Source: Candidatus Brocadiia bacterium
GTDB lineage: Bacteria > Planctomycetota > Brocadiia > SM23-32
Assembly (NCBI GenBank): GCA_046483385.1
Contig: JAWODG010000220.1
Location: forward strand, 1,029-65,028
DNA length: 64,000 nucleotides
Direction: 5' to 3'
Shown here: in pieces, positions 1 to 64,000 of the stretch
How positions within the stretch are numbered: position 1 is the first letter of the stretch
Layout of the letters: every line of letters starts with the position of its first letter
Translations under genes and position numbers: made by a program
The notes under the pieces: generated by a model
The model's database searches: none
What the model was told of the DNA's origin: nothing
Seen by the model: only the letters and a program-made list of their open reading frames with translations

Positions 1-715
1 TGCTCATCGCCTGGAAGACCTCGCGTCCCAGGTGCGCGTAGTCGGGGTTGGACAGCAGGTTCTCCTGGTGCCCTATCAGCGAGTAGGTGGGCATGATGGT
101 GACGTTGTGGCGCGCGGCCTCCCGGTGCATCGCGGCCACCTCCCCCGGCGTCAGCCGCCCCCGCCCGACGCCGACGTCCGGGTGCGACGGCAGGTAGAGC
201 ATGTCCTCCATGTACGGAGTATAGACGTTGATCTTGTAGCGCGAGAGCAGGCGGATGATGCGCAGGAAGTCGCACAGCGTCGAGACCTGCTTGCGGGAGA
301 TGTCGTCATGATGGCCGCGCAGCGGAAAGGCGGGCCAGTCGTTGATCTCGCAGCACGGCAGGGCCTTGCCGCCGGCGTCAAGCTGCTCCAATGTCACCAG
401 ACCCCAGTAGAGCCCCTGCACGTCGTGCCCGCGCACCACGAGGCCGGACGGCTCGACCCGAAGCACGTAGCCCTGCTCGCGTGGCAGCGGTGCGGGACAA
501 CTCTTCGGCACATCACCCGCGGCGACCGTGTTGGCGGGCAGTCCCTTCGAGACCCCCGGGTTGACCGCCAGTTCGTCCCGCAGCTTGCAGGAGACGGCGA
601 CGTCGCGGGCGGCGCTCACGTCCACCTGCCAGTTGAGGCCTTTCAGGTCCAGCGTCCCGTCGGCGGTCTCAACCTTCCGCGGAACGGGGATCAGGTCATC
701 AACGTTCAGAGGCAT
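1..715 (-). CDS. Glycoside hydrolase family 20 (beta-N-acetylhexosaminidase-like), N-terminal part, runs off the window
   Basis: Manual translation from ATG at 715 (GGAGG RBS upstream): MPLNVDDLIPVPRKVE...GLYWGLVTLEQL...INDWPAFPLRGHHDDISRKQV...RYKINVYTPYMED, matching GH20 domain 2 plus the start of the catalytic barrel. Not in the ORF track because it is truncated. Confidence 0.8.
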   Translation of the reverse strand, partial: MPLNVDDLIPVPRKVETADGTLDLKGLNWQVDVSAARDVAVSCKLRDELAVNPGVSKGLPANTVAAGDVPKSCPAPLPREQGYVLRVEPSGLVVRGHDVQGLYWGLVTLEQLDAGGKALPCCEINDWPAFPLRGHHDDISRKQVSTLCDFLRIIRLLSRYKINVYTPYMEDMLYLPSHPDVGVGRGRLTPGEVAAMHREAARHNVTIMPTYSLIGHQENLLSNPDYAHLGREVFQAMS

Positions 716-805
716 CGTGTCGGCCCTCCGTAGCCAGGGCATACCGCGGCAATCGAGTGTCTCCCGCCAACTATAGGCGGGCGGCGGGCGGGTCTCAACG
801 TCAGC

Positions 806-834
806 TTGACTTTTCGGGGTCCCGCGCCTATATT
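806..834 (+). promoter_or_regulatory. sigma70-type promoter of the tRNA gene
   Basis: TTGACT (806-811), 17-bp spacer, TATATT (829-834), just upstream of the tRNA. Confidence 0.7.
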
Positions 835-850
835 CGCGGATGGAGGCGAC

Positions 851-925
851 GGGCCCATAGCTCAACGGTAGAGCAGCGCACTCATAATGCGCGGGTTGCT
901 GGTTCGAATCCGGCTGGGCCCACCA
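851..925 (+). tRNA. tRNA-Ile2 (anticodon CAU, lysidine-modified type)
   Basis: GGGCCCA acceptor stem pairing with TGGGCCC, D-arm TAGCTCAACGGTAGAGC, anticodon loop CTCATAA, T-loop GGTTCGAATCC, encoded CCA. C4/C5 in the acceptor stem and no initiator features favour Ile2 over Met. Confidence 0.9.
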
Positions 926-998
926 TCAATGGCGCAAGGCGTTGCCTCGCAATGCCTTGCGTCATTCTTATGTACCCGCCTTACTCCGCCGGCACCTT

Positions 999-1835
999 CT
1001 ACTGCCCCGCCTGAAATTCCTCCAGGCTTCGCACGAAGCGCCAGCTTCGCTCCAGGCATTCGAACGGGTCCATGTCGCGGGGGGACACCATCTCCCAGAG
1101 CATGACGAGGTCGTCGGGGTCGGGTACGTGCTCCAGCAGGTCGCGATAGACCCGGGCCAGGCCGACGTGGCCCTCCCCGAGCGCGGCGCCCTCGATGACG
1201 AACTTCAGCTCGCGCGGGTCGGGGTGGACGTAGTGGTCTTTGAAGTGGGTGCCGACGGTGTACGGGGCGGCGGCGCGGCAGGCCGGGACGCTCTGCTCGC
1301 CGATGAGGTAGGTGTTGCCGGTGTCCAGGAAGATGCCCAGATGCGGCGTCCTCTCGCACAGTTCGACCAGGTCGCTGCAATAGTAGTCGCCGTGGTTCTC
1401 GATGCCCAGCGGGACGCCCATCTCGTGGCAGGCCGCCGCCACCGGGCCCAGCACATCGTGCAGCCAGTCCATCTGCGCTTCCAGGGACGGTTCGTCCATG
1501 AAACGGTGGTACGGCCCGACCGCCGTCGTGACGATGGGGGCGCGCAGGAGCGGCGCGTACTCCTCGAGGTCCGCCAGAAAGGCATCCGACTGCCGCCGGA
1601 CCTCGTCCATATCGTCGCTGAAGTAGTCCGCGCGGAAGTGCGGCACAAGGCGCAGATCGTGCGCCTCGACCAAGGACGCTATCTGCTCCCGCCGCTCCGG
1701 CTCTTGCATTTCGCGCAGGCTCACCTGCGTGGCGCTGAAGCCCTGCTCGACCACGAAGCGCAGCTTGTTCATGGTCCTGTCGCCGTCGTAGATACCGAAT
1801 TCCGCGGGCCAGACCCCGGCAAATCCCCAGATCAC
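999..1835 (-). CDS. Sugar phosphate isomerase/epimerase family (xylose isomerase-like TIM barrel)
   Basis: GIENHGD, FLDTGN, THFKD, LGEGHV and LWE metal-binding motifs; GTG start at 1835 after AGGAG. Confidence 0.8.
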   Translation of the reverse strand: MIWGFAGVWPAEFGIYDGDRTMNKLRFVVEQGFSATQVSLREMQEPERREQIASLVEAHDLRLVPHFRADYFSDDMDEVRRQSDAFLADLEEYAPLLRAPIVTTAVGPYHRFMDEPSLEAQMDWLHDVLGPVAAACHEMGVPLGIENHGDYYCSDLVELCERTPHLGIFLDTGNTYLIGEQSVPACRAAAPYTVGTHFKDHYVHPDPRELKFVIEGAALGEGHVGLARVYRDLLEHVPDPDDLVMLWEMVSPRDMDPFECLERSWRFVRSLEEFQAGQ

Positions 1836-1962
1836 GTTGGCACTCCTCTCTGAACGAAATGTCAACCCCGGTCTCGGACTCTCCCGGGCTTGCCCCGTCT
1901 GCGTGGTTTTCGTGCTCGCTCTCGTGCTCTTACTCTTGCTCGCCGTTCATGGTCCTCGCAAC

Positions 1963-2059
1963 GTGCCGCCCGCCATCCGGCGGGCTCATTTGACTCGGCT
2001 CCGCCCTTCCCCGGACTGACGTCCGGGCCTACCTGCTGCCGCCCGCCTTCGGGCGGGCT
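1963..2059 (+). repeat. Tripartite hairpin repeat (REP/REPIN-like), copy 1
   Basis: TGCC-GCCCGCC-ATCC-GGCGGGC-T ... CCCGGAC-TGAC-GTCCGGG ... TGCC-GCCCGCC-TTCG-GGCGGGC-T; second copy inverted at 33929-34027. Confidence 0.7.
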
Positions 2060-2325
2060 GAGCCCTGTGTCATCGGTTCATCCGGTGATACTCACATGCG
2101 AGGTGTGGTCCGGAGCCGGTCGCGCAACAGGATGCTCCCCATACGTCGGCCGCCCTAAAGATGGCGCGCCCCGCTCGAGCGGGGCGCCCACTACAAACCC
2201 GGTCGTTCCGCGCACGGACCGCCCGCAAAACGCCAGGGCATGTCGCCTTGCGCACCACGCGGGCTCGTAGTCGACCGCTTCGGCGGTCGCTATCGGTGGC
2301 GTGAGCGTTTCGCCCTCGCAGGGTC

Positions 2326-4707
2326 TCACTCGGCGGCCACCCGCAGGACCTCCGCCACGTCGTCGTGGCCGTTCTCTCGGGCGCGGTCGGCGGGTGTGAA
2401 CCCGTCGCTGTCGCGGGCGTCGGCGTCCGCACCGGCGGCAATGAGCACCTTCACCACCTCCATGTGCCCGGCGGCCGCAGCCATATGCAGGGCCGTCTTT
2501 CGGCGGTTGGGCGACATGGCGTCCGGGCTAACGCCTCTCTCCAACATCCCTCTGACCGCATCCACGTCACCCGCCGCGGCGGCCTCGCGCAGTTGTCGTC
2601 CGCCTCGGTCGGACAGCGCTCCTCGGTCGCCGCGCCCTTCTTCCGGGGCGGCTTCTGCCGCCTCGGTTTCGCCTTCGAGGATGCCCAGTATCTCGTCGAA
2701 ACCTCGCATCCGCGCGATGTCGCCCGGCGTACGGCCGTCCTCGTCCTGCAGGGTCGCGTCCGCTCCGGCGTCCACGAGCGACTGCACGATCGCGGGATAG
2801 CCCTCCAGGCAGGCGTAGTGCAGCGGCGTCAGGCCGGCGTCGTCCCGGGCGTTCACGTCCGCGCCGGCTTCTATGAGGGTGTCCACCACCCGGCTAACGA
2901 CGCTGTGGCCGAGCGTGTAGCCGACCCAGGCGCCCCAGTGGAGCGCGGTGCGGCCGGCCACGTCGCGGGCCTCCAGTTCCGCCCCGTGCTCGATGCAGGC
3001 GCGCACGCGGTCCAGGGTCCAGTCCGGGTCGTGCCGGTAGCCGGTCCAGGCGTTGATGACGGCCGCGTGGAGGACGGTCCAGCCGTCATCGGTCGTGGCG
3101 TTCACGTCCCCACCCTCGCTGATGTAGTGGCGCAGCAGCGGATACGCCTTCTCGTTGTAGGCGCTGGCGGCCATGTGCATGGGCGTCCAGCCGTCGTCGG
3201 CCGGCTCGTTCACGTCGGCGCCGCTTTCGAGCAGGAACTGCACCATGTCCTGGTCCTCGAACCGGTTCCAGTGGCCCCAGAGGGTGGCCATGTGGAGGGG
3301 CGTCCAGCCCTTGATGCGCTTCCAGCGGGGATTTTCGGGCGGCTGGATTCGCTCGCGCAGCTCCTCCGGGCCGGCCACCTCGTCGGTCAGGGCCAGCTCC
3401 CGCAGGTCGTCCTCCGGGCCGCTCTGAATGGTGGCGATGCTCTCGGCGGGCATGTCGAACGTTAGGACGTCTTCGCTGACCTCGGCGTCCTGCGCGACCC
3501 ACGGCGCGTCCTCGTCGGAAACGTAGAGGCGGAAGGTCTCGGGAAGCGCCTGGCCGCCGACCTCAATGGCCACCTCGACGGAATCTTCCGACCGGTTGAT
3601 GAGCACGGCCGTCAGTTTGCCGGAGTCCGGATGGTGGTAGGCGCTGGCCAGAAGCTGCTCGTCGGCCGATTCAGCCGAAATGCGGACGGCGCCGGGGCGG
3701 ACGAAGCGGTAGAAGTGCTTGGCCGGCCAGTAGCCGGTCCGTGGCGTGTGGCCGTCTATGAGGCTGGTGAGTTGCCAGAAAATCCACGCGTTCACGTCGC
3801 CGCCGGCCAGCGCGTTGTGGATAGCGGTAGCGTTGGCCATGGCCCTGTTCCAGCCGCGGGCACCGCCGCCGGTCTCGGTCATCCAGAGCTGCCGGTCGTA
3901 GGGGGCGAGGAACTCCTTGAGCGACTGCCACGTCTCGAAGTCGGGTTTGCCGTGGACACAGAAGAAGCCGGGGAAGTCACGCGTCTCCGGGTCCTCCATC
4001 GTGGGCCGGATGAACCACTTGAGCCGGTCCACCTGCATCGCCATGTCCTCGGGCATCATCAGCTTCGTGGTGATTCCCTCCCGCCGGAACTTCCGGGAGA
4101 TGGCGCGGACGGCCTCGCGGATCTGCGCGGGGTTGTAGATGCAGGAGTAGTACCACTCCTTGAAGTAGAGCTCGTTCTGGGGGCTGAGGCTCATGAACTC
4201 GATGTCCCAGTGCTCTTTGGCGGCCTTCAGGAAGATGGTGAGGAACTCGGCGAACTCGTCCCGCATGTCCGGGCGCAGCTTGCCGCCCTCGATCAGCACG
4301 CGGTTGGTCTTCATGAAGTCCGGCGGCGACCACAGCGAGGTGGTGAACCGGCTGACGCCCCGCTTCTTGAACTCGGAGAGCCACTCCATGCGGGGCGCCA
4401 TCTTGCTGAGGTCCACGGCGTCCCAGTTGATGTGGTCCGGGTCGTCGTCATCGTTCCACGGCTCGATGTTGGGCGGCATGGGCAGCCGCACCAGGCTGAC
4501 GCCGAGGTCGTAGACGAGCATGTCGTAGAAGCCGGGATCGACGTAGGAGTCCGGCAGGAACCAGTAAACCATGCTCCCGCCGAAGCCCTCGATTGTCTGG
4601 TGAGTTTCGCCCGGCCGCAGGACGACCTCTGCGGGCGCGGCGCCGGCCGCCCCCGCGAACACGAACAGGACCGCCAGAAGACCGATCAGCAGCAGACGCG
4701 CTTCCAT
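2326..4707 (-). CDS. Secreted GH30-like glycoside hydrolase fused to C-terminal ankyrin repeats
   Basis: Signal peptide (MEARLLLIGLLAVLFVFAGAAGA), QTIEGFGGS, WSPPDFMKTN, acid/base QNE, nucleophile LWMTE, FVRPGAVRI; then repeated GWTPLH/GADVNA ankyrin motifs. Confidence 0.8.
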   Translation of the reverse strand: MEARLLLIGLLAVLFVFAGAAGAAPAEVVLRPGETHQTIEGFGGSMVYWFLPDSYVDPGFYDMLVYDLGVSLVRLPMPPNIEPWNDDDDPDHINWDAVDLSKMAPRMEWLSEFKKRGVSRFTTSLWSPPDFMKTNRVLIEGGKLRPDMRDEFAEFLTIFLKAAKEHWDIEFMSLSPQNELYFKEWYYSCIYNPAQIREAVRAISRKFRREGITTKLMMPEDMAMQVDRLKWFIRPTMEDPETRDFPGFFCVHGKPDFETWQSLKEFLAPYDRQLWMTETGGGARGWNRAMANATAIHNALAGGDVNAWIFWQLTSLIDGHTPRTGYWPAKHFYRFVRPGAVRISAESADEQLLASAYHHPDSGKLTAVLINRSEDSVEVAIEVGGQALPETFRLYVSDEDAPWVAQDAEVSEDVLTFDMPAESIATIQSGPEDDLRELALTDEVAGPEELRERIQPPENPRWKRIKGWTPLHMATLWGHWNRFEDQDMVQFLLESGADVNEPADDGWTPMHMAASAYNEKAYPLLRHYISEGGDVNATTDDGWTVLHAAVINAWTGYRHDPDWTLDRVRACIEHGAELEARDVAGRTALHWGAWVGYTLGHSVVSRVVDTLIEAGADVNARDDAGLTPLHYACLEGYPAIVQSLVDAGADATLQDEDGRTPGDIARMRGFDEILGILEGETEAAEAAPEEGRGDRGALSDRGGRQLREAAAAGDVDAVRGMLERGVSPDAMSPNRRKTALHMAAAAGHMEVVKVLIAAGADADARDSDGFTPADRARENGHDDVAEVLRVAAE

Positions 4708-4871
4708 GGCCCGCACCTCCGTTGAGAACCCTCGCAAGACAGCCCGGTGCTTTTAGAGCATGCCGGGGGAGGTGTCAAGGTTCCCGGGCCCGGACGCAGT
4801 GTGGGCACGGATTCTTCCCTCAAGCAAGGCGTGTAGGGTGGGACCGGCCCGCGTCGGGGCCGGCGTTATGG

Positions 4872-5075
4872 TCAGCTTGTGTTCTTCTGCATCTGCCGCT
4901 CAAAGGCTTCCTGTTCCAGCAGCGGACGACCGTACCGTCCGTGGATGTCCCCCAGCAGGACCGCGTAGGCGGCGCGCCTGTCACGCAGGTTCCTCACGTG
5001 GTCCGGTCGGCCTCTTTTACCCTCGGCGGCGTGCTCGTGGGCAAGGCGATAGTATTCGTACAGTGGCATAGTCAT
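4872..5075 (-). CDS. Small hypothetical protein
   Basis: 67-aa ORF in an otherwise empty intergenic gap; no recognised motif. Confidence 0.3.
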   Translation of the reverse strand: MTMPLYEYYRLAHEHAAEGKRGRPDHVRNLRDRRAAYAVLLGDIHGRYGRPLLEQEAFERQMQKNTS

Positions 5076-5301
5076 AGCACAGAAAAGGTGTGAAAGATAC
5101 TTCAGGAGATACGGCCCATCCCGTCAACCCCCAACACAGAGCAGTATAGCACCAACGCCCTTGCCGGACAATGAGAAGCCTTAGGAAAGGTTCGCAAATG
5201 GCCCTTCCAGCCCTTGCGGGGCTCTTTGACACGGAGCGGGTCCCCCTGTACCCTTCCCGACGTCGGAGCCCCCTCCGACGGCAAAGCCGACTTCTCCCCT
5301 G

Positions 5302-7473
5302 ATGGTGAGGACTATGACAGCACGAGCTAAGGACGAGAACGACTGGTTCGCCTTCCAACCCGACGAGGACTTCGGCCCCAGCGTTATCGACGCGGGCGAC
5401 TGGCTGGACGCCCCCGCCGGCAAGCACGGCTTCCTCCGGATGGACGGCGAGCACTTCGTCTTCGAGGACGGCACGCCGTGCAAGCTATGGGGCGTCAATA
5501 TCGCCAACAAGCGCCCGGCCTGCGAGCCTGAGCACGCCGAACGGTGGGCCGCTTTTCTGGCCAAATACGGCGTCAACGCCGTGCGCTTCCACAAGTTCAC
5601 GTGGCACGGCGAGGGCGGCCTGGGCAGCGCCGAGGACTCGACGCGGCTCATTCCCGAGTTGTGGGACAAGATGGACTATTTCGTCCAGGAACTCCGCGAG
5701 CGGGGTATCTACCAGGGCTGGTCCCACATCTACGGGCACCGCCTTCGGCCGGGCGACCGTGACCGCGTCGAGGCCTACGATGAGATCATGGAGGCCGACG
5801 TGCCGTGGGGCCACCTGCGGGGCAGCACCATCGGGCTGGTCAACTTCGCCCCCGACCTGCAGGACCTCAGCATCGAGCTGACCGTCAACATGCTCAACCA
5901 CGAAAACCCCTGCACGGGCCTTCGCTACGCCGACGACGCCGGACTGGCCTACATCGAACTGCAGAACGAGGACGACATCTTCTGGGGCCACACGGAGGTC
6001 CTGCTTGAACGCTGCCCCACTTACGCAAGAATGCTGAACGGCATGTTCTCCGATTGGCTGCGAGACAAGTATGGGGGCGACGCAGAGCTGCGGCAGGCGT
6101 GGGGCGAGGACGCCCTCGAGGCCGGCGAGAGCCTGAGCGAGCGCACTATCCGCGCCCACGCGAGCCACGAGTGGATCAACCAGCGCCTGGCCGCCGCGGG
6201 GGACGAGGCGGGGGCCCGGCGGGCGCTGGACAACGCGCGGTTTCTCTACGAGAAGCAGCTCGACTTCTACCGGCGGTTTGTGGACGCCATCCGCGAGACC
6301 GGCTACCGGGGCGCCATGGTCGGCTCCTGCTGGCAGGCCGGCAGCGGCATCCCCCACTACTACAACCTGCACGCCGACTACGATGCGGGCTTCATCGACC
6401 GGCACAACTACTTCGGCGGCGGCGCCCGGGAGACCGGCCCCGTCAACACGAGGGCCATGGTGGACCGCCCGGGCTCGGGCCTGCTGAGCACCGGCATGCA
6501 ACAGGTGCTCGGGCGGCCGTTCGGCATCTCGGAGTGGATGTCGCTGGTGCCGAACCCGTGGGTGGCGGAGGCGCCGCCGGTCATCGCCGTCTACGGCATG
6601 GGCCTGCAGGGGTGGGACGCCTCCTTCGCCTATGCCAACAACGACGCCGAGTTCTCGCCCACGGTGCTTTCCCCGTCGCACGGGCCCTACACCACCGAGA
6701 ACCCGATGCACATGGGCACCTACCCCGCCCTGGCGCGGATGATATACCGGGGCGACGTGGAGGAAGGGGATCTCGTCTCCGTGCGCAAAGTGCACGTGCC
6801 CTCGCTCGAACAGGGCGAACTCGGGTTCAGTGAGGAAGTCGAGCAGGCGGGCGACGTGAAGTCCTTCGGCGGCGAAGTGCCGCCGGAAGCGCTGGCCGCC
6901 GGCAAGGTGGCGGTCGAGTTCACCGACCAGCCCGAACCGACCGAGCCGCCCGACCTGACGGGCCTGTGGGACCGGGAGGCGGCGGAAGTGGTCTCCAACA
7001 CGGGACAGCTCAGGTGGCGCTGCGCCGAGAGCGGCTACTTCGCGGTGGACACGCCTGGCACGCAGGCGGTCGTCGGCTTTGCCGGGGGTGAGCGCGTCGA
7101 ACTGAGCGACGTGGTGATCGAGCCCGAGACAGACTTCGCCTGCATCTTCGTGACCAGTCTCGATGGGGAGAAGCCCATCGCTGAGGCCGACTCGGTGCTG
7201 ATAACGGCCGTTGCCCGCGGGCGCAACACGGGCATGGAGTACAGCGACGACCTCTCGGAGCTGCTCTCGCCCGGCGAGCCGCCGGTGCTGCTGCAGCGAG
7301 TGCGGGCCACGGTTACCCTCAAAGGCCGCGCCGAAGCAACAGTGCGTGCGCTGGACCACGTCGGCCGCCGCACGGACGAACCCGTTCCGGTTCAGGTCAC
7401 GGAGTCCGGCCTCACATTCCGTCTGGGCGAGACGGACCCCGGAACCCTGTACTACGAGGTGAGCCGGGGGTAG
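5302..7473 (+). CDS. Glycoside hydrolase, clan GH-A (GH5/GH42-like)
   Basis: LDAPAGKHGF..DG.HFVFEDG, LWGVN, GVNAVRFH, ELQNED acid/base, IDRHNY and ISEW nucleophile motifs. Confidence 0.75.
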   Translation: MVRTMTARAKDENDWFAFQPDEDFGPSVIDAGDWLDAPAGKHGFLRMDGEHFVFEDGTPCKLWGVNIANKRPACEPEHAERWAAFLAKYGVNAVRFHKFTWHGEGGLGSAEDSTRLIPELWDKMDYFVQELRERGIYQGWSHIYGHRLRPGDRDRVEAYDEIMEADVPWGHLRGSTIGLVNFAPDLQDLSIELTVNMLNHENPCTGLRYADDAGLAYIELQNEDDIFWGHTEVLLERCPTYARMLNGMFSDWLRDKYGGDAELRQAWGEDALEAGESLSERTIRAHASHEWINQRLAAAGDEAGARRALDNARFLYEKQLDFYRRFVDAIRETGYRGAMVGSCWQAGSGIPHYYNLHADYDAGFIDRHNYFGGGARETGPVNTRAMVDRPGSGLLSTGMQQVLGRPFGISEWMSLVPNPWVAEAPPVIAVYGMGLQGWDASFAYANNDAEFSPTVLSPSHGPYTTENPMHMGTYPALARMIYRGDVEEGDLVSVRKVHVPSLEQGELGFSEEVEQAGDVKSFGGEVPPEALAAGKVAVEFTDQPEPTEPPDLTGLWDREAAEVVSNTGQLRWRCAESGYFAVDTPGTQAVVGFAGGERVELSDVVIEPETDFACIFVTSLDGEKPIAEADSVLITAVARGRNTGMEYSDDLSELLSPGEPPVLLQRVRATVTLKGRAEATVRALDHVGRRTDEPVPVQVTESGLTFRLGETDPGTLYYEVSRG

Positions 7474-7543
7474 GCGGGTCCTGCTTGTCAGCCGCATGCG
7501 GCTGCGGTAACCTGCCGGCCAACATTCAACAAAGAGAACGCCC

Positions 7544-8860
7544 ATGCCCCGCTCCAACATCCTATACCTGCACTCCCATGACACCGGTCGCTACATCCAG
7601 CCCCACGGCTATGCCGTGCCGACGCCGCGCCTGCAGCGGCTGGCGGAGGAAGGCACCTTCTTCCGGCAGGCGTTCTGCGCGAATCCCACCTGCTCGCCCA
7701 GCCGGGCCGCCCTGCTGACCGGGCGCTGGCCCCACTGCAACGGCATGCTGGGGCTGGCGCACCGTGGTTTCCGGCTCAATGACTACGGCCACCATATTGT
7801 CAGCACGCTGAAGACCCACGGCTACCACTGCGCGCTCTCCTCAGCCGGCGCGCAGCACGTTGTCAGGAAAGCGGAACAGGGCGTCATCGGCTACGACGAG
7901 ATCTTCGATCCGGCATTCCCCGACGTGAAGAACCCCGTCGAGGAGACGGCACGCTTTCTGGAAGGCGCGCCCCAGCCGTTCTTTCTCTCGGTGGGCTTCG
8001 GCGACGTGCATCGGGGGTTCCCCGAGCCGGCCTGCGACGACCCTTTGACCGACCCCCGGTACGTGCGCCCACCCGACCCCATCCCCGACACGCCCGAGAC
8101 ACGCCGCGACATGGCGGCCTACAACACCGCCCTTCGGCGCCAGGACCGGAAGATGGGGGGCGTGCTGGACGCGCTGGCGCAGAACGAACTCGCAGAGAAT
8201 ACGATCGTCGTTTGCACCACCGACCACGGTATCGCTTTCCCACGGATGAAGTGCAACCTCGAAGACTCCGGCATCGGCATCTTCCTCATCATGCGCGGCC
8301 CCGGCATTCCTGACGGGCAGTGCATCGACGGGATGGTGAGCCACGTGGATGTCTTTGCCACCCTCTGCGAGCTACTGGAGATCGAGCCGCCCGACTGGCT
8401 GCAGGGCGTCTCGTTCGCGCCGCTCCTTCGGGGGGATGTCGAGCAAGTGCGCGAGGAGGTTTTCGCCGAGGTCAACTACCACGCGGCCTACGAGCCGATG
8501 CGTTGCGTGCGCACGGCGCGCTGGAAGTACATCCGCCGCTACTACGACCGGCGCGGCCCCGTGCTGCCCAACTGCGACAACAGCCCGAGCAAGGACCTGT
8601 GGCTGGAACACGGGTGGTCCGAACAGGCCCCGCCGCAAGAGGCGCTCTTCGACCTCGTGTTCGACCCGCACGAGACGAACAATGTGGCGGGCGATGCCGG
8701 ACACCGGTCCGCCCTGGATGATATGCGGGAGCGTCTGGACCGCTGGATGGAGGAGACGGACGATCCCCTTCTGGAGGGGGATGTCCCCGCCCCGAAGGGA
8801 GCGCGCATCACGCGTCAGGATGAACGCAATCCGGGCGGCGAGTCGTACGTGGTGGAATAG
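7544..8860 (+). CDS. Formylglycine-dependent sulfatase (N-sulfoglucosamine sulfohydrolase-like)
   Basis: NILYLHSHDTG, CSPSRAALLTG signature, TTDHG, FDLVFDPHETNN. Confidence 0.9.
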   Translation: MPRSNILYLHSHDTGRYIQPHGYAVPTPRLQRLAEEGTFFRQAFCANPTCSPSRAALLTGRWPHCNGMLGLAHRGFRLNDYGHHIVSTLKTHGYHCALSSAGAQHVVRKAEQGVIGYDEIFDPAFPDVKNPVEETARFLEGAPQPFFLSVGFGDVHRGFPEPACDDPLTDPRYVRPPDPIPDTPETRRDMAAYNTALRRQDRKMGGVLDALAQNELAENTIVVCTTDHGIAFPRMKCNLEDSGIGIFLIMRGPGIPDGQCIDGMVSHVDVFATLCELLEIEPPDWLQGVSFAPLLRGDVEQVREEVFAEVNYHAAYEPMRCVRTARWKYIRRYYDRRGPVLPNCDNSPSKDLWLEHGWSEQAPPQEALFDLVFDPHETNNVAGDAGHRSALDDMRERLDRWMEETDDPLLEGDVPAPKGARITRQDERNPGGESYVVE

Positions 8861-8910
8861 AGCGCCTCCCCTACTCAAACAATCGCGAGCCAACTGAGTA
8901 AGGACACACG

Positions 8911-10326
8911 ATGCCCGACCGACGACCGAACGTGATCGTCATTTACACCGACCAGCAGCGCTGGGACACGCTCGGCGCGAACGGGAACGATTTGATCCGA
9001 ACCCCCAACCTGGACCGGATGGCGGCCGAGGGGGTCAACTTCTCCCGCAGCTACTGCACAACCCCGCTGTGCACGCCGTCGCGCGCCGCCTTCTTCACCG
9101 GGCGCTACAACCACTGCAACGGAAGCTACTGGAACGGCATCTACGTGCCCGAAGAAGAGGAGGACTTCGTCGGGCTTCTGAAAGAGGCCGGCTACCGGAC
9201 GGCACTGATCGGCAAGGACCATTGCTTCGGCGAAGAGCGTCTGGACCGCATCTTCGACGACATGCGACTCGCGCATCACTGCGTGTTCACGCCGCCGCGC
9301 AACGATACACAGCGTCGCGTCAACGAGGTCCGCGGCGACAAGATGCAGGTGCCCATGGCCGAGGACCCGTTCTCCCCCGAGGAGGACATAACGGGACGTC
9401 TGTTCCGCACGGCCTGCGAGTTTCTGGCTGACGCCGGCGACCAACCATTTTTCCTGTGGCTCTCGATACCGGACCCGCATCCGCCCTACATGGTCTGCGA
9501 ACCCTACGCCAGCATGTACGATCCGGCCGACATTCCCCCGCCGGCGTGGGAGGAAGGAGAGACCGACAACAAGCCTTACCGCCAGCAGCTCGTGGTCCAG
9601 TGGGACCGCTACGGGCACGAGTATCCCGGAGACGATATCCGCAAACTGATCGCCATATACTGGGGGATGGTGACTTACATCGATGACGGGGTTGGTGGTC
9701 TTCTGGACCGGCTCGCCGCGCTCGGTCTTGACGAGGACACGATCCTGGTCTTCACCTCCGACCACGGCGATTACATGGGTGATCACCGCATGATCCGCAA
9801 GGGACCGCACCTCTACGACTGCCTCACGCGCGTGCCCCTGATTGTCCACTGGCCCGGTCGCGTCGAACCGCGCGACACCGACGCCATGGTGGAGAACATC
9901 GACGTGATGCCCACTCTATGCGACTTGGCCGGTGTGGAAGTGCACGAGTCGTGCCAGGGCCGAAGCTTCCGGCCTCTGCTGACGGGGGAGACCGAATCAC
10001 ACAGGGACATGGTGCATCTGGAACATGGCCTCCCCGGGACGCCGCTCCGGCCCGGTGAACTATCCGAGGAGGAATACGCGTCCCTGGGCGATTCCACCTC
10101 GCACCACCTGTGCCCCACCATCAGTCGCGGCCCGGTCAAGGGGGTCCGAACGGAGCGGTGGAAGTACTGCTACACGCCAGGCGACGTCGACGAACTGTAT
10201 GATCTTGAAGAGGACCCGGACGAACTGCATAACCTGGCCGACCGGCGGGAATGCGCCGAGGTGGTGCAGACCCACCGCCGGCACATACTTGACTGGCTGA
10301 TAAGAACGGAGAACAGTAGCGCCTGA
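8911..10326 (+). CDS. Formylglycine-dependent sulfatase
   Basis: PNVIVIYTDQQR, CTPSRAAFFTG signature, PDPHPPY, FTSDHGD, ELYDLEEDPDELHNL. Confidence 0.92.
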   Translation: MPDRRPNVIVIYTDQQRWDTLGANGNDLIRTPNLDRMAAEGVNFSRSYCTTPLCTPSRAAFFTGRYNHCNGSYWNGIYVPEEEEDFVGLLKEAGYRTALIGKDHCFGEERLDRIFDDMRLAHHCVFTPPRNDTQRRVNEVRGDKMQVPMAEDPFSPEEDITGRLFRTACEFLADAGDQPFFLWLSIPDPHPPYMVCEPYASMYDPADIPPPAWEEGETDNKPYRQQLVVQWDRYGHEYPGDDIRKLIAIYWGMVTYIDDGVGGLLDRLAALGLDEDTILVFTSDHGDYMGDHRMIRKGPHLYDCLTRVPLIVHWPGRVEPRDTDAMVENIDVMPTLCDLAGVEVHESCQGRSFRPLLTGETESHRDMVHLEHGLPGTPLRPGELSEEEYASLGDSTSHHLCPTISRGPVKGVRTERWKYCYTPGDVDELYDLEEDPDELHNLADRRECAEVVQTHRRHILDWLIRTENSSA

Positions 10327-10353
10327 GCCGCCAGCTTACGGAGAGGTGCTCCG

Positions 10354-11427
10354 ATGAAGAAACTGACGTCGCAACAGCGTGTCCTGACGGCCCTCGCGCA
10401 CGAGGAGCCGGACCGGATGCCGATCGACTACAGCGCGAATCCCGGGATCGACCGGCGGCTCAAAGAACACTTCGGCCTCGACCCGGGCGACTCCGAGGGA
10501 CTCCGCCGGGCACTGGGCGTGGACTTCCGCTGGGTGCAGGCCCCCTACGTGGGGCCCCGGCTGCATGCGGAGGCGGACGAACCGGGCGTGCGAGTCTCCC
10601 CGGACTGGGGCATTCGGTCGCGCCGCGTGCAGCACGGATCCGGCGAGTACTGGGAACCCAGCCCGCACCTGACCGACCTCGACGAAGAGACCGCGGCGGC
10701 CTACCCCATGCCGTCTCCGGACGATTACGACTACGCCTCCGCCCGGGAACAGTGCGAAGGCTACCCGGACCTGTTCGTGAGCACCGGCGCCGGGTTCGAG
10801 GTGATGAACTACACAGGCCGCTTCGTCGGGCACGAGACGATGTATGTGGGTCTGGCGACCGGCGATCCGGCGCTGATGACATTCATCCGGCGGTTCGTGG
10901 AGGCCAAATACGAGGTCGCGCGGCGCACGCTGGAGGCGGCCGGCGGCCGGATCAACTGCCTGTGGATGGGCGAGGACCTCGGCACCCAGCGCGGCCCCCG
11001 CATCAGCAAGTCCCTCTTTCGGGAGAAGATCCGTCCCATCCATCAGCGCTTCGTGGACCTGGCCAAAGAGCATGGTCTGGCGGTCATGATACACTCCTGC
11101 GGCTCCTCGAGCTGGGCCTTCGAGGACTTCATCGAGATGGGTATCGACGCGGTGGACACCCTGCAGCCGGAGGCGGCGGACATGGCGCCGGAATACCTCA
11201 AGAGCACCTACGGCGACCGACTGGCCTTCCACGGGTGCATAAGCACCGCGGGCCCCGTCGAGAGAGGGACGGCCGAAGAGACGGCTGACTACTGCCGCCG
11301 CACGCTGGAGGTCATGATGCCGGGCGGCGGATATTGTTTCGCCCCCACGCACCAACTGCAGGACGACTCACCCACGGAGAACGTGCTGGCCATGTACCGC
11401 ACCGCCCGGACGGAGGGGATCTACTGA
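10354..11427 (+). CDS. Uroporphyrinogen decarboxylase family protein (MtaA/CmuA-like)
   Basis: ALAHEEPDRMP, GEDLGTQRGP, HSCG, GGGYCFAPTHQLQDDSPTENVLAMY. Confidence 0.85.
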   Translation: MKKLTSQQRVLTALAHEEPDRMPIDYSANPGIDRRLKEHFGLDPGDSEGLRRALGVDFRWVQAPYVGPRLHAEADEPGVRVSPDWGIRSRRVQHGSGEYWEPSPHLTDLDEETAAAYPMPSPDDYDYASAREQCEGYPDLFVSTGAGFEVMNYTGRFVGHETMYVGLATGDPALMTFIRRFVEAKYEVARRTLEAAGGRINCLWMGEDLGTQRGPRISKSLFREKIRPIHQRFVDLAKEHGLAVMIHSCGSSSWAFEDFIEMGIDAVDTLQPEAADMAPEYLKSTYGDRLAFHGCISTAGPVERGTAEETADYCRRTLEVMMPGGGYCFAPTHQLQDDSPTENVLAMYRTARTEGIY

Positions 11428-11660
11428 GGCGCTGTCCATCGGCCGTCTGTCCGTGAAAGGGCCCGTTACTCGTCCTGCGAGCGAGTCACACTGATGGAGC
11501 CGTGTCGGCCGGGCTCGCCCCGCCGGGCGCCCGCCCGGCCCGGCAGGCCATCTGCCCCGTCGCGTCCGGGCTGACCGTCCCAGCTACCTCTGTCGGGCCG
11601 TGACGCGGTCCGTTTGCCGACGGCCGGAGGGGGTAACGCCGTCCGATTCCGGATTTAGTC

Positions 11661-11688
11661 TTGACACAGCGCCAACTTAGGTCATAAT
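11661..11688 (+). promoter_or_regulatory. Putative sigma70 promoter of the response regulator
   Basis: TTGACA, 16-bp spacer, CATAAT, about 100 bp upstream of the GTG start. Confidence 0.5.
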
Positions 11689-11790
11689 CAGAGGCACTGG
11701 GAACGTCCGGCTGTGCCACATTCCCCCGTGTGGCCGCGCCACCGGGGCCATGGCAGCTGACTGAACACTGAGAGTGGCCGAAGCGAACCT

Positions 11791-12447
11791 GTGAGCCCCA
11801 TACGCATACTGCTGGCCGATGACCATAAGATCGTCCGCGACGGCCTCTGCTCGCTGATCGAGCATCAGCCCGACATGGAAGTTGTCGGCGAGGCGCAGAA
11901 CGGCCGGGAGACTATCGAACTGGTGGACGAGTTGATGCCGGACGTCGTGCTGATGGACGTCGGCATGCCGGACCTGAATGGCATCGAGGCCACCCGCCAG
12001 ATCACCAACAACCACGCCGCCGTTAAGGTCGTCGGCCTCTCGATGCACTCCGACGGGCAGTTCGTCACCGAAATGCTGGAGGCTGGGGCGTCCGGCTACC
12101 TGCTGAAGGACAGCGCGTTCGAGGAGCTCTCCACCGCGCTGCACGAGGTGGTGGGAGACAGAATGTATCTGAGCCCGAAAATCGCCGGCCCCGCCATCGA
12201 CGAGTATCAGAGACGGCTCGCCGGCGGCGCCTCCGGCGACAGTTCCCCCCTCTCGCCCCGGGAACGGGAGGTGCTCCAACTTTTGGCCGAGGGACTGGTC
12301 TCCAAGCAGATCGCCGCCCGCCTGAACATAAGCGTCAAGACCATCGAGACCCACCGCAGCCGGCTGATGAAGAAACTCGGCATCCACAGCGTCGCCGAGC
12401 TCACCAAGTACGCCATCCGGCAGGGACTCACCCCTCTGGAAGACTGA
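11791..12447 (+). CDS. NarL/FixJ-family response regulator (REC + LuxR HTH)
   Basis: ILLADDH, LMDVGMPDLNGIEAT, GASGYLLK, LSPREREVLQLLAEG..SKQIAARLNISVKTIETHR. Confidence 0.95.
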   Translation: MSPIRILLADDHKIVRDGLCSLIEHQPDMEVVGEAQNGRETIELVDELMPDVVLMDVGMPDLNGIEATRQITNNHAAVKVVGLSMHSDGQFVTEMLEAGASGYLLKDSAFEELSTALHEVVGDRMYLSPKIAGPAIDEYQRRLAGGASGDSSPLSPREREVLQLLAEGLVSKQIAARLNISVKTIETHRSRLMKKLGIHSVAELTKYAIRQGLTPLED

Positions 12448-12450
12448 TCC

Positions 12451-12541
12451 TGTGGGGACATTCCCCACAATCCCCGCCCGTCTCGGGTAACCGCACCGTG
12501 TGTGTGGGGATTTCCCCACCCACAATTGGGGTTTTTCCCGA
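12451..12541. promoter_or_regulatory. Three palindromic putative operator sites
   Basis: TGTGGGGA-CAT-TCCCCACA (12451-12469), GTGGGGA-TT-TCCCCAC (12504-12519), TTGGGGTTTTTCCCGA (12526-12541). Confidence 0.55.
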
Positions 12542-12702
12542 CTTCACAGACCCCTCCGCCGCCCTTATCCTTTTCTTTTGAACGAGGGCGGAGAATCGAC
12601 ACACTGAACGCGCCCTCTGGAAGGCTCTGTGAAAACGACAAAGACTAACCGCTCCAACCTCCGAAGACCATCTTGGGTGGGAGCAGACGGAGGGGGAGAT
12701 AC

Positions 12703-12868
12703 AGGAGGCTTCGCCGGATCGGGGGGGCCCGCTGGGCGCAACCGTTGGACCTCAGGGTTCTTTCCGGTTGTTCCGTCCCGGCCTCTGGCCGGAATCGGTT
12801 CAAGGGGGCCCGGTCGTGGACCCTGCGACCCACGGTGTCCAGCGAGTGCCGGCGAAGCTTCCTTTTCT
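12703..12868 (+). ncRNA. Candidate structured RNA (long rod hairpin), family unknown
   Basis: Nested pairings 12703-12717/12849-12863, 12730-12739/12835-12844 and 12753-12760/12818-12825, apical hairpin CCGGCC-TCT-GGCCGG, T-run after the stem; G-U wobbles all on the + strand. Confidence 0.45.
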
Positions 12869-12911
12869 TATCCTTGTGACTTTTTGACACCAGGCGCCCG
12901 GGGGTAACAGT

Positions 12912-13298
12912 ATGCCCGGACAAGGCAGAAGGCTGGTCAAACGGATGGGTAAAGCAGCCCGATTAGCAAGGTGGACAGATGTGCTTATACGCCGCCGCGA
13001 CGCCGCGCTGGCCGCCGGTGACAGCGCGGGGGCCGAAGAGTGGAACGCATCGCTCCGCGTAATCAACACGAAGATAATACCGCTGGCATGTGCGGCCACC
13101 GTTTGGGTCGCCGGACGGGCCAGCCGCGCAGCGTACGAGGGACGCAACGAACAGGAGTGGTATCGCGCCGTCTCATCGGGACTCGGCGAACGCGAACGGG
13201 ACGAGCTGGACATGGCCGTTGTGCTGCTCCGCGCGGCCGACCTGTGGCCCTGGGAAGACGCCAGGCCCGTGGCTGCGCCACGACGCGCCGCAAATTAG
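12912..13298 (+). CDS. Hypothetical protein
   Basis: 128-aa ORF co-oriented with the redox cluster; no recognised family. Confidence 0.5.
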   Translation: MPGQGRRLVKRMGKAARLARWTDVLIRRRDAALAAGDSAGAEEWNASLRVINTKIIPLACAATVWVAGRASRAAYEGRNEQEWYRAVSSGLGERERDELDMAVVLLRAADLWPWEDARPVAAPRRAAN

Positions 13299-13325
13299 GA
13301 ATGACTCCACAGGGGGAGATGGACC

Positions 13326-13631
13326 GTGGCCGACGCCAAACCATGGTATGTGGAGAACTCACCGGAGATCGGTCAGTCGTTTGCTGACTTCTACCGCGCC
13401 GTCAACGAAAAGGGGGTGCTCGACAAGAAGACCAAGGAATTGCTGATGGCCGCGCTGGCCTGCGTGTTCCGGTGTCCGCACTGCACCGAGGAGCACATCA
13501 AGGGGGCACTTGAGGCCGGTGCAAGCAAACAGGAGGTGACCGAGGCCCTGCTGATAGCGGCCGTCGAAGGGGCCGGCACGCAGACGGCATGGGCCAAGGA
13601 GATATTCAGAGAATACCTGGGGAAAGACTGA
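13326..13631 (+). CDS. Carboxymuconolactone decarboxylase/AhpD-like protein
   Basis: GVLDKKTKELL..ALA..FRCPHCTEEHIKGALEAGASKQEVTEAL with CxxC. Confidence 0.88.
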   Translation: MADAKPWYVENSPEIGQSFADFYRAVNEKGVLDKKTKELLMAALACVFRCPHCTEEHIKGALEAGASKQEVTEALLIAAVEGAGTQTAWAKEIFREYLGKD

Positions 13632-13725
13632 GACCCGCAAGAGGGGCAATGGGGAATGCGTGGCCTGACGACTCAGAGAGTACCCGGGGAACGACTGAAG
13701 CCCGCAAGAGGGGAAACGGGGAATG
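13606..13725 (+). repeat. Degenerate direct duplication (53 bp, 67-bp period)
   Basis: 13606-13658 vs 13673-13725, 46/53 identical by manual alignment. Confidence 0.75.
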
Positions 13726-13956
13726 TTTGATCTGACCATCATGTGCACGGGTTGTGGAAGAAAGGTGTACCGGGTCGTGGACGAAACGTGCGCACCCTCC
13801 AGGGTACGCTGCACGTGCGGGGCACAGTACTTCCTGAGGGTAGAGGAGGACGACCCGCGCGCTCCACTGCCCGACATCGATTACGACGGCAACGAGGGGG
13901 AATTCACCGGCGCCGGCTCGACCTCCGCCAACGCGGAGCAGGCGATGGCCGGGTAG
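13723..13956 (+). CDS. Small Cys-rich (zinc-ribbon-like) protein
   Basis: CTGC...C....RCTCG followed by an acidic tail; purine-rich RBS upstream. Confidence 0.55.
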   Translation: MFDLTIMCTGCGRKVYRVVDETCAPSRVRCTCGAQYFLRVEEDDPRAPLPDIDYDGNEGEFTGAGSTSANAEQAMAG

Positions 13957-14034
13957 GGCACGTGGCGACGCCGGCCGGGCCGGATTACCCCCATCGGAGC
14001 CAACAAGAACACGCAGGAGGCGAATTACATAGAG

Positions 14035-14394
14035 ATGCCCGCTCAAAGCGAATCAATGAAAGCGCCGGCGTACGCGCAGCTCGACACCGCCGCACTGGCG
14101 GCTCTGCTGCGCGGCGGGGCCGGGCTTGTGCTGCTGGACGCACGGGGCGAGGACGCCGAGGAGACCATACCCGGCAGCGTCCCGCTTTCGGTCAAGAGCA
14201 CCGCTTCGGACGTCGAGCAGGCCGTCGGCGATAAGGACGCCCTGCTGGTGACTTTCTGCACGAATCTCCACTGTCCACTGAGCAACGAGCTCTTCGATCT
14301 GCTCAAGAACATGGAGTACGAGAACGTCATCGACTATCCGGATGGGCTGGCCGGCTGGAAGGCGGCCGGCTACCCGGTCGAGAAACCCGGTTGA
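14035..14394 (+). CDS. Rhodanese-like domain protein
   Basis: LVLLDARG..ETIPGS, VTFCTNLHCPLS, YENVIDYPDGLAGWKAAGYPVE. Confidence 0.85.
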   Translation: MPAQSESMKAPAYAQLDTAALAALLRGGAGLVLLDARGEDAEETIPGSVPLSVKSTASDVEQAVGDKDALLVTFCTNLHCPLSNELFDLLKNMEYENVIDYPDGLAGWKAAGYPVEKPG

Positions 14395-14431
14395 CCTTTC
14401 CGCCCTTCCACCCATAGACAAGGAGCCCCCA

Positions 14432-14953
14432 ATGACGCAGCAGGTGCAGGAGAGAACGGTCACCCTGGAGGACGAACCGGTTACTCTGGTCGGGCGCATG
14501 CCATGCCTCGGGGATGCGGCACCCGACTTTCTGGCCGTCGCCGGTGACCTCTCGACGGTCGCGTTCTCGTCTTTTCGCGGCGAACCCGTCGTGCTGTCGT
14601 CCGTCGTATCCGTGGACACCGACGTGTGCCGGGCTCAGACACTCCGCTTCAACGAAGAGGCGGGGCAACTGGGACCCGACGTGCAGATTCTGACCCTGAG
14701 CATGGACCTGCCGTTCGCCCTCGAGCGCTGGCGGCGCGAGGAGGGTGTCGAGGACGTCATCACGCTGTCCGACCACCGTGATGCCGCCTTCGGCACCAAC
14801 TACGGTCTGCTGATGAAAGACCTCCGCCTGCTGGCTCGGGCCGTGCTGGTGGTGGACCGCGAGGGCGTGATCCGGCACAAGCAAATTGTGCCCGAGGTCA
14901 CCGACGAACCGGACTACGAGGCGGCGCTTGCGGCCTTGAAGGACTGGGTCTGA
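14432..14953 (+). CDS. tpx: Thiol peroxidase (Tpx-type peroxiredoxin)
   Basis: GDAAPDF, SVDTDVC peroxidatic motif, SMDLPFA, LSDHRDAAFG..YG, LLARAV, EVTDEPDYEAAL; ATG 14432 after AAGGAG. Confidence 0.88.
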   Translation: MTQQVQERTVTLEDEPVTLVGRMPCLGDAAPDFLAVAGDLSTVAFSSFRGEPVVLSSVVSVDTDVCRAQTLRFNEEAGQLGPDVQILTLSMDLPFALERWRREEGVEDVITLSDHRDAAFGTNYGLLMKDLRLLARAVLVVDREGVIRHKQIVPEVTDEPDYEAALAALKDWV

Positions 14954-15015
14954 CGGTCTCCGGCCGCGCGCAGCGAATGTACTGGACCCCACTTCCGGAA
15001 GGAGCAGAGGCAGAG

Positions 15016-15411
15016 ATGGCGAAGCTTGGCGAGAAGATACAGACCGAAGACTACATGAATGAGAAGCACGTGCCCGTAATCGAGTGCCCCGAGCAGGTGG
15101 AATCCGGGGAGATGTTCGAGGTCAAGGTGAGCCTCGGCAAGGCCATCGCCCATCCCAACACCACCGAGCATCATATCCGCTGGATTGAACTCCATTTCCA
15201 CCCGGAGGGCGAGGACTACGTCCACGACGTGGGCCGGTTCGAGTTCAACTCGCACGGGGAAGGCACCGACGGACCGAACAAGGGCGCCGTGCACACCCAT
15301 CACTGCGCGGCGGCCATGATGCAGACGACCAGTCCGGGCACGCTGCACGCGTTGGCCTACTGCAACATCCACGGGCTCTGGGAGTCAAGCCGCGAACTGC
15401 CCCTTAAGTAA
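15016..15411 (+). CDS. Superoxide reductase, class II (neelaredoxin/SORL)
   Basis: EKHVPVIECP, HPNTTEHHIRWI and YCNIHGLWE iron ligands. Confidence 0.9.
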   Translation: MAKLGEKIQTEDYMNEKHVPVIECPEQVESGEMFEVKVSLGKAIAHPNTTEHHIRWIELHFHPEGEDYVHDVGRFEFNSHGEGTDGPNKGAVHTHHCAAAMMQTTSPGTLHALAYCNIHGLWESSRELPLK

Positions 15412-15444
15412 ACAGGACAGCCCACCCTCGCCCGTCGAGGGTAA

Positions 15445-15506
15445 CGCGCCGTTCCGGAATGCAGCATCCGCCGTCCCAACGGCGGCCGGAACGGCGCGCA
15501 TCTTTC
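15445..15506. terminator. Stem-loop between convergent genes, probable terminator
   Basis: 13-bp perfect inverted repeat CGCGCCGTTCCGG/CCGGAACGGCGCG enclosing a second hairpin, followed by CATCTTTC. Confidence 0.5.
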
Positions 15507-15509
15507 GGC

Positions 15510-16490
15510 TTACCTCATCGCCCCCTGCAGGGCTCCCCGGTAGTACACGAACAGGCGGAAGATGAACACGATCATAACCACCGCCACGGCCACCCAGATG
15601 ACCTTTGAGATGACGGAGACGACGGCGCGCATGGCATAGCGCGCCTGCTCGGCGTGGTGGTCGGCCAGCCAGTCGAAGCGCCGCGACAGCATTCCCGACT
15701 CCTCGGCCACCTCGACGATCTCCGTGTACTGTGGAGGGAAGACCCCGGCCTCTCTCAGGGCCCCCGTCAGCGTCGCCCCAACGTCAATGGCCCTTCTCAC
15801 CCTTTCGGCCCGCGCGGCGAAGGCGCCGTTCCCGGTCACCTCCATGGCACGCTCGACCCCTTCGGTGATGGGCACTCCGGCCTCAAGGGTCAGATGCATT
15901 ACGCGGCTGAAGCGGGCCAGAGCCAGCGCGCGGGAGATGCCGCCGAGCACGGGGAGCCTCAAGGCAATCTCATGGAACCGCCGGGTGCCCGCCAGCGGCT
16001 TCAGCACGAACTGATAGGCCAGGATGCCGCCGACCGGGACGCCGTAGCCCAACAGCGCCACCCAGAACGGGCTCCCCAGGTCCGCTCCCAGACGGCCCAG
16101 AACGTAAAGCGCGAAGGTGACCACCCCCACGCCGACGACGTACTCGATCACCGGGAACAGGATACGCGCCAGGAACTCCCGCCGCATGCTGCGGCGGAAC
16201 GTGTAGAACCGCCCCAGTTCCGCCAGCACCTCGTCCAGCGCCCCTCCCGTCTCCCCCACTTCCACCAGCCTCAGGAAGAACTCAGGAAACGCAGCGCTCT
16301 GCTCCATCGCCTCTGACAACGTGCTCCCGGCCTCTATCCGGTCCCTCAAGGTCCCGATGACCGATGCGGCGCGTCCCCGCGCCTGATCCGCCAGCACCTC
16401 CAGCGAACGCGACATCGGCATGCCGGCCTCCAGCATGGTGGCCAGCTCTTCAGAGAAGTTGATAAGCTGCTTTGTTGACAGCCTCGCCAC
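15510..16490 (-). CDS. Type II secretion system F / PilC family protein
   Basis: FSEELATMLEAGMPM..SL, GSTLSEAM..FP, VGETGGALDEVL and second repeat VAEESGML; GTG start after GGAGG. Confidence 0.88.
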   Translation of the reverse strand: MARLSTKQLINFSEELATMLEAGMPMSRSLEVLADQARGRAASVIGTLRDRIEAGSTLSEAMEQSAAFPEFFLRLVEVGETGGALDEVLAELGRFYTFRRSMRREFLARILFPVIEYVVGVGVVTFALYVLGRLGADLGSPFWVALLGYGVPVGGILAYQFVLKPLAGTRRFHEIALRLPVLGGISRALALARFSRVMHLTLEAGVPITEGVERAMEVTGNGAFAARAERVRRAIDVGATLTGALREAGVFPPQYTEIVEVAEESGMLSRRFDWLADHHAEQARYAMRAVVSVISKVIWVAVAVVMIVFIFRLFVYYRGALQGAMR

Positions 16491-16665
16491 GTCCCCCTCC
16501 CGTATCCCTCGGCGGAGTTGAAGGGCCGATTGTAACACAACGCGGGCCTTTGTTAACTCCGCGCGGCTCGAGCGCAGCAATCCGCCCGAAGTTGAGCCAC
16601 GCGCGTACGTTCGTTAGACTGCCCCCACCAGTACTCGGGCGCGTGCGTTCCGACGGAGGCGCATC

Positions 16666-17643
16666 ATGACAACGTTGGGCATTGACGAGACGGGGCGGCG
16701 GTTCACCCTTGACGGAAGCGCCTGCTTCCTGCTGGGAGCCAGCTACTACGGCGCGCTGGGTGCGCCCGAGAACTTCTTTGAAGCCGACCTGTCGGAGCTG
16801 AACGAACGGGGCTTCAACTGGGTGCGCGTCTGGGCCACCTGGGCCTACCGGGGCAACAACGTTTCAGCCGTCACCCCGGAGGGCCGGCCGCGAGAACCTT
16901 ATCTGTCCCAACTCGAAACCATTTGTCGAGTTGCCGACGAGGCGGGGATGGTGGTGGACGTAACTTTGAGCCGCGGCAACGGGCGCGTGGGCAGCGGCCT
17001 GCTGAACGGTCAGGATGGCCACATGGCCGCGGTCACTACCCTGGCGGAGCGCCTGGCGCCCCTGCGCAACGTCTACTTCGACCTGGGCAACGAGCGAGAC
17101 TACGAGGACGCGCGCTTTGTGCCCCTGCTTGAGCTGCAAGAACTGCGGGAGCACCTGGCCGAGGTCGACCCCGCCAGATTGGCCACCGGCTCCCACGTGG
17201 GTGACATCCCCGCAGATAGCCTCAGGCAGGACTTGCGCGTGGCGAGACTGGACTTCGTCACTCCGCATCGCCCCCGCAACCCGGAATCGCCCGGGCAGAC
17301 GGAGGAGAAAACGCGGGAGTACCTTCGTCGGATGGAGGAGCTTGGCCGGGTGGTCCCGGTCCACTACCAGGAACCGATGCGGCGCTCCTTCAAGGATTGG
17401 CAACCGGAGCTTGAACACTTCCTCACCGACCTGCGGGGTGCCGTGCGCGGGGGCGCGGCCGGCTGGTGCCTGCACAATGGGGGCTCGCGAGACGTCGCGG
17501 AGGACGGACGGCCCCGACGTTCCTTCGACATGCGTCCGGAAGAGGGGCGCCTGTTCGAACAGTTGGATGCGGTCGAGCGGGAGGTCGTAGAGCGGGCCTC
17601 CGAGATCGCTGACGAGGCCGCCCCGGATTCGCGCCCCGGCTGA
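16666..17643 (+). CDS. Putative glycoside hydrolase (GH5-like TIM barrel)
   Basis: RFTLDG..FLLGASY, GFNWVRVW, FDLGNE, HYQEP. Confidence 0.6.
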   Translation: MTTLGIDETGRRFTLDGSACFLLGASYYGALGAPENFFEADLSELNERGFNWVRVWATWAYRGNNVSAVTPEGRPREPYLSQLETICRVADEAGMVVDVTLSRGNGRVGSGLLNGQDGHMAAVTTLAERLAPLRNVYFDLGNERDYEDARFVPLLELQELREHLAEVDPARLATGSHVGDIPADSLRQDLRVARLDFVTPHRPRNPESPGQTEEKTREYLRRMEELGRVVPVHYQEPMRRSFKDWQPELEHFLTDLRGAVRGGAAGWCLHNGGSRDVAEDGRPRRSFDMRPEEGRLFEQLDAVEREVVERASEIADEAAPDSRPG

Positions 17644-17781
17644 TGCTCGCCCGGCGTGAACCCTCCCGCAGACCGTACTCCACAGCCCCGAACAGAGAAA
17701 CCTGACCATCCGCGTGCGTAACGGCCCCGAATACTATAAGCTGGATAGAATGTGTTGACGAGTCAACATCAGGGGGATTGA

Positions 17782-18867
17782 GTGCGCAAACGAAGACTGG
17801 GTAGAACGGAGCTGCGGGTGAGCCAGGTTGGTTTCGGGGCCATCAAACTGCCTCAAGTCTCCGAGGAGCAGGCCGCCGAGGCCTTGAACACCGCGCTCGA
17901 CCTGGGCATCAACTTCATCGATACCGCGCGCAACTACAAGGACTCCGAGCGGAAGATCGGCCGCGCCGTCGGGCACCGACGCGATGAGTTCTACGTCGCC
18001 ACCAAGAGCAGCGCCCGCGACGCCGACGGCCTGCGGCGGGACCTGGAGACGAGCCTGTCCGAGCTGGGCATGGACCAGGTGGACCTCTACCAGCTTCACA
18101 CCGTGAGCAGCCGGGCGGACTGGCAGCAGGTAACTGCACCCGGGGGCGCGCTAAAGGCGGCACAGAAAGCGCGGCACGAAGGGCTGGTGGACCATATAGG
18201 AATCACCATTCACCGCGACCTGGACGTCATGCGGGACGCCGTCACGTGCGGTGAGTTCGAGACACTCATGGTCTGTTACAGCCCCATAGACACCGAGGGG
18301 GTGGGCCCGAACATCCTGCCGCTGGCCAGGGAGCATGACGTGGGCGTTATCGCCATGAAGGCCCTCTCGGGCGGTATGCTGGTCTCCGAGGGATTTGAGG
18401 ACGGCAAGCGTCCCGCCGATGAGGACCCGCTGGTGACGAAGGTTTTGCGGTTCGTGCTGACCAACGAGTGTGTGAACTGTGTCATACCCGGCATGCGCAA
18501 CGCCGGGGAGGTGCGGCAGAACGCGCGGGTGGGCGAGACGTTCAGCCCCATGACCGAGGAGGAGAGCGCCGAACTGGTGGAGGCCATAGCGGCCAAGGGG
18601 CGCACGTATCGCTACGGCCAGCTCTGCCTGCAGTGCGGCTACTGCCAGCCGTGCCCACAGGGCATCGACATCCCGACGGTCTTCCGGGCCCGCATGATCG
18701 CAGAGTCATACCCCGAGCACCTGCGGGAGGAGGGGTATAGACTGTTTGAATCTCTGGAAGTTGGGCCGGAAGCCTGCACCGAGTGCGAGAAGTGCGTGGA
18801 GAACTGTCCGGCGGGGATCGACATTCCCACGCGGCTGCAGGAATCAGCCGAGGTTCTCACGAGATAG
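17782..18867 (+). CDS. Aldo/keto reductase with C-terminal 4Fe-4S dicluster domain
   Basis: RRLGRTELRVSQVGFG, GINFIDTARNY, IAMKALSGG; CLQCGYCQPCPQGIDIP and CTECEKCVENCP. Confidence 0.92.
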   Translation: MRKRRLGRTELRVSQVGFGAIKLPQVSEEQAAEALNTALDLGINFIDTARNYKDSERKIGRAVGHRRDEFYVATKSSARDADGLRRDLETSLSELGMDQVDLYQLHTVSSRADWQQVTAPGGALKAAQKARHEGLVDHIGITIHRDLDVMRDAVTCGEFETLMVCYSPIDTEGVGPNILPLAREHDVGVIAMKALSGGMLVSEGFEDGKRPADEDPLVTKVLRFVLTNECVNCVIPGMRNAGEVRQNARVGETFSPMTEEESAELVEAIAAKGRTYRYGQLCLQCGYCQPCPQGIDIPTVFRARMIAESYPEHLREEGYRLFESLEVGPEACTECEKCVENCPAGIDIPTRLQESAEVLTR

Positions 18868-19756
18868 CACCGGCGCCGCGGCCGCCGGCCCGACGCTCCT
18901 CCCCGTTGCGGCTGAACAGGTAGCCGACCAGGGCGCCGTAGAGCAGGTTGGTGGCCCCCAGCTCAATCGCCCCTTCCAACGAGAGCGCTCCGGGCAGGAA
19001 CGGTTGAGCACTTATCATCGGTCCGAGGGAGCCGACGGCGAAGATCACCGCGGTCACCGAGAGGGTGGCTTCCAGGCGCCCTCCTCTCATCATCTTCACC
19101 ACGGGCAGGGAGAAGACTATCAGCAGAAGCGCCTGTCCCGCCTGTCCCGCCTGCATCAGCAGCCAACCCCAGCTTTGGTGCGCCTGCGGCATTCCGAGCG
19201 CGGCCCCGGCAAGGTGCCGCCGCGTCACGAGCCCGGCGGCCTTCAGCAGCAGCCGGGCTCCAAGACACAAAGCCAGCCGCCAGAGCCATTGCCCCGCCGA
19301 CATGTGAAGTCGGGCGCTCTCCCGGACGGTGGCTTTCTCCCCCAACCGCCCCATCGCACAGACCAGCACGAAGGAGAAAACCATGGCCAGCAGGAACCCG
19401 TGGGCGGTGAGCAGAGCGGTCGTGGGGAGGTCCACGACCTGGGAGAGCACCAGCCCCGCTTCAAACCGCGGCACCAGTGTGTAAATGCCGAAGTGCACCG
19501 TGCCCACGGCGAACATCAACTGAGTGCCGGACCAGCGCGAGCGGACGGCGGGATAGGCCATGGCGGCCACCACGCAGCAGCGGTCGAGGAAGGTGCGCAG
19601 CAGCATTCCGCCGCCCGTCAGGGGCAGGTGGGCCAGCTCCTCGAACCGGGCAAGTGGCAGGATAGACAGGTAGGTCACGGCCGTCAGAACGACCACCGCT
19701 ATGAGGGCACGTCCGGTGTATTTCAGCAGCGCTGGCATGGCGGCATTCTTGAACAA
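18857..19756 (-). CDS. Hypothetical integral membrane protein
   Basis: About 8 hydrophobic segments; co-oriented with the upstream DUF4159 gene. Confidence 0.6.
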   Translation of the reverse strand: MFKNAAMPALLKYTGRALIAVVVLTAVTYLSILPLARFEELAHLPLTGGGMLLRTFLDRCCVVAAMAYPAVRSRWSGTQLMFAVGTVHFGIYTLVPRFEAGLVLSQVVDLPTTALLTAHGFLLAMVFSFVLVCAMGRLGEKATVRESARLHMSAGQWLWRLALCLGARLLLKAAGLVTRRHLAGAALGMPQAHQSWGWLLMQAGQAGQALLLIVFSLPVVKMMRGGRLEATLSVTAVIFAVGSLGPMISAQPFLPGALSLEGAIELGATNLLYGALVGYLFSRNGEERRAGGRGAGAIS

Positions 19757-19915
19757 CTTGCCCTCGGGAACGGCGGTCGGCGCCTGAGGCGGTCACCCCG
19801 CCGGGCAGAAGATACCAAAATATGCGGACCGCCGCAATCAGCAGATGGTGCGGTCGGCGGCCTCGGTCGCCGGCTCCCCGCAGAACATCGCCTCTTCATT
19901 CCGGGCGGCCCCGCA

Positions 19916-22153
19916 TCAGCTGGAAAGTCCGTACAGTACGATCTTCAAGGCCAGCCGGCTGGCGGAAGGCTCCAGCACGGAGGGGCAGCGATAGCAGGGA
20001 TGCCCGTCGATGGCGCTGCTGAGGTCAAAACGACTGTAGACCACGGCCGCCCGGCCGCCCACCTCGATGGCCTCCAGATATGGGCGGTCGAGGCCGGGCT
20101 CGAAGCGGAGGGCGGGGTCCGAGTAGTTGACCTCCCCCATCGGCTCGCCCATCTCGAACAGGGGGTGTCCGATGGGCAGCCGCTCCAGTTCCCTGTCCGG
20201 GAACATGCCACGCATCAGTTCCCGGAAGGACCGGTCGAAGCGTTCGCTCCCGCAGGCGGCCTCCGCGAAGATGAACCCCCCTCGCTCAAGGTATTTCGCC
20301 AGTGTCCGTCGCTGCTCGACGTCCAGCGCCACCTCCCCGAGCCCGGTCAGGTAGAGCATATGGCCTTCGTAAGGGCTTTCCTGCTGGAGGTCGATGGGCA
20401 CGGGACGGCTGTAAACGTCGATGCCGGCCCGCTCGCTCACCTGTTCGAGCACTTTCCTCCATGCGATCTTGTGGGGACGCCACTGCCCGGCATGCACTAC
20501 CTGGCCCATGACGAACGCCCCGCCCCGCTCCTCGGGTTCCTCCTGCGAAGGCACGTACCACGAACGCTCGGCCAGCTTGCCTTCCATCTCCTTCATGCCG
20601 GTGGCGTAGGCCACGAGGTTGGTTCCCAACCGGAAGTTGGTATGCTCGAACTGCGCCACGTCCCATGGGCAAGACAATCCCCGCCGCGCGTACACGACCG
20701 AAAGCCAGCACGGCCCTCGGATGGCCTCCAACGGCGGCCGCTCGGCCTCCGGTATGTTGAAGTAACTCGTGTAGAGGGGATGATCGAGCGGGAGGTCCAC
20801 CAACTCGTCCTCGGGAAAGGCCTGGCGGATGAGCCGCCGGAGGGCCCCGTCGAAGGCGGCGTCGCCGCCGGCCGCCTCGGCAAAGATCAGGCCGCCGGCC
20901 TGCACGTATTCCCGGACACGCTCGATCTCGCGGGGGGACCAGACGGTGCCGCCCCGCCCGCTGAGGTAGAGCACGGGCGCCCTCATCAGTTGATCCAGCG
21001 GCGCGTCCAGCGGGGCGATCTGCCAGTCAACCGGCCGGTCGAGTTCCATGCCGATGAAGTGGGTGAGAAAACGGGTGTCGAAACGGTTAGCGTTCCACTC
21101 GCCGCCCCACTCAGCCTTGTGAAGAACGAGGGGGGCGTTGCCCTTGGCCAGGAAGAGCACGGCATAGCAGTTCTTCAGCAGGGGCCACTCGTGCTGCGTA
21201 CCCGCCATAACGACCGCCCGGGGATCGCCTACCAGGTGTTCCACCCCTTCCCGGTACCAATCGCGACCGCCGAAGCGGCGACGCGCCAGTATGGTGCCCG
21301 CCCGCTCCAGCCCGTAGAGGTAGTAGAACTTCCACGCCCGATGGCGCGGGTTGGTGGCCACCGAAAAGTGCCGCGCCAGCCACCGCAGCCCCGCCGCTAT
21401 CTGCCGCTGGTCGGGATACTGTCCGCAACGGCCCTGCGCCACGTGCAGCCAGAGATCACAGATGAACACGCTGGCCACGCCGGCCGCCGTCATACTGCCG
21501 TAGCTGCCGGAACCGCGGCTGGTATACTCCCAGCCACCGTCGGGGTTCTGCCGGGCCAGATAGTACCGGCGGGCGGCTGACCACGTCTCCGGCGCGATCT
21601 CCACTCCGCTCAGAGCGGCGGCGTGCAGGCCCAGCACGGCGAACTGCGAGTTGGAATTGTCCGTCCGGCCCGATTCCCCGTAAGCCCATCCACCTGACGG
21701 CTGTTGCGCACGCACCAGGTACGTGGCGCCCGCGGCGATTTGGGGCCGGTAGGCGTCGGGGTCAACACTCTGCAGCGCCATCATCTCCAGCGAGCGTTCG
21801 TAAACTCCGTGGTCGCCGTCGGGTGTGCGATCCAGCAAATACTGCACGCCCCTGCTGACGGCCGGGTCATCCTTCGGCGCGCCCGCGGCCCGCAGGGCGA
21901 GAACGGCCAGCGAGGTCTGCCCCACGCCCCACCGTCTGTTGGGGGCTCGGAACGACCCATCGTCCCGCTGGGCGTTGCGGATATCGGCCACCAGCTGGTC
22001 GATGCGGGCCTGAAGCTGCTCGGCCGTCACGGCGCCGCGCGCCACCGGGGTGCGGAAGCAGATGGCGGCAACGAGCGCGGCCAGAACCACCAGCCACCCC
22101 TTCGGGTGCCGCCCTCCCGGATGTCGCTTCCTCACGTCTTGCCCAGTATCCAT
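19916..22153 (-). CDS. Prenyltransferase/squalene-oxidase-repeat protein with two DUF4159 domains
   Basis: Signal peptide, AQQPSGGWAY..DNSNSQFAVLGL, QNPDGGWEY..GSMTAAG, YYLYGLERAG, DWYREG; tandem YL.G...GG.IFAEA..G..FD..R DUF4159 motifs. Confidence 0.8.
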   Translation of the reverse strand: MDTGQDVRKRHPGGRHPKGWLVVLAALVAAICFRTPVARGAVTAEQLQARIDQLVADIRNAQRDDGSFRAPNRRWGVGQTSLAVLALRAAGAPKDDPAVSRGVQYLLDRTPDGDHGVYERSLEMMALQSVDPDAYRPQIAAGATYLVRAQQPSGGWAYGESGRTDNSNSQFAVLGLHAAALSGVEIAPETWSAARRYYLARQNPDGGWEYTSRGSGSYGSMTAAGVASVFICDLWLHVAQGRCGQYPDQRQIAAGLRWLARHFSVATNPRHRAWKFYYLYGLERAGTILARRRFGGRDWYREGVEHLVGDPRAVVMAGTQHEWPLLKNCYAVLFLAKGNAPLVLHKAEWGGEWNANRFDTRFLTHFIGMELDRPVDWQIAPLDAPLDQLMRAPVLYLSGRGGTVWSPREIERVREYVQAGGLIFAEAAGGDAAFDGALRRLIRQAFPEDELVDLPLDHPLYTSYFNIPEAERPPLEAIRGPCWLSVVYARRGLSCPWDVAQFEHTNFRLGTNLVAYATGMKEMEGKLAERSWYVPSQEEPEERGGAFVMGQVVHAGQWRPHKIAWRKVLEQVSERAGIDVYSRPVPIDLQQESPYEGHMLYLTGLGEVALDVEQRRTLAKYLERGGFIFAEAACGSERFDRSFRELMRGMFPDRELERLPIGHPLFEMGEPMGEVNYSDPALRFEPGLDRPYLEAIEVGGRAAVVYSRFDLSSAIDGHPCYRCPSVLEPSASRLALKIVLYGLSS

Positions 22154-22857
22154 CGCCTGAACTTCTTGAAAGGTGTGCTGACAGCCGTGCCCAGCTCCAC
22201 GAACCAGGGCTTCCGACGGAGTCGTCTGCGCTGGGAGGGCGACAGGTGATCCCGTTTAAGGCGACGGAAGTGCTTGCGGACGTGATAGAGGTCCGCCTTC
22301 TGGAGTTGCCGTCGCAGCCAGCGCACGGGGAACGTCCTGCCCAGACAACGCTCGGGCACGTGGAAAGCCACCTGGAAGTCGAACAGGTAAGGCAGCCCAT
22401 CATCCCCCACCAGAATGTTCTCGGCCTTCTCCAGGTCCACGTAGGCCACGCCCCTCTCGTGCAAGCGACGCACCAGCAGGAACAGCTCCCGGCAGAACTG
22501 CATGTCCACCTCGGTGTCCCGGGTCAGGGGCTCACCCGGGACGTACTCGTGTATCAGACCCGTGCGCCCGTGCATGCCCACCAGCCTCGGCACGCCCCGT
22601 ATGTCGTGCACGTGGCGCAGGACGGCGGCCTCATACCTTGCCATCAGCTCCCCCAACCACGCCAGCGGCAGCCCGAGCAGCCGTGCGGTGCGGTGGCACT
22701 TGAGGACGACCTGCCGAACCTCGTTGCCGTAGAGGCCCACAGCCGCAAAGGCCGTGTGCTTGAACAGCTTGCGCAACCCCAACGTATGGCCGTCCAGCTC
22801 TATTCGCTCGGGCAGTTCGTTCTTGCCCAGCGCCCGCAGTTGATGCCGGCCTTTCAT
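22132..22857 (-). CDS. Protein-kinase-like fold protein (RIO1/Kdo-kinase-like)
   Basis: VVLK, E..VL....GVPRL, EYVPGEPL, LHERGVAYVDLEKAENILV, YLFDFQ. Confidence 0.7.
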   Translation of the reverse strand: MKGRHQLRALGKNELPERIELDGHTLGLRKLFKHTAFAAVGLYGNEVRQVVLKCHRTARLLGLPLAWLGELMARYEAAVLRHVHDIRGVPRLVGMHGRTGLIHEYVPGEPLTRDTEVDMQFCRELFLLVRRLHERGVAYVDLEKAENILVGDDGLPYLFDFQVAFHVPERCLGRTFPVRWLRRQLQKADLYHVRKHFRRLKRDHLSPSQRRRLRRKPWFVELGTAVSTPFKKFRRWILGKT

Positions 22858-23205
22858 CAGAGGGGGTCTCCGCCGCCGGAGCTGTTTGGTTCAGGGAGAT
22901 GACCGCTTCGGCCAGTATAGCATGCACGCCGTGGGCCATAAAGCGGTCGGCATGACGTGGGCCGCGCAGGCTAACGCCCCGCCGGTGCGAACGACCGGGG
23001 CGGGGCGATTGAGGCCGGTGCCCCGCCGCGGTTCCTCCGTCCTCTGTCGTCCTCCGCGCGCCCTGGTCGTCGGCCGCTGAAGCGGCCTGCTACGAGGCCG
23101 CCCTTCCCCGGGCACAACGGTGTCGGAGGACGCCTTTCATGTTGTTCGCCGCCATCGGGTTCGTGGGAACCCGCGCCCGCCGGCAGCCGTCACCGTGGTG
23201 AGGGT

Positions 23206-23242
23206 ACAGAAAGACGGCGCCGGCGGGGGAACCGGCGCCGCC
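23206..23242 (-). terminator. Intrinsic terminator after the LysM gene
   Basis: Minus strand GGCGGCGCCGG-loop-CCGGCGCCGTC followed by TTTCTGT. Confidence 0.6.
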
Positions 23243-23269
23243 CGGGGGCGGGGGCCAGGGGTTGGGCCC

Positions 23270-24067
23270 TCACGGTATGCTTAGAACCATGCCCGGCTTC
23301 AGATCCTGCGGGCTTGAGATCAGGTCCTTGTTGGCACTGCGAATCTGGCGCCACTTCTCACCGCTGCCGTAGTAGCGGCGCGCGATGCGGTAGAGGCTAT
23401 CGCCTTTGACGACTGTGTGCGTGCGCCCCTTGTTGCCGTTGGTGGCAAGGGTCGGCCGCGCCTCGGAACTGCGTTGCGCGGTGGCGCCGGCGGAGGAGAC
23501 GTCGGGGATGGTCAGCCGCATGTCGGGCATCAGGCGGGAAGGGTCGGACACAACGCTCTTGTTGGCCGCCAGTATGTCGCGCCACTTCCCTGTAGTGCCG
23601 TAGTATTCCTTGCTGATCGAGCTGAGGGTTTCGCCCTTTTGCACGATGTGGGTAACGCTGCGGCGGCGAGGCCTGACGGTTTCCTGCTCGGGCTCGGGTT
23701 CCTCCTCGCCGGTGTTCACGGGATTGAGCGGTATTTCGTCGGGCTGGCTCTCTTCGATGACGTCGCGGATGATCGCCTCTTCGCTGGGCGAGCTCGTGGC
23801 GGGCGGCTCCTGCCCGCCCATCTCGATGGCGTAGGTCGGCGGCTCTTCGCTCTCCGCTTCAACGGTCTCCGTTCCGCCGCCGTAGAGCAGGTCCTCGTAG
23901 AGCTTCTCCAGATCCTGATCCGTTTCTTCCACCTCAGTCGCCCCTGTGCCGTCCTGCACCATCGCGTCGCTCTGCGGGGCGTCTTCTCCGCCCCACATGC
24001 ACAGCAGAATGATGCCGACCGCAATCAGCGCGAGAATGCCCAGCATCTGCGCCTCTTTCAGTTTCAT
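23270..24067 (-). CDS. Membrane-anchored protein with two LysM peptidoglycan-binding domains
   Basis: N-terminal TM, acidic linker, HIVQKGETLSSISKEYYG..W..I..AN and HTVVKGDSLYRIARRYYG. Confidence 0.92.
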   Translation of the reverse strand: MKLKEAQMLGILALIAVGIILLCMWGGEDAPQSDAMVQDGTGATEVEETDQDLEKLYEDLLYGGGTETVEAESEEPPTYAIEMGGQEPPATSSPSEEAIIRDVIEESQPDEIPLNPVNTGEEEPEPEQETVRPRRRSVTHIVQKGETLSSISKEYYGTTGKWRDILAANKSVVSDPSRLMPDMRLTIPDVSSAGATAQRSSEARPTLATNGNKGRTHTVVKGDSLYRIARRYYGSGEKWRQIRSANKDLISSPQDLKPGMVLSIP

Positions 24068-24422
24068 CGTGTCGCAGCCCCTTCTCCGTTTCGGCCCACG
24101 TGAGATACTCCTTGACCATCAACCCGCTAAAGAGTATCGGAAGCCGAACCACCAATACAAACCAGCGGTCCGGCTTCCGCGGTCAGGCGTCCTTTAGCTT
24201 TCCGTAAGTGTTTCGTTCGCTGTCCTTTGCGGGGACGCTGCGTGGACGAACTGGTCGGGGAAGCGACGAGGAAAAAACGCCGCAAAAAACCACCGCGCGA
24301 ACGCCCGTTTCCCCGAGCGGGCCGACACTTGCGCCTCGGCGAGCATCGCTGTACCATTCTTGACTGGGGGCTTCGCGAGGTTTGGCCCCGATTTCATCCT
24401 GAACCCTAAGAAGGGACCGACC

Positions 24423-24614
24423 ATGCGCGTCGAGGTTGACGAGGACCTGTGCATCTGTGCAATGCAGTGCGAAACCATCTGTCCGGAAGTGTTCAAGGTC
24501 GAAGGCAGCGTCTCAGTCGTGCAGGTGGACCCGGTTCCGCCGGAGGTGGAGGACCGCTGCCGCGAGGCGGTGGAGGCCTGCCCGGCCAATGCCATCAACA
24601 TCATCGAGGAATGA
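24423..24614 (+). CDS. Monocluster ferredoxin
   Basis: MRVEVDEDLCICAMQCETICPEVF...EAVEACPANAI. Confidence 0.88.
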   Translation: MRVEVDEDLCICAMQCETICPEVFKVEGSVSVVQVDPVPPEVEDRCREAVEACPANAINIIEE

Positions 24615-24656
24615 CGTCCCGGAGGGGACGGGCTGCCGCGGGTGGGCCGGGGACGC

Positions 24657-27347
24657 TCAGCGCCCCCAGTCGGACAACATGGTTTGCGCGACCGGCGGCT
24701 GAGGCTGTTCCGCGAACACGTTGACGCAGACTCTGAAACCGTAGGTGGGCCGCTCGCTGTCGGGCAGGTATGCCCGACGGAAGGCCACGTGCATCTCTTC
24801 GGGCTCGTCCACCCATGAGCCGCCGCGGAGGACTTTGTAGTCTCCGCTCTCGGGGCCCTTGGGGTCGTCTACAGGCGACTCGAAGTAGTAGCGGCTGTCG
24901 TACCAATCCCGGCACCATTCCAGCGCATTGCCGTACATGTCGTGCAGTCCCCAGGCGTTGGGCTGGCGGGAGCCCACCGGATGGGGCGCGCTTGCGGTGA
25001 GCCGGCACCAGGCTTGCTCCGCCAGCGCGCTCGGCGAGCCGGCGCGCCCGTAGACGTCTGCCGAACCGGCGCGGCACGCGTACTCCCACTGTGCCTCGGT
25101 CGGCAGGCTTACGGTCACGTTCTTGCGCCGGGACAGCTCAGCGCAGAAGAGGTGCGCGTCGCTCCATGAAACGGCGGCCGGCAGTGGGCCCGCCGTGCCG
25201 TCCTCGGCCTTGACCGCCGCGGGAGGCATTCGCCCGGTGACGGCCTCGAACTGCCGCCGGGTCACCTCCGTGGCGGACATGTAGAATGGGTCCGAGATGC
25301 GAACGCGGTGAGGTGGGCTCTGGTCCGAGGCGAAGCCCGGCACCCCTTCGGCCGCCCCCATTACGAACTCGCCGGCCGGGATGAGCACCAGGGGAAGCGT
25401 CACGTCGCTGCCGATGGCCAGTTCACGCCGTGCCGGCACGTCCAGCACCTGCGCGGTGGTCTCCTGCCGACGGACGGCTTCCTGCCGATCGAACGGCCAA
25501 TCGGTAAACCGAATGCTCTGCAAGCGCTGGCGCAGCAGGCTGCGGGCCTCGGAGGCCCGGGGGCTGCCCGGGCACTCCTTGAGGAACTTCTCCAGCACGC
25601 GCACGGAACCGCCGTTGTGCTGGATGTAGCTGGTAATGCTCTGCCAGCAGGCCTCGTCGAATCCGTCCTGCAGGCTCTGCACTTCGGAGGCCAGTTCGGT
25701 CAGACCGACCGTCTCGGCCAGCGCATCCAGTTGCCGGAGGCGCTCGCGGGCTTCCCGGAACCGAAGCTGGTCTATCAGCCTCTCGACCTGTGCCGTTTCG
25801 TCGCTGGTCGCCTCTGTTATCCGCTCCCGCACCTGCTCCGGCAGACCTTCCACGCCGGCTTCCTCCGGCAGGTGCCGACGTGCAAAGACGGCCGCCTTGT
25901 AAGCGTCCTCCCAGCGGCCCTGCGCCAGCAGGTCGCTCACGCTGCTGCGCACGGCGCCGAGCTGCAGCAGGTACCGCACCAGTTGCTCCTTCTCCTGCAT
26001 CGCCTGCTCGGCCTGACGCCGGGCCTGCCGGCCTGTGCGCGCCAGGTGCCAGACCAAACCGGCGGTCACCGTCAGCAGAAGCAGAAAGCCTATGGCAATG
26101 GGCAGGAACACGCTCCGGTGACGCCACACCAGCTTGCGCAGGTGATAGAAGCTGGTTGACGGACGGGCCTCCACCGGCTGACCGCGGAGGTAGCGGGCGA
26201 TGTCTTCGGCCAGCTCCACGGCGCTCTGGTAGCGGAGGTCTCGTTCCTTCTCCAGGCATTTCATCACGATGGCGTCAAGGTCGCTGTCTATCTGGGGGCT
26301 GATGTCAGAAGGACGCTTGGGGATGTAATCCCGTATGATGCGCAGCGACTCCAGCGGGCGCCGCCGGTCCACCCGGTAGGGCAGCGAGTCGGTGAGCAGC
26401 TCGTAGAACAGCACGCCGATGGAGTAGACGTCGGACCGGATGTCTATCTCCTCCGGCCGGCCCAGCGTCTGCTCCGGGCTCATGTACGACGGCGTACCCA
26501 TGACCTCCCCCATCTCGGTCATGTGGATCTGCTCGTCGCCGTAGTCGCTGGCCAGCCTGGCCAGGCCGAAGTCCAGCAGCCGCGGGTTGCCGGAGCCGTC
26601 CACCAGGATGTTGCTGGGCTTGATGTCCCGATGGATGACCCCGCGCTGGTGGGCGTACGCAATCGCGCGGCATATCTTGACCATCAGCTCGCAGATACCC
26701 CGCTTGTCCAGCCCGTGCCGCAGCACGTACTGCTTGACGTTACAGCCGTCCACGAACTCCATGGTGAAGTAGGGCTGCCCGGCCACCTCGCCGTACTCGT
26801 AGACCGATACGATGTTGGGGTGTTTGAGGCGCGCGACGGCCTGCGCCTCCCGTTCGAATCGGATGCGGTATTTCTCCGAGGCGAAGCGCCCGTGCAGCAT
26901 CAGCTTCAGCACCACCAGACGCTCGGGCTGTTTCTGGCGCGCCTTGTAGATGGCCCCCATGCCACCATGGGCCAGCGGTTCGATGACCTCGTAGCGGTCC
27001 GCGAACTCCTCCTTCACCGACGCCAGCCGGGCCGCCTCGTAGTCCCCCACCTGCTCAATGACCGAGGTCTCTGCCTCCTGGGTGGCCTCCGTCGGACTTT
27101 CCTCGGCCGGCATCACAGAGGTCGGCTCGGTGGGAGGCTCGGAACTTACCCGAATTCGGCGCTTACATCCGCCGCACAGCACGACCGTCGCGCCCGGGGG
27201 AACGCGCAGAACGGAACCGCAGCCGGAACACTCGACCGTACGATTCGGCGCGGCAGGGAACTGGCGGTGGCATTCCTCGCACTCAAGCTGCGAGACGGCC
27301 GTCTCCGCCTCCAGCCCGGCGTCGCAGAACGGGCAGTGCACTTCCAT
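24657..27347 (-). CDS. Ser/Thr protein kinase with N-terminal Zn-ribbons, TM helix and C-terminal FGE/SUMF1 domain
   Basis: CPFC/CEEC/CSGC/CGGC; GGMGAIY, HRDIKPSNIL, DFGLA, GTPSYMSPEQ; LPTEAQWEYACRAG, PNAWGLHDMYGNALEWC, RGGSW. Confidence 0.92.
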   Translation of the reverse strand: MEVHCPFCDAGLEAETAVSQLECEECHRQFPAAPNRTVECSGCGSVLRVPPGATVVLCGGCKRRIRVSSEPPTEPTSVMPAEESPTEATQEAETSVIEQVGDYEAARLASVKEEFADRYEVIEPLAHGGMGAIYKARQKQPERLVVLKLMLHGRFASEKYRIRFEREAQAVARLKHPNIVSVYEYGEVAGQPYFTMEFVDGCNVKQYVLRHGLDKRGICELMVKICRAIAYAHQRGVIHRDIKPSNILVDGSGNPRLLDFGLARLASDYGDEQIHMTEMGEVMGTPSYMSPEQTLGRPEEIDIRSDVYSIGVLFYELLTDSLPYRVDRRRPLESLRIIRDYIPKRPSDISPQIDSDLDAIVMKCLEKERDLRYQSAVELAEDIARYLRGQPVEARPSTSFYHLRKLVWRHRSVFLPIAIGFLLLLTVTAGLVWHLARTGRQARRQAEQAMQEKEQLVRYLLQLGAVRSSVSDLLAQGRWEDAYKAAVFARRHLPEEAGVEGLPEQVRERITEATSDETAQVERLIDQLRFREARERLRQLDALAETVGLTELASEVQSLQDGFDEACWQSITSYIQHNGGSVRVLEKFLKECPGSPRASEARSLLRQRLQSIRFTDWPFDRQEAVRRQETTAQVLDVPARRELAIGSDVTLPLVLIPAGEFVMGAAEGVPGFASDQSPPHRVRISDPFYMSATEVTRRQFEAVTGRMPPAAVKAEDGTAGPLPAAVSWSDAHLFCAELSRRKNVTVSLPTEAQWEYACRAGSADVYGRAGSPSALAEQAWCRLTASAPHPVGSRQPNAWGLHDMYGNALEWCRDWYDSRYYFESPVDDPKGPESGDYKVLRGGSWVDEPEEMHVAFRRAYLPDSERPTYGFRVCVNVFAEQPQPPVAQTMLSDWGR

Positions 27348-27646
27348 GAACCGTCGGCCTCGGGATCAGGGCAATCGACGCATATTCGCGGCCTCAGCGG
27401 GCGCACGCGCAGAAGCCGCTTAGCGCAACCCCGCAAACTGCGGGGTAGTCTGGTAAGTGTAACGAAGCAGCCGGGTCCAATGACAAGCCCTGTGGCACCG
27501 TCAAAGCCCTACAAGGCCTCCGAGGCGGCTCTGGCACACGGGACGCGTCCAAAAAAACAGGGAGCAAATGTGGCGACGGACCGGGCGAAGAAGGTGCACG
27601 CCGCCCCCGCGCACCTCGGTCCGTCCGGGGTCCCGGGGCCGCAGGC

Positions 27647-29101
27647 TCAGCCCTTGACCACGCCGATGGGCTCCAGGCGGGCCACCTTGCGCGTGATGCC
27701 GGCCTCGTGCATCACCGAGACGACCGCCTCCACGTCCTTGTATGCCTCGGGCATTTCCTCGGCCAGAGTGCTGCGACCTTCCCAGGCGACCGTGACACCG
27801 CGGTCGGCCAGTTCCTTCTGCAGATTGCGGCCCCCGGCCTTCTTCTTGGCGCCCGTTCGGCTCATAACGCGGCCCGCACCGTGGCAGGTGCTGCCCCAGG
27901 TCTCTTTCATGGCCCGTTCGGCGCCCACCAGCAGGTAAGAGGCCGTGCCCATGTCCCCCGGTATCAGCACCGGCTGACCGACATCCCGGTAAGGCTCCGG
28001 GACTTCCGGATGTCCGGCAGGGAAGGCCCGCGTGGCACCCTTGCGGTGGACGCAGAGGCGGCGCTTCTGGCCGTCCACGTCGTGCTCCTCCATCTTGGCG
28101 ATGTTGTGGCAGACGTCGTAAACCTGCCGGATGCCGAGTGCGTCGCGGTCCTTGCCGAAGACCTTCTCCAGCCCCCCGACGACGAGCGAGAGGATGGTCT
28201 GGCGGTTTGCCCAGGCGTAGTTGGCGCCACATGCCATGGCGGCCAGGTACTCCTGGGCCTCGGGACTGTCCAGCGGCGCGCAGGCAAGCTGCTTGTCGGG
28301 CACGTTTATGCCGTACTTCCGCGTGGCCTTCTGCATGGTCTTCAGCGAATCCTTGCAGATCTGGTGACCGAAGCCGCGGGAGCCGCAGTGGATCTGGAAG
28401 GCCACACTGCCCTCGGCAACCCCGAAGGCCTCGGCGACGGCCTCGTCATAGACCTCGCGCACGATGTCCACCTCAAGGAAGTGGTTGCCGCTGCCGAGGG
28501 TGCCCATCTGTGGTTGCCCCCGCTCGATGGCGCGCGCGCTCAGGACGCCGGGATCCGCGCCTTCCAGAGCGCCCTGCTCTTCGGTGCGCTCCAGGTCGTC
28601 TTCCCGGCCGAAGCCCTGCCCCACCGGCCAGCCGGCGCCGTCACGGCAGACGCTGCGCAGTTCCTTCTCGGAAAGCTTGCGGATGGCCTTCGATGAGCCC
28701 ACCCCGCACGGGACCTGGTCGTACAGTGCCTTGACGATCTTGTCGATCCGCGATTTCACCTCGTCCGCGGCCAGGTCGGAGGCCACCAGGCGCACACCGC
28801 AGTTGATGTCGAACCCGATGCCGCCTGGCGATACCACGCCCCCCTGCTCGGGATCGAACGCCGCCACTCCCCCGATGGGAAAGCCGTAGCCCCAGTGCGC
28901 GTCCGGCATGGCAAGGGAGGCCCGCACGATGCCCGGCATGTGGGCGACGTTGATGGCCTGCTGCCCGGCGCCGTCCTCCTCGATGCCCTCCAGCAATCGG
29001 GAATCGGCGTAGATGCGGACCGGCACGTTCATGCCGCCGAACGGCTCGATCTGCCAGATGAAGTTACTGACCTGTCGGATCTCATAGTCTCGTTCTGTCA
29101 T
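27647..29101 (-). CDS. rtcB: RtcB RNA ligase (tRNA-splicing ligase type)
   Basis: MPDAHWGYGFPIGGVAAFD, DINCGVR, GTLGSGNHFLE, HCGSRGFGH, HNIAK, HRKGATR, STCHGAGR, EEMPEAYKDV. Confidence 0.97.
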   Translation of the reverse strand: MTERDYEIRQVSNFIWQIEPFGGMNVPVRIYADSRLLEGIEEDGAGQQAINVAHMPGIVRASLAMPDAHWGYGFPIGGVAAFDPEQGGVVSPGGIGFDINCGVRLVASDLAADEVKSRIDKIVKALYDQVPCGVGSSKAIRKLSEKELRSVCRDGAGWPVGQGFGREDDLERTEEQGALEGADPGVLSARAIERGQPQMGTLGSGNHFLEVDIVREVYDEAVAEAFGVAEGSVAFQIHCGSRGFGHQICKDSLKTMQKATRKYGINVPDKQLACAPLDSPEAQEYLAAMACGANYAWANRQTILSLVVGGLEKVFGKDRDALGIRQVYDVCHNIAKMEEHDVDGQKRRLCVHRKGATRAFPAGHPEVPEPYRDVGQPVLIPGDMGTASYLLVGAERAMKETWGSTCHGAGRVMSRTGAKKKAGGRNLQKELADRGVTVAWEGRSTLAEEMPEAYKDVEAVVSVMHEAGITRKVARLEPIGVVKG

Positions 29102-29136
29102 CTCGGTGCACCTCCCGTGGTGCGACAGCGTGTGAG

Positions 29137-29574
29137 TCAGACGTCGAGAACGATGCGCGCCCTGCGCTGGCCGTCCTCCTGCTCGATGCGCAGGCCGTGA
29201 TACGTGACGGCTTTGACGGCGGACGAGGTTGGGTGGCGCTCCGGGTCGAACGGTTCACCGAACAGGGTGCCCTCCACCCTCTTATCCTCGACCGAATCGA
29301 CCCGCGCCCGCCCCGTGGCGAACTCACGGACCTCGAAGGCGTAGAGCACTTCCTCCAACCACTCGACCAGCAGTTCCTCCGGCTCTTCGCCCTCTGCACT
29401 CACCGTCAGGGTGTCCGTCTCCTCGACCGAATCGGTGTCCAATATGGCGTCCATCAGGGCCGCGGCGGCCTCCTCGAACAGTGCCTCCAGGCCGGGACCC
29501 CAGGCCTCGATGCCGACGTCCGCCGTGTGCTCGAAAGTGCCGTGTCCGCGCGCACCGGGGTCGCTCCACGCCAT
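29137..29574 (-). CDS. Archease (RtcB cofactor)
   Basis: FEHTADVGIEAWG..LE.LF, ELLVEWLEE, VKAVTYHGL, RIVLDV C-terminus; adjacent to rtcB. Confidence 0.93.
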   Translation of the reverse strand: MAWSDPGARGHGTFEHTADVGIEAWGPGLEALFEEAAAALMDAILDTDSVEETDTLTVSAEGEEPEELLVEWLEEVLYAFEVREFATGRARVDSVEDKRVEGTLFGEPFDPERHPTSSAVKAVTYHGLRIEQEDGQRRARIVLDV

Positions 29575-29721
29575 GGGCTGTTCCTCCGACTTCGGCTCCC
29601 GGGATGCCTCTCCCCCTGCCCGGCAACCAACAGCGATGGGTCCGTCCGTTCCGTCTCTACGTACATGATGCACGCGCTGGGGCGAGGAATCAACCTGCCT
29701 TTGGCGCATCACCTGCGCGTC

Positions 29722-32439
29722 TCAAGTGGTCGGAAGTTCCAGCAGCGCCCCGCCGGTGGCCTGCCGCACGCGTTCGGCCCACTCGGGATGGCACGTCAGC
29801 ACGAAGACCTGTCGCCTCTCCCCCACCTTCGCCAGCAGTTCGGCGGCCCGCCCGCCCCGGTCCCTGTCCCAGTTGACGAACACCTCGTCGAGGAACAACG
29901 GCAGCCGCTCGTATCCCTCGTCCAGGTGGTCCACCACGGCCAGGCGGAACGCCAGGTATATCTGGTCCAGTGTGCCGCCGCTGAGGGGCTCGTCCACGAA
30001 CCGCCACGCGGGGCCGTCGCCGTGGACGACGGCCAGGTGCTCCTCGCCGTCGTCGTCCGGCATCATCTGCAGGCTCCCGTAACGGCCCTGCGTAATGTCC
30101 CAGAGGTAGCGGCCCGCGCGTTTCAGGACGTCGGGCTGATGCTCCCGACGGAACTCGGTGTCGGCCCGGCGGAGGATAGATTCCAGCAGCGCCAGCCTGT
30201 CGCGCCGCCGGCGCGCCTGCTCGAGTTCCTCCCGCAGTCGCTCGATCTCCCCGTCCAGTTCGGCCACGGAAACGTCGCCGCGGGTGCTCTGGATGTCCTT
30301 CTCCAGCTCGGCGGCTTCCACGCGCTTCTCCTCGCGCTCCGCCTGGAGGTCGTCCGCCCGCTGCCGCACGCGCGCGACTTCCTCCGCGTCCAACTGCCAG
30401 GCGTCACCTTGCTCGGCCTTCAACTTCTCCAGCCTGGCTTTCAGTTCGGGCAGGTCGGGGTGCTCCTTCTCCAGTTCCTCTTCGGCCTCGCGGACCCGCT
30501 CGGCCAGCTTCCGGACCTCGGCGGCGCGTTCGGCCGCTTCCTCCGGAGGACCGGCCTCCGGCACCGCGGCGCGTATCCGTTGCTCCACCTCCCCACGCGC
30601 CTCGCGCGCCCGACGGAGCTCCGGCACCACCTCGTGGCGGAGGGCCTCCAGTATCTCCCCGATACGACGCGCGGCCTCCTCCGCCCGGCCCCGGCGCTCC
30701 TCCGCTTCCTGCAACTCCCTCTCGGCCCGGTCGAGACCGGCCAGTCCGGGCGGACAGCCCACCTCCTCCAGCAAAGCGTCGAGTTCCTCGGACGCATCAT
30801 CGTGCCGTTTCTGCAGCGCCTGGAGGCGCTCGCTGAGTGACTCGCGTTCGTGCACGGCCGACCGCAGCTTTTCCACCTGCTGCAGCAGCCCCAGGTCGGG
30901 CCGCTCCAGCAGCGCGTCCGCGACGGGCAGGTCGGCCAGAAGCGCGGCCACCTCCTCCCGCGCCTCCTCCATCAGCCGTTCCGCCTCGGCACGCTCCCGT
31001 TCCAGTTGCTCGGTCCGCTCCTGTTTCCTTTGCTCCAACAGGTTGCGCTGCCCCTGCTGATGGCGGCGGATGCCATAGAGCACGGCCCCCAGCAGCAACG
31101 CGAGCGCCCCGACGCCCCAAAGAACACTGACCGAGGCGGCCAGCCCGGCAACCAGCATAGCGAGCCCGACCCCCCCGGCCACAAGCGCCGGCCAGAGCGG
31201 AAGGGGCTCGCCGACGAGCACCGTCTCCACGGTCTGCGCGGCAAGCCTCTGGGACTCAGTGGCGGCATCGTCGTAGCGGTTGATGCGACCCTTCAGTTCG
31301 GCGGGGGCTATCTCGCGGACCGCATCCTCGAACTCCTCCCGCCACGGCTCGGACAGCACGTCCTCGGCCGCTTCGCGCACGGCCTGCTCCTGGTGCTGGA
31401 GGTCCGTCTTCAGGCCGCTGATCTCCTCGGCTTCTCCCTGCAGGCGCCCGCTCTTGCGCACCCACGCACGGATGTCGTCGGCACGCTCCAACAGCTTTTC
31501 GTCCTCGCGGCTCAGGGCCCGACGCATCTTCTCCAGGTTCCTCTTGTCACGCAACAGACCCTTGAGACGCTGCCACTGCTGCTCGGCGGCCTCGCGGACG
31601 CGTCGCAGTTCGGCCACCGGCCCGTCGGGCAGACTGAGCGCGGCGTCCTCGTCGGGGATGTCCTCCCGCCAGCGGGCTATCTGTTCGAGCTTCTGCTTGA
31701 GGGGTAGCAACTGGTCGGCCTGTTTGACGCGGGCCTGCAGCCGGGGCAGTTGATCGGAGACTTCCCCGATCTCCTCCCGCAGTTCGGCCAGTCGGGCGGC
31801 TTTGTCCCGTGTCCGGCGGTCCCGCTCCAGGGCGTCCTTGCGTTCCGCCTGCACCTCCCTTATGCGCTCCCGCAGTTCACGGCACTTCTGGTTGCCCCGG
31901 CGGTTCGGCCGCCACAGGCCGCCGGCCTCGGAGTTCAGTTCGGCGATAACCTCGCTCATCGGGCGCAGGAACTCGACCCCGAAGCCACCGAGAAGGCGGT
32001 CCTCGACCCCTTGGCGCTCCTTCTCCTCCAGCGCCGCCATGTCCTCCAGCGTCAGCGAGTAGAGGGCGTCGTAGAGGTCTCGCTCCACGTGCTGTACGAA
32101 CGGGAGGTCATGGTTGCTCAGGTCCCTGGCCTGCCCGTCCATGGTGACGGTACCCTGCGGGTTGCTGGTCAGCTTGCGCCAGATGTCAGCGCGGCGGCCG
32201 TCCTCCAGCGCGATGGTGGCTTCGATTTCGGGATACACGTCGCGGTCCCACGGCCTGTAGGGGAAGTCCCGGACCGGGTAGAACCCGTAGAGCAGGGCGC
32301 GGCAGACGCTCAGCAAGGTCGTCTTGCCGGCCTCGTTGGGCCCGCACACCACGTTCACGCCGTCGGCGAGCTGGCTTTCGGCCAGGTCCACGCCGAAGAG
32401 AGCCCCGAACGCAATGATTGAGATATTCCGTATTCTCAT
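29722..32439 (-). CDS. YhaN-like SMC/Rad50-family ATPase (AAA_27)
   Basis: Walker A GPNEAGKTT, long coiled coil, signature LSGGTLDQIYLAFRLA, Walker B LFLDEVFVNWD, QVFVLTCH. Confidence 0.9.
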   Translation of the reverse strand: MRIRNISIIAFGALFGVDLAESQLADGVNVVCGPNEAGKTTLLSVCRALLYGFYPVRDFPYRPWDRDVYPEIEATIALEDGRRADIWRKLTSNPQGTVTMDGQARDLSNHDLPFVQHVERDLYDALYSLTLEDMAALEEKERQGVEDRLLGGFGVEFLRPMSEVIAELNSEAGGLWRPNRRGNQKCRELRERIREVQAERKDALERDRRTRDKAARLAELREEIGEVSDQLPRLQARVKQADQLLPLKQKLEQIARWREDIPDEDAALSLPDGPVAELRRVREAAEQQWQRLKGLLRDKRNLEKMRRALSREDEKLLERADDIRAWVRKSGRLQGEAEEISGLKTDLQHQEQAVREAAEDVLSEPWREEFEDAVREIAPAELKGRINRYDDAATESQRLAAQTVETVLVGEPLPLWPALVAGGVGLAMLVAGLAASVSVLWGVGALALLLGAVLYGIRRHQQGQRNLLEQRKQERTEQLERERAEAERLMEEAREEVAALLADLPVADALLERPDLGLLQQVEKLRSAVHERESLSERLQALQKRHDDASEELDALLEEVGCPPGLAGLDRAERELQEAEERRGRAEEAARRIGEILEALRHEVVPELRRAREARGEVEQRIRAAVPEAGPPEEAAERAAEVRKLAERVREAEEELEKEHPDLPELKARLEKLKAEQGDAWQLDAEEVARVRQRADDLQAEREEKRVEAAELEKDIQSTRGDVSVAELDGEIERLREELEQARRRRDRLALLESILRRADTEFRREHQPDVLKRAGRYLWDITQGRYGSLQMMPDDDGEEHLAVVHGDGPAWRFVDEPLSGGTLDQIYLAFRLAVVDHLDEGYERLPLFLDEVFVNWDRDRGGRAAELLAKVGERRQVFVLTCHPEWAERVRQATGGALLELPTT

Positions 32440-33674
32440 CGCTCCTCCTCCGGCACCAGGCGTGCGGCGGCTTCCCGGTCCAGCCCATCGAGCAGTTCGC
32501 GCAGATAGGCGGTGGCGTCGTCGGGGTTCCCGGCCAGTTCCTCGGGACAGAGTTCCTCGATGAGCTCATCGTCGGAGGCTGCCTTATCGATGAGTTCGAG
32601 CGCCGTGCCCAGGACCGTCCGGCCATCCCGGTATTCCTCCAGGTCCACCGGACGAGTCACGTCCGCGGGCCTCACCTCCAGCCAACCGGCCCCTAAAGCC
32701 TCCTGCAATTCCTCGGTAAGCGTGCTCAGGTTCTCCGGCTGCGCCAGCTCCGCGGCCAACGGCGACTGGCCGGTCAGGTCCACTCGCACGAAGTGCTCGC
32801 GCCCGTCGTCGATGGCCATCCGCTCCCGCACTGTTGTCACAAGCTGCAAGGTCAACGGTCCCAGACCCTCGGCCTCGGCCGGACAGGCGACCTCCTCCGC
32901 GTGCCAGACGACCGGTGCCAGCGGCACGAACTCCGGGGCAGCGGGCATGCCCTTCTCCACCTCGACCCACAGCGCGCCCTTCGACCCGGTCTCCCGGGGG
33001 TTGCGGCCCTGCGTGTTGCCGGCGTACCAGGCGGGTGCCTCTTCGCAGACGCGCTGGCGGAGGTGAATGTGGCCCAGCGCCCAGTAGTCATAACCGGCGT
33101 TGCGGAGATCGTCTTCGGTGCAGGGGGCGTAGCGCTCGTGCCGGTCCGTGCTGCGCGCCCCGGTGACCTGGGTGTGCAGCAGTCCAATGTGGGGCAGTTC
33201 GCCCTCGGCAACCGGGAAGTCGGCCGCCATGTTCTGGCTTTCCGCCGGGGTCATGTGCCCGGCGCCCGTCAACCGGGCCACGGCCTGGCCGTCGGGGTCC
33301 CTTATGTCCACGGTCTCCGGGTTGCTGCTGGCGAACATATGCACGTTCGGGGGCCAGTCGATGCTACGCGCGCGGTAGTTGGCCCGGCCGGGGTCGTGGT
33401 TGCCCGGGGCGTAGAAGAGCGGTATCCCGGCCTCATCCAGCCGCCGGCAGCAATCCAGCAGGAGCCGCTCGGTGGCGAACGACAGCCGGTCGTCGTCGAA
33501 CAGGTCGCCCGCGATGAGGACGGCGTGCGCCCGTCGCTCGACAGCCAGCTCAACGCCCGCCTGGAAAGCCTCCCGGCAGGCATCGCGCAACCGCCTCCGC
33601 ATGACCTCGTCGCGGCCGTAGAAGGGGGTGTCCAGGTGACAATCGGCCAGGTGAAGTATCCGCACCGGACCCAT
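32436..33674 (-). CDS. YhaO-like Mre11/SbcD-family metallophosphoesterase (DNA repair exonuclease)
   Basis: LHLADCHLD, IAGDLFD, PGNHD, YDYWALGHIH, YAGNTQGR..E.G.KG; ATGA overlap with the ATPase gene. Confidence 0.92.
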   Translation of the reverse strand: MGPVRILHLADCHLDTPFYGRDEVMRRRLRDACREAFQAGVELAVERRAHAVLIAGDLFDDDRLSFATERLLLDCCRRLDEAGIPLFYAPGNHDPGRANYRARSIDWPPNVHMFASSNPETVDIRDPDGQAVARLTGAGHMTPAESQNMAADFPVAEGELPHIGLLHTQVTGARSTDRHERYAPCTEDDLRNAGYDYWALGHIHLRQRVCEEAPAWYAGNTQGRNPRETGSKGALWVEVEKGMPAAPEFVPLAPVVWHAEEVACPAEAEGLGPLTLQLVTTVRERMAIDDGREHFVRVDLTGQSPLAAELAQPENLSTLTEELQEALGAGWLEVRPADVTRPVDLEEYRDGRTVLGTALELIDKAASDDELIEELCPEELAGNPDDATAYLRELLDGLDREAAARLVPEEER

Positions 33675-33843
33675 AGCTGCCTCCCGCGTGCAAAACCGAG
33701 ATAGGTCGCCCGGCGCCCCGCAGGGCGGGACACAAATCACTTGTGCAGGAGTTTACCATAGCCCGGGCGTCGTGGCAAGCGCATTGCGGATGTAGCGAGC
33801 ACGTTCACCCGGCCGGCGCCCCGGAAGCAGTCTCCGGCGGCAG

Positions 33844-34027
33844 ACATACAAACAGAGCCCGCCATACGGCGGGCTTTGCCCATTGGGATAGCTGCGCTCT
33901 GCACGGCGTCGCAGAAGTCCCAGAGGAGAGTTCGCCGTATGGCGAACGGCAGGAATGAGGCCCAGGCGTCAGCCTGGGTTTCCGGTGGGAAACATACAAA
34001 CAGAGCCCGCCGGAAGGCGGGCGGCAC
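33844..34027 (-). repeat. Tripartite hairpin repeat copy 2 plus an extra terminator-like hairpin
   Basis: Inverted homolog of 1963-2059 at 33929-34027; 20-bp direct repeat ACATACAAACAGAGCCCGCC at 33844 and 33992, each giving a hairpin plus T-rich tail on the minus strand. Confidence 0.7.
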
Positions 34028-34062
34028 AACGCGTGGGCCCCGATCCCGATGTCCGGCCGCCC

Positions 34063-34581
34063 TCACCGGGTCTCTGTGGCCTCCGTTTCGGCCAGGCGGC
34101 GGTTGTACGAGCGCAGCAGGTCGCGGTAGTGCGCGGGCAGCCGGCCGGTGCGTAGCGCATCGTCCAGCTTCCGTCGCTCGGCCTCGGGCAACCCGGGCGC
34201 CCAATCACCCTCCGGCGCGCCTGCCGGGGTGAGGCGCCCCCGGTCCCAGCGGCCGCCGGGCAGGATGGATTCCTCCGCCGGTCGGTCCGGCCGGCCCGTG
34301 GCGGCGCCGGGGATGGTCGGCTGCTCGAGTTCGCGAAGCCCGCTTTGGCTCTGCGGTGACTGCCCCTCTTGCTGCCGCTGTCGGACCAGCCGGTCAAGCT
34401 CGGCCAGTATCTGCTGCTGGGCCCGTTGCACGTCCGGGCCGGTGTTTCCCTGGCGGAGCATTGCCTCCACCTCGCCCATCCGCCGGCCGACGGCCCCCAG
34501 AGGACCCACCGGGCCCCGCCCCGCGACGGCCCACCCGCACACCAGCAACAGGAGTGCGACGACGATGTAGCCTCGTCTCAT
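34063..34581 (-). CDS. Hypothetical exported protein (helical)
   Basis: Signal peptide, MGEVEAML..G.TG..VQ..QQQIL..LD.L, W..LP..ER, LP.HYRDLL..Y.RRLA; ATGA overlap with the upstream gene. Confidence 0.7.
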   Translation of the reverse strand: MRRGYIVVALLLLVCGWAVAGRGPVGPLGAVGRRMGEVEAMLRQGNTGPDVQRAQQQILAELDRLVRQRQQEGQSPQSQSGLRELEQPTIPGAATGRPDRPAEESILPGGRWDRGRLTPAGAPEGDWAPGLPEAERRKLDDALRTGRLPAHYRDLLRSYNRRLAETEATETR

Positions 34582-35933
34582 TCCGCCTCACCTCCCGCGG
34601 CCAGTTGTTCGAGTTCCAGCAGACCCTCGCGCAGGGCGGCCTGACGCTCGGCCAGACGCTCTACACCCGAACCGAGTTCCGGTGACTCCAAGACCCCTCG
34701 GCGCTCGTCCAGCCGCGCCGTCCGTCGATTGAGCGCGCTCTGCAGCGTGCGCAGCACCTTCAGCTCCTCGGCCATGTTGACGGGCGGGCGCTCGCGTTGC
34801 CGCCGCTCACGGTCCTGCCGCTCCCGGTCAGGGGGCCTCTCGGCGGTCTCCGGCGCAGCGGACAGCACCTGCATGAGCGTTTCCAGGATGTCCTCGATGT
34901 CCTTCTGGAGGACGCGCGCGGGCTCGACGTCGGCTTCATCCAGCAGGTCTCCACATGCCAGCAGGTCCTCCTCCAGCCGCGCCATCGCCTCCGGCCAGGC
35001 GACCGTGCGGCCGAAGTCGTCCAGCAGTGCGGCCGCATCCCGGACCCGACGGGCCAGGGCCCGCTCGCGTTCCGCCAGGTCGGCCAGTCGCAGCATAACG
35101 GCGCGCCCCGGGCGCTGGGAACCGCCAACCCGTCCGGCGGTGTCCACGGTGTCAGCGCTGATTTCGCGTTGCTCCTCCAGCATCCCCCTGAGCACCTCGA
35201 CCATGCCGCGCCGCGCCTCGGACCGGCGCTGCGCTTCGGCTCGGCGAATGGCATCCCGCACGGCATCTCGAGCGGCCTCAAGTCGTTCGCGGGCGCTGCC
35301 CTGCTCTGCCTGCGTTTCCGGGACCTGGGCCCGTCGGAGAGCCTCCCGGGCCGCCTCCATGGAGGGAACGGCCAGCGCCAGCTCCTCTCCCCCGGGCGAG
35401 TTGCCCAGCGCCGCGCGCAGTTTCTCCGTGTCCTCCCGTATCTCCTCCTGAAGATCGGCCAGGCGTCCCAGCTCTTCCGGGTCGGAGGGGTCCACTCCGG
35501 AGGTCGCGTCCGCGGCCGCAGTCTGGCGTCGCAGCAGCCCATCCAGTTCCTCGGCCGCCCGCCGCAGGCGGTCCAGCCGCTCCGCTCCCTCACCTTCCGT
35601 CAGGGCATCCGCCATGAGTTGCAGGTCGTCCAGGACGGCCAGCTCCGCCTGCCGCGCCTCCGCGTAGCGGCCTTCCGCGAGAAGCGATGCGATCTCGCGC
35701 ATGCGCGAGACCAGTAGCGCGTCGCGGCTCAGCGTCAGCGCCCGACGCAGGCGGTCCGCGCGCTCGGGCTGTTCGGTCGTCTCGATCAGTTCCAGCAGGC
35801 GCCGTTCCACGCCCTCCATACGCTCCCGGATGCGCTGCTGCTCCGCGGGCAGCTCCTGCGCACGCGCCGTCACCGACAGGCACAGCCCGCCCACTATTGC
35901 TGTCAGCACCACCGGCCGGAGGATTGTGCTCAT
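34578..35933 (-). CDS. Hypothetical exported coiled-coil protein (DUF4175-like)
   Basis: Signal peptide, repeated L..Q..L heptads, EELKVLRTLQ..LNRRT. Confidence 0.7.
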   Translation of the reverse strand: MSTILRPVVLTAIVGGLCLSVTARAQELPAEQQRIRERMEGVERRLLELIETTEQPERADRLRRALTLSRDALLVSRMREIASLLAEGRYAEARQAELAVLDDLQLMADALTEGEGAERLDRLRRAAEELDGLLRRQTAAADATSGVDPSDPEELGRLADLQEEIREDTEKLRAALGNSPGGEELALAVPSMEAAREALRRAQVPETQAEQGSARERLEAARDAVRDAIRRAEAQRRSEARRGMVEVLRGMLEEQREISADTVDTAGRVGGSQRPGRAVMLRLADLAERERALARRVRDAAALLDDFGRTVAWPEAMARLEEDLLACGDLLDEADVEPARVLQKDIEDILETLMQVLSAAPETAERPPDRERQDRERRQRERPPVNMAEELKVLRTLQSALNRRTARLDERRGVLESPELGSGVERLAERQAALREGLLELEQLAAGGEAE

Positions 35934-37963
35934 TCACCGCCCTCCAGCCAGTCCAAAACGTCTGCCGCGCCCTCGTCGGTCCGCTCGAGGACCGAGCGCT
36001 GCTGCTCGCCTATTTCGATCACCGAGGCCGCCACCGCCGCGGTCCCCTCCATCAGAAGCATGTTCTCCCGCACCGCCTCCATGCCTCGGACCGCGTTCGA
36101 GGCGTGGCCGCTGCTCCGCTCAAGCGAAGTGCGGACCGTTTCGGCCACCCGTAAGACGGCCCCATCCGGCGCCGCCAGTTCCTCCAGCGGCGTCACGATC
36201 TCGGCTACCCGTGCTCGGTAAGCTTCCGGCTCCAGCACGCGGTTGTTGCGCAACTGCTCCAGCACGTCGCGGTAAGCGCCGGCCACCTTGGTCAACTCGG
36301 ATGCCAGGTTGCTCTGCTCGCGTTCCACCGCCGCCCGGTCCCGCTCCGTCACTCCGGAATCCCTCAGGCGATTGAGCAGGGATTTCTCCGCCTGAAGGTG
36401 CTGCTCCAGGTCGCGCCTCAAGTCCTCCTGCTGCACCAGCAGGTTGCGGAGCAGCTCCGGGAGCCGCACGATGCGAAACTCCAGCGGCATGCTGCGCCCG
36501 ACGTTCGGCCCACCGGGCTGGCGGTTGTCCCGCACGACGGCTGTCAGGCGAAGACGGCCCCCCGGCTCATATGACCTCTCCCGCAGGTCCAGCACGTATT
36601 CGCTTCGGCGCACCGGGCTCCCGTGACCATCCCACAGCAGCAGACCGACGGGGTCCGCCCCGTTGTTCCCGGTGGAGATTTCGAGTCTCCCCTCTGCCGC
36701 CGCGTAATCGTCCCGGGCGACCACCCGCAGAGGCAGCCGGGCGGAGGGCACCAGCAGACCGCCCACGCCGGGGGCGGTCAATCTGACCTCGGGCGTTTCG
36801 TCGGGCACCGCCCGGAAGCTCGCCCGCAGGGGCGGCTCCATCCGGATGTCGTGCTCGCCAACGAGCACAAACTCGCATTCCACGTCCCGCCGCACGGCGA
36901 ACGAGGAACGTAACTCCCGTTCGCCGACTAATTCCATCTGCTGTACCTGCCCACCGTCCACGCTCCACTGCCCTCCTCGGACGGGAACGGTGGCGGTCAG
37001 TTGCACCTCCACCCGGCTTCCGGCCGGGACGGCGAACTCGGGGGCGTTCCACGACACCACCACGGGCTCGGGGCTGACGTAGGATGGAGGGTGGACAACC
37101 ACCCGCGCCGCGTCCACCTCCGGCCGGGGGACGGCTTCCAGCCGCACCTCCGGCGTCACGCCGTCCCCCGCCGTGGCCTGCAGCACGGCGGACTCCGTGA
37201 CTTCCTTCAAAGAAACAGCGAACTCGCGCGGCGGACGACGCTCCATGGTCAGTGTCCTGGCATCTCCCCCCTCGACCGGGCGCAGCCGGAGGCGCGCCAC
37301 TTCCGGCACCACGCCGTGGGCCAGAGCCGAGACTTCCACATCAGCGCCGCGCGGCACGTAGCGCACCCCGCTCGGGAACCCCACCAGCCGCAACCGTGTG
37401 CGGCGCGGCCACGGCTCTTCCGCCAGCAGCACGTTCCGCCGCAACCAGAGCGACGCCGTTGCCGGACGGAACAGACCGAACGCTGCCAGCAAGGCCAGCA
37501 GCACGAGGGCCACCGCGACCGATCGCAACGGCCTCGTCCAGTTCACCAGGGAACGAACCTCGATGCGGCGGGCGGCAGCTTCGGCCTGACGCACGGCCAC
37601 GGCACGCAACGAAGGCGAGCCGACAGCGCTATCACCGCGCAAAGAGACGGCGCTGGCCAGAACGTCCCGATGGACCGGCAGCCGGCGCTCCAGCTCGATG
37701 GCCAGGTCCACGTCCCCCAGCGGACGGGTCAACGGCCGCACGACCTGCCGGGCAGCCTGCCACAACAGCAGAAGGACGAAAGCGGCCAGCAGCGTCGCCC
37801 GCGCGGGCACGGGAAGCCGCAGAAAGCGGTCGAGGGCGTAGCTGGCGACCACCAACAGAAAGCCCACCTGCACCAGCCGGCCCAACCCGGCCGCAAGCAT
37901 GGCCCCCCGCATAAGATGGCGCAGACGACGCAACGCGGAATACAGGGTGGTCGGCGGATTCAC
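35930..37963 (-). CDS. Membrane protein with Ig-like extracytoplasmic region and coiled coil (DUF4175-like)
   Basis: N-terminal TMs, LAIELERR.P...D.L.SAV, WPRRTRL, VPDETPEV, ARDDY. Confidence 0.7.
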   Translation of the reverse strand: MNPPTTLYSALRRLRHLMRGAMLAAGLGRLVQVGFLLVVASYALDRFLRLPVPARATLLAAFVLLLLWQAARQVVRPLTRPLGDVDLAIELERRLPVHRDVLASAVSLRGDSAVGSPSLRAVAVRQAEAAARRIEVRSLVNWTRPLRSVAVALVLLALLAAFGLFRPATASLWLRRNVLLAEEPWPRRTRLRLVGFPSGVRYVPRGADVEVSALAHGVVPEVARLRLRPVEGGDARTLTMERRPPREFAVSLKEVTESAVLQATAGDGVTPEVRLEAVPRPEVDAARVVVHPPSYVSPEPVVVSWNAPEFAVPAGSRVEVQLTATVPVRGGQWSVDGGQVQQMELVGERELRSSFAVRRDVECEFVLVGEHDIRMEPPLRASFRAVPDETPEVRLTAPGVGGLLVPSARLPLRVVARDDYAAAEGRLEISTGNNGADPVGLLLWDGHGSPVRRSEYVLDLRERSYEPGGRLRLTAVVRDNRQPGGPNVGRSMPLEFRIVRLPELLRNLLVQQEDLRRDLEQHLQAEKSLLNRLRDSGVTERDRAAVEREQSNLASELTKVAGAYRDVLEQLRNNRVLEPEAYRARVAEIVTPLEELAAPDGAVLRVAETVRTSLERSSGHASNAVRGMEAVRENMLLMEGTAAVAASVIEIGEQQRSVLERTDEGAADVLDWLEGGE

Positions 37964-38091
37964 GCGGTCCTTCCCGATTGACGGTGCCACGGGGCGCACC
38001 TTCGGGCATTTGCGTCCCGTATATCAGTTCCCTATAGTATTATAGTTCGTCGGGCACCGGACCCAAAACCCTCAGGCAAACCGAGGTGGAG

Positions 38092-38571
38092 ATGGGCGAG
38101 ATAAAGCAACACCAGGGTAAGCTGAACGCCGCGGGAAAGCGCTTCGCGCTGGTGGTGAGCCGCTACAACGAGTTCTTCTCCAGCCGCCTGCTCAACGGAG
38201 CGGAGGACTGCCTGCTGAGGCACGGCGCCGCGGAGGAGGACCTGGAGGTCTTCCGCGTTCCGGGCTCTTTCGAGATCCCCCTGGTCGCCCGCAAGGTGGC
38301 CGAGTCCGGAAGATTCGATGCCGTCGTCTGCCTGGGCGCAGTCCTGAGGGGTCAGACCTCCCACTTCGACTTCGTCGCCGGCGAATGCGCCAAAGGTGTC
38401 GCGCGCGTGAACATGGACACCGGCGTGCCGACGATCTTCGGGGTGATCACGACCGAGACCGTGGAACAGGCCGTCGATCGCGCCGGAGCGCGAACGGGCA
38501 ACCGCGGCGCCGAAGCCGCCCTGGCGGCCATCGAGATGGCCAATCTTGTGGAGGACATCGCGTCCGGCTGA
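38092..38571 (+). CDS. ribH: 6,7-dimethyl-8-ribityllumazine synthase
   Basis: VVSRYNEFF..LLNGA, VPGSFEIP, CLGAVLRGQTSHFDFVAGE, FGVITTE..EQA.DRAG..GNRG. Confidence 0.97.
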   Translation: MGEIKQHQGKLNAAGKRFALVVSRYNEFFSSRLLNGAEDCLLRHGAAEEDLEVFRVPGSFEIPLVARKVAESGRFDAVVCLGAVLRGQTSHFDFVAGECAKGVARVNMDTGVPTIFGVITTETVEQAVDRAGARTGNRGAEAALAAIEMANLVEDIASG

Positions 38572-38656
38572 GTCCGCCGCCACGCCGCGCCGTGCAACAA
38601 GGTCCCCGCGAACGGACCACGGCGCCCTATTCCCGAAGCCCCCTCTGCTGCGGTAA

Positions 38657-39931
38657 GTGTATTTGAGAAAAGAAACGCAAGCCCGGGAACTGGCCTTGCA
38701 GGCCCTCTACCAGCGTGACCTGGTTGAGGACCGTACGCTGGAGGAGCTTCTGAACTTCTGCGAGCGCAGGGCCCCCGACCCCGTCCGCCCGCTGACTGCG
38801 CGCCTCGTCCGGGGCTGCATCGAGCATCAGCCGACCCTCGACAAGCTGATACGGCGCACGGCCGAAAACTGGAAGCTCGAACGTATGGCCGTCAGCGACC
38901 GCAACATACTGCGGCTCGGCGTCTACGAGATGCTCTACCGTCCGGACACTCCCGCGAAGGTCGCCATCAACGAAGCCATCGAGCTGGCCAAGCGCTACAG
39001 CACCGAAGGTTCCCCCACATTCGTGAACGGTGTGCTCGACAGGATATACAACACCTACATCGCGCACAGAGTGCAGCCCGACCCCGAGCGCGCAGCCGAC
39101 CTCCACGTGCACTCGAACGCCTCCGACGGGTCGGTGCCGCCCTCCGAGCTGCCGGCCATGGCGGCCAAAGCCGGGCTGGACGCTATAGCGCTGACAGACC
39201 ATGACACGCTGGAAGGCGTCGAGACGGCCAGGGAGGGGGGGAAGGAGTGCGGCGTCCTAGTGGTCCCGGGAGTTGAGCTGACCGGTTACGCTCCTGCCGC
39301 TGAAGGAGAGGAAGAGGTTGAGATACACATCATCGGCCTCTATGTTGACGTAGAGGACGAAGCACTGGCCGACCGACTGGAAGAACTGCGGGCCACCCGC
39401 ACGGAAAGGGTGCGTAAGATAGCCGAACTTCTCCAGGACCTAGGCGAGGACATCGAAGCCGAGGACATCCTGGCCAGAGCCGGCGGGGACTCGGTCGGAC
39501 GCGTCCACGTGGCGCGCGAACTGGTCGAACGCGGGGTGTGCCGGGACGTCAGCGACGCCTTCAACCGCTTTCTGGCGCAGGGCGAGCCGGCGTACGTTCC
39601 GAAGGAGCACATGACGCCCGCCGAGGCGGTCAAGCTTATCAGACGGGCCGGAGGCTGCGCAGTGCTGTCCCATCCCGGCCTGCTGGCCGACATGGAGATG
39701 TATCTGCCCGAACTGTTGGAGGCCGGGCTGGACGCGCTGGAAGTGCACTATCCACGCCACAGCGCGAGCCAGGAGAAAGAATTGATGGACCTGGCCGAAG
39801 AGTATGACCTGCTGGTCACCGGGGGAAGTGACTTCCACGGGGAGGCCAAACCCTACATCAGTCTCGGGCAGGAGACGGTCTCCTTCATCGAACTTCACAA
39901 GTTAGAGCAGCGCGCGCTGGCCCGGGTCTGA
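38657..39931 (+). CDS. nusB: Fusion of transcription antitermination factor NusB and a PHP-domain (YciV/TrpH/RNase AM-like) phosphoesterase
   Basis: N-terminal [46 protein letters not shown]...FVNGVLD; C-terminal [43 protein letters not shown]; a single uninterrupted frame in the ribH-nusB-ftsY context. Confidence 0.9.
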
Positions 39932-39968
39932 AGGAGCCGGCCGCCGATAATCCAGGGAAGCGACAACC

Positions 39969-40949
39969 ATGTGTCCCTTTGGTCTGTTCAGCAAGAAAGA
40001 GAAGCCCGAGGAGGAAGAGCCGGCGCAGCCGGAAACCTCCGGCGGCTTTCTGGGCAAATTGCGAAGCGGCCTCGCGAAGACGCGGCAGAAGGTCAGCGGC
40101 GGCCTCCGCTCGGTGCTCTCCCTGCACCGGTCGATAGATGAGGAACTGCTGGAGGAGCTGGAAGAGCAGCTCTACCTGGCGGACGTCGGCCCCCGGGCCG
40201 TAATGCGTTACTGCGAAGAGCTGCGGCAGGCCCACAGTGAAGGCCAGATCTCGGAGTCCGAGGAAGTCATCGACTTCCTGAAGGAGATGATGCGCGAGGA
40301 CCTGAGCCACTGGGACACCGAACTGCACCTGCCGGACGAGGGTCCCGCCGTCATCATGGTGGCGGGAGTCAACGGGTCCGGCAAGACCACAAGCATCGCC
40401 AAGCTGGGCAACCGCTTTCTTGAGGACGGCCGAAGCGTGCTGCTGGCCGCCAGCGACACCTTTCGCGCCGCCGCCATAGAGCAACTCGAGATATGGGCCG
40501 AGCGCATTGGCGCGGACATCGTCAGTAACGAGAGTGCCGACCCGGCGGCCGTGACCTTCGACGCCGCTGAGAAGGCCATTGCGCGCGACTACGATGTCCT
40601 CATTATCGACACCGCCGGCCGGCTGCACACCCGGCGCAACCTGATGCGCGAGCTCCAGAAGATAAACCGGGTGGTTGGCAAGAAGATACCCGGAGCCCCC
40701 CACGAGACGCTGATGGTACTGGACGCCACCACGGGGCAGAACGCCATCAGCCAGGCCATCCGCTTCAATGAGAGCATCGAGCTGACCGGCATCGTGCTGG
40801 CCAAGCTCGACGGCACCGCCAAGGGGGGCGTCATCTTCGGGATGCAGGACCAGATCGATATCCCCGTCAAGTTCATCGGCATCGGCGAAGGCGCCGACGA
40901 CCTGGTGCCCTTCCGGCCGGAACCCTTCGTCGAGGCCCTGTTCGACTGA
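39969..40949 (+). CDS. ftsY: Signal recognition particle receptor FtsY
   Basis: GVNGSGKTTSIAKL, DTFRAAAIEQL, DTAGRLH, LDATTGQN, KLDGTAKGG. Confidence 0.97.
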   Translation: MCPFGLFSKKEKPEEEEPAQPETSGGFLGKLRSGLAKTRQKVSGGLRSVLSLHRSIDEELLEELEEQLYLADVGPRAVMRYCEELRQAHSEGQISESEEVIDFLKEMMREDLSHWDTELHLPDEGPAVIMVAGVNGSGKTTSIAKLGNRFLEDGRSVLLAASDTFRAAAIEQLEIWAERIGADIVSNESADPAAVTFDAAEKAIARDYDVLIIDTAGRLHTRRNLMRELQKINRVVGKKIPGAPHETLMVLDATTGQNAISQAIRFNESIELTGIVLAKLDGTAKGGVIFGMQDQIDIPVKFIGIGEGADDLVPFRPEPFVEALFD

Positions 40950-40961
40950 TCGGAGCACGGT

Positions 40962-42158
40962 ATGGAGTTTGAGGAAATCCGGAGCCTGTTCGACCGCTAC
41001 GTCATTGGCAACTACAGCCGCCACCCCATCGCCTTCACCCGCGCGGAGGGCTCCCTCATCTGGGACAGCGCCGGGAACCGTTACGTGGACCTTATGCCCG
41101 GCTGGGGCACCACGGTGCTGGGACACTGCCACCCCCGCGTGGTCACGGCCGTGCAGCGGCAGGCGGGCAGGCTGCTGCACGTGGACAACACCTTCTACAT
41201 CCCCCCGCAGGGGGAACTGGCGCGGGAACTGAGTGAGAAGAGCTTCGGCGGCAAGTGCTTCTTCTGCAACAGCGGCGCCGAGGCCGTCGAGGCCTCCATC
41301 AAGCTGGCCCGGCTCCACAAGCAGGAGCAGGGGCGCTACAAGATTATCACCATGCGCGACTCCTTCCACGGCCGCACCATGGGGGCCATAACCGCCACCG
41401 GGCAGGACAAATACCACAAGGGCTACCTCCCGCTGGTGCCCGGCTTCACCCACGTGCCCATGAACGACCTGCACGCGGTCAAAGAGGCCGCCGATGACGA
41501 GACCTGCGCGGTCATGCTGGAGCCCATTCAGGGCGAAGGCGGCATCAACGTGGCCACCGAGGAGTTCATGGCCGGCCTGCGGGAGTTCTGCGACCAGAAC
41601 GACATGCTGCTCATCGTGGACGAGGTGCAGTGCGGGGTGGGCCGAACCGGAGAGTGGTTCGGACATCAGCTCTACGGCATCGAGCCGGACATCATGGCCC
41701 TGGCCAAGGCCCTGGGCAGCGGCGTGCCCATAGGCGCCATGGTCGCGCAGCCGGAGGTGGCCGAAAGCCTGGTGCCCGGCACGCACGCCTCGACCTTCGG
41801 GGGCAACCCGCTGGCCTGCGCCGCGGCTCTGGCCACGCTGCGCACCATCGAGGCAGAGGACCTTCTCCAGACCTGCCGTGAGACCTCCGAGTACCTCTTC
41901 GGCCGGCTCGGTGAGTTCGCCGAGCGCTTTTCGTTCGTCCGGGAGGTGCGCGGTCGCGGCATGATGTGCGGCGTGGAACTGGACCGGCCCGGCACGCCCA
42001 TCTTCCAATACTGCCTGGAGCAGCGCGTGCGCATCAACTGCACCCACGACACCGTCCTCCGGCTGCTGCCCGCCATCAACGTGCCGCGTGACCTGCTGGA
42101 TGAGGGTCTGCAGGTGTTGGAGGAGGCCCTCCAGAAAGCGGACAAGGGCGAAATCTGA
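40962..42158 (+). CDS. argD: Acetylornithine aminotransferase
   Basis: FFCNSGAEAVE, SFHGRT, EPIQGEGG, DEVQCG.GRTG, AKALGSG, HASTFGGNPLAC; next to argF. Confidence 0.93.
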   Translation: MEFEEIRSLFDRYVIGNYSRHPIAFTRAEGSLIWDSAGNRYVDLMPGWGTTVLGHCHPRVVTAVQRQAGRLLHVDNTFYIPPQGELARELSEKSFGGKCFFCNSGAEAVEASIKLARLHKQEQGRYKIITMRDSFHGRTMGAITATGQDKYHKGYLPLVPGFTHVPMNDLHAVKEAADDETCAVMLEPIQGEGGINVATEEFMAGLREFCDQNDMLLIVDEVQCGVGRTGEWFGHQLYGIEPDIMALAKALGSGVPIGAMVAQPEVAESLVPGTHASTFGGNPLACAAALATLRTIEAEDLLQTCRETSEYLFGRLGEFAERFSFVREVRGRGMMCGVELDRPGTPIFQYCLEQRVRINCTHDTVLRLLPAINVPRDLLDEGLQVLEEALQKADKGEI

Positions 42159-42172
42159 CCGCGAGGGAGACC

Positions 42173-43075
42173 ATGCATCTGGTGACGCTGTTCGACTGGG
42201 ACGCCGAGCGTATCGACGAGACGCTCTCCCTGGCCGCCGAACTCAAGGCGGAAGCACGGGAAGGCAAGCTCGCGCCGACACTCGAGCGCAAGACGCTGGC
42301 CCTGCTGTTCGAGAAGGCGTCTATGCGCACTCGCGTTTCGTTCGAGGTGGCCATGGCCCAGCTCGGAGGCCACGTAATCTACCTGTCCAAGGACGACGTC
42401 AACCTGGGCGTGCGAGAGCCCGTCAGGGACGGCGCCCGAGTTCTGTCCCGCTACGTGGACGGCATCGCCGCGCGTGTGTACAGCCACCAGACCATCGAGG
42501 AGCTGGCGGCCCACTCCAGTGTCCCCGTCATCAATGCCCTCAGCGACCGGGCCCACCCTTGCCAGGCCCTGGGCGACATGCTGACCATCCGGGAGCACGT
42601 GAACGACCCCGAATCGGCCAGAGTGGCCTTCATCGGCGACGCCAATAACGTGGCGCGCTCGTTGGCTGTCATCTGCGCCAAACTCGGCCTGCGGTTCACC
42701 ATCGCCTGCCCGGAGGGCTACGGCTTCGACGCGGGCTTCCTGGCCCGCCTGGGGCAAGCCGGGGGCCGCGTCGAAACGGTTCATTCGCCCGAAGCCGGTG
42801 CGGCCGACGCCGACGTGCTCTACACGGACGTCTGGGTCAGCATGGGGCAGGAAGATGAGGCCGACCAGCGGCGCCGCGCCTTCGCCGACTACCAGCTCAA
42901 CGCCGCCTTGCTGGAGCAGGCCTCCTCGCGTGCAATCGTCATGCATTGCCTGCCCGCCCACCGGGGGGAGGAGATCACCGACGAGGTGATGGAAGGCCCC
43001 CAGAGCGCCGTCTTCGACCAGGCGGAGAACCGCCTGCACGCCGAGCGCGCCCTGCTGCAGATGCTGATGGACTGA
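42173..43075 (+). CDS. argF: Ornithine carbamoyltransferase
   Basis: FEKASMRTRVSFE, HPCQAL, YTDVWVSMGQE, MHCLPAHRGEE, QAENRLH. Confidence 0.96.
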   Translation: MHLVTLFDWDAERIDETLSLAAELKAEAREGKLAPTLERKTLALLFEKASMRTRVSFEVAMAQLGGHVIYLSKDDVNLGVREPVRDGARVLSRYVDGIAARVYSHQTIEELAAHSSVPVINALSDRAHPCQALGDMLTIREHVNDPESARVAFIGDANNVARSLAVICAKLGLRFTIACPEGYGFDAGFLARLGQAGGRVETVHSPEAGAADADVLYTDVWVSMGQEDEADQRRRAFADYQLNAALLEQASSRAIVMHCLPAHRGEEITDEVMEGPQSAVFDQAENRLHAERALLQMLMD

Positions 43076-43223
43076 TCCCCGGGCTATCCGCCCGCCGACC
43101 GGCCCCGGCTATCGATTCGTGCCGTGCCCCGCCGGTCCGCAGCGACAGTAGCGGCACCCGAGTTGCATGTACAGAGAATGTGCATTTTGTGACACTGCCT
43201 GCGGCTTCTGGTGGAGGCTGGCC

Positions 43224-44237
43224 ATGCAATGGGGATCGCGCAAAGGACAGGTCGTCCTGCTGGCTCCTGCGATGGCGCTTGTTTCCGCAGGCATTCTTAT
43301 GCTCGCAGTCGATGTCGGGCGCATAGTTAACACGCGGGCGAGACTTCAGAACGTCGCCGATTCCGCCTGTCTGGCGGCCGCCCAGGTGCTCTCGCGCGAG
43401 CACATCGCGGGCACCGAGGAGGACGAGGCCCGGTCACTGGCAGTGTCCGAAGCGGAGACGTTCCGGGACGCCAACTGGACAGATGCCGGCATCGAGATCG
43501 AGTTCGGGACCGTGGACGCCGACGGCGATTTCAGCCCGGTCGGCACTGACACGCCCGCCTCGGCCGTCCGCGTCTCCTCCTACCGCAATTCCGACGCGCC
43601 CGGAGGAGACCTGGACCTGTTTTTTGCCCCTCTGGCGGGCCTGAACGGCTGCCAGGTGGCCGCGGCCTCCAAAGCCCACGTGGCCACAACCATATGGGGC
43701 GTGCTGCGCGGACTGAGACCCTTCGCCATTCCCGAAGATCAAATCCCCGGCATCGGGGAGGAGATGATATTCTATCCCGCCGACGCCGACAGCTACGACG
43801 GGGGACTGGGCGAAGACACGGTTGCGCCCGGCTGCTGGGGGCTGCTCAATCTGGACGGCGGCTCGCTGGGCTCGGACGAGCTGAAGGAATGGATCGAAAG
43901 CGGCTACGATATGCCCTTCCTGATCGACCCGGACGACGGATTCGTCCATGTAGATGGCTGCAGCGGGTTCCGCGCCACGCTTAACCAACCGATCAAGGAG
44001 CAGATCGGCAACAGCTTCATGATGGTGGTCTACGACGAAGTCAGCGGAACGGGCGCCAACACCGAATTCCGCTGCATCGGTTTCCTGAAAGCCACCATCA
44101 CCGACTGCAAACTCGTCGGCAATGATCCTTACGTCAGTTGTCGCGTGGACGAAATGGAGGCCCTGCACGACATAATCGCCGGCTTTGGTGGCATGTACAA
44201 CAGCCCTAACCTCCGCAAAGTGCAACTCCTCTGGTAG
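43224..44237 (+). CDS. TadG-like pilus-assembly / pseudopilin protein
   Basis: Prepilin-like RKGQVV, hydrophobic helix, LAVDVG...RARLQNVADSACLAAA, AVRV. Confidence 0.75.
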   Translation: MQWGSRKGQVVLLAPAMALVSAGILMLAVDVGRIVNTRARLQNVADSACLAAAQVLSREHIAGTEEDEARSLAVSEAETFRDANWTDAGIEIEFGTVDADGDFSPVGTDTPASAVRVSSYRNSDAPGGDLDLFFAPLAGLNGCQVAAASKAHVATTIWGVLRGLRPFAIPEDQIPGIGEEMIFYPADADSYDGGLGEDTVAPGCWGLLNLDGGSLGSDELKEWIESGYDMPFLIDPDDGFVHVDGCSGFRATLNQPIKEQIGNSFMMVVYDEVSGTGANTEFRCIGFLKATITDCKLVGNDPYVSCRVDEMEALHDIIAGFGGMYNSPNLRKVQLLW

Positions 44238-44361
44238 AGCCCGGCCCATCCGCCCCAGCTCCTCGGGAATGCTGTGCCGGCCGGGCGGCCGAGAGGTCGC
44301 AAGCCCCCCGCCGGCCATCTTCACTCGGCAGTGGAACAGCCTTGCCCGGGGCTGCCGCAGT

Positions 44362-44390
44362 TTGACACATTCCCCTCCTCTGGGTACAGT
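44362..44390 (+). promoter_or_regulatory. sigma70-type promoter of ilvD
   Basis: TTGACA, 17-bp spacer, TACAGT. Confidence 0.6.
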
Positions 44391-44441
44391 GGCCGGGTTA
44401 GCATGGCCCTTCTCCCCCGGTATCCCAGTGGAGGATTCACC

Positions 44442-46115
44442 ATGGCCCTTCGTCACGAGAAAGCCACCGCGGGCATCGAACGCATGCCCAACCGGAGTCT
44501 GCTGTATGCCACGGGCGTCACCCCCGAACAGATGGGCAAGCCGTTCATCGGGGTTTGCTCCAGCTTCACGGACCTTGTGCCCGGGCACATCGGCATGCGC
44601 AGCCTGGAGCGCAAGATCGAGTGGGGCGTCAACGCCGGCGGCGGCGTGCCGTTCCTGTTCTCCGTTCCCGGCATCTGCGACGGCATCGCCATGGGGCACC
44701 AAGGGATGCACTACTCCCTGCCCTCGCGCGAGCTGATCGCCGACATGATCGAGTCCATCGTGCAGGCCCACCAGCTCGACGGGTTGGTGCTTCTGACCAA
44801 CTGCGACAAGATAACCCCCGGCATGCTTATGGCCGCCGGGCGGCTGGACATACCCACGGTGGCGGTCACGGCGGGCCCGATGCTGTCGGGGCATCACGGC
44901 GGGCGGCGCCTCTCACTCGTCCGCGACACCTTCGAGGCGGTCGGCCTGTGCAAAGCGGGCAAGCTGAGCGAGAAGGAGGCGGAGGAGCTGGAGGTCGAAG
45001 CGTGTCCCGGACAGGGCTCCTGCCAGGGCCTCTACACTGCCAACACCATGGCGTGCCTTACCGAGGCTATGGGGATGAGCCTGCCCGGAACGGCCACCGC
45101 CCTGGCGGGCTCGGCCAAGAAGGAGCGTATGGGCGAACGAGCCGGCGAGCGCGTCGTGGAACTCGTGCGGGAAGGCGTCACCGCCCGCCAGATCATCACC
45201 CGTGAGTCCCTGGAGAACGCCATCCGCATGGACATGGCGCTCGGCGGCTCCACCAACACGACCCTCCACATCCCCGCCATCGCTCACGCCGCTCAGGTGG
45301 ACATCACCCTGGAGGACTTCGACCGCCTGAGCCGGGAGACGCCCCAGCTTGCCTCGCTCAGGCCCGGCGGCGACCTGATGATGGAGGACCTGGAGTGGGC
45401 GGGCGGCATCCCGGCCGTGATCAAGAACATGGCCTCGTTGTTGAACACCGACTGCCGCAACGTCGTGGGCCTGAGCGTGGCCGAGATAGCCGAGCAGGCG
45501 CCCGTCGGCAACCCCGACGTCATCCGGACCCTCGAGGATCCCATATCCGAGGAAGGCGGCATCGCGGTGCTCAAGGGCAGTCTGGCTCCCGAGGGGGCCG
45601 TCGTGAAGCAGGGCGCCGTCTCCCCGGAGATGATGCAGTTCACCGGCACCGCCCGCGTCTTCGACAGCGAGGACGACGCCATGGACTACCTGCTGGCGGA
45701 CAAGGTTGTACCAAAGGACGTCCTCATAGTGCGCTACGAGGGACCCCGCGGCGGACCCGGCATGCGGGAATCTCTGGCGCTGACCGCCGCCGTTGCGGGA
45801 TGCGGTCTGGGGGACAAGATAGCGATCGTGACCGACGGCCGGTTCTCCGGCGGCACCCGCAACCTGAGCATCGGCCACGTCTCCCCCGAAGCGGCCGACG
45901 GCGGTCCCATAGCGCTGGTGCGGGACGGGGACGAGATAGAGGTGGACCTGCCGGGCCGCACGATAGACCTGCTGGTCGATGGCGACGAGTTGCGCGAGCG
46001 CCGGGCCGGGTGGCAGCGTCCCCAGCCCAAGTTCACTCACGGCTGGCTGGCCCGCTACGAGCGACTGGTCCAGAGCGCCGCCCGCGGCGCAGTGCTGGAA
46101 CCTCCGGCCTCCTGA
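44442..46115 (+). CDS. ilvD: Dihydroxy-acid dehydratase
   Basis: [70 protein letters not shown]. Confidence 0.97.
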
Positions 46116-46204
46116 GCATTGCGCCGATTCCGCGCGCGTTGAAGAAAATGGCCGGGCGCCCGTAGAATGGCGGGCATGCATACGCGCAATCTTCCCTGAC
46201 AGGC

Positions 46205-48406
46205 ATGCCCATGCAGGAGACGGGCCTCAGCTTCCGGCCTTACCTCAACGTCTGGATTCTGCTCGCCCTTGCCGTTATCCTGCTGGGGTTGGCCGTGCTG
46301 GCCTACCGACGCACCGGACGCCCCGTGGCGCGCCGCTACCGGCTGCTACTGCTGGGCCTGCGCTGCTCCGCCGTGCTCCTGCTTCTTGTTCTGCTGCTGC
46401 GTCCCGGCCTCGACACCGTGCAGTACGAGATCGTCAAGCGACCGCTGCTTCTGTTGATCGACGGCAGCAACTCGATGACGGGCATCAGCGACACGGCCTC
46501 GGGGGTGACCAGGCGGCAGGCGGTTGAGGAGCTGCTCGCCGAGTCCAGCGATGAGCTGGCCGACCTGCGGGCCGCCTACGATGTTCTGCAGATCGACTTC
46601 GCCCGCGGGCTCATCGAGTCCGACCTGCCCGAGCAGAGCCCGCAGCGCCGGAGCAGCGCCTACGGACTGGCCCTGCAACAGGCCGCCGCGGAGGTGGCCG
46701 GCGGGCAGGCGGATGCGCTCGTCGTCTTCGGCGACGGCTCTCACAACCACGGGCCGCCGGACCCGGTGGAGGTGGCCGCCGGGCTGGGCGAGCAAGGCAT
46801 CCCCGTCCACACCGTCGGCGTGGGGCAGGACGCCGCCACTGCTCAACTGCGCGACGTGAAGCTGGTCGAGGTGACCGCGCCCCGCTCGGTGCCCCTCTTC
46901 AGCCGGTTCCCGGTCAGGGCGGAGATACTCTGCCGGGGCGCTCAGGGGCAATCGGTCGACCTTCAACTGACCTACGCCGGCCGGGAGGTCCAGACCAAAA
47001 CCGTGCGCATATCGCACCCGGAAGAGACCGTACCGCTGGAGTTCGAAGTCGTGCCGGAGGAAGAAGGAGACTTCAAGCTGACCGTGACGGCCACCCCCCT
47101 GCCGGACGAACTGCTGGAGTCGAACAACGCCGCCAGTGCATTCGTGAAGGTCATAAGGGAAGGTCTGACGGTGGGGTACTTCGACGTGCTGAGGCCGGAG
47201 AGCAAATTCCTGGCCCGGGCCATGACGGGGGCTGAGCAGTTGCAGGCGCGCCGCGTTCTGGTGCTGCCGGGACGCAAGCTGCCCGAGCCGGCCACGGAGA
47301 TGGACAGATACGACGTGGTCGTGCTGGGCGATGTGCCGCCCGACGCCTTTCTGCCAAGCCGCATACTCGAACTGAAGCGCCGCATCCAGCAGGAGGGTAA
47401 AGGATTGGTGGTGCTGATGGGCCCGGACGCATGGCGCAGTGATGGCTGGGCCGACACCGCTCTGGCAGATGTGCTGCCGGTGCAGTTGGGTGCATCACCT
47501 CGATACGTGGAGGGGCAGCGGCGGTGGATCGTGGACGAGCGGCTCGCGGACCACCCGGCCGTCGCGCTGGAAGCAGACCCCCAGCAGGCTCTGCGCGCAT
47601 GGTCGCAGATGCCCCCGGTCAACGGCGTGTTCGTGGGACCGACGCCCCGCCGGGGGGCCACCGTGCCCGCCACGGACGCGGACGGCAATCCCCTGCTGGT
47701 GGTGCACCGGTCCGGCCAGGGGCGTGTGGCCTGCGTGCTGACCGACACGACGTTCCGCTGGTTCTTCACCGAACGCGAGACGCAGGATTACCATCGCCGG
47801 TTCTGGCGGCAGCTTCTGCTGTGGGCCTCCGGCCGGGCCGGAGAGGAGGAGACGCGCGTGCGCCTCGAGCTCAACAAGCGGCGCCTGCTGCTGGAAGAAC
47901 CCTTGACCCTGCAGGTAACCGTGCAGGAACCGGACGGGCAGCCTGTGCGAGACGCCACGGTAGAGGTGCAGGTGGAGACCCCGGAAGGCACCACGGAGTC
48001 GCTGGGGCCCGCCTTCTCACGCGAGCGGGGCGGCTACACCGACACCTATTCCCCGCCAATCGAGGGCGACTACACCGTCACGGCGCAGGCCCGGCGCGAA
48101 CAAGAGGTGCTGGGAAGCGACCGGGCGCTCTTCCGTGCCACCGGCGCCAACCCGGAGCTGGAAGACCCCATCGCCGACCTCAAACTGCTGCGCCGGATGT
48201 CGGCCGCCACCGAGGGCGCCGGCGGGCGTTATTACTCCTACCTGCAGGCAGGGGACCTGTTCCGCCGCCTGGCGGAAGCCGGCGAACCGCTGAAGCTGAC
48301 GACCCGCCGTCGGCGTGACATCTGGGACGACTGGCCCACCTTCCTCCTGCTGGCCGCCCTGCTGGCGGGCGAATGGACACTGAGAAAAAGGAAGGGGCTG
48401 ATATGA
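46205..48406 (+). CDS. Membrane protein with vWA-like and glutamine-amidotransferase-like domains
   Basis: Two N-terminal TMs, IDGSNSM MIDAS, GDGSHN, IPVHTVGVG, YDVVVLGDV, GQGRV..TFRW...RFWRQLLLW, C-terminal GEWTLRKRKGL. Confidence 0.75.
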   Translation: MPMQETGLSFRPYLNVWILLALAVILLGLAVLAYRRTGRPVARRYRLLLLGLRCSAVLLLLVLLLRPGLDTVQYEIVKRPLLLLIDGSNSMTGISDTASGVTRRQAVEELLAESSDELADLRAAYDVLQIDFARGLIESDLPEQSPQRRSSAYGLALQQAAAEVAGGQADALVVFGDGSHNHGPPDPVEVAAGLGEQGIPVHTVGVGQDAATAQLRDVKLVEVTAPRSVPLFSRFPVRAEILCRGAQGQSVDLQLTYAGREVQTKTVRISHPEETVPLEFEVVPEEEGDFKLTVTATPLPDELLESNNAASAFVKVIREGLTVGYFDVLRPESKFLARAMTGAEQLQARRVLVLPGRKLPEPATEMDRYDVVVLGDVPPDAFLPSRILELKRRIQQEGKGLVVLMGPDAWRSDGWADTALADVLPVQLGASPRYVEGQRRWIVDERLADHPAVALEADPQQALRAWSQMPPVNGVFVGPTPRRGATVPATDADGNPLLVVHRSGQGRVACVLTDTTFRWFFTERETQDYHRRFWRQLLLWASGRAGEEETRVRLELNKRRLLLEEPLTLQVTVQEPDGQPVRDATVEVQVETPEGTTESLGPAFSRERGGYTDTYSPPIEGDYTVTAQARREQEVLGSDRALFRATGANPELEDPIADLKLLRRMSAATEGAGGRYYSYLQAGDLFRRLAEAGEPLKLTTRRRRDIWDDWPTFLLLAALLAGEWTLRKRKGLI

Positions 48407-48969
48407 GCCGCCGACGCGCCGTATTCCTGGATCGCGACGGGACGCTCATCGAGGACGTCGGCTACCTGAACCGGGCCGACCAGTTGCGAGTACTGCCGGG
48501 GGTGCCCGCTGCTTTGCGTGATTTGCGCGCGGCGGGGTTTCTGTTGATCGTGGTAACCAACCAGAGCGCCGTGGCCCGGGGATGGCTGACAGAGCCGAAG
48601 CTCTGCGCCATCAACCAGCGCCTGAACGCGATGCTGCGCGCGGAGGGGGCCGGACTGGACGCCTTCTACTGCTGTCCGCACCTGCCCGATGGAACCGTCC
48701 GGCGGTACACGCACGAGTGCGAGTGCCGCAAGCCTCGGCCGGGGCTGCTGCTCAAAGCAGCGGACGAATGGGGTATCGATCTTGAGCGTTCCTACGCCGT
48801 GGGGGATTCGGAGCGCGACGTGGTGGCCGGCAACCGCACGGGGTGCCACACCATCCTGATAGCGGAAGGTTCGACCGGCTTGCCGGACAGCGCGGCCGAC
48901 GAGTGTGCGGCCGACCTGGCGGAGGCGGCGCACCTGATTCTGCGGAGAGAGGGTCGCGAATTCGACTGA
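48403..48969 (+). CDS. gmhB: D-glycero-D-manno-heptose 1,7-bisphosphate phosphatase (HAD)
   Basis: AVFLDRDGTL, VVTNQS.VARG, CPHLP..CECRKPRPG, VGDSERD. Confidence 0.9.
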   Translation: MSRRRAVFLDRDGTLIEDVGYLNRADQLRVLPGVPAALRDLRAAGFLLIVVTNQSAVARGWLTEPKLCAINQRLNAMLRAEGAGLDAFYCCPHLPDGTVRRYTHECECRKPRPGLLLKAADEWGIDLERSYAVGDSERDVVAGNRTGCHTILIAEGSTGLPDSAADECAADLAEAAHLILRREGREFD

Positions 48970-48972
48970 TGC

Positions 48973-50778
48973 TCAACGGTACGACGGCTGGGGCTTCATG
49001 GTGGGGTCCTTCATGAAGCTCTCGTCGATGGTCTCCATCTGGATGGGGGCTCTGTCCATATCCTCGACCTCGGCCAGCATCTCCTCGACCTTCTCCCGAC
49101 CGACCTCGGCCACCAGTTGGGACCTCAGGTTGTCGTGGACTTCATCCGGGATTCGCCCGACGCGCCCCGCCAGTATGTCCACCATGGCCGCCTGCTTAAT
49201 CTCATTAACGCGGATCAGACCGCGCAGGTTGTCGTGTTCCTCGGGATCGAACCTTTCTGCAAAGACGCGGGCCTCCTGCTCGATGGCGGCGGCCTTGTCC
49301 AACTCGCCGTATCCGCGGTAGAGCAGCGAACGCACCAGGAATCCGTAGGTCATCCGGCGTGCCTGGCTGAAGGTCATGGAAGCTGTGTGCTCTTCGAGTT
49401 GGTCCTCCAAGAAAGCATCGTAGGTCCACTTTCCCATCTTCTCGGGGAACTCCTCTTTGAGCAGATGGAAGTACTCGCGCGATTTCTCGTTGTCGCCCAT
49501 GAAGTGGAACTCGATAACACCCCGGATGAGGAAATTGCCGTAGCCAGTGATGACGCCCCCCGTATAGCGCGATCCCCAGGTCTCCAGGGCCCGCTGGAAG
49601 AACTTAAGAGCGGCGTCGGCGAAACGGTAGTCGGTCCCCCAGGTATAAAGCACGTTGCCTTCCGAATCGGACAGCATGCGGCCGTGGGCCACCAGGTTCT
49701 GCAGCGAAGCGTAGATGACCCGCTCAAGCTGCACGCGCTCATATTCGTATATCGTCTCCTTGTCGCCGTAGTGCTCGTCCAGATCCTCACGCGCGTAAGG
49801 CTCGGGCAGCCCGAACTCATCCACGGCCTTGTAAAGGCGCTCCTCCCTTGCCGCCAGTTTCTCCAGGCCTCTGGAAGCCCAGTAGATGGCGTGGGGGAAG
49901 GGACTGCGCCAGTCGAAGGGGCCGTACCGGTCCATCAGCGTGAGCATGTACTGCGGGTCCATCGAATACTCTTTTCTGAGTTCGCGGGCCCGGGCGAAGG
50001 CGGCCACTTTGTCCAACGCCTCACGGTTGAACGGCTGCTCGACAATCTTACGCACTTCCTCCCGCACGTTCTCCCGGTCGCGGAAGAGCTTGAAGAAGCT
50101 CCCCACGATGTCGAAGCCGTATTGTGCACAGTCATTCACGAACCGTCTGACGTCATCGTCCCTGAGGAGCTCTTCGCGGGTCTCCGGCGCCTCGATGAAC
50201 TTGCGCAACGTTTCCCGGCTGCCCCCTCCACCGAACAGGACGTGCATCTCCTTGGCCAGTTCCCGCTTGTAGAACATGTGGGCGTAGTCGTCTTCCTGGC
50301 CGATCTTGTGCTGGATCATGAACGCCAGGCTGAAGTAGAGGTCCACCGCGTTGGGGTTGGCCGGTATGCCTTCGTCCCGAAGCAGCTCAATGCCGCTGCG
50401 CACCCAGGCCCACCGGTCAACCAGCCAGTCCACCTGGCTGCTCACGTTGTAGGCCATGTTCCAGCTCTGGATGTCCCACACTTCGGGGATGCGGGGAGCC
50501 AGCTTGCAGGCCCAATCGGCCAGTTGCACCAGTTCGAAGAAGCGGCCCTGCTGCTTGAGCGCCTCCATGCGAATCCACACCACGTCTATGATGATCCCGC
50601 GCGCCCAGCCCAGCACCTGGGTTGCCATGGCCAGCTCCGGGCTGATGCCCTTCACCGGCTCGTTGGACAAGTCGTATCTGCTGCGCATCTGCTGCATCGG
50701 CACGATGGCCATACTGGTTCCGACCAGCAGCGCGAGGGCGAGCAACGAGAGAAGCAGTCTTCTGATTCTTGTATGCAC
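48973..50778 (-). CDS. Conserved hypothetical membrane-anchored helical protein
   Basis: N-terminal TM/signal, LGWARGIIIDVVWIR, FFELVQLADW..KLAP, WNMAYNVS, GIELLRDEGIPANP, YGPFDWRSP..HAIYW; last gene of the ABC/SPFH operon. Confidence 0.8.
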   Translation of the reverse strand: MHTRIRRLLLSLLALALLVGTSMAIVPMQQMRSRYDLSNEPVKGISPELAMATQVLGWARGIIIDVVWIRMEALKQQGRFFELVQLADWACKLAPRIPEVWDIQSWNMAYNVSSQVDWLVDRWAWVRSGIELLRDEGIPANPNAVDLYFSLAFMIQHKIGQEDDYAHMFYKRELAKEMHVLFGGGGSRETLRKFIEAPETREELLRDDDVRRFVNDCAQYGFDIVGSFFKLFRDRENVREEVRKIVEQPFNREALDKVAAFARARELRKEYSMDPQYMLTLMDRYGPFDWRSPFPHAIYWASRGLEKLAAREERLYKAVDEFGLPEPYAREDLDEHYGDKETIYEYERVQLERVIYASLQNLVAHGRMLSDSEGNVLYTWGTDYRFADAALKFFQRALETWGSRYTGGVITGYGNFLIRGVIEFHFMGDNEKSREYFHLLKEEFPEKMGKWTYDAFLEDQLEEHTASMTFSQARRMTYGFLVRSLLYRGYGELDKAAAIEQEARVFAERFDPEEHDNLRGLIRVNEIKQAAMVDILAGRVGRIPDEVHDNLRSQLVAEVGREKVEEMLAEVEDMDRAPIQMETIDESFMKDPTMKPQPSYR

Positions 50779-50797
50779 TGTTGTATCGGCCTCCGGC

Positions 50798-52498
50798 TCA
50801 CACGATTAGGCGGGCCAGTTCCCTGCGGGTGTAGAAGTAAAAGGCGATTCCCATGGCGATGCCGCCCTTGATGAACAGCAACACGGCGCTGGATTCGGCG
50901 ACGCGACCCGCCGAAACCATCCGCCCGTTCACCAGATCTCCCAACGGGTTGAAGCTGCCGAAATTGGGCATCACCGCCACCACCGCGCCCGCGAACAGTC
51001 TCCATGCCTGGTCCAGGTAGACCGTGAACGTGGTGAGCTTCGCGTAGATGTTGGGCTCCACGAAGTTACTGTGGAACCAGGACGCCAGCATGCCCCCCAC
51101 GAACAGACAGAAGACAACCAGACTGGCCACCGGGAAACTGAACAGCGAACCGGCCATCAGCCCCAGCGCCGCCAGCAGCCCCACGTGGAACATGATCATG
51201 ACGAGCGATCTGTAATAGTTGGGCAGAAAGCCCTCCTCCTTCTGCAGCACCTCGATGGGACTGTCGACGTCAAAAGCCACGGTGCCGGGCGTCATACTCT
51301 CGAACGCCAGATACAGCGTGCCGTCTCGCTGGACGAATCGCCCCGGGATTGCGATCTCGTGGAAACGGTTGCTCTGCCAGCCGCCCGGCGGAGAAGCCAC
51401 GCGGAAGGAGGTGCGGTGGAGTTCGTACCGGGGTTCCTCCTGCCCGGCATTGCCTTCCTTCTCCACCATGATCAGCGGGTAAAATCGCCCCACGGTGCGC
51501 GGTGCGCCAAAGGCGAAGGGCCTGAACCTGACCTGCAGGGGATCACGGTTCTCGGGCGTGCGCTGCTCCTGGGGGTCCAGCCCGGAAAAACGCCACAGGA
51601 TGCGCGGACGCTCCGGCGTTACGCTCTGGCTCTGCTGCTGCTTCTCCTTGATGAGACGCTGCCGGTAGCTGTGCACCGCCATTGGTCTCTCTTGTTGCTC
51701 CAGCCATTCACGCGTCTTGCGTTCAATCTCCTCGTCGGGGCCCGGCAGGGGCGCCTGCACGGCTTTGCGGGCGGTGAACACCTCCTGCTCGATCCGCTGC
51801 CGCTCCGCGACGGCCAGCTGCTTCTCCTCCTCGGTCATCGTGCTGTAGTCCGGCTCCCGCACCATGTAGCGCACCAGCCCGTACGTAGCGCCGGTCATCA
51901 CGGCCAGCGACGCTGCGCACAGTATGAACACGCCGAACCACTTGCCCAGCAGGAACTGCCACCGGTGAAGTGGTTTCGTATCCGTCACGTTAACATGCTG
52001 CCGCTCCACCTCCGAACAGATGCTGGCCGTAGTGAGGAATATGGCAACCAGCGAAAGCAGCACCAGCGCAAGCGACAACGAGTAGAGCAGCACCAGTTGC
52101 ACCTGGCTTTTCAGGCTCCCCTCCGTTTTGAGAACGAAGGGCAGGGATGGCATCAGAACGATGAAGAAGAGGAAAAGGACGACGACCACCTTACGGTTCA
52201 TGGCCTCCATGATCAGCTTCCGCGCGACGGCCCAGATGGGCTCCCAGTGACGCAGGATCACATAGACCGCCACTCCGACGCCTAACAGACACAGCATCGC
52301 GGCTGCTGTCGTGGTCCAGTGGATGCCGAGGGCCCGCACGGCCGCGCCCGGGTCCTCGCCCAGCGTGACGAGGTATTTGTAGGCCGACCATGCGATCTGC
52401 ACCACCAGAGGCACCAGCGCCAGCAGGAACAAACCGAGCAGGATCTCCGGAACACGGCGCCGGAACCACTCCCAGACCTGGCTAATCTTGTCTCTCAT
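50798..52498 (-). CDS. ABC transporter permease (ABC-2 type) with large extracytoplasmic loop
   Basis: Multiple TMs, SICSEVERQ....DTKPLHRWQFLLGKWFG, C-terminal YFYTRREL. Confidence 0.85.
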   Translation of the reverse strand: MRDKISQVWEWFRRRVPEILLGLFLLALVPLVVQIAWSAYKYLVTLGEDPGAAVRALGIHWTTTAAAMLCLLGVGVAVYVILRHWEPIWAVARKLIMEAMNRKVVVVLFLFFIVLMPSLPFVLKTEGSLKSQVQLVLLYSLSLALVLLSLVAIFLTTASICSEVERQHVNVTDTKPLHRWQFLLGKWFGVFILCAASLAVMTGATYGLVRYMVREPDYSTMTEEEKQLAVAERQRIEQEVFTARKAVQAPLPGPDEEIERKTREWLEQQERPMAVHSYRQRLIKEKQQQSQSVTPERPRILWRFSGLDPQEQRTPENRDPLQVRFRPFAFGAPRTVGRFYPLIMVEKEGNAGQEEPRYELHRTSFRVASPPGGWQSNRFHEIAIPGRFVQRDGTLYLAFESMTPGTVAFDVDSPIEVLQKEEGFLPNYYRSLVMIMFHVGLLAALGLMAGSLFSFPVASLVVFCLFVGGMLASWFHSNFVEPNIYAKLTTFTVYLDQAWRLFAGAVVAVMPNFGSFNPLGDLVNGRMVSAGRVAESSAVLLFIKGGIAMGIAFYFYTRRELARLIV

Positions 52499-53720
52499 CG
52501 TCCTCCGCGTCCCGGCTCGAATCGTCCATAAGTTCGCTCAACACGTCGTCGCGCACGCCGGCTGAAGGTTCGACCGCGGTCCGGGGCTCCTCCTCGCCGG
52601 TCTCCTGTTCGGCGGGCTCCTCCTCGCCTGTCTTTTCGGATGCTCCCATCCGCATGAGGTCTTCGATCAGTTCCCTGTCGCCCTCCACGGGCAGGGCGGA
52701 GGCGGGCTCCTCGGCCGTTTCGGCGCCCGCTTGCCTCTCCGCTTCCAGACCGGCGCTGACCAGGTCCTCGACCAGCTTCTCGCCCTCACCCTCGCGTTCG
52801 CCCAGGAATGCAGCCGCCCCCGCACCGACCTCGGCACCCGCGGTGGCCAGGCGCTCCCGGCGTGCCTCCTGCACAACCTGCAGGAAGAACTCCTCCAGCC
52901 GCCGCGTGGGCGCGCTGACCTCCACGGGGCCGTCCTGCCCCACGGCTTTGCGGATGGCGGCCACAACTTCCTCCACCGCGCCCGCCTCCATGCGGGGAGC
53001 CCGAATCTGAGTCATCTCCTCGGCGGTCAGAAGCTCCTCGACGGTGCCCAACGCACGTCGCTTGCCTCCGTAGAGGATGCAGATCCGGTCGCAGATTTCC
53101 TGCACGTCGGCCAGCAGGTGACTGCAGAGGAAAACCGTCTTGCCCCGATCGCGCAGGGTCAGGATCAGGTCCTTCATCTCCCGGGCGCCCACCGGGTCCA
53201 GGCCCGTTGTCGGTTCATCCAGTATCAGCAGGTCGGGGTCGTTTATGAGCGACTGGGCCAGCCCTATCCGCCGCGCCATGCCCTTGGAGAACTCGCCCAG
53301 GGGCCGGCGGCGCGCCCGCTTCAGTCCCACCATGTCGATGAGCGCCTCCGTGCGCCGTTCCCGCTCCTTGGGAGCGAGTCCGAAGAGCCGTCCGAAGAAG
53401 TCCAATGTCTCCTCGGCGTTCAGGTACGAGTACAGGTGGGACTCCTCCGGCATGTAGCCGATGCGCTTCTTGATGTCCACGTCCCGCGGGCCTTTGCCGA
53501 ACAGGCGGATGGCGCCCCGCGTGGGGAACAACAGCCCCAGCATCATCCGCACCGTGGTGGTCTTTCCGGACCCGTTGGGGCCCAGAAGGCCGAACACCTC
53601 GCCCTGCTTGACCTCCAGGTTCAGGCCGTCGACGGCCTTAACGCGTTCGCGCCCCCAGAAGCCCCGGAACACCTTGGTCAGCTCGATAAGCTCCAGGACG
53701 GTCTCATTGGTCACTGGCAT
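52482..53720 (-). CDS. ABC transporter ATP-binding protein with acidic C-terminal extension
   Basis: GPNGSGKTT, FSKGMARR, LILDEPTTGLDP, CSHLL. Confidence 0.95.
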   Translation of the reverse strand: MPVTNETVLELIELTKVFRGFWGRERVKAVDGLNLEVKQGEVFGLLGPNGSGKTTTVRMMLGLLFPTRGAIRLFGKGPRDVDIKKRIGYMPEESHLYSYLNAEETLDFFGRLFGLAPKERERRTEALIDMVGLKRARRRPLGEFSKGMARRIGLAQSLINDPDLLILDEPTTGLDPVGAREMKDLILTLRDRGKTVFLCSHLLADVQEICDRICILYGGKRRALGTVEELLTAEEMTQIRAPRMEAGAVEEVVAAIRKAVGQDGPVEVSAPTRRLEEFFLQVVQEARRERLATAGAEVGAGAAAFLGEREGEGEKLVEDLVSAGLEAERQAGAETAEEPASALPVEGDRELIEDLMRMGASEKTGEEEPAEQETGEEEPRTAVEPSAGVRDDVLSELMDDSSRDAEDDERQD

Positions 53721-53731
53721 AAAAGGTCACC

Positions 53732-55708
53732 TCAAGCGGCAACTGGAACTGGTTTGCTCTCGTCAACGGTCGTCCCTGAGTACGGCGACAGGTTTTCGCC
53801 AAACCGGACGAGCCGTGCGCTGTTGAAGATCACGATAAACGAACCCACGTTGTGCAGGATGGCCGCCATCACGGGCGTCAGCAGGTTCATGCTGGCCAGC
53901 ACGAGTCCCCCGATGACGAAAATGGCCGCGAAGATGAGGTTCTGCATGATCACCTTCCGCAGCCGTCGCGACAGCCGGACCAGGAACGGCAGGCGCCCCA
54001 GGTCCTCGGTCATCAGGGCAATCGAGGCGCTGTTGATGGCCACGTCGCTGCCAGCGGCGCCCATGGCGATACCCAGGTCGCCGGCGGCCAGTGCGGGCGC
54101 GTCGTTGACGCCGTCGCCAACCACGGCCACCGTATGGCCCTCCTCCCGCAGCATCTCCACCAACCGCAGCTTCTGTTCGGGCAGACACTCGCCCTGCACG
54201 TCGGTGCAGCCCAGTTCCGCAGCCACCTTTTTGGCTACGGGCCAGCGGTCTCCGGTCAGCAAGGATACCCTGCGCACGCCAAGTTCCTGCAATTCTCCGG
54301 TGGACTGCTGCGCCTCCGGCCGGGTGCGGTCTTCCAGGCCGATCCAGCCGATGCAGCGGCCGTTTTTGGCCACGTAAAGTGTGCTCATCGCACCCGTAGC
54401 CTCGCGGTGCTTCTCGCTGCGAATGCCGCCCAGGTCCACGCCGTGATCCTCCAGGAAGCCGGCCCGGCCCATGACGATTTCGTCCTCGCCCAGACGGCCG
54501 ACCACGCCTTTGCCGGGCGTCTCGCGGAAGTCCTGCACGTTCTTCAGCGCCACGTTGGCCTTACGGGCGACCTTGGTCACTGCCAGGGCCACCGGGTGCC
54601 GGGAGTGCTCCTCCACGCTGGCGGCGGCCTCCAGCAGTTCCACGCCTTCCACATCCTCGGCCGGCACCATGCGCGTAACCGTCAGTTCACCCGTCGTCAG
54701 AGTTCCCGTCTTGTCGAACACCATGGCGGTCACGTCCCCGGCGACCTCCAGATGGGCCACGTTCTTTATAAGGATACCCAGGCGGGCCGCGGCGGAGAGG
54801 CCGGCCACCATAGCCGTCGGAGTGGCCAGCACGAATGCGCACGGACAGGCGATGACCAGCACGGCGATGGAACGCTCCGGATCGCCGGTGAACACGCCCA
54901 CGATGACTGCAATCATCAGGACCACGGGGGTGTACCAGGCGGCGTAGCGGTCGATAAGCTGCATGAACTGCGTCTTGGTGCCCTCGGCGGCCAGTATCAG
55001 TCGTTTCACCTTGCCCAGGGTCGTATCCTCACCCACGCGGGTAACTTCCACTTCCACCGACCCGGTCAGGTTGTTGGTGCCGGCGAAGACCTCCTCGCCC
55101 TCCACCTTATCGGCGGGGACTGATTCACCGGTGATGGTGGCCTCGTCTATCGTGGTCTCGCCCGTGCGGATGAGGCCGTCGGCCGGAATCCGGTCGCCCG
55201 GCCGCACGCGCACCCGGTCGCCCGGTTTCAACTCGGAGACCGGCACTTCCTCTCCCGAGACCAGTTCCGCAGTGGGGGGAGTGAGCGTCATCAGCTTTTC
55301 GACCGACTCTCGGGCCCCGGCGGCCGTCTGCTCCTCGATGAGCGTGGCCAGCAGCATGAAGAACGCCACCAGCCCGGCCACTTTGTAGTCCCCCAGTGCG
55401 AAGGCTGCGATGACGGCGACCGCCACCAGCACCGTCATGTGCATGCGCCCGCGCCGCACTTCCTGCAGGGCGCCCATGATGATGGGCGTGGCCAGTATGA
55501 CGGCCCCTATAAACGCGCTGATGGCACCTATGGCCTCTTTATCGGGGAAAAGGACATAGTGCGCCAGGTAGGCGTTCAGCACTATGACGAAACCGATGAA
55601 GGTAACGACGAGCCGGCTTTGAACCGAGCCGACGTGCTCGTGGTCCAGTCCCTGGGAATGCGATGTCGCGTGGTCAGACACTGTCTTTATCCTCCTATTC
55701 GATGCCAT
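53732..55708 (-). CDS. Heavy-metal-type (P1B) P-type ATPase
   Basis: TGES, IACPCA, DKTGTLT, SRHP, LLTGD, GDGVNDAPALA; short His-containing N-terminus and no CxxC metal-binding domain. Confidence 0.95.
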   Translation of the reverse strand: MASNRRIKTVSDHATSHSQGLDHEHVGSVQSRLVVTFIGFVIVLNAYLAHYVLFPDKEAIGAISAFIGAVILATPIIMGALQEVRRGRMHMTVLVAVAVIAAFALGDYKVAGLVAFFMLLATLIEEQTAAGARESVEKLMTLTPPTAELVSGEEVPVSELKPGDRVRVRPGDRIPADGLIRTGETTIDEATITGESVPADKVEGEEVFAGTNNLTGSVEVEVTRVGEDTTLGKVKRLILAAEGTKTQFMQLIDRYAAWYTPVVLMIAVIVGVFTGDPERSIAVLVIACPCAFVLATPTAMVAGLSAAARLGILIKNVAHLEVAGDVTAMVFDKTGTLTTGELTVTRMVPAEDVEGVELLEAAASVEEHSRHPVALAVTKVARKANVALKNVQDFRETPGKGVVGRLGEDEIVMGRAGFLEDHGVDLGGIRSEKHREATGAMSTLYVAKNGRCIGWIGLEDRTRPEAQQSTGELQELGVRRVSLLTGDRWPVAKKVAAELGCTDVQGECLPEQKLRLVEMLREEGHTVAVVGDGVNDAPALAAGDLGIAMGAAGSDVAINSASIALMTEDLGRLPFLVRLSRRLRKVIMQNLIFAAIFVIGGLVLASMNLLTPVMAAILHNVGSFIVIFNSARLVRFGENLSPYSGTTVDESKPVPVAA

Positions 55709-55728
55709 CGCCGGGGCGACCGCAATCC

Positions 55729-56895
55729 TTAGCGTTCTCGCCGCGCTCCGCTTGGCTGTCGCGGCGGTTGCCGGTTGAACATCAGGCGTAGTTCACGTTC
55801 GGTGGCGCCCCCGGACCGGTGCAGCACGAAGCCGCCGGGTGATTGGTCCATCACGGCCTCAATCGTCCGGGCATAATATCTGTCCAGCAGGATCCGCCGC
55901 ACCTCGGGGGACTTCCGGTAGACGGGCAACAGTTGTTTGAGGCTCTCAGCGTCGGCCCGCACGTTGCGCACCAGCCGCTCAGCGTAGCCTCGGGCGGCGC
56001 CTTTTATCTCGGCGGCACGCGCCCTGGCGTTGTTGAGTATACGGCTGGCCTCCGTTTCGCCTTCGCGCTCCAACGTATTGCGCAGACTGTAAGCGTTCTG
56101 GGCCCTGTCAAAGGCAGCCCTCACGGCGCCGGGTTCGCTGGGATTCTTCACCTTTTCCATTTCGATGGCCTCAACGGCCACAATCTCCACTCCCAACGGA
56201 TGCCCCGCACCCTCCTGGAATCGCTCCATCCGAGCGCGCAGATCCTGTTCGATTCGGCTGAACAGATTCGTCCTGTTCAGCACCTCGGCGACGCTCATGG
56301 TCCCCACCACCTTCGAGGTCGCGCCGCGCAGCATCTGTCGCAACAACTCCACGGGGTCTTCAAGGCCGAACCGATAGGCCATGGCGCCCTCCACGTCGCT
56401 CGGCACATTGTAGCGGGTCCTCAGCCGCAGATGTACTAAATTCATGTCGCCGGTCAGAACATAGCCGTCCTGCCGGATATCCAGCGAACGGACGGCGCGC
56501 ACGGCCCCGTCCTCACCCGGTGTCCAGAAGGCTCTATCCAGGTCCAACACCTTCTCATCGGTGGAAATGATGTGGACCTTCTCCCACGGCCATCGGAAAT
56601 GCAGCCCGCTGCCGGGCAGCATCACCCATTTGCCGCGAACCCTCACCAGCTTACCGAAGCGCGTTTTGAAACGCACTTCGGAAGGCCTGACGGTGAAGAC
56701 ACCGGCCAGCAGATAACCGGCGACCAGCACGATGATGACCAGTTTCAGAAACCGGAAACTGGTCTTAAGGGCGCTGGCCAGGGCCTGACTGCCGGCGTCC
56801 TCCGGTTCCTGCTCGGGCTCAGGTTGTTCCATGGCAAGCTGTTCGGGCTGCTCCGGTCCCTCTCGCTGGTCTGCAGGGTAGTTTTCTTCGCCCAT
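55729..56895 (-). CDS. SPFH/band-7 protein, HflK-like
   Basis: TM, FTVRPSEV...RFGK, GLHFRWPWE, LTGDMNLV, V.AAFD.AQ.A, A.GYAER.V. Confidence 0.88.
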   Translation of the reverse strand: MGEENYPADQREGPEQPEQLAMEQPEPEQEPEDAGSQALASALKTSFRFLKLVIIVLVAGYLLAGVFTVRPSEVRFKTRFGKLVRVRGKWVMLPGSGLHFRWPWEKVHIISTDEKVLDLDRAFWTPGEDGAVRAVRSLDIRQDGYVLTGDMNLVHLRLRTRYNVPSDVEGAMAYRFGLEDPVELLRQMLRGATSKVVGTMSVAEVLNRTNLFSRIEQDLRARMERFQEGAGHPLGVEIVAVEAIEMEKVKNPSEPGAVRAAFDRAQNAYSLRNTLEREGETEASRILNNARARAAEIKGAARGYAERLVRNVRADAESLKQLLPVYRKSPEVRRILLDRYYARTIEAVMDQSPGGFVLHRSGGATERELRLMFNRQPPRQPSGARRER

Positions 56896-56898
56896 CGC

Positions 56899-57975
56899 TC
56901 ACTCCTTATCCGCAGAGGCAAGGTCGGGGGCGGCGGCATCTTCCAGCCGGGCCATGTCCTCGGTGAGGGCTTCCACGTCCGACGGTCCTTCGATGCCCTG
57001 CTCGAACAGGGAGAAAGGCTCGGTCTGGGTGCTGACCACGAAGGTCAGCGGCCGGCCGTTGGCCGCGGCGTCCGCCGTGATCTTGCGGATTGCGTCCAGA
57101 CGACGCAGGAAGATAGCCAGCGTCTCGTCCTCCGCGAAGGTGTCGTAATAGGTGGCCGCGCGGGCCTCCGCGTCGGCACGGATATTCTTCGCCTCCGCCT
57201 CCGCCTCAGCCATCACCCGCTCGGCCTCTTCACGGGCCTCGGCTATCTTCGTACGCTTTATCCGATCACCTTCGGCCCTCAACCGCTCGGCCTGGGTATT
57301 GCGTTCTTCCTGCATGCGGGCAAACACCGCCTGCGTGGTGCTCTCCGGCAGGGCCACCCAGGCGATGCCGAGCGAACAGACCTCAATTCCATAGGACTGT
57401 TCCCGGCTGGCCAGGCTCCGCTTGACGCCTTCGAATATCTCCTGCTCGATTTTATCAAACTTGAGTTGCTCGGGCTGGGTGTTGACGATGTCGGCCAGCA
57501 CGTGGTTGCCGAAGACGGTCGCCGTCTGGTCGCTGAGGATGGTGCGCAGCCGCCGTGCGGCCACTCTCTCGTCGCTTTGCAGCGCCCGCTCGAACCCCAC
57601 CGGGTCCACGATGCGCCACGTGACATAGATGCGGGGCAACACCTGGTTGCCGTCCGGCAGTTGGATCTGCGTGAGTGGGCCGTCCAACGTCCGCACCCAC
57701 TGGTCGGCCTCCTTCACGGTGTCGATAGGATAGGGCCACTTGAAGAACCACCCGGCCTCATTGACCACCTCCACGTCCGGCGGCAGACCTTCCGGCACGG
57801 GCATCTCCGAGGCTTCAACCGTCTTGGTGACGGGCGGGCGGATAATCTTCTTCGGCTCGTTCCACCGGTAGAGAACCGCCGTCTTGTGGACCGGCACACT
57901 GAAGGTGACCAGCTTGACCAGAAGCACCAGGCAGACTCCGGCCACCACAACAATAGTCAGTTTGCTTTCCCTCAT
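56899..57975 (-). CDS. SPFH/band-7 protein, HflC-like
   Basis: TM, GWFFKWPYPI, TWRIVDP, YGIEV, AVFARMQEER..AERLRAEG, AEAEAEAKNIR. Confidence 0.9.
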   Translation of the reverse strand: MRESKLTIVVVAGVCLVLLVKLVTFSVPVHKTAVLYRWNEPKKIIRPPVTKTVEASEMPVPEGLPPDVEVVNEAGWFFKWPYPIDTVKEADQWVRTLDGPLTQIQLPDGNQVLPRIYVTWRIVDPVGFERALQSDERVAARRLRTILSDQTATVFGNHVLADIVNTQPEQLKFDKIEQEIFEGVKRSLASREQSYGIEVCSLGIAWVALPESTTQAVFARMQEERNTQAERLRAEGDRIKRTKIAEAREEAERVMAEAEAEAKNIRADAEARAATYYDTFAEDETLAIFLRRLDAIRKITADAAANGRPLTFVVSTQTEPFSLFEQGIEGPSDVEALTEDMARLEDAAAPDLASADKE

Positions 57976-57979
57976 CTAG

Positions 57980-60001
57980 TTATTCCTCCGCCGTATCGAG
58001 TTCCAACAGTTGCGGCCTGAGCCGCTCCTGCAGGTCGATGATGTTGACTTCATGTTCACTGACCGGCACAACGTAAACGGACTGTTGGCTCAACGCTGCC
58101 TCTATGCTGTCGAAGTAGCTGCGGAACAGATACACTCTTTCGGATTTCCTGTATGCTTCCAGCCGTTTTGTGAACTGGGCCTGTTCGGCTACGGCGTTCT
58201 GCACCAGGCGCGTGGCGTAGCCTCGGGCAGTGTGAACGGCCTCCCTGGCGCTCGCCAGGGCATCCTCCACCAACCTGGATTCCTCCACGTCGCCTTGCAG
58301 CACCAGGCTCTCGTGCTGCTGCAACGCCGTCACGACACCTTCGTAGGCGCCGGCCGTTTTCGCCGGGGGATGCACAGACGGTATGCCGGCGTAGACCACC
58401 TCCACTCCAAGGCCCGCTTCGTCGGCCGCCTCCTGCACCAGGCGCTGGAAAACCTCCACCGTGTGCCCCCTGTCCTGGGCAATCCAGCGCAGGAAGTCCT
58501 GCGAAGCCGCTATTCGGCATAGTGCCCTGTAGCTCAGCTTCTGCAGATGGTCCTCCAGTTGGCGTTGCCGATAGCAGTAGGTAAACGCCGCATCCTCATC
58601 CACCGTCCCGTCTTCTTTTCTGTTCAACCGGAAGTGCAGCATTCCTTTCAGGCGGGCCAGATTCACCTCCGGCGCCCGGGCCGCCACCGGCTCGCCAACC
58701 GGAGCGTCAGCTTCCTCGGCGGGCTCCACCGCTCCTGGCGCCTCGCCCTCCTCCAGTTCAGAACTCGGCACCACGAAGCTGATCTCGTATCCCTCGTCCG
58801 GGTCGATATGTCGCTCCCGCCAGAGAATGAACTCATCGTCCGAGCTTGTCGCCACGCGGGGATCGACCTCCCACGGCCTGCGTTCCTGCGCCTCCCTCAC
58901 TTTGCCCAGTTCCAGGCTCTGCACCGCGTAAGCGGGCACTGTCCGCGCCACGGAGATGGGCCAGGGCCACTTCAGATGGTAGCCCGGCTGGAACACGCTG
59001 GCCTTCAGTCCCCTCTGTGCGTCCGCCGGGCGCACAATTGGCTTGCCCAGCCTCTCAATGAAGGCCGCCTCGCTGGGATCCACCACCACCACGGCGCTCA
59101 GCAGCCAGAGGGAGAAAAGTTGAATAAGCAACAACGGGACAATGGCCCTTTCCATAAAGTGGTAGAACCACGTCTCCGACACCTTGAAGCCGAACTGGTA
59201 GTCCAGCGTGCTGGCCACTGTCTTGAGCACGCCGCCCGGCTCGGCGAACATCCCCAGCAGACGGCTGTCGTACGGCGGGCGCCTCTCCTGACCCGGCACC
59301 CGAGGGCGATAGATGTCCAGAATCAGGTTCAGAACAAGTTCGATTCCCACCAGCCCCATCATGGCCGGGATGACCCAGGCCACAATGGCGTGGCCCCACG
59401 TCATCCCGAAGTGGTAGAGCCCCATGGCGACGGCTATCAGCACGCAGGCGATCACGTTGCCCAGCAGATACCCTCCCGAGGCCCTCAGCAGGGCGAACTC
59501 CCGGCTCTCTGCCAGGCCCGCGGCGTATTTGCCTATCAGGAAGCCGACAAAACCTATCATCACCATGCCGACCGCCACGGTCAGCGGCTGCTGAACGGTC
59601 AACGCTTCCACGCCCAGCATGCTCATCGTCATCCGGTAGGTGAAAAACAGCAGCGAGCCGCTAAGCAGTATGGTGATGACGGGGACGAAGTACTTCTCCA
59701 GCACGAGCAGGCTGCTGCTGGCCCGCATCGTGTCCAGCTCGGTCTCCTCGAAGATCTCCTCGCTAAGGCGGGTCTGCTTCAGCCGTTCCAGCTCTTCCCG
59801 TTCCTCCCGGGCCAGCCGGCGCTGCCGGCCATGCACCCACACGACGGCCCACACAAGGACGCCCGGCATCAAGTGCCACATCTCCGCGGTGACCGCCGCG
59901 CTCCGACTCTGCGTGCTCAGAATCCAGCACACCAACAGGAAGACGCCCTGCAGCATCAGGCCGAGCAGGGCTGTATATTCGAGTTTTTTGGGGCTAGCCA
60001 T
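57980..60001 (-). CDS. SPFH/band-7 protein (HflK-like) with multi-pass N-terminal membrane domain
   Basis: About 7 TMs, then AFIERLGKP, PGYHLKWPWPI, LGVEVV....VHPP..A.AYE.VV.A. Confidence 0.85.
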   Translation of the reverse strand: MASPKKLEYTALLGLMLQGVFLLVCWILSTQSRSAAVTAEMWHLMPGVLVWAVVWVHGRQRRLAREEREELERLKQTRLSEEIFEETELDTMRASSSLLVLEKYFVPVITILLSGSLLFFTYRMTMSMLGVEALTVQQPLTVAVGMVMIGFVGFLIGKYAAGLAESREFALLRASGGYLLGNVIACVLIAVAMGLYHFGMTWGHAIVAWVIPAMMGLVGIELVLNLILDIYRPRVPGQERRPPYDSRLLGMFAEPGGVLKTVASTLDYQFGFKVSETWFYHFMERAIVPLLLIQLFSLWLLSAVVVVDPSEAAFIERLGKPIVRPADAQRGLKASVFQPGYHLKWPWPISVARTVPAYAVQSLELGKVREAQERRPWEVDPRVATSSDDEFILWRERHIDPDEGYEISFVVPSSELEEGEAPGAVEPAEEADAPVGEPVAARAPEVNLARLKGMLHFRLNRKEDGTVDEDAAFTYCYRQRQLEDHLQKLSYRALCRIAASQDFLRWIAQDRGHTVEVFQRLVQEAADEAGLGVEVVYAGIPSVHPPAKTAGAYEGVVTALQQHESLVLQGDVEESRLVEDALASAREAVHTARGYATRLVQNAVAEQAQFTKRLEAYRKSERVYLFRSYFDSIEAALSQQSVYVVPVSEHEVNIIDLQERLRPQLLELDTAEE

Positions 60002-60069
60002 TTGCCAGGTTTTCCTCCGTTGTTACACAATTTTGCTACGTTCGAGGCTCACGGGATCGCTCACCATGG

Positions 60070-61095
60070 TCAGATGACCTCGCGCCGCTCGAACAGGCAG
60101 GCCGCAAGCGCCACCATGGTGGCGCAGTAACCCAGGGCGTACAACGCCGTCATCCCCACGTACGGCCAGGGGATGTATGGCACCTCGTGCATCAACTTGT
60201 CGCCCACCCAGAATACATAGAAATTCGGCACGATTCTGAGGGCCACCCAGGCCGCCGCCGACCGCGCCGCAAATTGCCCGAAGAGAAACTGCGACGTCAT
60301 TCCCACGAAAAAAACCATCAGGCAGATGATCACATTCAGCACGACGTTCAGCCGAGTGGAGATGGCCAGCGCCACCGACGTCATCACCCACACTCCGAAC
60401 CAGACCAGCACCGCCGCTATGGCCACCTGTCCCATGTTCCGCTCGGCCATCACTTCCGGGAAAAGGTTGAACTCCCACTGCGGCCCAACGAGCATCAGGA
60501 CAACCAGAGCCACCACGTACAGGGGAAGCGCCGTCAGCAGCGCCGTAGAAGGAAAGCTTGAGCGGTAGAAATAGTTGGCGTACATCCCCACCGCCACCCC
60601 GATAAGCGCAGGCCCCACCTGCAGCAAGAAGGCCGGCCAATCCATCGTGAAGCTCGCCGCGCTCGGCACCCCTATGCGGAGCGTGGTCATCAGCACAGCG
60701 CTCAGAAGGAAAAGACCCACACCCATGGCCATGGTGACGCCCAGGAATTTTGCCATCACGAAAACCAGCCGCCCCACCGGCTTGCTCAGGATGGCGCCGA
60801 CGGTCTGGGTCTCTATTTCACGGCTGATGGTCTGGGTCACGCTCAATACGGCCAGCACGACGCCGAACAGCAGGATGGTGGCCAACCCCATGTCCACCAT
60901 GAGCTTCTCGTCCTCGACCATGCTGAACATGGTGATGGCGGGGGAAAGGCCGATCAGCACCATCCCCATGACCACAAGGAGGGCGTAGACCGGTTGCCTG
61001 ATTATCTCGATGAACGAGTTCTTGGCGATGGTCCAGAGGCCGGACAGCAAGATTCTTCCTTTCTGGCGCGCGAACTGCGGGAGGGCACACTCCAC
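60070..61095 (-). CDS. ABC transporter permease (ABC-2 type)
   Basis: IAKNSFIEIIRQP, ISREIETQTVGAILSKPVGR..FVMAKFLG, C-terminal LFERREV. Confidence 0.88.
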   Translation of the reverse strand: MECALPQFARQKGRILLSGLWTIAKNSFIEIIRQPVYALLVVMGMVLIGLSPAITMFSMVEDEKLMVDMGLATILLFGVVLAVLSVTQTISREIETQTVGAILSKPVGRLVFVMAKFLGVTMAMGVGLFLLSAVLMTTLRIGVPSAASFTMDWPAFLLQVGPALIGVAVGMYANYFYRSSFPSTALLTALPLYVVALVVLMLVGPQWEFNLFPEVMAERNMGQVAIAAVLVWFGVWVMTSVALAISTRLNVVLNVIICLMVFFVGMTSQFLFGQFAARSAAAWVALRIVPNFYVFWVGDKLMHEVPYIPWPYVGMTALYALGYCATMVALAACLFERREVI

Positions 61096-61162
61096 GCTGG
61101 ATTCGCCGGGTTAGTGCAGAGCGCCCGGAAAAGGTTCAACGGTTTTCTCAGGAACGCGTCGG

Positions 61163-62521
61163 TCAGCGCTGGAGCATGTCCAGCACTTCGTCGGGGGCGA
61201 CCTCGGCCCCACGGCGCCGCAGCCGATCGCACACATTCTCGGCCGGATAGGGAGCGGCGCCGATCCGCCGGAAAAACTCATTGCGGGCCCGCGCGTCATC
61301 TCCAAACCAGTTCTCGGCCCACTCGCCCGTGTAGCCGACCCCGGCCGTGGTCTTAAGCAGCGTATGGCCCCACGCGACGTGGGCACCGTCCAGGAAGGTC
61401 TGCCGGTATGGTTCGAGTGCGGGCGCCGAGAAAGTGTCCACGAACTTCTGGCCGTACTTGTTCATCTCGGTCCCCACCAGCACGGGCATGTCCAGCGCGC
61501 CGGCCGCATCGAGCGCCGCGTGCAGGTTCCGCACTTTGACGGCCTTCTCCTCCGGATCATCGAGGTTCCAGTTGCGGTCGGGGATGATGGTTATGGTGGG
61601 AATCCCCTTGTCGCGCAGGAACCCGAAGTGCTCCATCGGGTCGGCCTCTCCGGCCCGGGTGCCGTCCAGCCAACAGCCGCTGGGAATGCTCCCGCAGTCA
61701 AGCGTCATACGCACGACGTCGTCCAGCAAGGGGAAACTGCCCTCTTCGGGCGGCGCGTAGCCCACACCACCGTGCTTCATCAGGCGCGCGCGGATCAGCT
61801 TCTTCAGTTCCACCACGTCACCGATCAGCTCGCGTACGCTATCCTCCGGCTCCTCCAGCTTCTCGGACCAGAAGGCCACCAGCTCGTCTTCATCAGGATA
61901 GACCTCCCGGGCCTTCAGGTCGTAGGCGACCAGCATGTGGCGCTCGGTGGCGTTGCCCGCGGGCGTCAGGGGTAGCACGTCCTGGTCGTAGTCAATGCGG
62001 ACGGTGTCAAGGTACTCGTTAATGCGCTGCGTCTTGCCTCGGTTCCGCCGCTGGGCGCATTCGGACATCGAATCGAGCGTGGCCGCCGCCTCCGTCCCCG
62101 GCTCCGGCAGACCGGTGAAACCCGTGCCGCTCAGGTAGAAAACGCCCGGTTCGTGGGGGGAGTTGATCTCCTTGTCCGCATATTCGGGGATGAACACGCG
62201 GCTCTCGAACCCTCCGGAGGCCTTCAGATTCACCGTCCGGGCCGCCCGGAGGAACTCCTCCACCCCGTCAAGAACGTCGAAATCAACGACGGCCGCCGCC
62301 TCCAGCCCGTAGCGGTGGGCCTCCCACGCCAGACGGCTCGGGGAGTAGCCGTAAGCGTTGTAGGAGAAGAAGGTGTGACAGTGCATGTTGACCTCGGGGC
62401 GCCGCTCCGGATGCTGGTCGGGAGGGGCCGCCTGCACCAGCCGCCCAAGCGCCCGGCGGCGCTCCTCGGCGTCGAAACTGTCCAGACTCTCCACCAGTTC
62501 TTCGTCGATGTCATCGGCCAT
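61163..62521 (-). CDS. PHP-domain-like protein with atypical motifs
   Basis: VNMHCHTFFSY, AAVVDFDVLDG, GFESRV, GNATERH, GTEMN; N-terminal HEAT-like helix. Confidence 0.7.
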   Translation of the reverse strand: MADDIDEELVESLDSFDAEERRRALGRLVQAAPPDQHPERRPEVNMHCHTFFSYNAYGYSPSRLAWEAHRYGLEAAAVVDFDVLDGVEEFLRAARTVNLKASGGFESRVFIPEYADKEINSPHEPGVFYLSGTGFTGLPEPGTEAAATLDSMSECAQRRNRGKTQRINEYLDTVRIDYDQDVLPLTPAGNATERHMLVAYDLKAREVYPDEDELVAFWSEKLEEPEDSVRELIGDVVELKKLIRARLMKHGGVGYAPPEEGSFPLLDDVVRMTLDCGSIPSGCWLDGTRAGEADPMEHFGFLRDKGIPTITIIPDRNWNLDDPEEKAVKVRNLHAALDAAGALDMPVLVGTEMNKYGQKFVDTFSAPALEPYRQTFLDGAHVAWGHTLLKTTAGVGYTGEWAENWFGDDARARNEFFRRIGAAPYPAENVCDRLRRRGAEVAPDEVLDMLQR

Positions 62522-62677
62522 GGGGACACCACCAGCGCAGGGAAGCAAGGAGGAAGCAGAAAGGCGACTCTATTGCAGGGCCCGCCCCGAATCAAGTGAA
62601 ACGCCCGCGTTGCGACCCGCCCCTTCCCGCACTCCTCCCTGCGTGCGCGCCACCGGCTCCGGCGGGACTGCCACTTG

Positions 62678-62707
62678 TTGACACGCGCCGTCTGGTTGCC
62701 CTATATT
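62678..62707 (+). promoter_or_regulatory. sigma70-type promoter of ldh
   Basis: TTGACA, 18-bp spacer, TATATT. Confidence 0.55.
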
Positions 62708-62729
62708 CAAAGCGAGGGGAGAAACCACC

Positions 62730-63686
62730 ATGGCGGTTAACACCGACACAGGACCGAAGGTCGTCATAATCGGCGCCGGCGCCGTGGGTTCCACCTTCGC
62801 CTATACCCTTACGAACAGCGGCCTGGCCGAGGAGATCATCCTCGTCGACAAGGATGTCGAGAAGGCGGAAGGCGAGGTAATGGACCTGAACCACGGGCTG
62901 TTCTTCGCCCCGCCGGTGCGTATCGCCGCCGGGGACTACGCCGACTGCCGGGACGCCGACCTTATCGTCATCACCGCGGGCGCCGCCCAGAAGCCCGGAG
63001 AGAGCCGCCTGGACCTCACGGGGCGCAACATCCGCATCTGCCGCTCCATCATGGACGACATCCTCGAGCAGACCCGCGATGCGGTCATCTGCATGGTCAC
63101 AAACCCCGTCGATATATTGACTTACGATTCCATTCAGCACTCCGGGCTTCCCCCACGGCAGGTGTTCGGCTCGGGCACCGTGCTGGACAGCGCCCGGTTT
63201 CGCTTCCTGCTGAGCCAGCACTGCGGAGTGGACCCGCGCAACGTCCACGCCTACATCCTGGGCGAGCACGGCGACAGCGAGATGGCGCCCTGGAGCATGG
63301 CCCACATGGCCGGGGTGCAGATCGACCGGTTCTGCGAGCAGTGCGGACGCTGCGACTACGAGGAGCACCGCCCCCAGATCGTCGAGCAGGTGCGGGAGTC
63401 CGCCTATCACGTCATCGAGGCCAAAGGCGCCACCCAGTACGGCATCAGCCAGGCCCTGCTCCGCATCTGCGGGGCCGTCCTGCGGGATGAACATAGCGTG
63501 CTGACCGTCTCTTCACTCATCGAGGACTACGTGGGCATCAGCGACATCTGCCTGAGCATCCCCTGCATCGTCAGCCGCAACGGTATCGAACGGCAGTTGA
63601 AGGCCGACCTGGCCGAGAACGAGGTCGAGGAGTTGCGCGCCAGCGCCCGTGCGCTGAAGGACGTCCTGGAGTCCGTGCCGGCCTGA
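62730..63686 (+). CDS. ldh: L-lactate dehydrogenase
   Basis: IIGAGAVG, TAGAAQKPGESRLDL (Gln specificity residue), NPVDI, GTVLDSARFR, LGEHGDS, KGATQYGI. Confidence 0.95.
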   Translation: MAVNTDTGPKVVIIGAGAVGSTFAYTLTNSGLAEEIILVDKDVEKAEGEVMDLNHGLFFAPPVRIAAGDYADCRDADLIVITAGAAQKPGESRLDLTGRNIRICRSIMDDILEQTRDAVICMVTNPVDILTYDSIQHSGLPPRQVFGSGTVLDSARFRFLLSQHCGVDPRNVHAYILGEHGDSEMAPWSMAHMAGVQIDRFCEQCGRCDYEEHRPQIVEQVRESAYHVIEAKGATQYGISQALLRICGAVLRDEHSVLTVSSLIEDYVGISDICLSIPCIVSRNGIERQLKADLAENEVEELRASARALKDVLESVPA

Positions 63687-63707
63687 CCACCCCCGGGAAA
63701 GACCGCC

Positions 63708-64000
63708 ATGCTTGAGTCACTTGTTGAACTGCTGGAAAACGCCGGGAGCCCCCGCGTCTGCGTCGTCGGCGACGTTATGCTGGACACCTACGTCTGGGGC
63801 GGCGTCTCCCGCATATCGCCCGAGGGCCCTATTCCGGTCGTGCACGCGGACAAGACCGAACACCGGCCGGGAGGCGCCGGAAGCGTGGCCGCCATGCTCA
63901 GCGGACTGGGCGCGGAAGTGACGCTGGTCGGAGTAGTGGGCCGGGACGACGCCGCCGAGGCCCTGCGGCGGGAACTGGAGGAGCGCGGCATATCGGCAGA
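63708..64000 (+). CDS. hldE: ADP-heptose synthase HldE/RfaE kinase domain, partial
   Basis: Manual translation MLESLVELLENAGSPRVCVVGDVMLDTYVWGGVSRISPEGPIPVV...PGGAGSVA..LSGLGA; runs off the window. Confidence 0.88.
   Translation, partial: MLESLVELLENAGSPRVCVVGDVMLDTYVWGGVSRISPEGPIPVVHADKTEHRPGGAGSVAAMLSGLGAEVTLVGVVGRDDAAEALRRELEERGISA

Follow-up and report, generated by a model that had tools for sequence, protein, structure and literature searches.

The NusB protein of a Brocadiia-class planctomycete is fused in frame to a complete PHP-type phosphoesterase domain, and this two-domain architecture is real and conserved across a bacterial class that includes the anammox bacteria. The fusion gene (38657–39931, forward strand) lies in the window, the whole stretch of 64,000 nucleotides analyzed here, and forms a single open frame of 424 amino acids with no internal stop in its translation. 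Its start codon is GTG at 38657 or TTG at 38663; as a homologue of 77% identity (P0004) begins with MRKETQ, the TTG may be the true start. The protein is 100% identical to database cluster P0002.

Directly upstream of the fusion gene lies ribH, encoding 6,7-dimethyl-8-ribityllumazine synthase (38086–38571, forward strand; Pfam DMRL_synthase, E = 7.9e-55), and directly downstream lies ftsY, encoding an SRP54 GTPase (39969–40949, forward strand; E = 7.6e-74). No terminator-like sites were found on the forward strand between ribH, the fusion gene and ftsY, and an Rfam scan of the whole window returned a tRNA at 851–922 as its sole match, with no riboswitch near ribH. An earlier note on this DNA had described the architecture, its coordinates and motifs and the position of nusB behind ribH, all of which were confirmed by the open reading frame, the Pfam and NCBIfam matches and an alignment of 49 fused homologues. 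Two short contigs of 100% identity from an RNA library (run X4) fall on ribH and on 39591–39690; their share is too small for them to be taken as expression, and DNA carry-over is possible.

The Fusion Is Real and Widespread

Among the 120 best database clusters, derived from several sources, 118 contain both domains. The gene is fused in 21 of 22 genomes of the same class, single-contig genomes included, and in the 22nd a contig end interrupts it. The fusion also occurs outside this family, in two genomes of a different one (G368 and G355). Placing all 33 fused rows in a single clade gave a tree that was not rejected (p-AU 0.925) and whose log-likelihood exceeded that of the free quick-search tree by 39 units. 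Some PHP matches seemed to run into a NusB C-terminus (G196, G310, G237, G212, and G172), but no NusB domain was found in the fetched flanks, the upstream flank of G196 extending only about 500 nt to the contig end.

The assembly from which the window derives is of metagenome type, with 241 contigs, a completeness of 89% and a contamination of 6.84%, and a stop codon lost from the contig, or a frameshift in it, might in principle mimic a fusion. Independent contigs across the junction show neither. Run X1, a possible source of the window DNA, includes a 5845-nt contig that spans 38400–40200 with 0 differences, and pieces from run X2 cover 39082–39993 with no indel inside the open reading frame. 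From a different study, run X3 has a 642-nt contig that covers 38834–39474; it bridges the junction without a gap and differs by 54 substitutions. Conservation acts on both domains, and the database clusters, the same-class genomes and the bridging contig refute an assembly or sequencing artefact for practical purposes, so that we consider its probability negligible. Neither is the fusion unique to this assembly, a concern that the earlier note had raised.

That note knew of no described example. Literature searches likewise returned no paper on a NusB-PHP fusion, but considerably more than a hundred such proteins are deposited in public databases under the plain name "transcription antitermination factor NusB". 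A published phylogeny of 1,621 RNase AM sequences (PMC11528712) may contain nusB-linked members already.

The N-Terminal Domain Is the Only NusB of the Genome

The NusB domain (residues 8–131; 38678–39049, forward strand) was readily identified by Pfam (PF01029; E = 1.6e-40, 139 bits against a cut-off of 23.1) and passes the equivalog cut-off of the NCBIfam nusB model (TIGR01951; 143.5 bits against 88.35). The structure model places helices over residues 5–135, as expected for the all-helical NusB fold, and this part superimposes on solved NusB chains with TM scores of 0.82–0.87 (0.82 for Thermotoga maritima NusB and 0.87 for the NusB-NusE-boxA complex 3r2c). It is the sole NusB match in the genome to which the window belongs.

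The NusB part is 38% identical to E. coli NusB, which is likewise positioned after ribH. Tyr18, which we take to have a role in S10 binding, is aligned between the two proteins and invariant in the 49 fused homologues, and the FVNGVLD block and one further block of 12 letters are kept. In contrast, Asp118 of E. coli NusB is replaced by Gly here, and by Asn in 40 of the 49 fused homologues. Whereas stand-alone NusB proteins, such as those of E. coli, T. maritima and the Aquifex NusB-NusE-boxA complex (PDB 3R2C), have no C-terminal enzyme, the protein described here carries one of 280 residues. Linkage of a NusB-fold domain to an enzyme that acts on rRNA has a precedent in RsmB (Sun), the 16S rRNA m5C967 methyltransferase. 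However, the N-terminal domain of RsmB is a diverged paralogue rather than the NusB of the cell, whereas the present domain scores above the cut-off of the NusB equivalog model and has no second NusB beside it in the genome; RsmB models match residues 6–135 weakly (61.9 bits against a cut-off of 319). The enzymatic parts differ as well, a methyltransferase in RsmB and a predicted nuclease/phosphatase-type PHP domain here.

The C-Terminal Domain Resembles RNase AM and Cv1693

The C-terminal part contains a PHP phosphoesterase domain that belongs to the TrpH/RNase AM/Cv1693 type (COG0613; residues 146–406; 39092–39874, forward strand), as indicated by an NCBIfam match that spans these residues, by sequence hits in the PDB (9etk, 7ug9, 3e0f, and 2yb1) and by its predicted fold. 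Pfam recognizes the PHP core at residues 148–216 (43.9 bits against a cut-off of 26.4). The modeled fold aligns with solved chains at TM scores of 0.79–0.87 (0.83 for Vibrio cholerae RNase AM), and no solved chain spanning both a NusB and a PHP domain was found among the structure matches.

Nine predicted ligands of a trinuclear metal site are invariant in the 49 fused homologues: H150 and H152 (HxH), D157 (SDG), H182 (TDHD), E207, H224, H339 (HP), and D392 and H394 (SDFH). They align with H13, H15, D20, H45, E72, H83, H198, D255, and H257 of E. coli RNase AM; the available part of PMC9410882 gives roles for the metal-site residues and names all nine except H15. The insertion lobe (about residues 235–330; 39359–39646, forward strand), bounded in the structure model by helices at 235–261 and 321–330, holds a putative 5′-phosphate pocket formed by R248, R251, and R282 with the stacking residue F302. 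These four residues and H284 are invariant in the 49 fused homologues. By alignment, R248/R251/R282/F302 correspond to R99/R102/R134/F154 of Chromobacterium violaceum Cv1693 and to R107/R110/R141/F161 of E. coli RNase AM. In these enzymes, according to the parts of the two articles available, the pocket arginines and the stacking phenylalanine have assigned roles and the pocket buries the 5′-phosphate of the first nucleotide (PMC9410882; PMC11528712). Conservation extends to PHP proteins encoded next to nusB: the nine ligands, R248 and R251 are kept in 33/33 fused and 52/52 adjacent PHPs, R282 in 33/33 and 49/52, and F302 in 33/33 and 50/52. One exception within the active site is E. coli Arg201, which salt-bridges the scissile phosphate and corresponds to Leu342 here; the position is Leu in 36 of the 49 fused homologues and Arg in 1, and it varies in stand-alone family members too.

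RNase AM (Rnm/YciV/TrpH) of E. coli and V. cholerae (PDB 7UG9 and 9ETK) and Cv1693 (2YB1) thus share with the fused domain the PHP fold with its insertion lobe (TM 0.79–0.83), the nine ligands, the three-arginine pocket and the stacking phenylalanine, but only the window protein is fused to NusB. E. coli rnm adjoins the trp operon, whereas the PHP domain of the window stands in a ribH-nusB::PHP-ftsY context, and E. coli Rnm is 35% identical to the PHP part over 265 residues. The RNase AM equivalog model (NF047791) gives the fused protein 183.8 bits against a cut-off of 375, and E. coli Rnm 505.9 bits. The best PHP-type match is to the equivalog model for pAp phosphatase (3′,5′-nucleoside bisphosphate phosphatase; NF041577), again below its cut-off (201.8 bits against 400), and two unfused nusB-linked PHPs also score higher on this model than on NF047791 (179.1 vs. 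150.1 and 182.3 vs. 168.5 bits). E. coli Rnm falls outside a weakly supported tree group of nusB-linked PHPs (SH-aLRT 80), in a tree with an unresolved backbone in which 2 of 51 adjacent rows fall outside that group. As judged by its predicted fold and active-site residues, the PHP part is a member of the RNase AM/Cv1693 family, but not the equivalog of E. coli RNase AM. The RNase AM-like assignment of the earlier note therefore holds for fold and active site, and does not extend to the equivalog level or to the position of E. coli Rnm in the tree.

The genome encodes a further, stand-alone paralogue of the TrpH type, in which K and Q replace two of the pocket arginines. On contig C211 it adjoins genes for a lipid A acyltransferase, a nucleotidyltransferase and a secretin-like protein, a context that is uninformative.

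The Two Domains Are Joined by a Variable Linker

NusB and PHP domains are separated by a linker of 14 amino acids in the window protein (residues 132–145; 39050–39091, forward strand), located in a variable stretch of the alignment. Its length ranges from 14 to 47 amino acids (median 30) in the 49 fused homologues, and its majority fraction is 0.29, compared with 0.70 for the NusB and 0.63 for the PHP part. This variability and poor conservation provide no argument for a fixed domain interface. In the structure model of the fusion protein the linker has a pLDDT of about 82, and the pTM of 0.80 suggests a defined arrangement in the model. Docking predictions of the NusB part (1–135) against the PHP part (146–424) scored 0.33, 0.01, and 0.21, with a median of 0.21 against a mark of 0.32 for which controls were not folded, and these values weigh neither way on a docking of the domains.

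An Unfused Gene Pair Preceded the Fusion

Among the 80 best nusB loci of genome contigs, 49, mostly from Omnitrophota, have nusB followed by a PHP gene on the same strand, and in 20 of these 49 the nusB stop shares 4 nt with a start codon. Adjacency of the two genes was seen in 17 of 46 Omnitrophota genomes drawn evenly, as well as in 5 examined genomes of Planctomycetota, 3 of which have a single in-frame stop followed by TTG. The pair of Omnitrophota shares both families and their order with the fusion, its stop and start codons overlap, and its PHPs belong with the fused ones to that weakly supported group of the tree. It differs in that two polypeptides are made and in its surroundings, which are ribH-nusB-PHP-ribD in locus L052 (and, judged by ORF sizes, in L070) rather than ribH-nusB::PHP-ftsY as in the window. 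The fusion descends from this older nusB-PHP pair with overlapping stop and start, which is still unfused in Omnitrophota and in some Planctomycetota.

The association is not universal. Of the 80 best nusB loci, 25, from Planctomycetota and other phyla, have no PHP gene within 4 kb, and 23 of the 46 Omnitrophota genomes have NusB, and ribH, without this PHP; the PHP domain is therefore at most accessory to NusB. Downstream, ftsY comes next in 18/20 fused loci, in the 5 Planctomycetota loci with adjacent genes and in 13/25 loci with NusB only; upstream, ribH is less than 300 nt away from nusB in 20/20 fused, 49/54 adjacent and 21/25 NusB-only loci. Locus L070 has no ribH upstream, yet rib-like ORFs (by size) follow. 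A ribH match is missing in 5 of 151 Omnitrophota genomes, of which 1 has the pair at a contig start and 4 lack a NusB match, 2 of these also lacking a PHP match. No genome that carries the pair while lacking rib genes was found.

boxA Elements Precede the rRNA Genes

The genome of the window carries a canonical boxA (GCGCTCTTTGACAAA) 147 nt before the start of the 16S rRNA gene, behind a sigma-70-type promoter (TTGACA-17-TATAAT); the 23S rRNA gene is not assembled. In 5 relatives with the fusion, boxA-like elements are found at all six rrn loci (6/6), in the leader 85–122 nt before the 16S rRNA gene and in the spacer 244–451 nt after its 3′ end. A second exact boxA 12-mer at C13:11718 was dismissed as a chance match: it falls within long ORFs, the distance to a tRNA is about 500 nt, and a reversed-pattern control was not poorer in matches (24 vs. 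12). The genome encodes RNase E/G, and RNase J was not found in this 89%-complete assembly.

Discussion

The rRNA antitermination complex is regarded as an RNA chaperone that aids the folding of nascent rRNA, and the earlier note had proposed, by a Rosetta-stone argument, that the fusion ties a 5′-maturation nuclease to this complex. This argument gains support from the conserved and translationally coupled nusB-PHP pair in a second phylum and from the boxA elements in the rRNA leaders. Our best reading, held tentatively and at somewhat less than even probability, is that the PHP domain would act as a NusB-tethered 5′-3′ exonuclease at the antitermination complex. NusB together with S10 (NusE) would bind boxA on the nascent pre-rRNA, and the PHP domain, hanging on a linker of 14–47 amino acids, would be held at the RNA exit region. 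There it could remove nucleotides in the 5′ to 3′ direction from 5′-monophosphorylated ends made by RNase III or RNase E/G, and the outcome would be trimmed 5′ ends of the 16S and 23S precursors, or the clearance of excised leader and spacer fragments that bear boxA. In Omnitrophota the same partnership might work in trans. Against this reading, the final 5′ trimming by E. coli RNase AM is a late step on assembled particles and not co-transcriptional. In its favor, that enzyme is reported to mature the 5′ ends of 5S, 23S and 16S rRNA (PMC7261194). The more specific proposal, in which an RNase AM-type nuclease would be a built-in antitermination subunit in cis in Brocadiia-class Planctomycetota and in trans in Omnitrophota, with NusB-S10 parking the enzyme on boxA for trimming or clearance during transcription, is possible, but we are more doubtful of it.

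Rather unlikely, in our estimate, is that the PHP domain is a housekeeping pAp phosphatase and/or a nuclease for short oligoribonucleotides, fused through operon overlap to a domain from which it works independently, so that the tether has no function. Such an origin is easily envisaged, since with a 4-nt overlap of stop and start a single-base change suffices for fusion and no functional logic is needed. Other points speak for it as well: the top NCBIfam match of the fused protein and of the unfused nusB-linked PHPs is the pAp-phosphatase model, one family member in Omnitrophota is flanked by the genes for APS kinase and PAPS reductase and thereby placed in a pathway that produces pAp, and RNase AM enzymes also act as diribonucleases, as reported in the part of PMC11528712 available. 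The inositol-monophosphatase (IMPase)/CysQ family, present in 14/14 control genomes, has no match in the 89%-complete genome of the window, and because the pocket of the stand-alone paralogue is degenerate, competence may be confined to the fused copy. However, the PHP of the sulfate operon groups with stand-alone PHPs, apart from the nusB-linked group (FastTree), and both the nusB-PHP order with its tight coupling in two phyla and the fusion throughout its class have been maintained. Nor does the absence of the IMPase family track the fusion: the family was not found in any of the 5 genomes of the fused family f3 (0/5), but occurs in 17/17 genomes of the fused family f2, in both fused f102 genomes and in 55/61 Omnitrophota. 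The same distribution bears on the idea that the PHP domain stands in, as a structural part of the antitermination complex, for SuhB, an IMPase-fold subunit of that complex related to the pAp phosphatase CysQ. The gaps in the window's genome and in f3, and the occurrence of pAp phosphatases in both SuhB's family and this PHP family, speak for such a substitution, but the presence of the IMPase family in f2, f102 and most Omnitrophota means that there is no general complementarity with the fusion. With the family in 360 of 401 Planctomycetota genomes, replacement of SuhB or CysQ was rejected as a general rule, and the strict conservation of all catalytic residues argues for an enzyme rather than a scaffold, which makes a SuhB-like role very improbable.

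Because the pair adjoins ribH and, in Omnitrophota, ribD, the PHP protein might instead be the missing riboflavin phosphatase, which would dephosphorylate the 5-amino-6-ribitylamino-uracil 5′-phosphate derived from RibD to feed RibH, nusB being merely embedded in rib operons. Phosphomonoesterases are among the members of the PHP superfamily, less than 300 nt separate nusB from an upstream ribH in 69/74 loci with a fused or adjacent PHP, and ribD directly follows the PHP gene in L052, the single Omnitrophota locus scanned (TIGR00326, 359.5 bits), L070 showing the same layout by ORF sizes. Yet the proximity of ribH to nusB is equally common in loci devoid of the PHP, half of the evenly drawn Omnitrophota genomes have ribH and no such PHP, and in Planctomycetota the PHP keeps to nusB, as a neighbor or in fusion, with ftsY rather than ribD behind it. 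Furthermore, the riboflavin intermediate has one phosphate, whereas the second-phosphate pocket and the base-stacking phenylalanine are kept as in RNase AM and Cv1693, and, as judged by the listing, no PHP-type enzyme for this step was among the papers that a literature search returned. We regard this role as distinctly improbable. With ribH upstream of nusB whether or not a PHP is present, and ribD after the PHP gene in L052, genomic context cannot separate a link to NusB from a link to the riboflavin operon, a confounder that the earlier note had not considered; on these grounds a riboflavin role, or an accidental fusion of operon neighbors, retains part of the probability that a NusB-tethered exonuclease does not have.

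The name "transcription antitermination factor NusB" hides a complete second enzyme in the annotation of these proteins. Should one of the other explanations be true, a pAp phosphatase or the long-sought phosphatase of the riboflavin pathway would be assigned in two poorly studied phyla. The fusion hints that the making and the trimming of rRNA may be physically coupled in these bacteria, and its class-wide occurrence, together with the coupled gene pair in a second phylum, makes the coupling of the antitermination complex to pre-rRNA nucleases directly testable. If the enzyme is indeed a built-in subunit of the antitermination complex, it would be the first processing nuclease known to be physically part of such a complex in bacteria.

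A single nusB::PHP open reading frame

The forward strand of the window carries an open reading frame of 424 aa with a GTG start (38657–39931), which contains a NusB domain (residues 8–131; Pfam, 139 bits) and the N-terminal part of a PHP domain (residues 148–216; Pfam), the latter within a longer PHP-type match in NCBIfam (residues 146–406). The frame is present as a single entry in the ORF list, its translation has no stop inside, and the protein passes the NusB equivalog model of NCBIfam (143.5 bits versus a cut-off of 88.35). This bears out the description in the earlier note of one 424-aa frame with both domains, and every motif listed there was found in the protein. As a 77%-identical homologue begins with MRKETQ, the true start may be the TTG at 38663, two codons inward. 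The gene is preceded by ribH (85 nt upstream) and followed by ftsY (37 nt downstream), and no terminator-like sites were seen on the forward strand between these three genes. Divergent from ribH is a 689-aa ORF (35930–37999, reverse strand) for which Pfam gives no family at E ≤ 0.01. At the gathering threshold, Rfam matches nothing in the window but a tRNA gene (851–922, forward strand).

The fusion is real and conserved

Support across the junction and the spread of the architecture had been proposed as checks in the earlier note; independent contigs and further genomes both carry the fusion. Across the junction, a contig from another study's run aligns with 54 substitutions and without gaps, and the likely source run contains the whole stretch without differences. 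Among the 120 best 90%-identity clusters of a large protein collection (42–100% identity), 118 contain both PF01029 and PF02811; the other two are shorter, and one of them is marked partial. Where names are given, these are 'transcription antitermination factor NusB', and the named sources are MAGs of Planctomycetota, Brocadiia, Brocadiales, Brocadiaceae or Hypogeohydataceae. Of 401 Planctomycetota genomes sampled, 22 are of the same class as the window; 20 of these have a full-length, stop-free match and in one more (G296) a long linker joins the fused halves (21/22), while in the last (G251) the locus is broken by a contig end. Two genomes of a different family (G368 and G355) carry the fusion as well. 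The nusB::PHP fusion is therefore real.

The NusB half and boxA

The NusB half is the sole NusB match in the window's genome (4.63 Mb, 89% complete). Its identity to E. coli NusB is 38%, Tyr18 and the two signature blocks are retained, and its predicted fold resembles solved NusB chains (TM 0.82–0.87). The 16S leader of this genome (locus L114, contig C82, approximately 1864–1803 on the reverse strand) contains a near-perfect sigma-70-type promoter sequence, TTGACA-17 nt-TATAAT, with a canonical boxA, GCGCTCTTTGACAAA, some 20 nt past it and 147 nt before the 16S start. In five fused relatives, all 6 rrn loci have boxA-like elements both 85–122 nt before the 16S gene and 244–451 nt past its 3′ end. 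The sole NusB, its retained residues and fold, and the leader boxA together suggest that the usual NusB-boxA system is in place. Further upstream, the L114 leader has another promoter-like TTGACA, and the 23S gene is absent from the assembly.

The PHP half

By sequence, the PHP half is about equally similar to RNase AM of Vibrio cholerae (9etk) and E. coli (7ug9), a Bifidobacterium phosphoesterase (3e0f) and Cv1693 (2yb1). The structure model of the fusion protein (pLDDT 92.7, pTM 0.80) superposes its PHP half on these structures at TM 0.79–0.87; no solved chain spanning both domains was found. Residue alignment shows that nine metal ligands, three arginines that bury the 5′-phosphate and a stacking phenylalanine are retained, residues whose roles in E. 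coli RNase AM and Cv1693 have been reported (PMC9410882; PMC11528712). They are kept in 33/33 fused PHPs and, with few exceptions at two positions, in 52 PHPs encoded next to nusB. Arg201 of E. coli RNase AM is a leucine here, at a position that varies across the family. The scores for the equivalog models of RNase AM (183.8 bits, cut-off 375) and pAp phosphatase (201.8 bits, cut-off 400) are both below cut-off, so the PHP half is an equivalog of neither and belongs to the TrpH/RNase AM family only broadly.

A maximum-likelihood tree built from 127 PHP domains places 33/33 fused and 49/51 adjacent rows in a single group of weak support (SH-aLRT 80), along with 11 representatives that bear no label and 3 stand-alone rows. 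Neither E. coli Rnm nor the second PHP paralogue of the window's genome falls within it. The RNase AM-like character assigned earlier stands for fold and active-site residues, but not for equivalog score or tree position. The second paralogue (L003, contig C211, 1399–2325, reverse strand; 309-aa frame) has all nine metal ligands but, with Lys and Gln at two of the three pocket arginine positions, may act on a different substrate. The gene neighbours of L003 are uninformative.

An unfused nusB-PHP gene pair

Using profiles of the two halves built for this analysis, we sorted the best 80 of 580 nusB loci found by scanning a single genome of each species, a set biased towards high scores. Six are fused (one Brocadiaceae MAG, three Scalindua and two other Planctomycetota), and 49 have a separate PHP gene after nusB on the same strand, mostly in Candidatus Omnitrophota and some labelled uncultured Planctomycetia or Planctomycetales. 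The remaining 25, with no PHP within 4 kb of nusB, include Mariniblastus, Gemmatales, Phycisphaerales, Desulfobacteria, Atribacterota and Desulfosporosinus. Among the 49 adjacent loci, 20 show a four-base overlap between the nusB stop and a start codon, and six others one of fourteen bases. Of 46 Omnitrophota genomes drawn evenly, 17 have the adjacent pair, 6 carry the PHP on another contig than nusB and 23 have NusB and no PHP. In one Omnitrophota record (G448:C59:6177–7453), the PHP match beside nusB breaks into two segments (query residues 145–292 and 291–418) that lie in different frames, possibly a frameshift or sequencing error.

Five further Planctomycetota genomes also have the unfused pair. 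In three (L019 in G188, L020 in G171, L021 in G221), nusB and PHP share one frame, and between them lie a single in-frame stop (TAG or TGA), then one sense codon, then a TTG start; in two cases there is a GGAG-like stretch just upstream. This junction resembles a transitional state between separate and fused genes, or else a place where the stop is occasionally read through. Constraining the fused rows to one clade gave a tree of higher likelihood that was not rejected (p-AU 0.925), which makes a single fusion event possible.

Possible functions of the fusion

One alternative is that the PHP half is a pAp phosphatase or nanoRNase with a housekeeping role that became fused to NusB by accident. 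The window's genome has no match to the CysQ/IMPase family (PF00459; SuhB/CysQ/IMPase) at 89% completeness, whereas 14/14 control genomes do, and the pocket of its other PHP paralogue is degenerate. Furthermore, one Omnitrophota genome encodes a TrpH-type PHP, likely a pAp phosphatase, in a sulfate-assimilation cluster (L131, G503:C2) of APS kinase (914–1495), PHP (1438–2337), PAPS reductase (2359–3141) and ATP sulfurylase (3160–3774). This PHP, however, clusters among stand-alone PHPs and not with the nusB-linked ones, and we consider an accidental fusion unlikely. That the PHP replaces SuhB is highly improbable, as the distribution of the IMPase family lends it no support; PF00459 was found in 0/5 genomes of one family with the fusion (f3) and 17/17 of another (f2).

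A role as the missing riboflavin-pathway phosphatase would fit the position of ribH before nusB in 69/74 PHP-bearing loci, and ribD directly follows PHP in the one Omnitrophota locus scanned. Yet ribH also precedes nusB in PHP-less loci (21/25), 23/46 Omnitrophota genomes have ribH without such a PHP, in Planctomycetota the PHP keeps with nusB and then ftsY, and the pocket is shaped to take a second phosphate; this role is quite improbable.

The best supported reading, held tentatively, is that of the earlier note with the caveats described: a nuclease tethered at the rRNA transcription complex. It is favored by the class-wide conservation of the fusion, the translationally coupled pair in a second phylum, the intact nucleotide-type pocket, and the presence of RNase E/G with no RNase J found in the window's genome (89% complete). 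Also in its favor, E. coli RNase AM matures each of the three rRNAs at its 5′ end (PMC7261194). A full-text literature search, which leaves most subscription journals outside its coverage and absence unproven, found no paper on a nusB-PHP fusion or gene pair. The two domains are each of a known kind, and their conserved union and its implication are, as far as can be seen, new: NusB with S10 would bind boxA of the nascent pre-rRNA, and a variable linker of 14–47 residues would tether the PHP enzyme, which may act 5′→3′ on 5′-monophosphorylated ends near the transcription complex.

Follow-up and report, generated by a model that had tools for sequence, protein, structure and literature searches.

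Why are three SPFH proteins encoded in one run of genes with a heavy-metal pump and an ABC exporter? In the accessible part of the account by PMC12005517, HflK and HflC of Escherichia coli form a cage of 12 heterodimers that encloses FtsH, and the roles of bacterial SPFH cages beyond FtsH gating are an open question. We examined a gene cluster in a window of 64,000 nucleotides, which is the whole stretch of DNA analyzed. The window comes from a MAG with a completeness of 89% and a contamination of 6.8%.

Layout and conservation of the cluster

The cluster contains eight co-directional genes on the minus strand, from 61095 to 48973, in the order g1 to g8 (Table 1). The ORF coordinates give intergenic distances, from g1 to g8, of 68, 4, 3, 20, 11, -17 (an overlap), and 19 bp. 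An earlier note on this DNA had described eight tightly packed minus-strand genes with gaps of about 3 to 70 bp or overlaps; the coordinates, order, and spacers agree with it. The real start of g1 may be a few codons downstream of the one listed. A scan of the cluster for promoters and terminators gave counts at shuffle level (4 versus 2.1 and 12 versus 10.1). Stretches of g2 to g8 are matched with 0 to 2 differences by Logan contigs from two metatranscriptome libraries. The g4/g5 junction is crossed by one of them (55675-55918); such contigs cannot prove a single transcript, and the libraries may contain DNA.

Table 1. Genes of the cluster and segments of g2, with window coordinates
Feature	Coordinates	Strand	Length (aa)	Description	Model match or model quality
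g1	60070-61095	-	341	Polytopic ABC-2-type permease-like protein	ABC2_membrane_2 (PF12679), 29.3 bits (cut-off, 27.2)
g2	57980-60001	-	673	HflK-type SPFH subunit	Band_7; hflK model positions 76-244
g2 residues 1-232	59306-60001	-		Predicted six-helix CDF-like pseudo-transporter domain	AF2 pLDDT 80.9
g2 residues 229-282	59156-59317	-		Best-conserved stretch, YRPRV...YDSRLL...TLDYQFGF.VS.TWFY	Invariant columns in alignments A1 and A5
g3	56899-57975	-	358	HflC-type SPFH subunit, single N-terminal TM helix	Band_7; hflC nearest
g4	55729-56895	-	388	HflK-type SPFH subunit, single TM helix	Band_7; hflK nearest
g5	53732-55708	-	658	P1B-type heavy-metal ATPase	TIGR01525, 545.7 bits (cut-off, 346)
g6	52482-53720	-	412	ABC-2 (DrrA/NosF/ABCA-like) ABC ATPase	ABC_tran, E 3.2e-30
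g7	50798-52498	-	566	Long ABC-2-type permease	PF12679, 26.2 bits (just under cut-off, 27.2)
g8	48973-50778	-	601	Membrane-anchored all-alpha TPR-like solenoid (predicted)	AF2 pLDDT 85.6

Of 18 loci in four families belonging to one class, 17 to 18 retain the order of the eight genes. Across those loci, the SPFH proteins drop to 22-30% identity, and the pump is still at 52-56%. A wider survey covered the best 80 of 469 loci retrieved with patterns from g2 residues 229-282. These loci come from Planctomycetota, Verrucomicrobiota, and Auribacter MAGs, and the related genomes among them are not independent samples. Counted each time among those of the best 80 loci with room for the gene, an HflC-type gene is present in 75/76, an HflK-type gene in 71/72, the P1B pump in 61/63, the ABC ATPase in 53/60, the long permease in 52/57, and g8 in 43/50. 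The g1 gene lies directly upstream of the g2 homolog in 69/76 of them and is inverted in 9 of the 69. Conservation of the neighborhood had been suggested as a check in the earlier note, and the genes do co-occur across these groups. The arrangement is far beyond chance; its order recurs both in the close relatives and in the best 80 loci.

Some loci are shorter. The ABC ATPase, the long permease, and g8 are all missing after the pump in L070, L077, L106, and L118. An RND pump and a CusB-like adaptor take that place in L118. L075 shows nothing past the C-type gene. No ABC ATPase was detected in L080 and L116, and 7 of the 60 loci are without a detected one in all. Of the 301 Planctomycetota genomes sampled, only about 50 have a full-length g2-type match.

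The SPFH trio and the N-terminal domain of g2

All three SPFH proteins pass the Pfam cut-off for Band_7 of 23.6 bits (g2, 32.1; g3, 58.0; g4, 63.1). None of them reaches an equivalog cut-off. Scores were 73.4 bits for g2 and 112.1 bits for g4 against hflK (TIGR01933; cut-off, 159.4) and 85.5 bits for g3 against hflC (TIGR01932; cut-off, 134.4). A canonical pair on another contig of the genome, C197, passes with 264.8 bits for hflC and 225.2 bits for hflK. Three ftsH loci were also found elsewhere in the genome. We read the trio as an extra, specialized set because canonical hflC and hflK are located elsewhere. The earlier note had named a separate canonical hflKC-ftsH set as something to look for, and this pair and these loci supply it. 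Its proposal of a dedicated three-protein SPFH set also holds, as the trio is conserved and distinct from the genome's canonical HflK/HflC. Its label "FtsH-less" carries no information for the cluster; canonical hflKC operons are likewise not known to contain ftsH.

A quick SPFH tree was built from an unfinished search. The g2 family forms its own K-type clade (support, 99), g4 is in a K-type clade (support, 98), and both belong to a K-type superclade. The g3 protein groups with canonical HflC in the C-type clade. Every transporter-bearing domain in the tree is K-type, and every partner set consists of one C-type and one K-type protein. By this tree, K-type and C-type lineages are encoded together, as in an HflK/C-type hetero-oligomer. 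A composition of one C-type protein plus K-type proteins fits the heterodimer cage described in the accessible text of PMC12005517. The g2 family has 1959 database matches at E 1e-3 or better, with generic names only.

Like E. coli HflK/HflC, the set has paired K- and C-type subunits, each with one N-terminal TM helix and with periplasmic SPFH and coiled-coil parts. The matches to the hflC and hflK models cover most of g3 and g4. Unlike the E. coli pair, there are three paralogs and not two, the scores are below the cut-offs, and a canonical pair is present elsewhere. One K-type subunit contains a transporter-fold domain, and the partner, whether linked or fused, exports metal and is not a protease.

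The N-terminal half of g2 is predicted to be a polytopic domain of CDF fold. After it come a motif predicted to be cytoplasmic, a single TM helix, and the part with the SPFH domain and coiled coil. With VIA-align, the best six matches to the model of this domain were all CDF/ZnT proteins, and the next fold scored Z 9.8 or less. The best matches were 9kvx_B (Z 16.2, rmsd 2.9, 177 aligned) and 9jj1_A (Z 15.1), which are SLC30A10 and ZnT3. YiiP and ZnT1 led the Foldseek matches, with YiiP 8f6k at the top (E 1.3e-3; TM-score, 0.51/0.56). An hhalign comparison with the N-terminal domains of CDF::SPFH fusions, described below, gave Prob 89.8 and E 1.8e-6 over 220 columns, and controls gave Prob 1.9 or less. 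The profile likeness is weak, and the TM2 and TM5 motifs line up. Pfam Cation_efflux gave no match to the window's g2 even at E up to 5. One g2 homolog (P0087) has a partial Cation_efflux match of 27.2 bits.

The CDF transport site consists of H/D-x3-D pairs in TM2 and TM5, and three of its four ligands are replaced in g2. H43 is retained in 17/33. The other positions are changed from D to G47 in 30/33, from H to Y178 in 27/33, and from D to N182 in 20/33. Sequence and model together indicate that this is a CDF-fold domain without its transport site. It shares the fold of residues 1-232 with CDF/SLC30 proteins (YiiP and ZnT). Unlike them, it has the replaced ligands, has no cytoplasmic C-terminal domain, and is fused to an SPFH domain. 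The "~7-TM extension" that the earlier note saw as a possible adaptor appears to be this degenerate transporter domain and not a generic adaptor. Residues 229-282 connect the CDF-like domain to the helix that anchors the SPFH part and are predicted to be cytoplasmic from a crude hydropathy and positive-inside reading.

The P1B pump and exporter-SPFH fusions

The g5 protein contains the P-type core motifs DKTGT, TGES, and GDGxNDxP and is a member of the P1B ATPases. It has no HMA domain. It has a His-rich N-terminal tail, CPC in M4, and a conserved His in M6, with motif conservation assessed in 62 sequences. Its scores against the three solved kinds of P1B pump are similar (340, 303, and 285 bits). 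Like the P1B-2/P1B-4 ATPases (ZntA 4umv and sCoaT 7qbz) and CopA (3rfu and 7r0g), it has a full P1B core, with CPC in M4.

P1B-1 Cu(I) pumps, such as CopA, contain YN in M5 and MxxSS in M6. Aligned to 3rfu, g5 has neither; it has FV for YN and H..GS for M..SS. P1B-4 pumps of the sCoaT type contain SPC in M4 and HEGxT in M6. Aligned to 7qbz, g5 has CPC instead of SPC and shares just the His of HEGST, with which its M6 His aligns. Unlike the genome's ZntA-like paralog, it lacks the ADTG-type Asp. Its M4/M5/M6 signature, as read from the alignments, appears to match none of the classical P1B subgroups.

In a P1B tree with an outgroup of four paralogs only, g5 is placed beside the ZntA-like paralog and apart from the CopA/CopB-like paralogs. 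SPFH-adjoining pumps and SPFH-fused pumps are each monophyletic. Both have CPC in M4 and His in M6, and both are near the ZntA-like paralog. This grouping fits the divalent-metal range of the CDFs. Complex prediction for g5 with g2 residues 1-310 gave scores of 0.07 and 0.01, for which the mark is 0.32, in runs without controls, and neither supports nor opposes binding.

SPFH domains fused in frame to exporters were found in other lineages. In L038 and L039, the gene for a P1B::SPFH protein of 1023 aa has C-type and K-type genes directly after it. The fusion partners in L038 pass the equivalog cut-offs (174.8 versus 134.4 and 197 versus 159.4). There are 50 further P1B::SPFH fusion clusters of >900 aa, with the source labels Planctomycetota, Armatimonadota, and Lentisphaeria. 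The three-gene layout occurs again in L150, L151, and L152, which are from other families. Three more families (L153-L155) have the order X-SPFH, C, K, P1B.

The second kind of fusion is CDF::SPFH. These proteins match Cation_efflux at E 1e-21 to 1e-25 in addition to Band_7, and they retain both the TM2 and TM5 ligand motifs. Among 29 metagenome loci, the SPFH part is visible in 27, and a C-type gene is next in 23. A K-type gene is also present in 14 of these 23, two of them matched via the fused-SPFH query. Four of the 27 loci show nothing after the SPFH part. The surroundings of the loci vary. The g2 protein may not descend directly from a CDF::SPFH fusion, because the quick SPFH tree leaves the relation of the g2-type clade to the transporter-fused clade unsettled.

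Two other candidates were rejected. ABC ATPase matches upstream of CDF::SPFH loci are unrelated oligopeptide ABC genes. An apparent P1B::ABC-ATPase fusion in L099 is two ORFs, of 651 and 472 aa, in the ORF list.

We consider it moderately probable that the cluster is the PVC version of a widespread undescribed module. In this module, an HflK/HflC-type hetero-oligomeric SPFH assembly would have a divalent-metal efflux transporter as its dedicated client, either in place of FtsH or in addition to it. We favor this reading because related bacteria fuse a scaffold subunit directly to metal exporters. The earlier note had suggested the P-type pump as the client of the SPFH proteins, and the P1B-ATPase::SPFH and CDF::SPFH fusions, with HflC- and HflK-type genes after them, make it the best candidate. 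A search of literature open without subscription found no report that connects SPFH proteins to P1B or CDF transporters. A term search of Hinderhofer 2009 (PMC2636767) gave no occurrence of ATPase, ABC, or transporter.

The trio could still be an FtsH-modulating HflK/C set. The cage would then not be a platform but would control whether FtsH reaches the pump or mis-metallated membrane proteins, and the pump would be a proteolytic substrate or quality-controlled. The nearly full-length matches of g3 and g4 to the hflC and hflK models, the L038 partners above the equivalog cut-offs, and the three ftsH loci are consistent with this, as is the enclosure of FtsH by HflKC (PMC12005517, accessible part). 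However, the genome already has its canonical pair, and a substrate relation does not explain why, in many lineages, the scaffold subunit is fused in frame to exporters of two unrelated families. Searches of the examined loci with the proteins of the window, FtsH not being among the queries, showed no ftsH gene. We judge this alternative unlikely.

The fusions also argue against co-regulation only, in which a metal or envelope stress regulon would share one operon but form no common complex, with SPFH proteins generally stabilizing the membrane under metal stress. Operons often collect stress functions. The RND metal-efflux-type system of L118 and an ArsP_1-type permease upstream of the module in L153 give the look of a metal-resistance island. 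Against this, the gene order is fixed at 22-35% protein identity across phyla, the composition of one C-type and two K-type subunits is strict, and the degenerate transporter domain is still strongly conserved. Co-regulation as the whole explanation is improbable.

Proposed assembly and the ABC-2 system

The composition of the module is always the same: a C-type protein (g3) is accompanied by two of K type, of which g4 is ordinary. In the second K-type subunit, a metal exporter takes the place of the membrane anchor. In other lineages, this exporter is an intact CDF domain or a whole P1B pump fused in frame. Here, it is the CDF-fold domain of g2, apparently without its transport site, and the putative working pump, a P1B ATPase (g5), is encoded directly downstream of the SPFH genes. 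For the metal-efflux scaffold, we infer ring formation, stoichiometry, physical contact with the pump, the metal moved, and the role of the ABC system as follows. On the periplasmic face, g3 would form an HflK/C-like ring in which it alternates with g4 or g2. The g2 subunits would bring the pump up to the membrane patch that the ring encloses, or inside it, perhaps via their invariant cytoplasmic motif. The ring would govern the surroundings of the pump, its turnover, or the destination of the exported ions.

In eukaryotes, according to the accessible part of PMC13724742, the SPFH protein stomatin oligomerizes into a cup that closes off a patch of membrane, and solute carriers associate with it. 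It is a homo-16-mer on the cytosolic leaflet, with partners from proteomics; the set described here would be hetero-oligomeric and of K/C type, with its partner indicated by fusion and operon. If the scaffold reading is right, these are natural cages with the client written into the genes, either fused to a scaffold subunit or encoded beside it. The relation of scaffold and client is then directly testable. The module would also point to a so far unnoticed organizational layer for P1B and CDF metal efflux.

The ABC part consists of g1, g6, and g7. The g6 ATPase has an acidic C-terminal tail. It scores 217.7 bits against the drrA subfamily model, which is under that model's cut-off, and of the bacterial chains with a solved structure, NosF is the nearest to it (171.6 bits). 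The g7 permease has two extra N-terminal helices and a ~230-aa insert, and its ESM Atlas neighbors carry PF12679 or an automatic NosY-type name. No solved relative of g1 was found by sequence. The two unlike permeases, g1 and g7, would pair in one ABC-2 (type V) exporter with g6.

The system resembles the copper-handling ABC-2 complex NosDFY(L). Its ATPase is nearest NosF, both permeases are in or near PF12679, the family of NosY, and there is a link to metal. Unlike that complex, it has no NosD- or NosL-like protein among the eight products or their neighbors by Pfam and NCBIfam models. It has two unlike permeases, one with the long insert, and its putative periplasmic partner is a TPR-like solenoid.

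That partner, g8, is probably periplasmic. It matches no Pfam or NCBIfam family, relaxed thresholds included. Its fold gave generic TPR matches only (Foldseek, E 1.6e-3 or worse; VIA-align, Z 10.8 or less). All of its ESM Atlas neighbors are named "hypothetical protein" and come from Planctomycetota and Verrucomicrobiota. Among its invariant residues are Trp, Tyr, Asn, and Arg.

These residues could bind a glycan or headgroup, and g6 resembles lipid-handling ABCA and DrrA/GldA-type ATPases. Both points suit a reading in which the ABC-2 exporter and g8 are the core and supply the PVC envelope with an exported lipid, glycan, or lipoprotein. The exporter would then be organized by the SPFH ring, with the P1B pump as a passenger. 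In PVC bacteria, the ABC ATPase is in synteny with the long permease and g8. However, among the best 80 of 469 loci, the pump is retained more often than any of the three (61/63 versus 53/60, 52/57, and 43/50), and the non-PVC-type SPFH modules have the exporter fused and no ABC system. We regard an ABC core as very improbable. The earlier note had offered the ABC complex as a possible SPFH client; this keeps its synteny in PVC bacteria only, and the ABC genes are absent beside the fused versions in the loci examined and in 7 of 60 loci of the survey. No evidence was found for the "envelope remodelling" that it also proposed.

Under the metal-efflux scaffold reading, the ABC-2 system and g8 are additions of the PVC lineages and probably contribute to this process from the periplasm. 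A more elaborate form, which is speculative and rather unlikely, is a closed, periplasm-facing SPFH chamber over the metal exporters. Ions exported by the P1B pump, or by the CDF in other lineages, would enter a confined nanocompartment and not the bulk periplasm. From there they would pass to client proteins, or a NosFY-like ABC-2 mechanotransducer would move them outward together with the TPR-like protein. Through its invariant cytoplasmic motif, g2 would use the degenerate CDF domain for docking or for sensing metal. If true, compartmentalized metal export or metallation would be a new job for an SPFH cage.

The cluster provides a first functional context for the conserved "hypothetical" PVC proteins g1, g7, g8, and the g2 family. 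Two further genes are encoded upstream of g1 in the same direction, a PHP-domain gene (61163-62548) and a 300-aa gene (62592-63494). Both are syntenic in the family only.

Layout and conservation of the operon

In its MAG (241 contigs; 89% complete, 6.8% contamination), the window is contig C175. The operon contains eight co-directional ORFs, with spacers of 68, 4, 3, 20, 11, -17, and 19 bp from g1 to g8. The ORFs, spacers, and family scans bear out the earlier note's description of the eight genes. Metatranscriptome contigs from two libraries match parts of g2 to g8 with 0 to 2 differences, and one contig spans the g4/g5 junction. These matches are weak evidence of expression; the contigs prove no single transcript, and DNA may be present in the libraries.

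Operon genes, neighboring genes, and genes of interest at other loci. Gene assignments are from family scans. Counts are from the best 80 of 469 stretches that encode a g2 relative; denominators are loci with room for the gene.
Feature	Location	Strand	Description	Loci with gene
Operon g1-g8	window 61095-48973	minus	eight ORFs	
g1		minus	341 aa, ABC-2-type permease	69/76 (9 inverted)
g2		minus	673 aa; polytopic N-half, Band_7/HflK-like C-half	
g3		minus	HflC-like (C-type SPFH)	75/76
g4		minus	HflK-like (K-type SPFH)	71/72
g5		minus	heavy-metal P1B ATPase; TIGR01525, 545.7 bits (cut-off 346)	61/63
g6		minus	ABC ATPase	53/60
g7		minus	long permease, ABC-2-like	52/57
g8		minus	601 aa, no family match	43/50
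PHP-domain gene	window 61163-62548	minus	461 aa, weak PF02811 match	
300-aa gene	window 62592-63494	minus	no family	
VWA/GATase1-like gene	window 46205-48406	plus	733-aa membrane protein	
GmhB-type gene	window 48373-48969	plus	heptose bisphosphate phosphatase	
Canonical hflK	L120:1791-2627	minus	contig C197 of the window's own genome (G000)	
RND genes	L118:16447-21366	plus	AcrB-family pump and CusB/HlyD_D23 adaptor	
ArsP_1-type gene	L153:5719-7266	plus	predicted permease	
DarT-like and Macro-domain genes	L128:5654-7646	minus	ADP-ribosyltransferase and Macro-domain protein	
Zinc-ribbon gene	L038:18416-19078	minus	zinc-ribbon and bacterial-PH-domain protein	

The PHP-domain gene lies 67 bp upstream of g1, and both it and the 300-aa gene are co-directional with the operon. 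They are syntenic within the family (54 to 77% and 48 to 60% identity, respectively), and this synteny does not extend to distant relatives. The VWA/GATase1-like and GmhB-type genes converge on the operon end and hold their position in most close relatives.

With g2 as the query, 40 of 41 genomes gave a match (E up to 1e-3; the window's own genome is counted). Of these 40, 32 had full-length g2-type matches, including 24 of the 25 from the window's own family. The 18 fetched loci with a g2 homologue contain the eight genes in unchanged order wherever the contig allows, even in families with 22 to 30% identity in the SPFH proteins and 52 to 56% in the pump. On a 729-kb contig of one genome (G010; loci L032/L067), the g2 homologue is in three pieces with an internal TGA, and the pump has a shortened ORF of 474 aa. 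Either operon decay or frameshift errors in the assembly could account for these broken genes.

A pattern scan with one genome per species retrieved 469 stretches that encode a g2 relative. The counts in the table use the best 80, and related genomes among them do not count as independent samples. These were MAGs labeled Planctomycetota (Brocadiia, Phycisphaerae, Pirellulales, and Planctomycetales), Verrucomicrobiota (Limisphaerales and Verrucomicrobiales), and Candidatus Auribacter. Gene order is kept among these loci, with the following exceptions. At locus L117, the pump lies upstream and is inverted. Four loci (L070, L077, L106, and L118) contain the pump and then lack the ABC ATPase, long permease, and g8. 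Locus L075 shows no gene of the set beyond the C-type one, and no pump. In L118, from a Limisphaerales MAG, the RND pump and its adaptor follow the P1B gene in the usual place of the ABC genes. We sampled 301 Planctomycetota genomes with completeness of 85% or more and found g2 matches at E ≤1e-30 in 76 of them. By our reading of the search table, the match spans the g2 N-domain too in about 50 of these 76. Carriers of the module include genomes that are complete or nearly so (for example, G048, G041, G292, and G106).

The SPFH subunits

The g2-g4 trio is not the genome's HflK/HflC, because g3 (85.5 vs 134.4) and g4 (112.1 vs 159.4) both score under the NCBI equivalog cut-offs and an adjacent pair on contig C197 exceeds them (hflC, 264.8; hflK, 225.2). 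FtsH-type peptidase domains are encoded at three other loci of the genome (contigs C50, C134, and C140). The genome thus contains the separate canonical hflKC and ftsH-type genes. The operon itself lacks ftsH. Taken alone, this says little; canonical hflKC operons are not known to include it. The canonical hflK on C197 has an open frame of 278 to 279 aa and just 199 aa from the first ATG/GTG/TTG, and its match to the hflK model begins at profile position 62. It may have an N-terminal truncation or an alternative start.

A quick tree of 71 SPFH rows placed a C-type clade, including canonical HflC, apart from a K-type superclade. The superclade contains three well-supported groups, and the tree gives no branching order among them. 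One holds the g2-type domains (support, 99) and one the g4-type domains (support, 98). The third holds canonical HflK, the K partners of the P1B::SPFH and CDF::SPFH (cation diffusion facilitator) fusions of other lineages, and a clade of all P1B- and CDF-fused domains (support, 98). From the placement of all domains, each system has one C-type and two K-type subunits. This composition fits the HflK-HflC cage, which consists of 12 heterodimers according to the available text of a report on it (PMC12005517). We infer a ring, in which the C subunit would alternate with either kind of K subunit.

Metal exporters fused to or encoded beside the SPFH subunits

The g5 pump contains a complete P-type core, and its M4 carries CPC. 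An HMA domain is missing, and the N-tail is His rich, a common trait of the g5 orthologues. In alignments to solved pumps, g5 lacks the YN that CopA has in M5. It carries a conserved His in M6; at this position, the alignments show the Met of MxxSS in CopA and the His of HEGST in sCoaT. Its scores against CopA, sCoaT, and ZntA are similar (340, 303, and 285 bits, respectively).

Two genomes of the same class, but of another family, encode the pump and an SPFH domain as one protein of 1023 to 1024 aa (E1-E2_ATPase, Hydrolase, and Band_7), in which a linker and a single TM helix separate the two parts. An HflC-type gene and then an HflK-type gene follow. When the SPFH half of this fusion served as a database query, 61 proteins were retrieved. 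Fifty were P1B::SPFH fusions of >900 aa, with source labels including Thermoguttaceae, Gemmataceae, Armatimonadota, and Lentisphaeria. Five were proteins of ~600 aa with a full Cation_efflux (CDF) membrane domain and Band_7 (E 1e-21 to 1e-25).

An alignment search of metagenomes for CDF::SPFH retrieved 29 loci, with the SPFH part visible in 27. Of these 27, 23 have a C-type gene next in line, and the remaining four show nothing downstream of the SPFH part. A K-type gene comes after the C-type gene in 14 loci, two of which were matched by the fused-SPFH query and not by the K-type query. The other neighboring genes are unrelated between loci. On one metagenome contig (L128), a DarTG-type toxin-antitoxin pair lies just upstream of the CDF::SPFH module. 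At L038, the zinc-ribbon gene lies directly upstream of a P1B::SPFH fusion.

P1B::SPFH is followed by C-type and K-type genes in three more genomes (L150 to L152). In three genomes (L153 to L155), the order is X-SPFH, C, K, and P1B, where the N-domain X has no family assignment. At L153, in a complete Planctomycetota genome of 7.4 Mb, the ArsP_1-type permease gene is directly upstream of the X-SPFH gene and overlaps it. The minimal conserved unit is thus an exporter-bearing K-type SPFH protein, then a C-type, and then a K-type protein; the exporter is either part of the first protein or encoded immediately downstream of the three.

All 50 fused pumps contain CPC and the M6 His, and His-Gln is present in nearly all of the listed motif windows. 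In a FastTree phylogeny that had four paralogues from the window's genome as the outgroup, 60 adjacent pumps formed one clade (support, 0.95), and the 50 fused pumps formed a separate clade (support, 0.993). Both clades group with the ZntA-like paralogue (support, 0.984), away from the CopA/CopB-like ones. The pump motifs and tree, together with the CDF fusions, point to a divalent metal as the probable substrate.

The earlier note had proposed a dedicated three-subunit SPFH assembly with the P-type pump as a client. Conserved synteny and fusions to two unrelated metal-exporter families support this proposal, and the trio is probably dedicated to the pump. Full-text literature searches found no paper on a link between SPFH proteins and transporters of the P1B or CDF kind. 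The available text of a 2009 survey of prokaryotic SPFH operons (PMC2636767) mentions neither ATPases nor transporters. From the available text of a 2026 report (PMC13724742), the nearest precedent for SPFH-transporter coupling is the association of stomatin cups with solute carriers in human cells. There, too, SPFH proteins are paired with transporters; here, the partner is read from gene fusions and operon layout.

The N-half of g2 and the ABC part

The g2 protein contains six helices, its best-conserved stretch (the invariant TLDYQFGF and adjoining residues), one helix, and the SPFH part. A profile comparison of 114 g2 N-domains with the CDF::SPFH N-domains gave Prob 89.8 and E 1.8e-6 over 220 columns, and the alignment superposes the CDF TM2 and TM5 motifs. 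Control comparisons, for which we used reversed profiles, both permeases, and the pump, did not exceed Prob 1.9. Pfam's own CDF model did not match the g2 N-domain.

The AF2 model of the N-half had a pLDDT of 80.9, and its six best structural matches were all CDF transporters. It matched SLC30A10 with Z 16.2 (rmsd 2.9, 177 residues) and ZnT3 with Z 15.1; the next non-CDF fold had Z 9.8 or less. Foldseek placed YiiP and ZnT1 on top. The N-half is thus like CDF transporters in predicted fold. One of the four transport-site ligands survives, His43, in 17 of 33 sequences. The other three positions have Gly (30/33), Tyr (27/33), and Asn (20/33), whereas the five CDF::SPFH proteins retain both CDF site motifs. 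We read the g2 N-domain as a putative CDF-derived pseudo-transporter. The ~7-TM extension that the earlier note suggested as a possible adaptor is, by profile, predicted structure, and lost ligands, a degenerate CDF domain.

The g6 protein is an ABC-2-class ATPase, and its best solved bacterial relative is NosF (171.6 bits). Both g1 and g7 are at the edge of PF12679, the family of NosY, and some g7 relatives bear an automatic NosY-type name. Unlike in the Nos system, NosD and NosL were not found in the operon by family scans. In its model (pLDDT, 85.6), g8 is an all-alpha solenoid with an N-terminal anchor and has only generically TPR-like structural matches. Genes of the ABC part and g8 are absent beside the fused SPFH versions. 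We treat the ABC part and g8 as a PVC-lineage addition that may act in the same system. The ESM Atlas neighbors of g8 are each a "hypothetical protein" from Planctomycetota or Verrucomicrobiota. One structural neighbor cluster (Verrucomicrobiota, 650 aa, TM 0.59/0.55) joins FKBP_N and FKBP_C domains to a g8-like part, a hint of some connection with protein folding in the periplasm.

Follow-up and report, generated by a model that had tools for sequence, protein, structure and literature searches.

It has long been asked what SPFH rings enclose and for what reason; in bacteria the HflKC-FtsH assembly is, to our knowledge, the only one that is understood structurally. Stomatin cages are reported to enclose transporters (PMC12407830, PMC13724742). 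As outlined in a review (PMC13460109), P1B pumps of Actinobacteria are accompanied, in so-called effluxosomes, by operon-encoded membrane scaffolds. The locus presented here, from a Candidatus Brocadiia bacterium, appears from comparative analysis to be a variant of these known kinds, i.e. SPFH cages with clients and scaffolded P1B effluxosomes. A search of the literature returned no description of the cluster or of CDF-SPFH fusions.

Gene organisation of the locus

The window, i.e. the whole stretch of DNA analysed (64,000 nt; JAWODG010000220.1:1029-65028 of GCA_046483385.1), was found to contain exactly eight minus-strand ORFs, all co-directional, between positions 48973 and 61095. In transcription order, these ORFs are separated by 68, 4, 3, 20 and 11 nt, followed by a 17-nt overlap and a gap of 19 nt. 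The features of the locus, and the two genes upstream of it, are as follows:

60070..61095, minus strand: PermS341, a small ABC-2 (type V) permease of 341 aa with a PF12679 match
57980..60001, minus strand: TMSPFH673, an SPFH protein of 673 aa with seven TM helices and a Band_7 domain
59084..60001, minus strand: residues 1-306 of TMSPFH673, a putative membrane domain of six CDF-like helices, followed by a linker helix as the seventh
57980..59083, minus strand: residues 307-673 of TMSPFH673, an HflK-like SPFH ectodomain with a coiled-coil tail, predicted to be periplasmic
56899..57975, minus strand: SPFH358, an HflC-like SPFH protein of 358 aa with one N-terminal TM helix
55729..56895, minus strand: SPFH388, an HflK-like SPFH protein of 388 aa with a single TM helix preceded by an acidic cytoplasmic N-tail
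53732..55708, minus strand: P1B658, a P1B-type transition-metal ATPase of 658 aa (TIGR01525)
52482..53720, minus strand: ABC412, an ABC ATPase of 412 aa of the ABC-2/DRA type (ABC_tran)
50798..52498, minus strand: PermL566, a NosY-like ABC-2 permease of 566 aa
51230..51781, minus strand: the periplasmic beta-sandwich of PermL566 (residues ~240-423), a CBM-like jelly-roll
48973..50778, minus strand: U601, a periplasmic all-alpha TPR-like solenoid of 601 aa, membrane-anchored or secreted
61163..63494, minus strand: two upstream genes, encoding a PHP-domain protein (61163-62548, 461 aa) and an unknown protein (62592-63494, 300 aa)

An earlier note on this DNA had described eight packed minus-strand genes of named families, which was borne out by the ORF list, Pfam and NCBIfam (intergenic gaps between 3 and 68 nt, apart from a single overlap of 17 nt), while its designation of the operon as FtsH-less agrees with the absence of any FtsH match on the contig of the window. 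Orthologues of all eight genes, with the order retained, are present in dozens of other genomes, and the eight ORFs are therefore considered to be real genes rather than products of chance. The long plus-strand ORFs across the same DNA represent high-GC shadow frames without orthologue support. The PHP match of the 461-aa upstream protein scored 22.7 bits, which is under the Pfam cut-off. Both upstream co-directional genes were detected by tblastn, among 80 genome loci, in Brocadiia-type loci only, and they appear to constitute a lineage-specific extension outside the conserved core.

Scans for promoters and terminators performed no better on the locus than on shuffles (4 versus 2.1 and 12 versus 9.1, respectively), and no metal-responsive regulator was seen within the window. 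PADLOC returned no specific defence match; generic ABC-ATPase models gave the only hits, and the remaining seven proteins gave none. In two salt-lake RNA runs of a single study, metatranscriptome contigs correspond to parts of six of the eight genes, from which they show 0-2 differences; such RNA-library contigs are not proof of transcription, and the parts that they leave uncovered are uninformative.

Conservation and distribution of the gene cluster

Searches of species-representative genomes identified at least 576 matching stretches, and those of metagenome contigs at least 494. The cluster is carried by about one in five of the sampled Planctomycetota genomes, its carriers being PVC bacteria of sediment, soil and peat. 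The gene order from the 7-TM SPFH gene to U601 (7-TM SPFH, C-like SPFH, K-like SPFH, pump, ABC ATPase, PermL and U601) is intact in 45 of the 50 genome loci with room for it (Brocadiia and Phycisphaerae), despite SPFH identities of only 22-35 % between classes. At the level of individual genes, that encoding PermS341 adjoins the 7-TM SPFH gene in all 58 metagenome loci and in 72 of the 73 genome loci that offer room for it, and the SPFH358 gene follows the 7-TM SPFH gene in 73/73 genome and 52/52 metagenome loci. SPFH388 is present in every one of 44 metagenome loci and in 68 of 70 genome loci, and ABC412 in 55 of 57 genome loci, while the ABC part is missing downstream of the pump in four of 35 metagenome loci. 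No ftsH gene was present in any genome or metagenome locus examined.

Co-occurrence of the genes elsewhere, on which the earlier note had staked its proposal, was observed as the same order across Planctomycetota classes and, for all eight genes, in Verrucomicrobia-like metagenome contigs. A corresponding phyletic pattern was obtained from 301 Planctomycetota genomes, sorted by hand from two tables: 51 encode both the 7-TM SPFH protein and the P1B clade, nine encode one of the two (the SPFH protein only in five, the pump only in four) and 241 encode neither. The P1B clade is consequently present in 55 of the 301 genomes, 51 of which also encode the 7-TM SPFH protein. Because the counted genomes are relatives of one another, the k-of-n proportions given here and above overstate independence.

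Twelve more distant loci of Planctomycetota were compared as well. In four of them the position of the P1B gene is unchanged, although one of the four gave no tblastn matches to PermS, PermL or U601. In a further four it is now found beyond PermS, still adjacent to it, and in one it is in place within an ABC-less variant. The remaining three lack the P1B gene within the 20 kb fetched; in one of these, a copy of 53 % identity is located at a distance of 22 kb. Inheritance is strictly vertical and single-copy, which suggests a housekeeping role in metal allocation more than an acquired resistance island.

Variant clusters were found to include further metal-transport genes, namely a ZnuBC-type ABC-3 permease and ATPase in one case and an ArsP_1 permease in another. 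The cluster adjoins ACP, ketosynthase and FabA genes in Sedimentisphaerales, and genes for an ACP, two ketosynthases, a FabA-like protein and a GNAT protein are located upstream in 25-46 Phycisphaerae-type loci. Fatty-acid genes were not found beside the cluster in the window or in Verrucomicrobia-like contigs. As candidate members of the system, the ACP, ketosynthase and FabA neighbours were set aside as lineage synteny.

The three SPFH proteins

All three SPFH proteins exceed the Pfam gathering cut-off of Band_7 (PF01145; 23.6 bits), with scores of 63.1 (SPFH388), 58.0 (SPFH358) and 32.1 bits (TMSPFH673). In NCBIfam, SPFH388 (112.1 bits) and TMSPFH673 (73.4 bits) remain under the hflK equivalog cut-off (TIGR01933; 159.4 bits), as does SPFH358 (85.5 bits) under that of hflC (TIGR01932; 134.4 bits). 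In a quick tree, each of the three paralogues formed one clade, with parallel branching; SPFH358 clustered with canonical HflC (support of 100), and TMSPFH673 and SPFH388 with canonical HflK. Canonical hflKC and ftsH genes, for which the earlier note had advised a check, are present in the same genome: a separate pair of hflC (264.8 bits) and hflK (225.2 bits) that exceeds the equivalog thresholds is located elsewhere, as are two or more ftsH genes, indicating that the trio represents an extra, dedicated SPFH set.

The membrane domain fused to TMSPFH673

The SPFH domain of TMSPFH673 is preceded by approximately seven TM segments, as judged from a hydropathy scan and the family alignment. For this membrane domain, a structure search of the ESM Atlas gave a TM-score of 0.68 with a Band_7+Cation_efflux cluster, whose members are mostly from Pseudomonadota, and one of 0.54 with a cluster of true CDFs. 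Alignment with CDF membrane domains using hhalign yielded an E value of 6e-4 (probability of 28.5 %) over 184 co-linear columns, compared with 0.14-0.24 for controls. Weak Pfam Cation_efflux matches were obtained for four of 14 near-full-length relatives (636-776 aa; 20 proteins scanned), one of which passed the PF01545 cut-off (27.2 versus 26.6 bits) while the other three fell below it, and a precomputed PF01545 match was present in one of the 120 relatives listed. TMSPFH673 itself has no Pfam Cation_efflux match and is thereby placed outside the CDF family (PF01545), and the sole solved-structure sequence match of its membrane domain, to ZnT1, was non-significant (E 1.7).

Within residues 1-306, a long charged cytoplasmic helix is located between TM2 and TM3, TM6 is followed by a cytoplasmic loop of high conservation (YRPR...DSRLLG...LDYQFGFKVSETWFY), and E221 is invariant in the family alignments. 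The canonical metal ligands of CDFs (the TM2/TM5 site) are not conserved in alignments of the TMSPFH673 family, and the domain may consequently carry no metal at all. The extension had originally been put forward as a possible adaptor of about seven TM helices; the helix number stands, while the Atlas, Pfam and hhalign results recast the extension as a putative divergent CDF-like transporter domain with one linker helix and without the canonical metal site, the likeness in fold being to Atlas models only. A search for split forms returned mostly contig-end fragments, and 'short' Verrucomicrobia proteins were seen to run on into SPFH sequence where the contig permits; a split-gene form of the membrane domain is thus not claimed and was dropped.

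The P1B-type ATPase

P1B658 scored 545.7 bits against TIGR01525 (cut-off of 346.25 bits) and possesses the DKTGT motif and TM4 Cys tripeptide that define a P1B-type pump. Its eight TM helices (hydrophobic segments) include CPC in TM4 and H-N-V-G-S in TM6, and its N-terminus is His-rich, with no HMA domain found by Pfam. Identity across the phylum is 50-59 %, and no variation among 16 orthologues is seen at C288-P289-C290, D332-K-T-G-T336, H619 or S623. The substrate is unreadable from these motifs, since both the Cu (415 versus 397 bits) and the Cd/Zn (472 versus 313 bits) NCBIfam cut-offs are passed.

P1B-1 Cu(I) pumps of the CopA type carry YN in TM5 and MxxSS ligands in TM6, and usually an N-terminal CxxC HMA domain. 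When compared with LpCopA, P1B658 has FV in place of YN and H-N-V-G-S in place of M-A-L-S-S, in addition to lacking the HMA domain, yet it passes the Cu subfamily HMM. P1B-4 pumps display HEGxT in TM6 and have six TM helices. They are further characterised by SPC in TM4, according to the review cited above (PMC13460109). P1B658 differs from them in its TM4 CPC and eight hydrophobic segments, only the TM6 His and Ser/Thr aligning with H-E-G-S-T of sCoaT. Among solved pumps, the TM5-6 region is nearest to P1B-4 sCoaT (7qbz; 1.4e-16), followed by CopA (1.9e-9) and ZntA (9e-6). From its sequence, P1B658 would work like a relative of P1B-4 pumps rather than a member of that group, and its cargo is probably a divalent metal (Zn/Co/Fe/Mn/Ni-like) as opposed to Cu(I).

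The ABC-2 components and U601

The ABC2_membrane_2 domain or fold of the permeases, together with a DRA-type ATPase, assigns this part of the locus to the ABC-2 (type V) class. PermS341 scored above (29.3 bits) and PermL566 below (26.2 bits) the PF12679 cut-off of 27.2 bits. PermS341, for whose family profile no solved relative was found by sequence, is probably one half of a heterodimeric membrane unit. PermL566 has two extra N-terminal helices that are limited to the class of the window, and the large periplasmic insert between its TM3 and TM4 forms the beta-sandwich, in which no conserved Cys, His or Met was found. ABC412 (ABC_tran, 106 bits in Pfam) carries an acidic C-terminal extension of ~150 aa, its best solved relatives being the nucleotide-binding domains of ABCA1/4/7/3 (3e-66), followed by NosF (7o0y_B; 3e-49). 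The fold class of the ABC part is common to ABCG, Wzm, TarG, Lpt and Mla permeases. The components of the proposed ABC exporter, an ATPase and two ABC-2 permeases, were thus recovered, while its role as an exporter requires revision: from its likeness to NosF and NosY, the ABC part may be a periplasmic mechanotransducer rather than an exporter.

U601 has no Pfam or NCBIfam family. It contains conserved W/N/Y/H/D patches, including WNMAYN, HK..DD.H..YK and W..HA.YW. It is a TPR-like solenoid, either membrane-anchored or secreted, and fold searches gave generic TPR matches only, from which its function is unreadable.

A putative metal-handling platform and competing explanations

The preferred explanation, to which a probability of roughly 0.45 is assigned, is that the locus encodes one membrane machine of PVC bacteria, namely a platform for the export or handling of transition metals that is organised by a dedicated periplasmic cage of the HflK/C type, with putative contacts and substrate. 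By homology, the three HflK/HflC-type proteins (two K-like and one C-like) would form a ring or cage on the periplasmic face of the inner membrane. The CDF-like six-helix domain fused to one K-like subunit, which has lost the Zn/H+ site and retains an invariant intramembrane glutamate and the conserved cytoplasmic loop, would tether a transporter-like mass to this ring. The dedicated CPC-type P1B ATPase would pump a transition metal from the cytoplasm into the ring-bounded periplasmic space. The NosFY-like ABC-2 complex, with two different permeases, one bearing the beta-sandwich, and an acidic-tailed ATPase, would act on the periplasmic side with the TPR-like protein, and may hand metal to a client, pass it out of the periplasm or remodel the local envelope. 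The original suggestion of a microdomain machine for transport or envelope remodelling is retained in part, with transition-metal handling as the shared theme and envelope remodelling as a weaker rival. In a more elaborate and unlikely version, the three SPFH proteins would make up a closed periplasmic dome, serving as a metal reaction chamber filled by the P1B pump; the CDF-like domain would be a proton/metal relief or sensing valve acting through its invariant glutamate, and the ABC complex, beta-sandwich and TPR-like protein would use ATP to pass metal to clients or to expel it.

Other arrangements of the same parts were considered. An unlikely one is the export of a lipid or envelope polymer coupled to a membrane microdomain, where the ABC-2 complex would extract a lipid or glycolipid, the beta-sandwich and TPR-like protein would pass it outward, the SPFH ring would organise a lipid domain and the P1B pump would be a co-regulated neighbour only. 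A lipid or glycan role fits the ABCA likeness of ABC412, the CBM-like insert and the ACP, ketosynthase and FabA neighbours as well, and is in line with the fold class that the ABC part shares with lipid and polymer permeases; the jelly-roll of LptF/G is also located between TM3 and TM4. However, it leaves unexplained the shared phyletic pattern of the dedicated P1B clade and the adjacency of its gene after rearrangements, as well as the CDF-like domain on an SPFH subunit and the ZnuBC-like genes of variants, and the fatty-acid genes are missing beside the cluster in the window and in the Verrucomicrobia-like contigs. Distinctly unlikely is a periplasmic metalloprotein maturation system of the NosDFY-NosL kind, in which metal is delivered slowly by the P1B pump and a non-transporting ABC-2 complex uses ATP to move the beta-sandwich and its TPR-like partner, loading metal into a secreted or periplasmic client while the SPFH ring confines the process. 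The likeness to NosF and NosY on which it draws is tempered in that NosY is probably just the nearest solved member of PF12679; moreover, the cluster encodes no NosD-like beta-helix, NosL or NosZ-like client, no client was identified, and the periplasmic insert has no conserved metal ligands.

It is very unlikely that there is no joint machine, with the trio acting as a further HflKC set that modulates FtsH and with the transporters retained beside it solely by shared regulation. The HflK/HflC-likeness of all three SPFH proteins in NCBIfam and the FtsH proteins encoded elsewhere in the genome as possible partners would suit such an arrangement, but the scores lie under the equivalog cut-offs, a canonical pair exists elsewhere and every locus examined lacks ftsH. 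Conservation of gene order across phyla at 22-35 % identity, along with the fusion to a transporter-like domain, is hard to square with co-regulation alone. Should the metal-handling platform prove correct, the locus would define a novel clade of P1B-ATPases that have partners of their own, and the NosFY-type ABC fold would be seen in a novel use; should its closed-dome version hold, it would represent a bacterial membrane-bound micro-compartment for metal trafficking, with cage and clients all in one operon.

Comparison with known systems

With HflK/HflC-FtsH of E. coli, the SPFH proteins share N-terminal TM anchor(s), a periplasmic SPFH domain, a coiled-coil tail and K-like and C-like paralogues encoded side by side. 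They differ in that there are three subunits rather than two, all under the equivalog cut-offs, one of which bears a CDF-like 6-TM domain; furthermore, the operon has no ftsH, canonical hflKC being located elsewhere, and its partners are transporters rather than a protease. CDFs (YiiP, CzcD and ZnT/SLC30) resemble the fused domain in having a six-helix, N-in/C-in membrane domain (TM-scores of 0.54-0.68 and weak co-linear profile matches). In TMSPFH673, by contrast, the TM2/TM5 ligands are not conserved, the C-terminal cytoplasmic dimerisation domain is lacking, TM2 is followed by an additional long charged helix, and the periplasmic SPFH domain is reached via a seventh helix.

NosDFY-NosL provides the closest bacterial solved relatives of ABC412 and PermL566, with ABC-2 type V folds and a periplasmic working part. 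This part corresponds here to a beta-sandwich inside one permease and a separate TPR-like protein, and the permeases would form a heterodimer; NosD, NosL and NosZ domains were found neither in the eight proteins nor in conserved neighbours. As presented in the review (PMC13460109), PacL-Ctp effluxosomes likewise consist of a P1B pump encoded with dedicated membrane scaffold proteins, and CtpC, like P1B658, has no CxxC metal-binding domain and has CPC and a TM6 His-Asn. The N-X18-H spacing given there is not seen in P1B658, where N590 and N608 precede H619 by 28 and 10 residues, and PacL proteins are small DUF1490 proteins on the cytoplasmic side rather than SPFH proteins. Beyond pump and scaffold, the locus studied here encodes an ABC-2 complex, a TPR-like protein and a CDF-like domain.

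Finally, the idea of an SPFH ring that fences in transport proteins, here at the level of genes, is shared with the stomatin and erlin cages reported from eukaryotes (PMC12407830, PMC13724742 and 10.1101/2025.06.14.659634). Those eukaryotic cages are cytoplasm-facing homo- or hetero-oligomers whose clients are not co-encoded, whereas the operon described here itself encodes putative clients and has a transporter-like domain joined to one putative ring subunit, rendering the cage-client idea directly testable.

Anatomy of the operon

The ORF list of window 46000-64000, together with its translations, comprised eight co-directional minus-strand ORFs at 48973-61095, spaced in transcription order by 68, 4, 3, 20 and 11 nt, a 17-nt overlap and 19 nt. 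Protein families were assigned using Pfam and NCBIfam, and a hydropathy scan with family alignment placed seven membrane segments ahead of the SPFH (Band_7 superfamily) domain of TMSPFH673, eight in the pump and one each in SPFH358, SPFH388 and U601. The eight-gene operon described in the earlier note was correct in every item.

Genes of the operon (48973-61095, minus strand)
PermS341: 341 aa, ABC-2 permease
TMSPFH673: 673 aa, multi-TM N-terminal half and Band_7/HflK-like C-terminal half
SPFH358: 358 aa, HflC-like protein
SPFH388: 388 aa, HflK-like protein
P1B658: 658 aa, heavy-metal P-type ATPase (TIGR01525, 545.7 bits)
ABC412: 412 aa, ABC ATPase
PermL566: 566 aa, ABC-2 permease carrying a large insert
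U601: 601 aa, no family match

Neither a metal regulator nor a mobile element was found flanking the operon within the window, and PADLOC returned no defence link for it. Other genes observed in the window were as follows.

Other genes of the window
2326-4737 (-): 803 aa, glycoside-hydrolase family 30 domains joined to an extended C-terminal run of ankyrin repeats, a combination unusual among bacterial glycosidases
7544-10326: two sulfatase genes
24657-27347 (-): 896 aa, Ser/Thr protein kinase domain fused to an FGE-sulfatase (formylglycine-generating-enzyme-like) domain
27647-29712 (-): RtcB RNA ligase adjoining archease
29722-33740 (-): SbcC-like AAA/SMC protein and calcineurin-like phosphoesterase (SbcD-like), after RtcB/archease
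38657-39931 (+): NusB fused to a PHP phosphoesterase domain, 424 aa
46205-48406 (+): 733-aa BatA-like protein with VWA, GATase1-like and Ig-like domains, just downstream of the operon and followed by a small HAD hydrolase, convergent with the operon end
61163-62548: second, weaker PHP-domain protein, directly upstream of the operon

Contigs from two salt-lake metatranscriptome runs of one study matched parts of six operon genes out of eight (0-2 differences), which hints weakly that the operon is expressed. Furthermore, a microbial-mat DNA run contained the operon at ~92-93% identity, evidence that close relatives in other habitats carry it.

An additional set of SPFH proteins

The earlier note regarded the operon as FtsH-less and proposed a check for a separate canonical hflKC-ftsH. 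In the window's genome (4.63 Mb, 241 contigs, 89% complete), FtsH matches over the cut-off were located on two other contigs and a search of the window's own contig found none. A canonical pair is also present elsewhere: two adjacent SPFH genes on a different contig exceeded the equivalog cut-offs for HflC (264.8 vs 134.4 bits) and HflK (225.2 vs 159.4 bits). All three window SPFH proteins fell below these cut-offs. In a quick maximum-likelihood tree of 41 rows (13 per paralogue plus the canonical pair), each window paralogue formed one clade, with the same Brocadiia/Phycisphaerae split in all three; SPFH358 grouped with canonical HflC, and SPFH388 and TMSPFH673 with canonical HflK. The separate canonical pair, the sub-cut-off scores and the parallel clades mark the SPFH trio as an old, co-inherited, additional set of SPFH proteins.

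Conservation of gene order and phyletic pattern

Within the window's family, 23 of 24 genomes encode a full-length relative of TMSPFH673, and such relatives also occur in several further families belonging to the same class; by source name they are non-anammox 'Brocadiia' and Phycisphaerae. A pattern scan of species-representative genomes with the family alignment yielded at least 576 matching stretches, of which 80 loci were kept and compared by tblastn with ten window proteins, each gene being counted only at loci long enough to contain it. Seeding a metagenome scan with relatives listed as Verrucomicrobia by NCBI gave at least 494 stretches, on contigs that carry no taxonomy of their own and are 'Verrucomicrobia-like' by seed only; these loci had the same eight genes in identical order and strand.

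Genes present at loci with room for them (species-representative genomes; metagenome contigs)
SPFH358: 73/73; 52/52
SPFH388: 68/70; 44/44
P1B pump: 58/60; 40/40
ABC ATPase: 55/57; 31/35
PermL: 53/55; 26/31
U601: 45/50; 30/31 (after PermL)
PermS: 72/73 directly upstream (13 same strand, 59 divergent); 58/58
Complete co-linear order, species-representative genomes: 45/50

Between classes, the SPFH proteins share 22-35% identity, U601 27-30% and the pump 50-60%. At loci of more distant Planctomycetota, the SPFH trio was kept in 12/12 and the full SPFH/ABC/U601 core in 9/12. The pump lay at its usual position in four of the 12 (among them L092), had shifted to the far side of PermS, still adjacent, in another four, was also in place in one ABC-less variant (L100), and was absent from the 20 kb fetched in three, one of which belongs to a genome with a 53%-identical pump copy 22 kb away.

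Two variants from large-genome Planctomycetota kept the trio and pump. L092:1381-6073 additionally encodes a ZnuBC-like ABC-3 permease and, with it, a second ATPase, and tblastn with PermS, PermL and U601 gave no match at this locus; L100:7719-9266 has an added ArsP_1-type permease and is devoid of the ABC-2 part. PermS and the 7-TM SPFH gene were also observed in a record titled Candidatus Aegiribacteria (L056), a MAG labelled outside PVC, which may reflect gene transfer or faulty binning. In a few relatives (L022:10001-12046, G010:C14:293612-295642 and L043:14362-16320) the 7-TM SPFH or pump gene has in-frame stops or is split between frames; some of these cases are ORF-extension artefacts, and others could stem from misassembly or from decay of the copy.

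Upstream of PermS, 25-46 Phycisphaerae-type loci share a conserved gene set (e.g. L023:2686-8815) encoding a GNAT acetyltransferase, ACP, two ketosynthases, FabA-like dehydratases and seryl-tRNA synthetase. The GNAT and ACP/ketosynthase/FabA genes were not found upstream in the window or the Verrucomicrobia-like contigs, and the set could represent either a special lipid pathway tied to the cluster or mere synteny within the lineage.

Of 301 evenly sampled Planctomycetota genomes, 56 had the 7-TM SPFH protein (E 1e-44 or better) and 55 a pump of this dedicated clade (E 1e-130 or better). Classed by hand from the two tables, 51 genomes had both, five SPFH only, four the pump only and 241 neither, counts that are not independent given that the genomes are related to each other; of the nine genomes with just one of the two proteins, several are incomplete or in fragments. 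The earlier note had held that its proposal would fall if the genes did not co-occur elsewhere. They do, even allowing for genome kinship: gene order is conserved between sequences this diverged, the pump stays adjacent where the order has been rearranged, and the phyletic pattern is shared.

Membrane domain of TMSPFH673

TMSPFH673 is itself included in the ESM Atlas, where a structure search with residues 1-320 matched a 111-member 'HflK family' cluster (TM-score 0.68, residues 4-291), every member of which carries Band_7 and Cation_efflux, the domain of cation diffusion facilitators (CDFs). Its members are mostly from Pseudomonadota and ~603 aa long, an indication that clear CDF-HflK fusions also occur beyond PVC. 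A genuine CDF cluster was matched at 0.54 (residues 4-245).

Sequence tests were weaker, pointing in the same direction. TMSPFH673 itself had no Pfam Cation_efflux match. Among 14 near-full-length relatives (636-776 aa, out of 20 proteins scanned), one passed the threshold (27.2 vs 26.6 bits), two fell short of it with co-linear matches (E 0.0024, covering positions 2-192 of the 198 in the profile, and E 0.0036) and one further relative reached E 0.82; precomputed matches existed for one of 120 relatives listed. Profile-profile comparison of 24 membrane domains with 12 CDF membrane domains from related genomes gave E 6e-4 (probability 28.5%) over 184 columns, covering the whole CDF domain, compared with E 0.14-0.24 and probabilities <0.5% for the same profiles against two ABC-2 permease families. 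The only solved chains reached by the profile were those of human ZnT1, at a non-significant E of 1.7.

The CDF ligands of TM2 and TM5 were not kept in the family alignments. In both phyla TM6 is lined by an invariant glutamate, E221, followed at a distance of one and two helical turns by polar residues, and the cytoplasmic loop after TM6 is the most conserved stretch of the entire protein. CDFs have both ends inside; a seventh helix would thus render the SPFH domain periplasmic, as in HflK. With about two chances in three, the domain is a degenerate CDF-derived module; instead of carrying zinc, it may bind partners or protons.

Pump, ABC part and U601

Alignment of 16 orthologues revealed that DKTGT, C288-P-C290, N590, G601, H619 and S623 of P1B658 are kept. 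Its N-terminus is His-rich, and Pfam detected no HMA domain. Whole-length matches (AfCopA 2e-100, LpCopA 2e-90, sCoaT 3.5e-89, ZntA 1.2e-83) did not discriminate among solved pumps; the TM5-TM6 region was clearly closest to the P1B-4 pump sCoaT (1.4e-16 vs 1.9e-9 and 9e-6). In the alignments H619 lies opposite the His of sCoaT H-E-G-S-T and the Met of CopA M-A-L-S-S, and the position of CopA's YN reads FV. A 2026 review (PMC13460109) defines P1B subtypes by the TM4 tripeptide and describes the zinc pump CtpC as having no CxxC, with CPC and a TM6 His-Asn typical of P1B-6. P1B658 likewise reads H-N (H-N-V-G-S), but does not have the N-X18-H spacing of the motif given there. Its substrate would more likely be a divalent first-row metal than Cu(I).

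Among solved structures, the ABC ATPase was closest to ABCA nucleotide-binding domains (3e-66), followed by NosF (3e-49). The predicted model of U601 (pLDDT 79) is an N-terminally anchored all-alpha solenoid with generic TPR fold matches only; its relatives fall in Planctomycetota and Verrucomicrobiota clusters of the ESM Atlas.

Interpretation

The cluster is real and widespread: its gene set, with the family and fold assignments, its deep conservation, the dedicated pump clade, and the separate canonical HflKC and FtsH are established. The trio would form an HflK/C-type periplasmic ring with the pump and ABC complex as clients, and the cargo would be a transition metal. Three metal-linked modules (P1B pump, CDF-derived domain and NosFY-like ABC) and the metal genes of variant clusters support a metal cargo. 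Other features weigh against it and keep alive a lipid or glycan role: the CDF site is degenerate, periplasmic metal ligands are not conserved, the ATPase is ABCA-like and the insert CBM-like. Vertical inheritance and single-copy occurrence argue for housekeeping allocation rather than a resistance island.

The cage with transporter clients proposed in the earlier note is plausible, albeit unproven, and is now testable. No description of this cluster was found in the literature searched. Precedents that fit a metal cargo are the PacL 'effluxosomes', in which P1B pumps are accompanied by operon-encoded scaffolds, and SPFH rings reported to fence in transporters.
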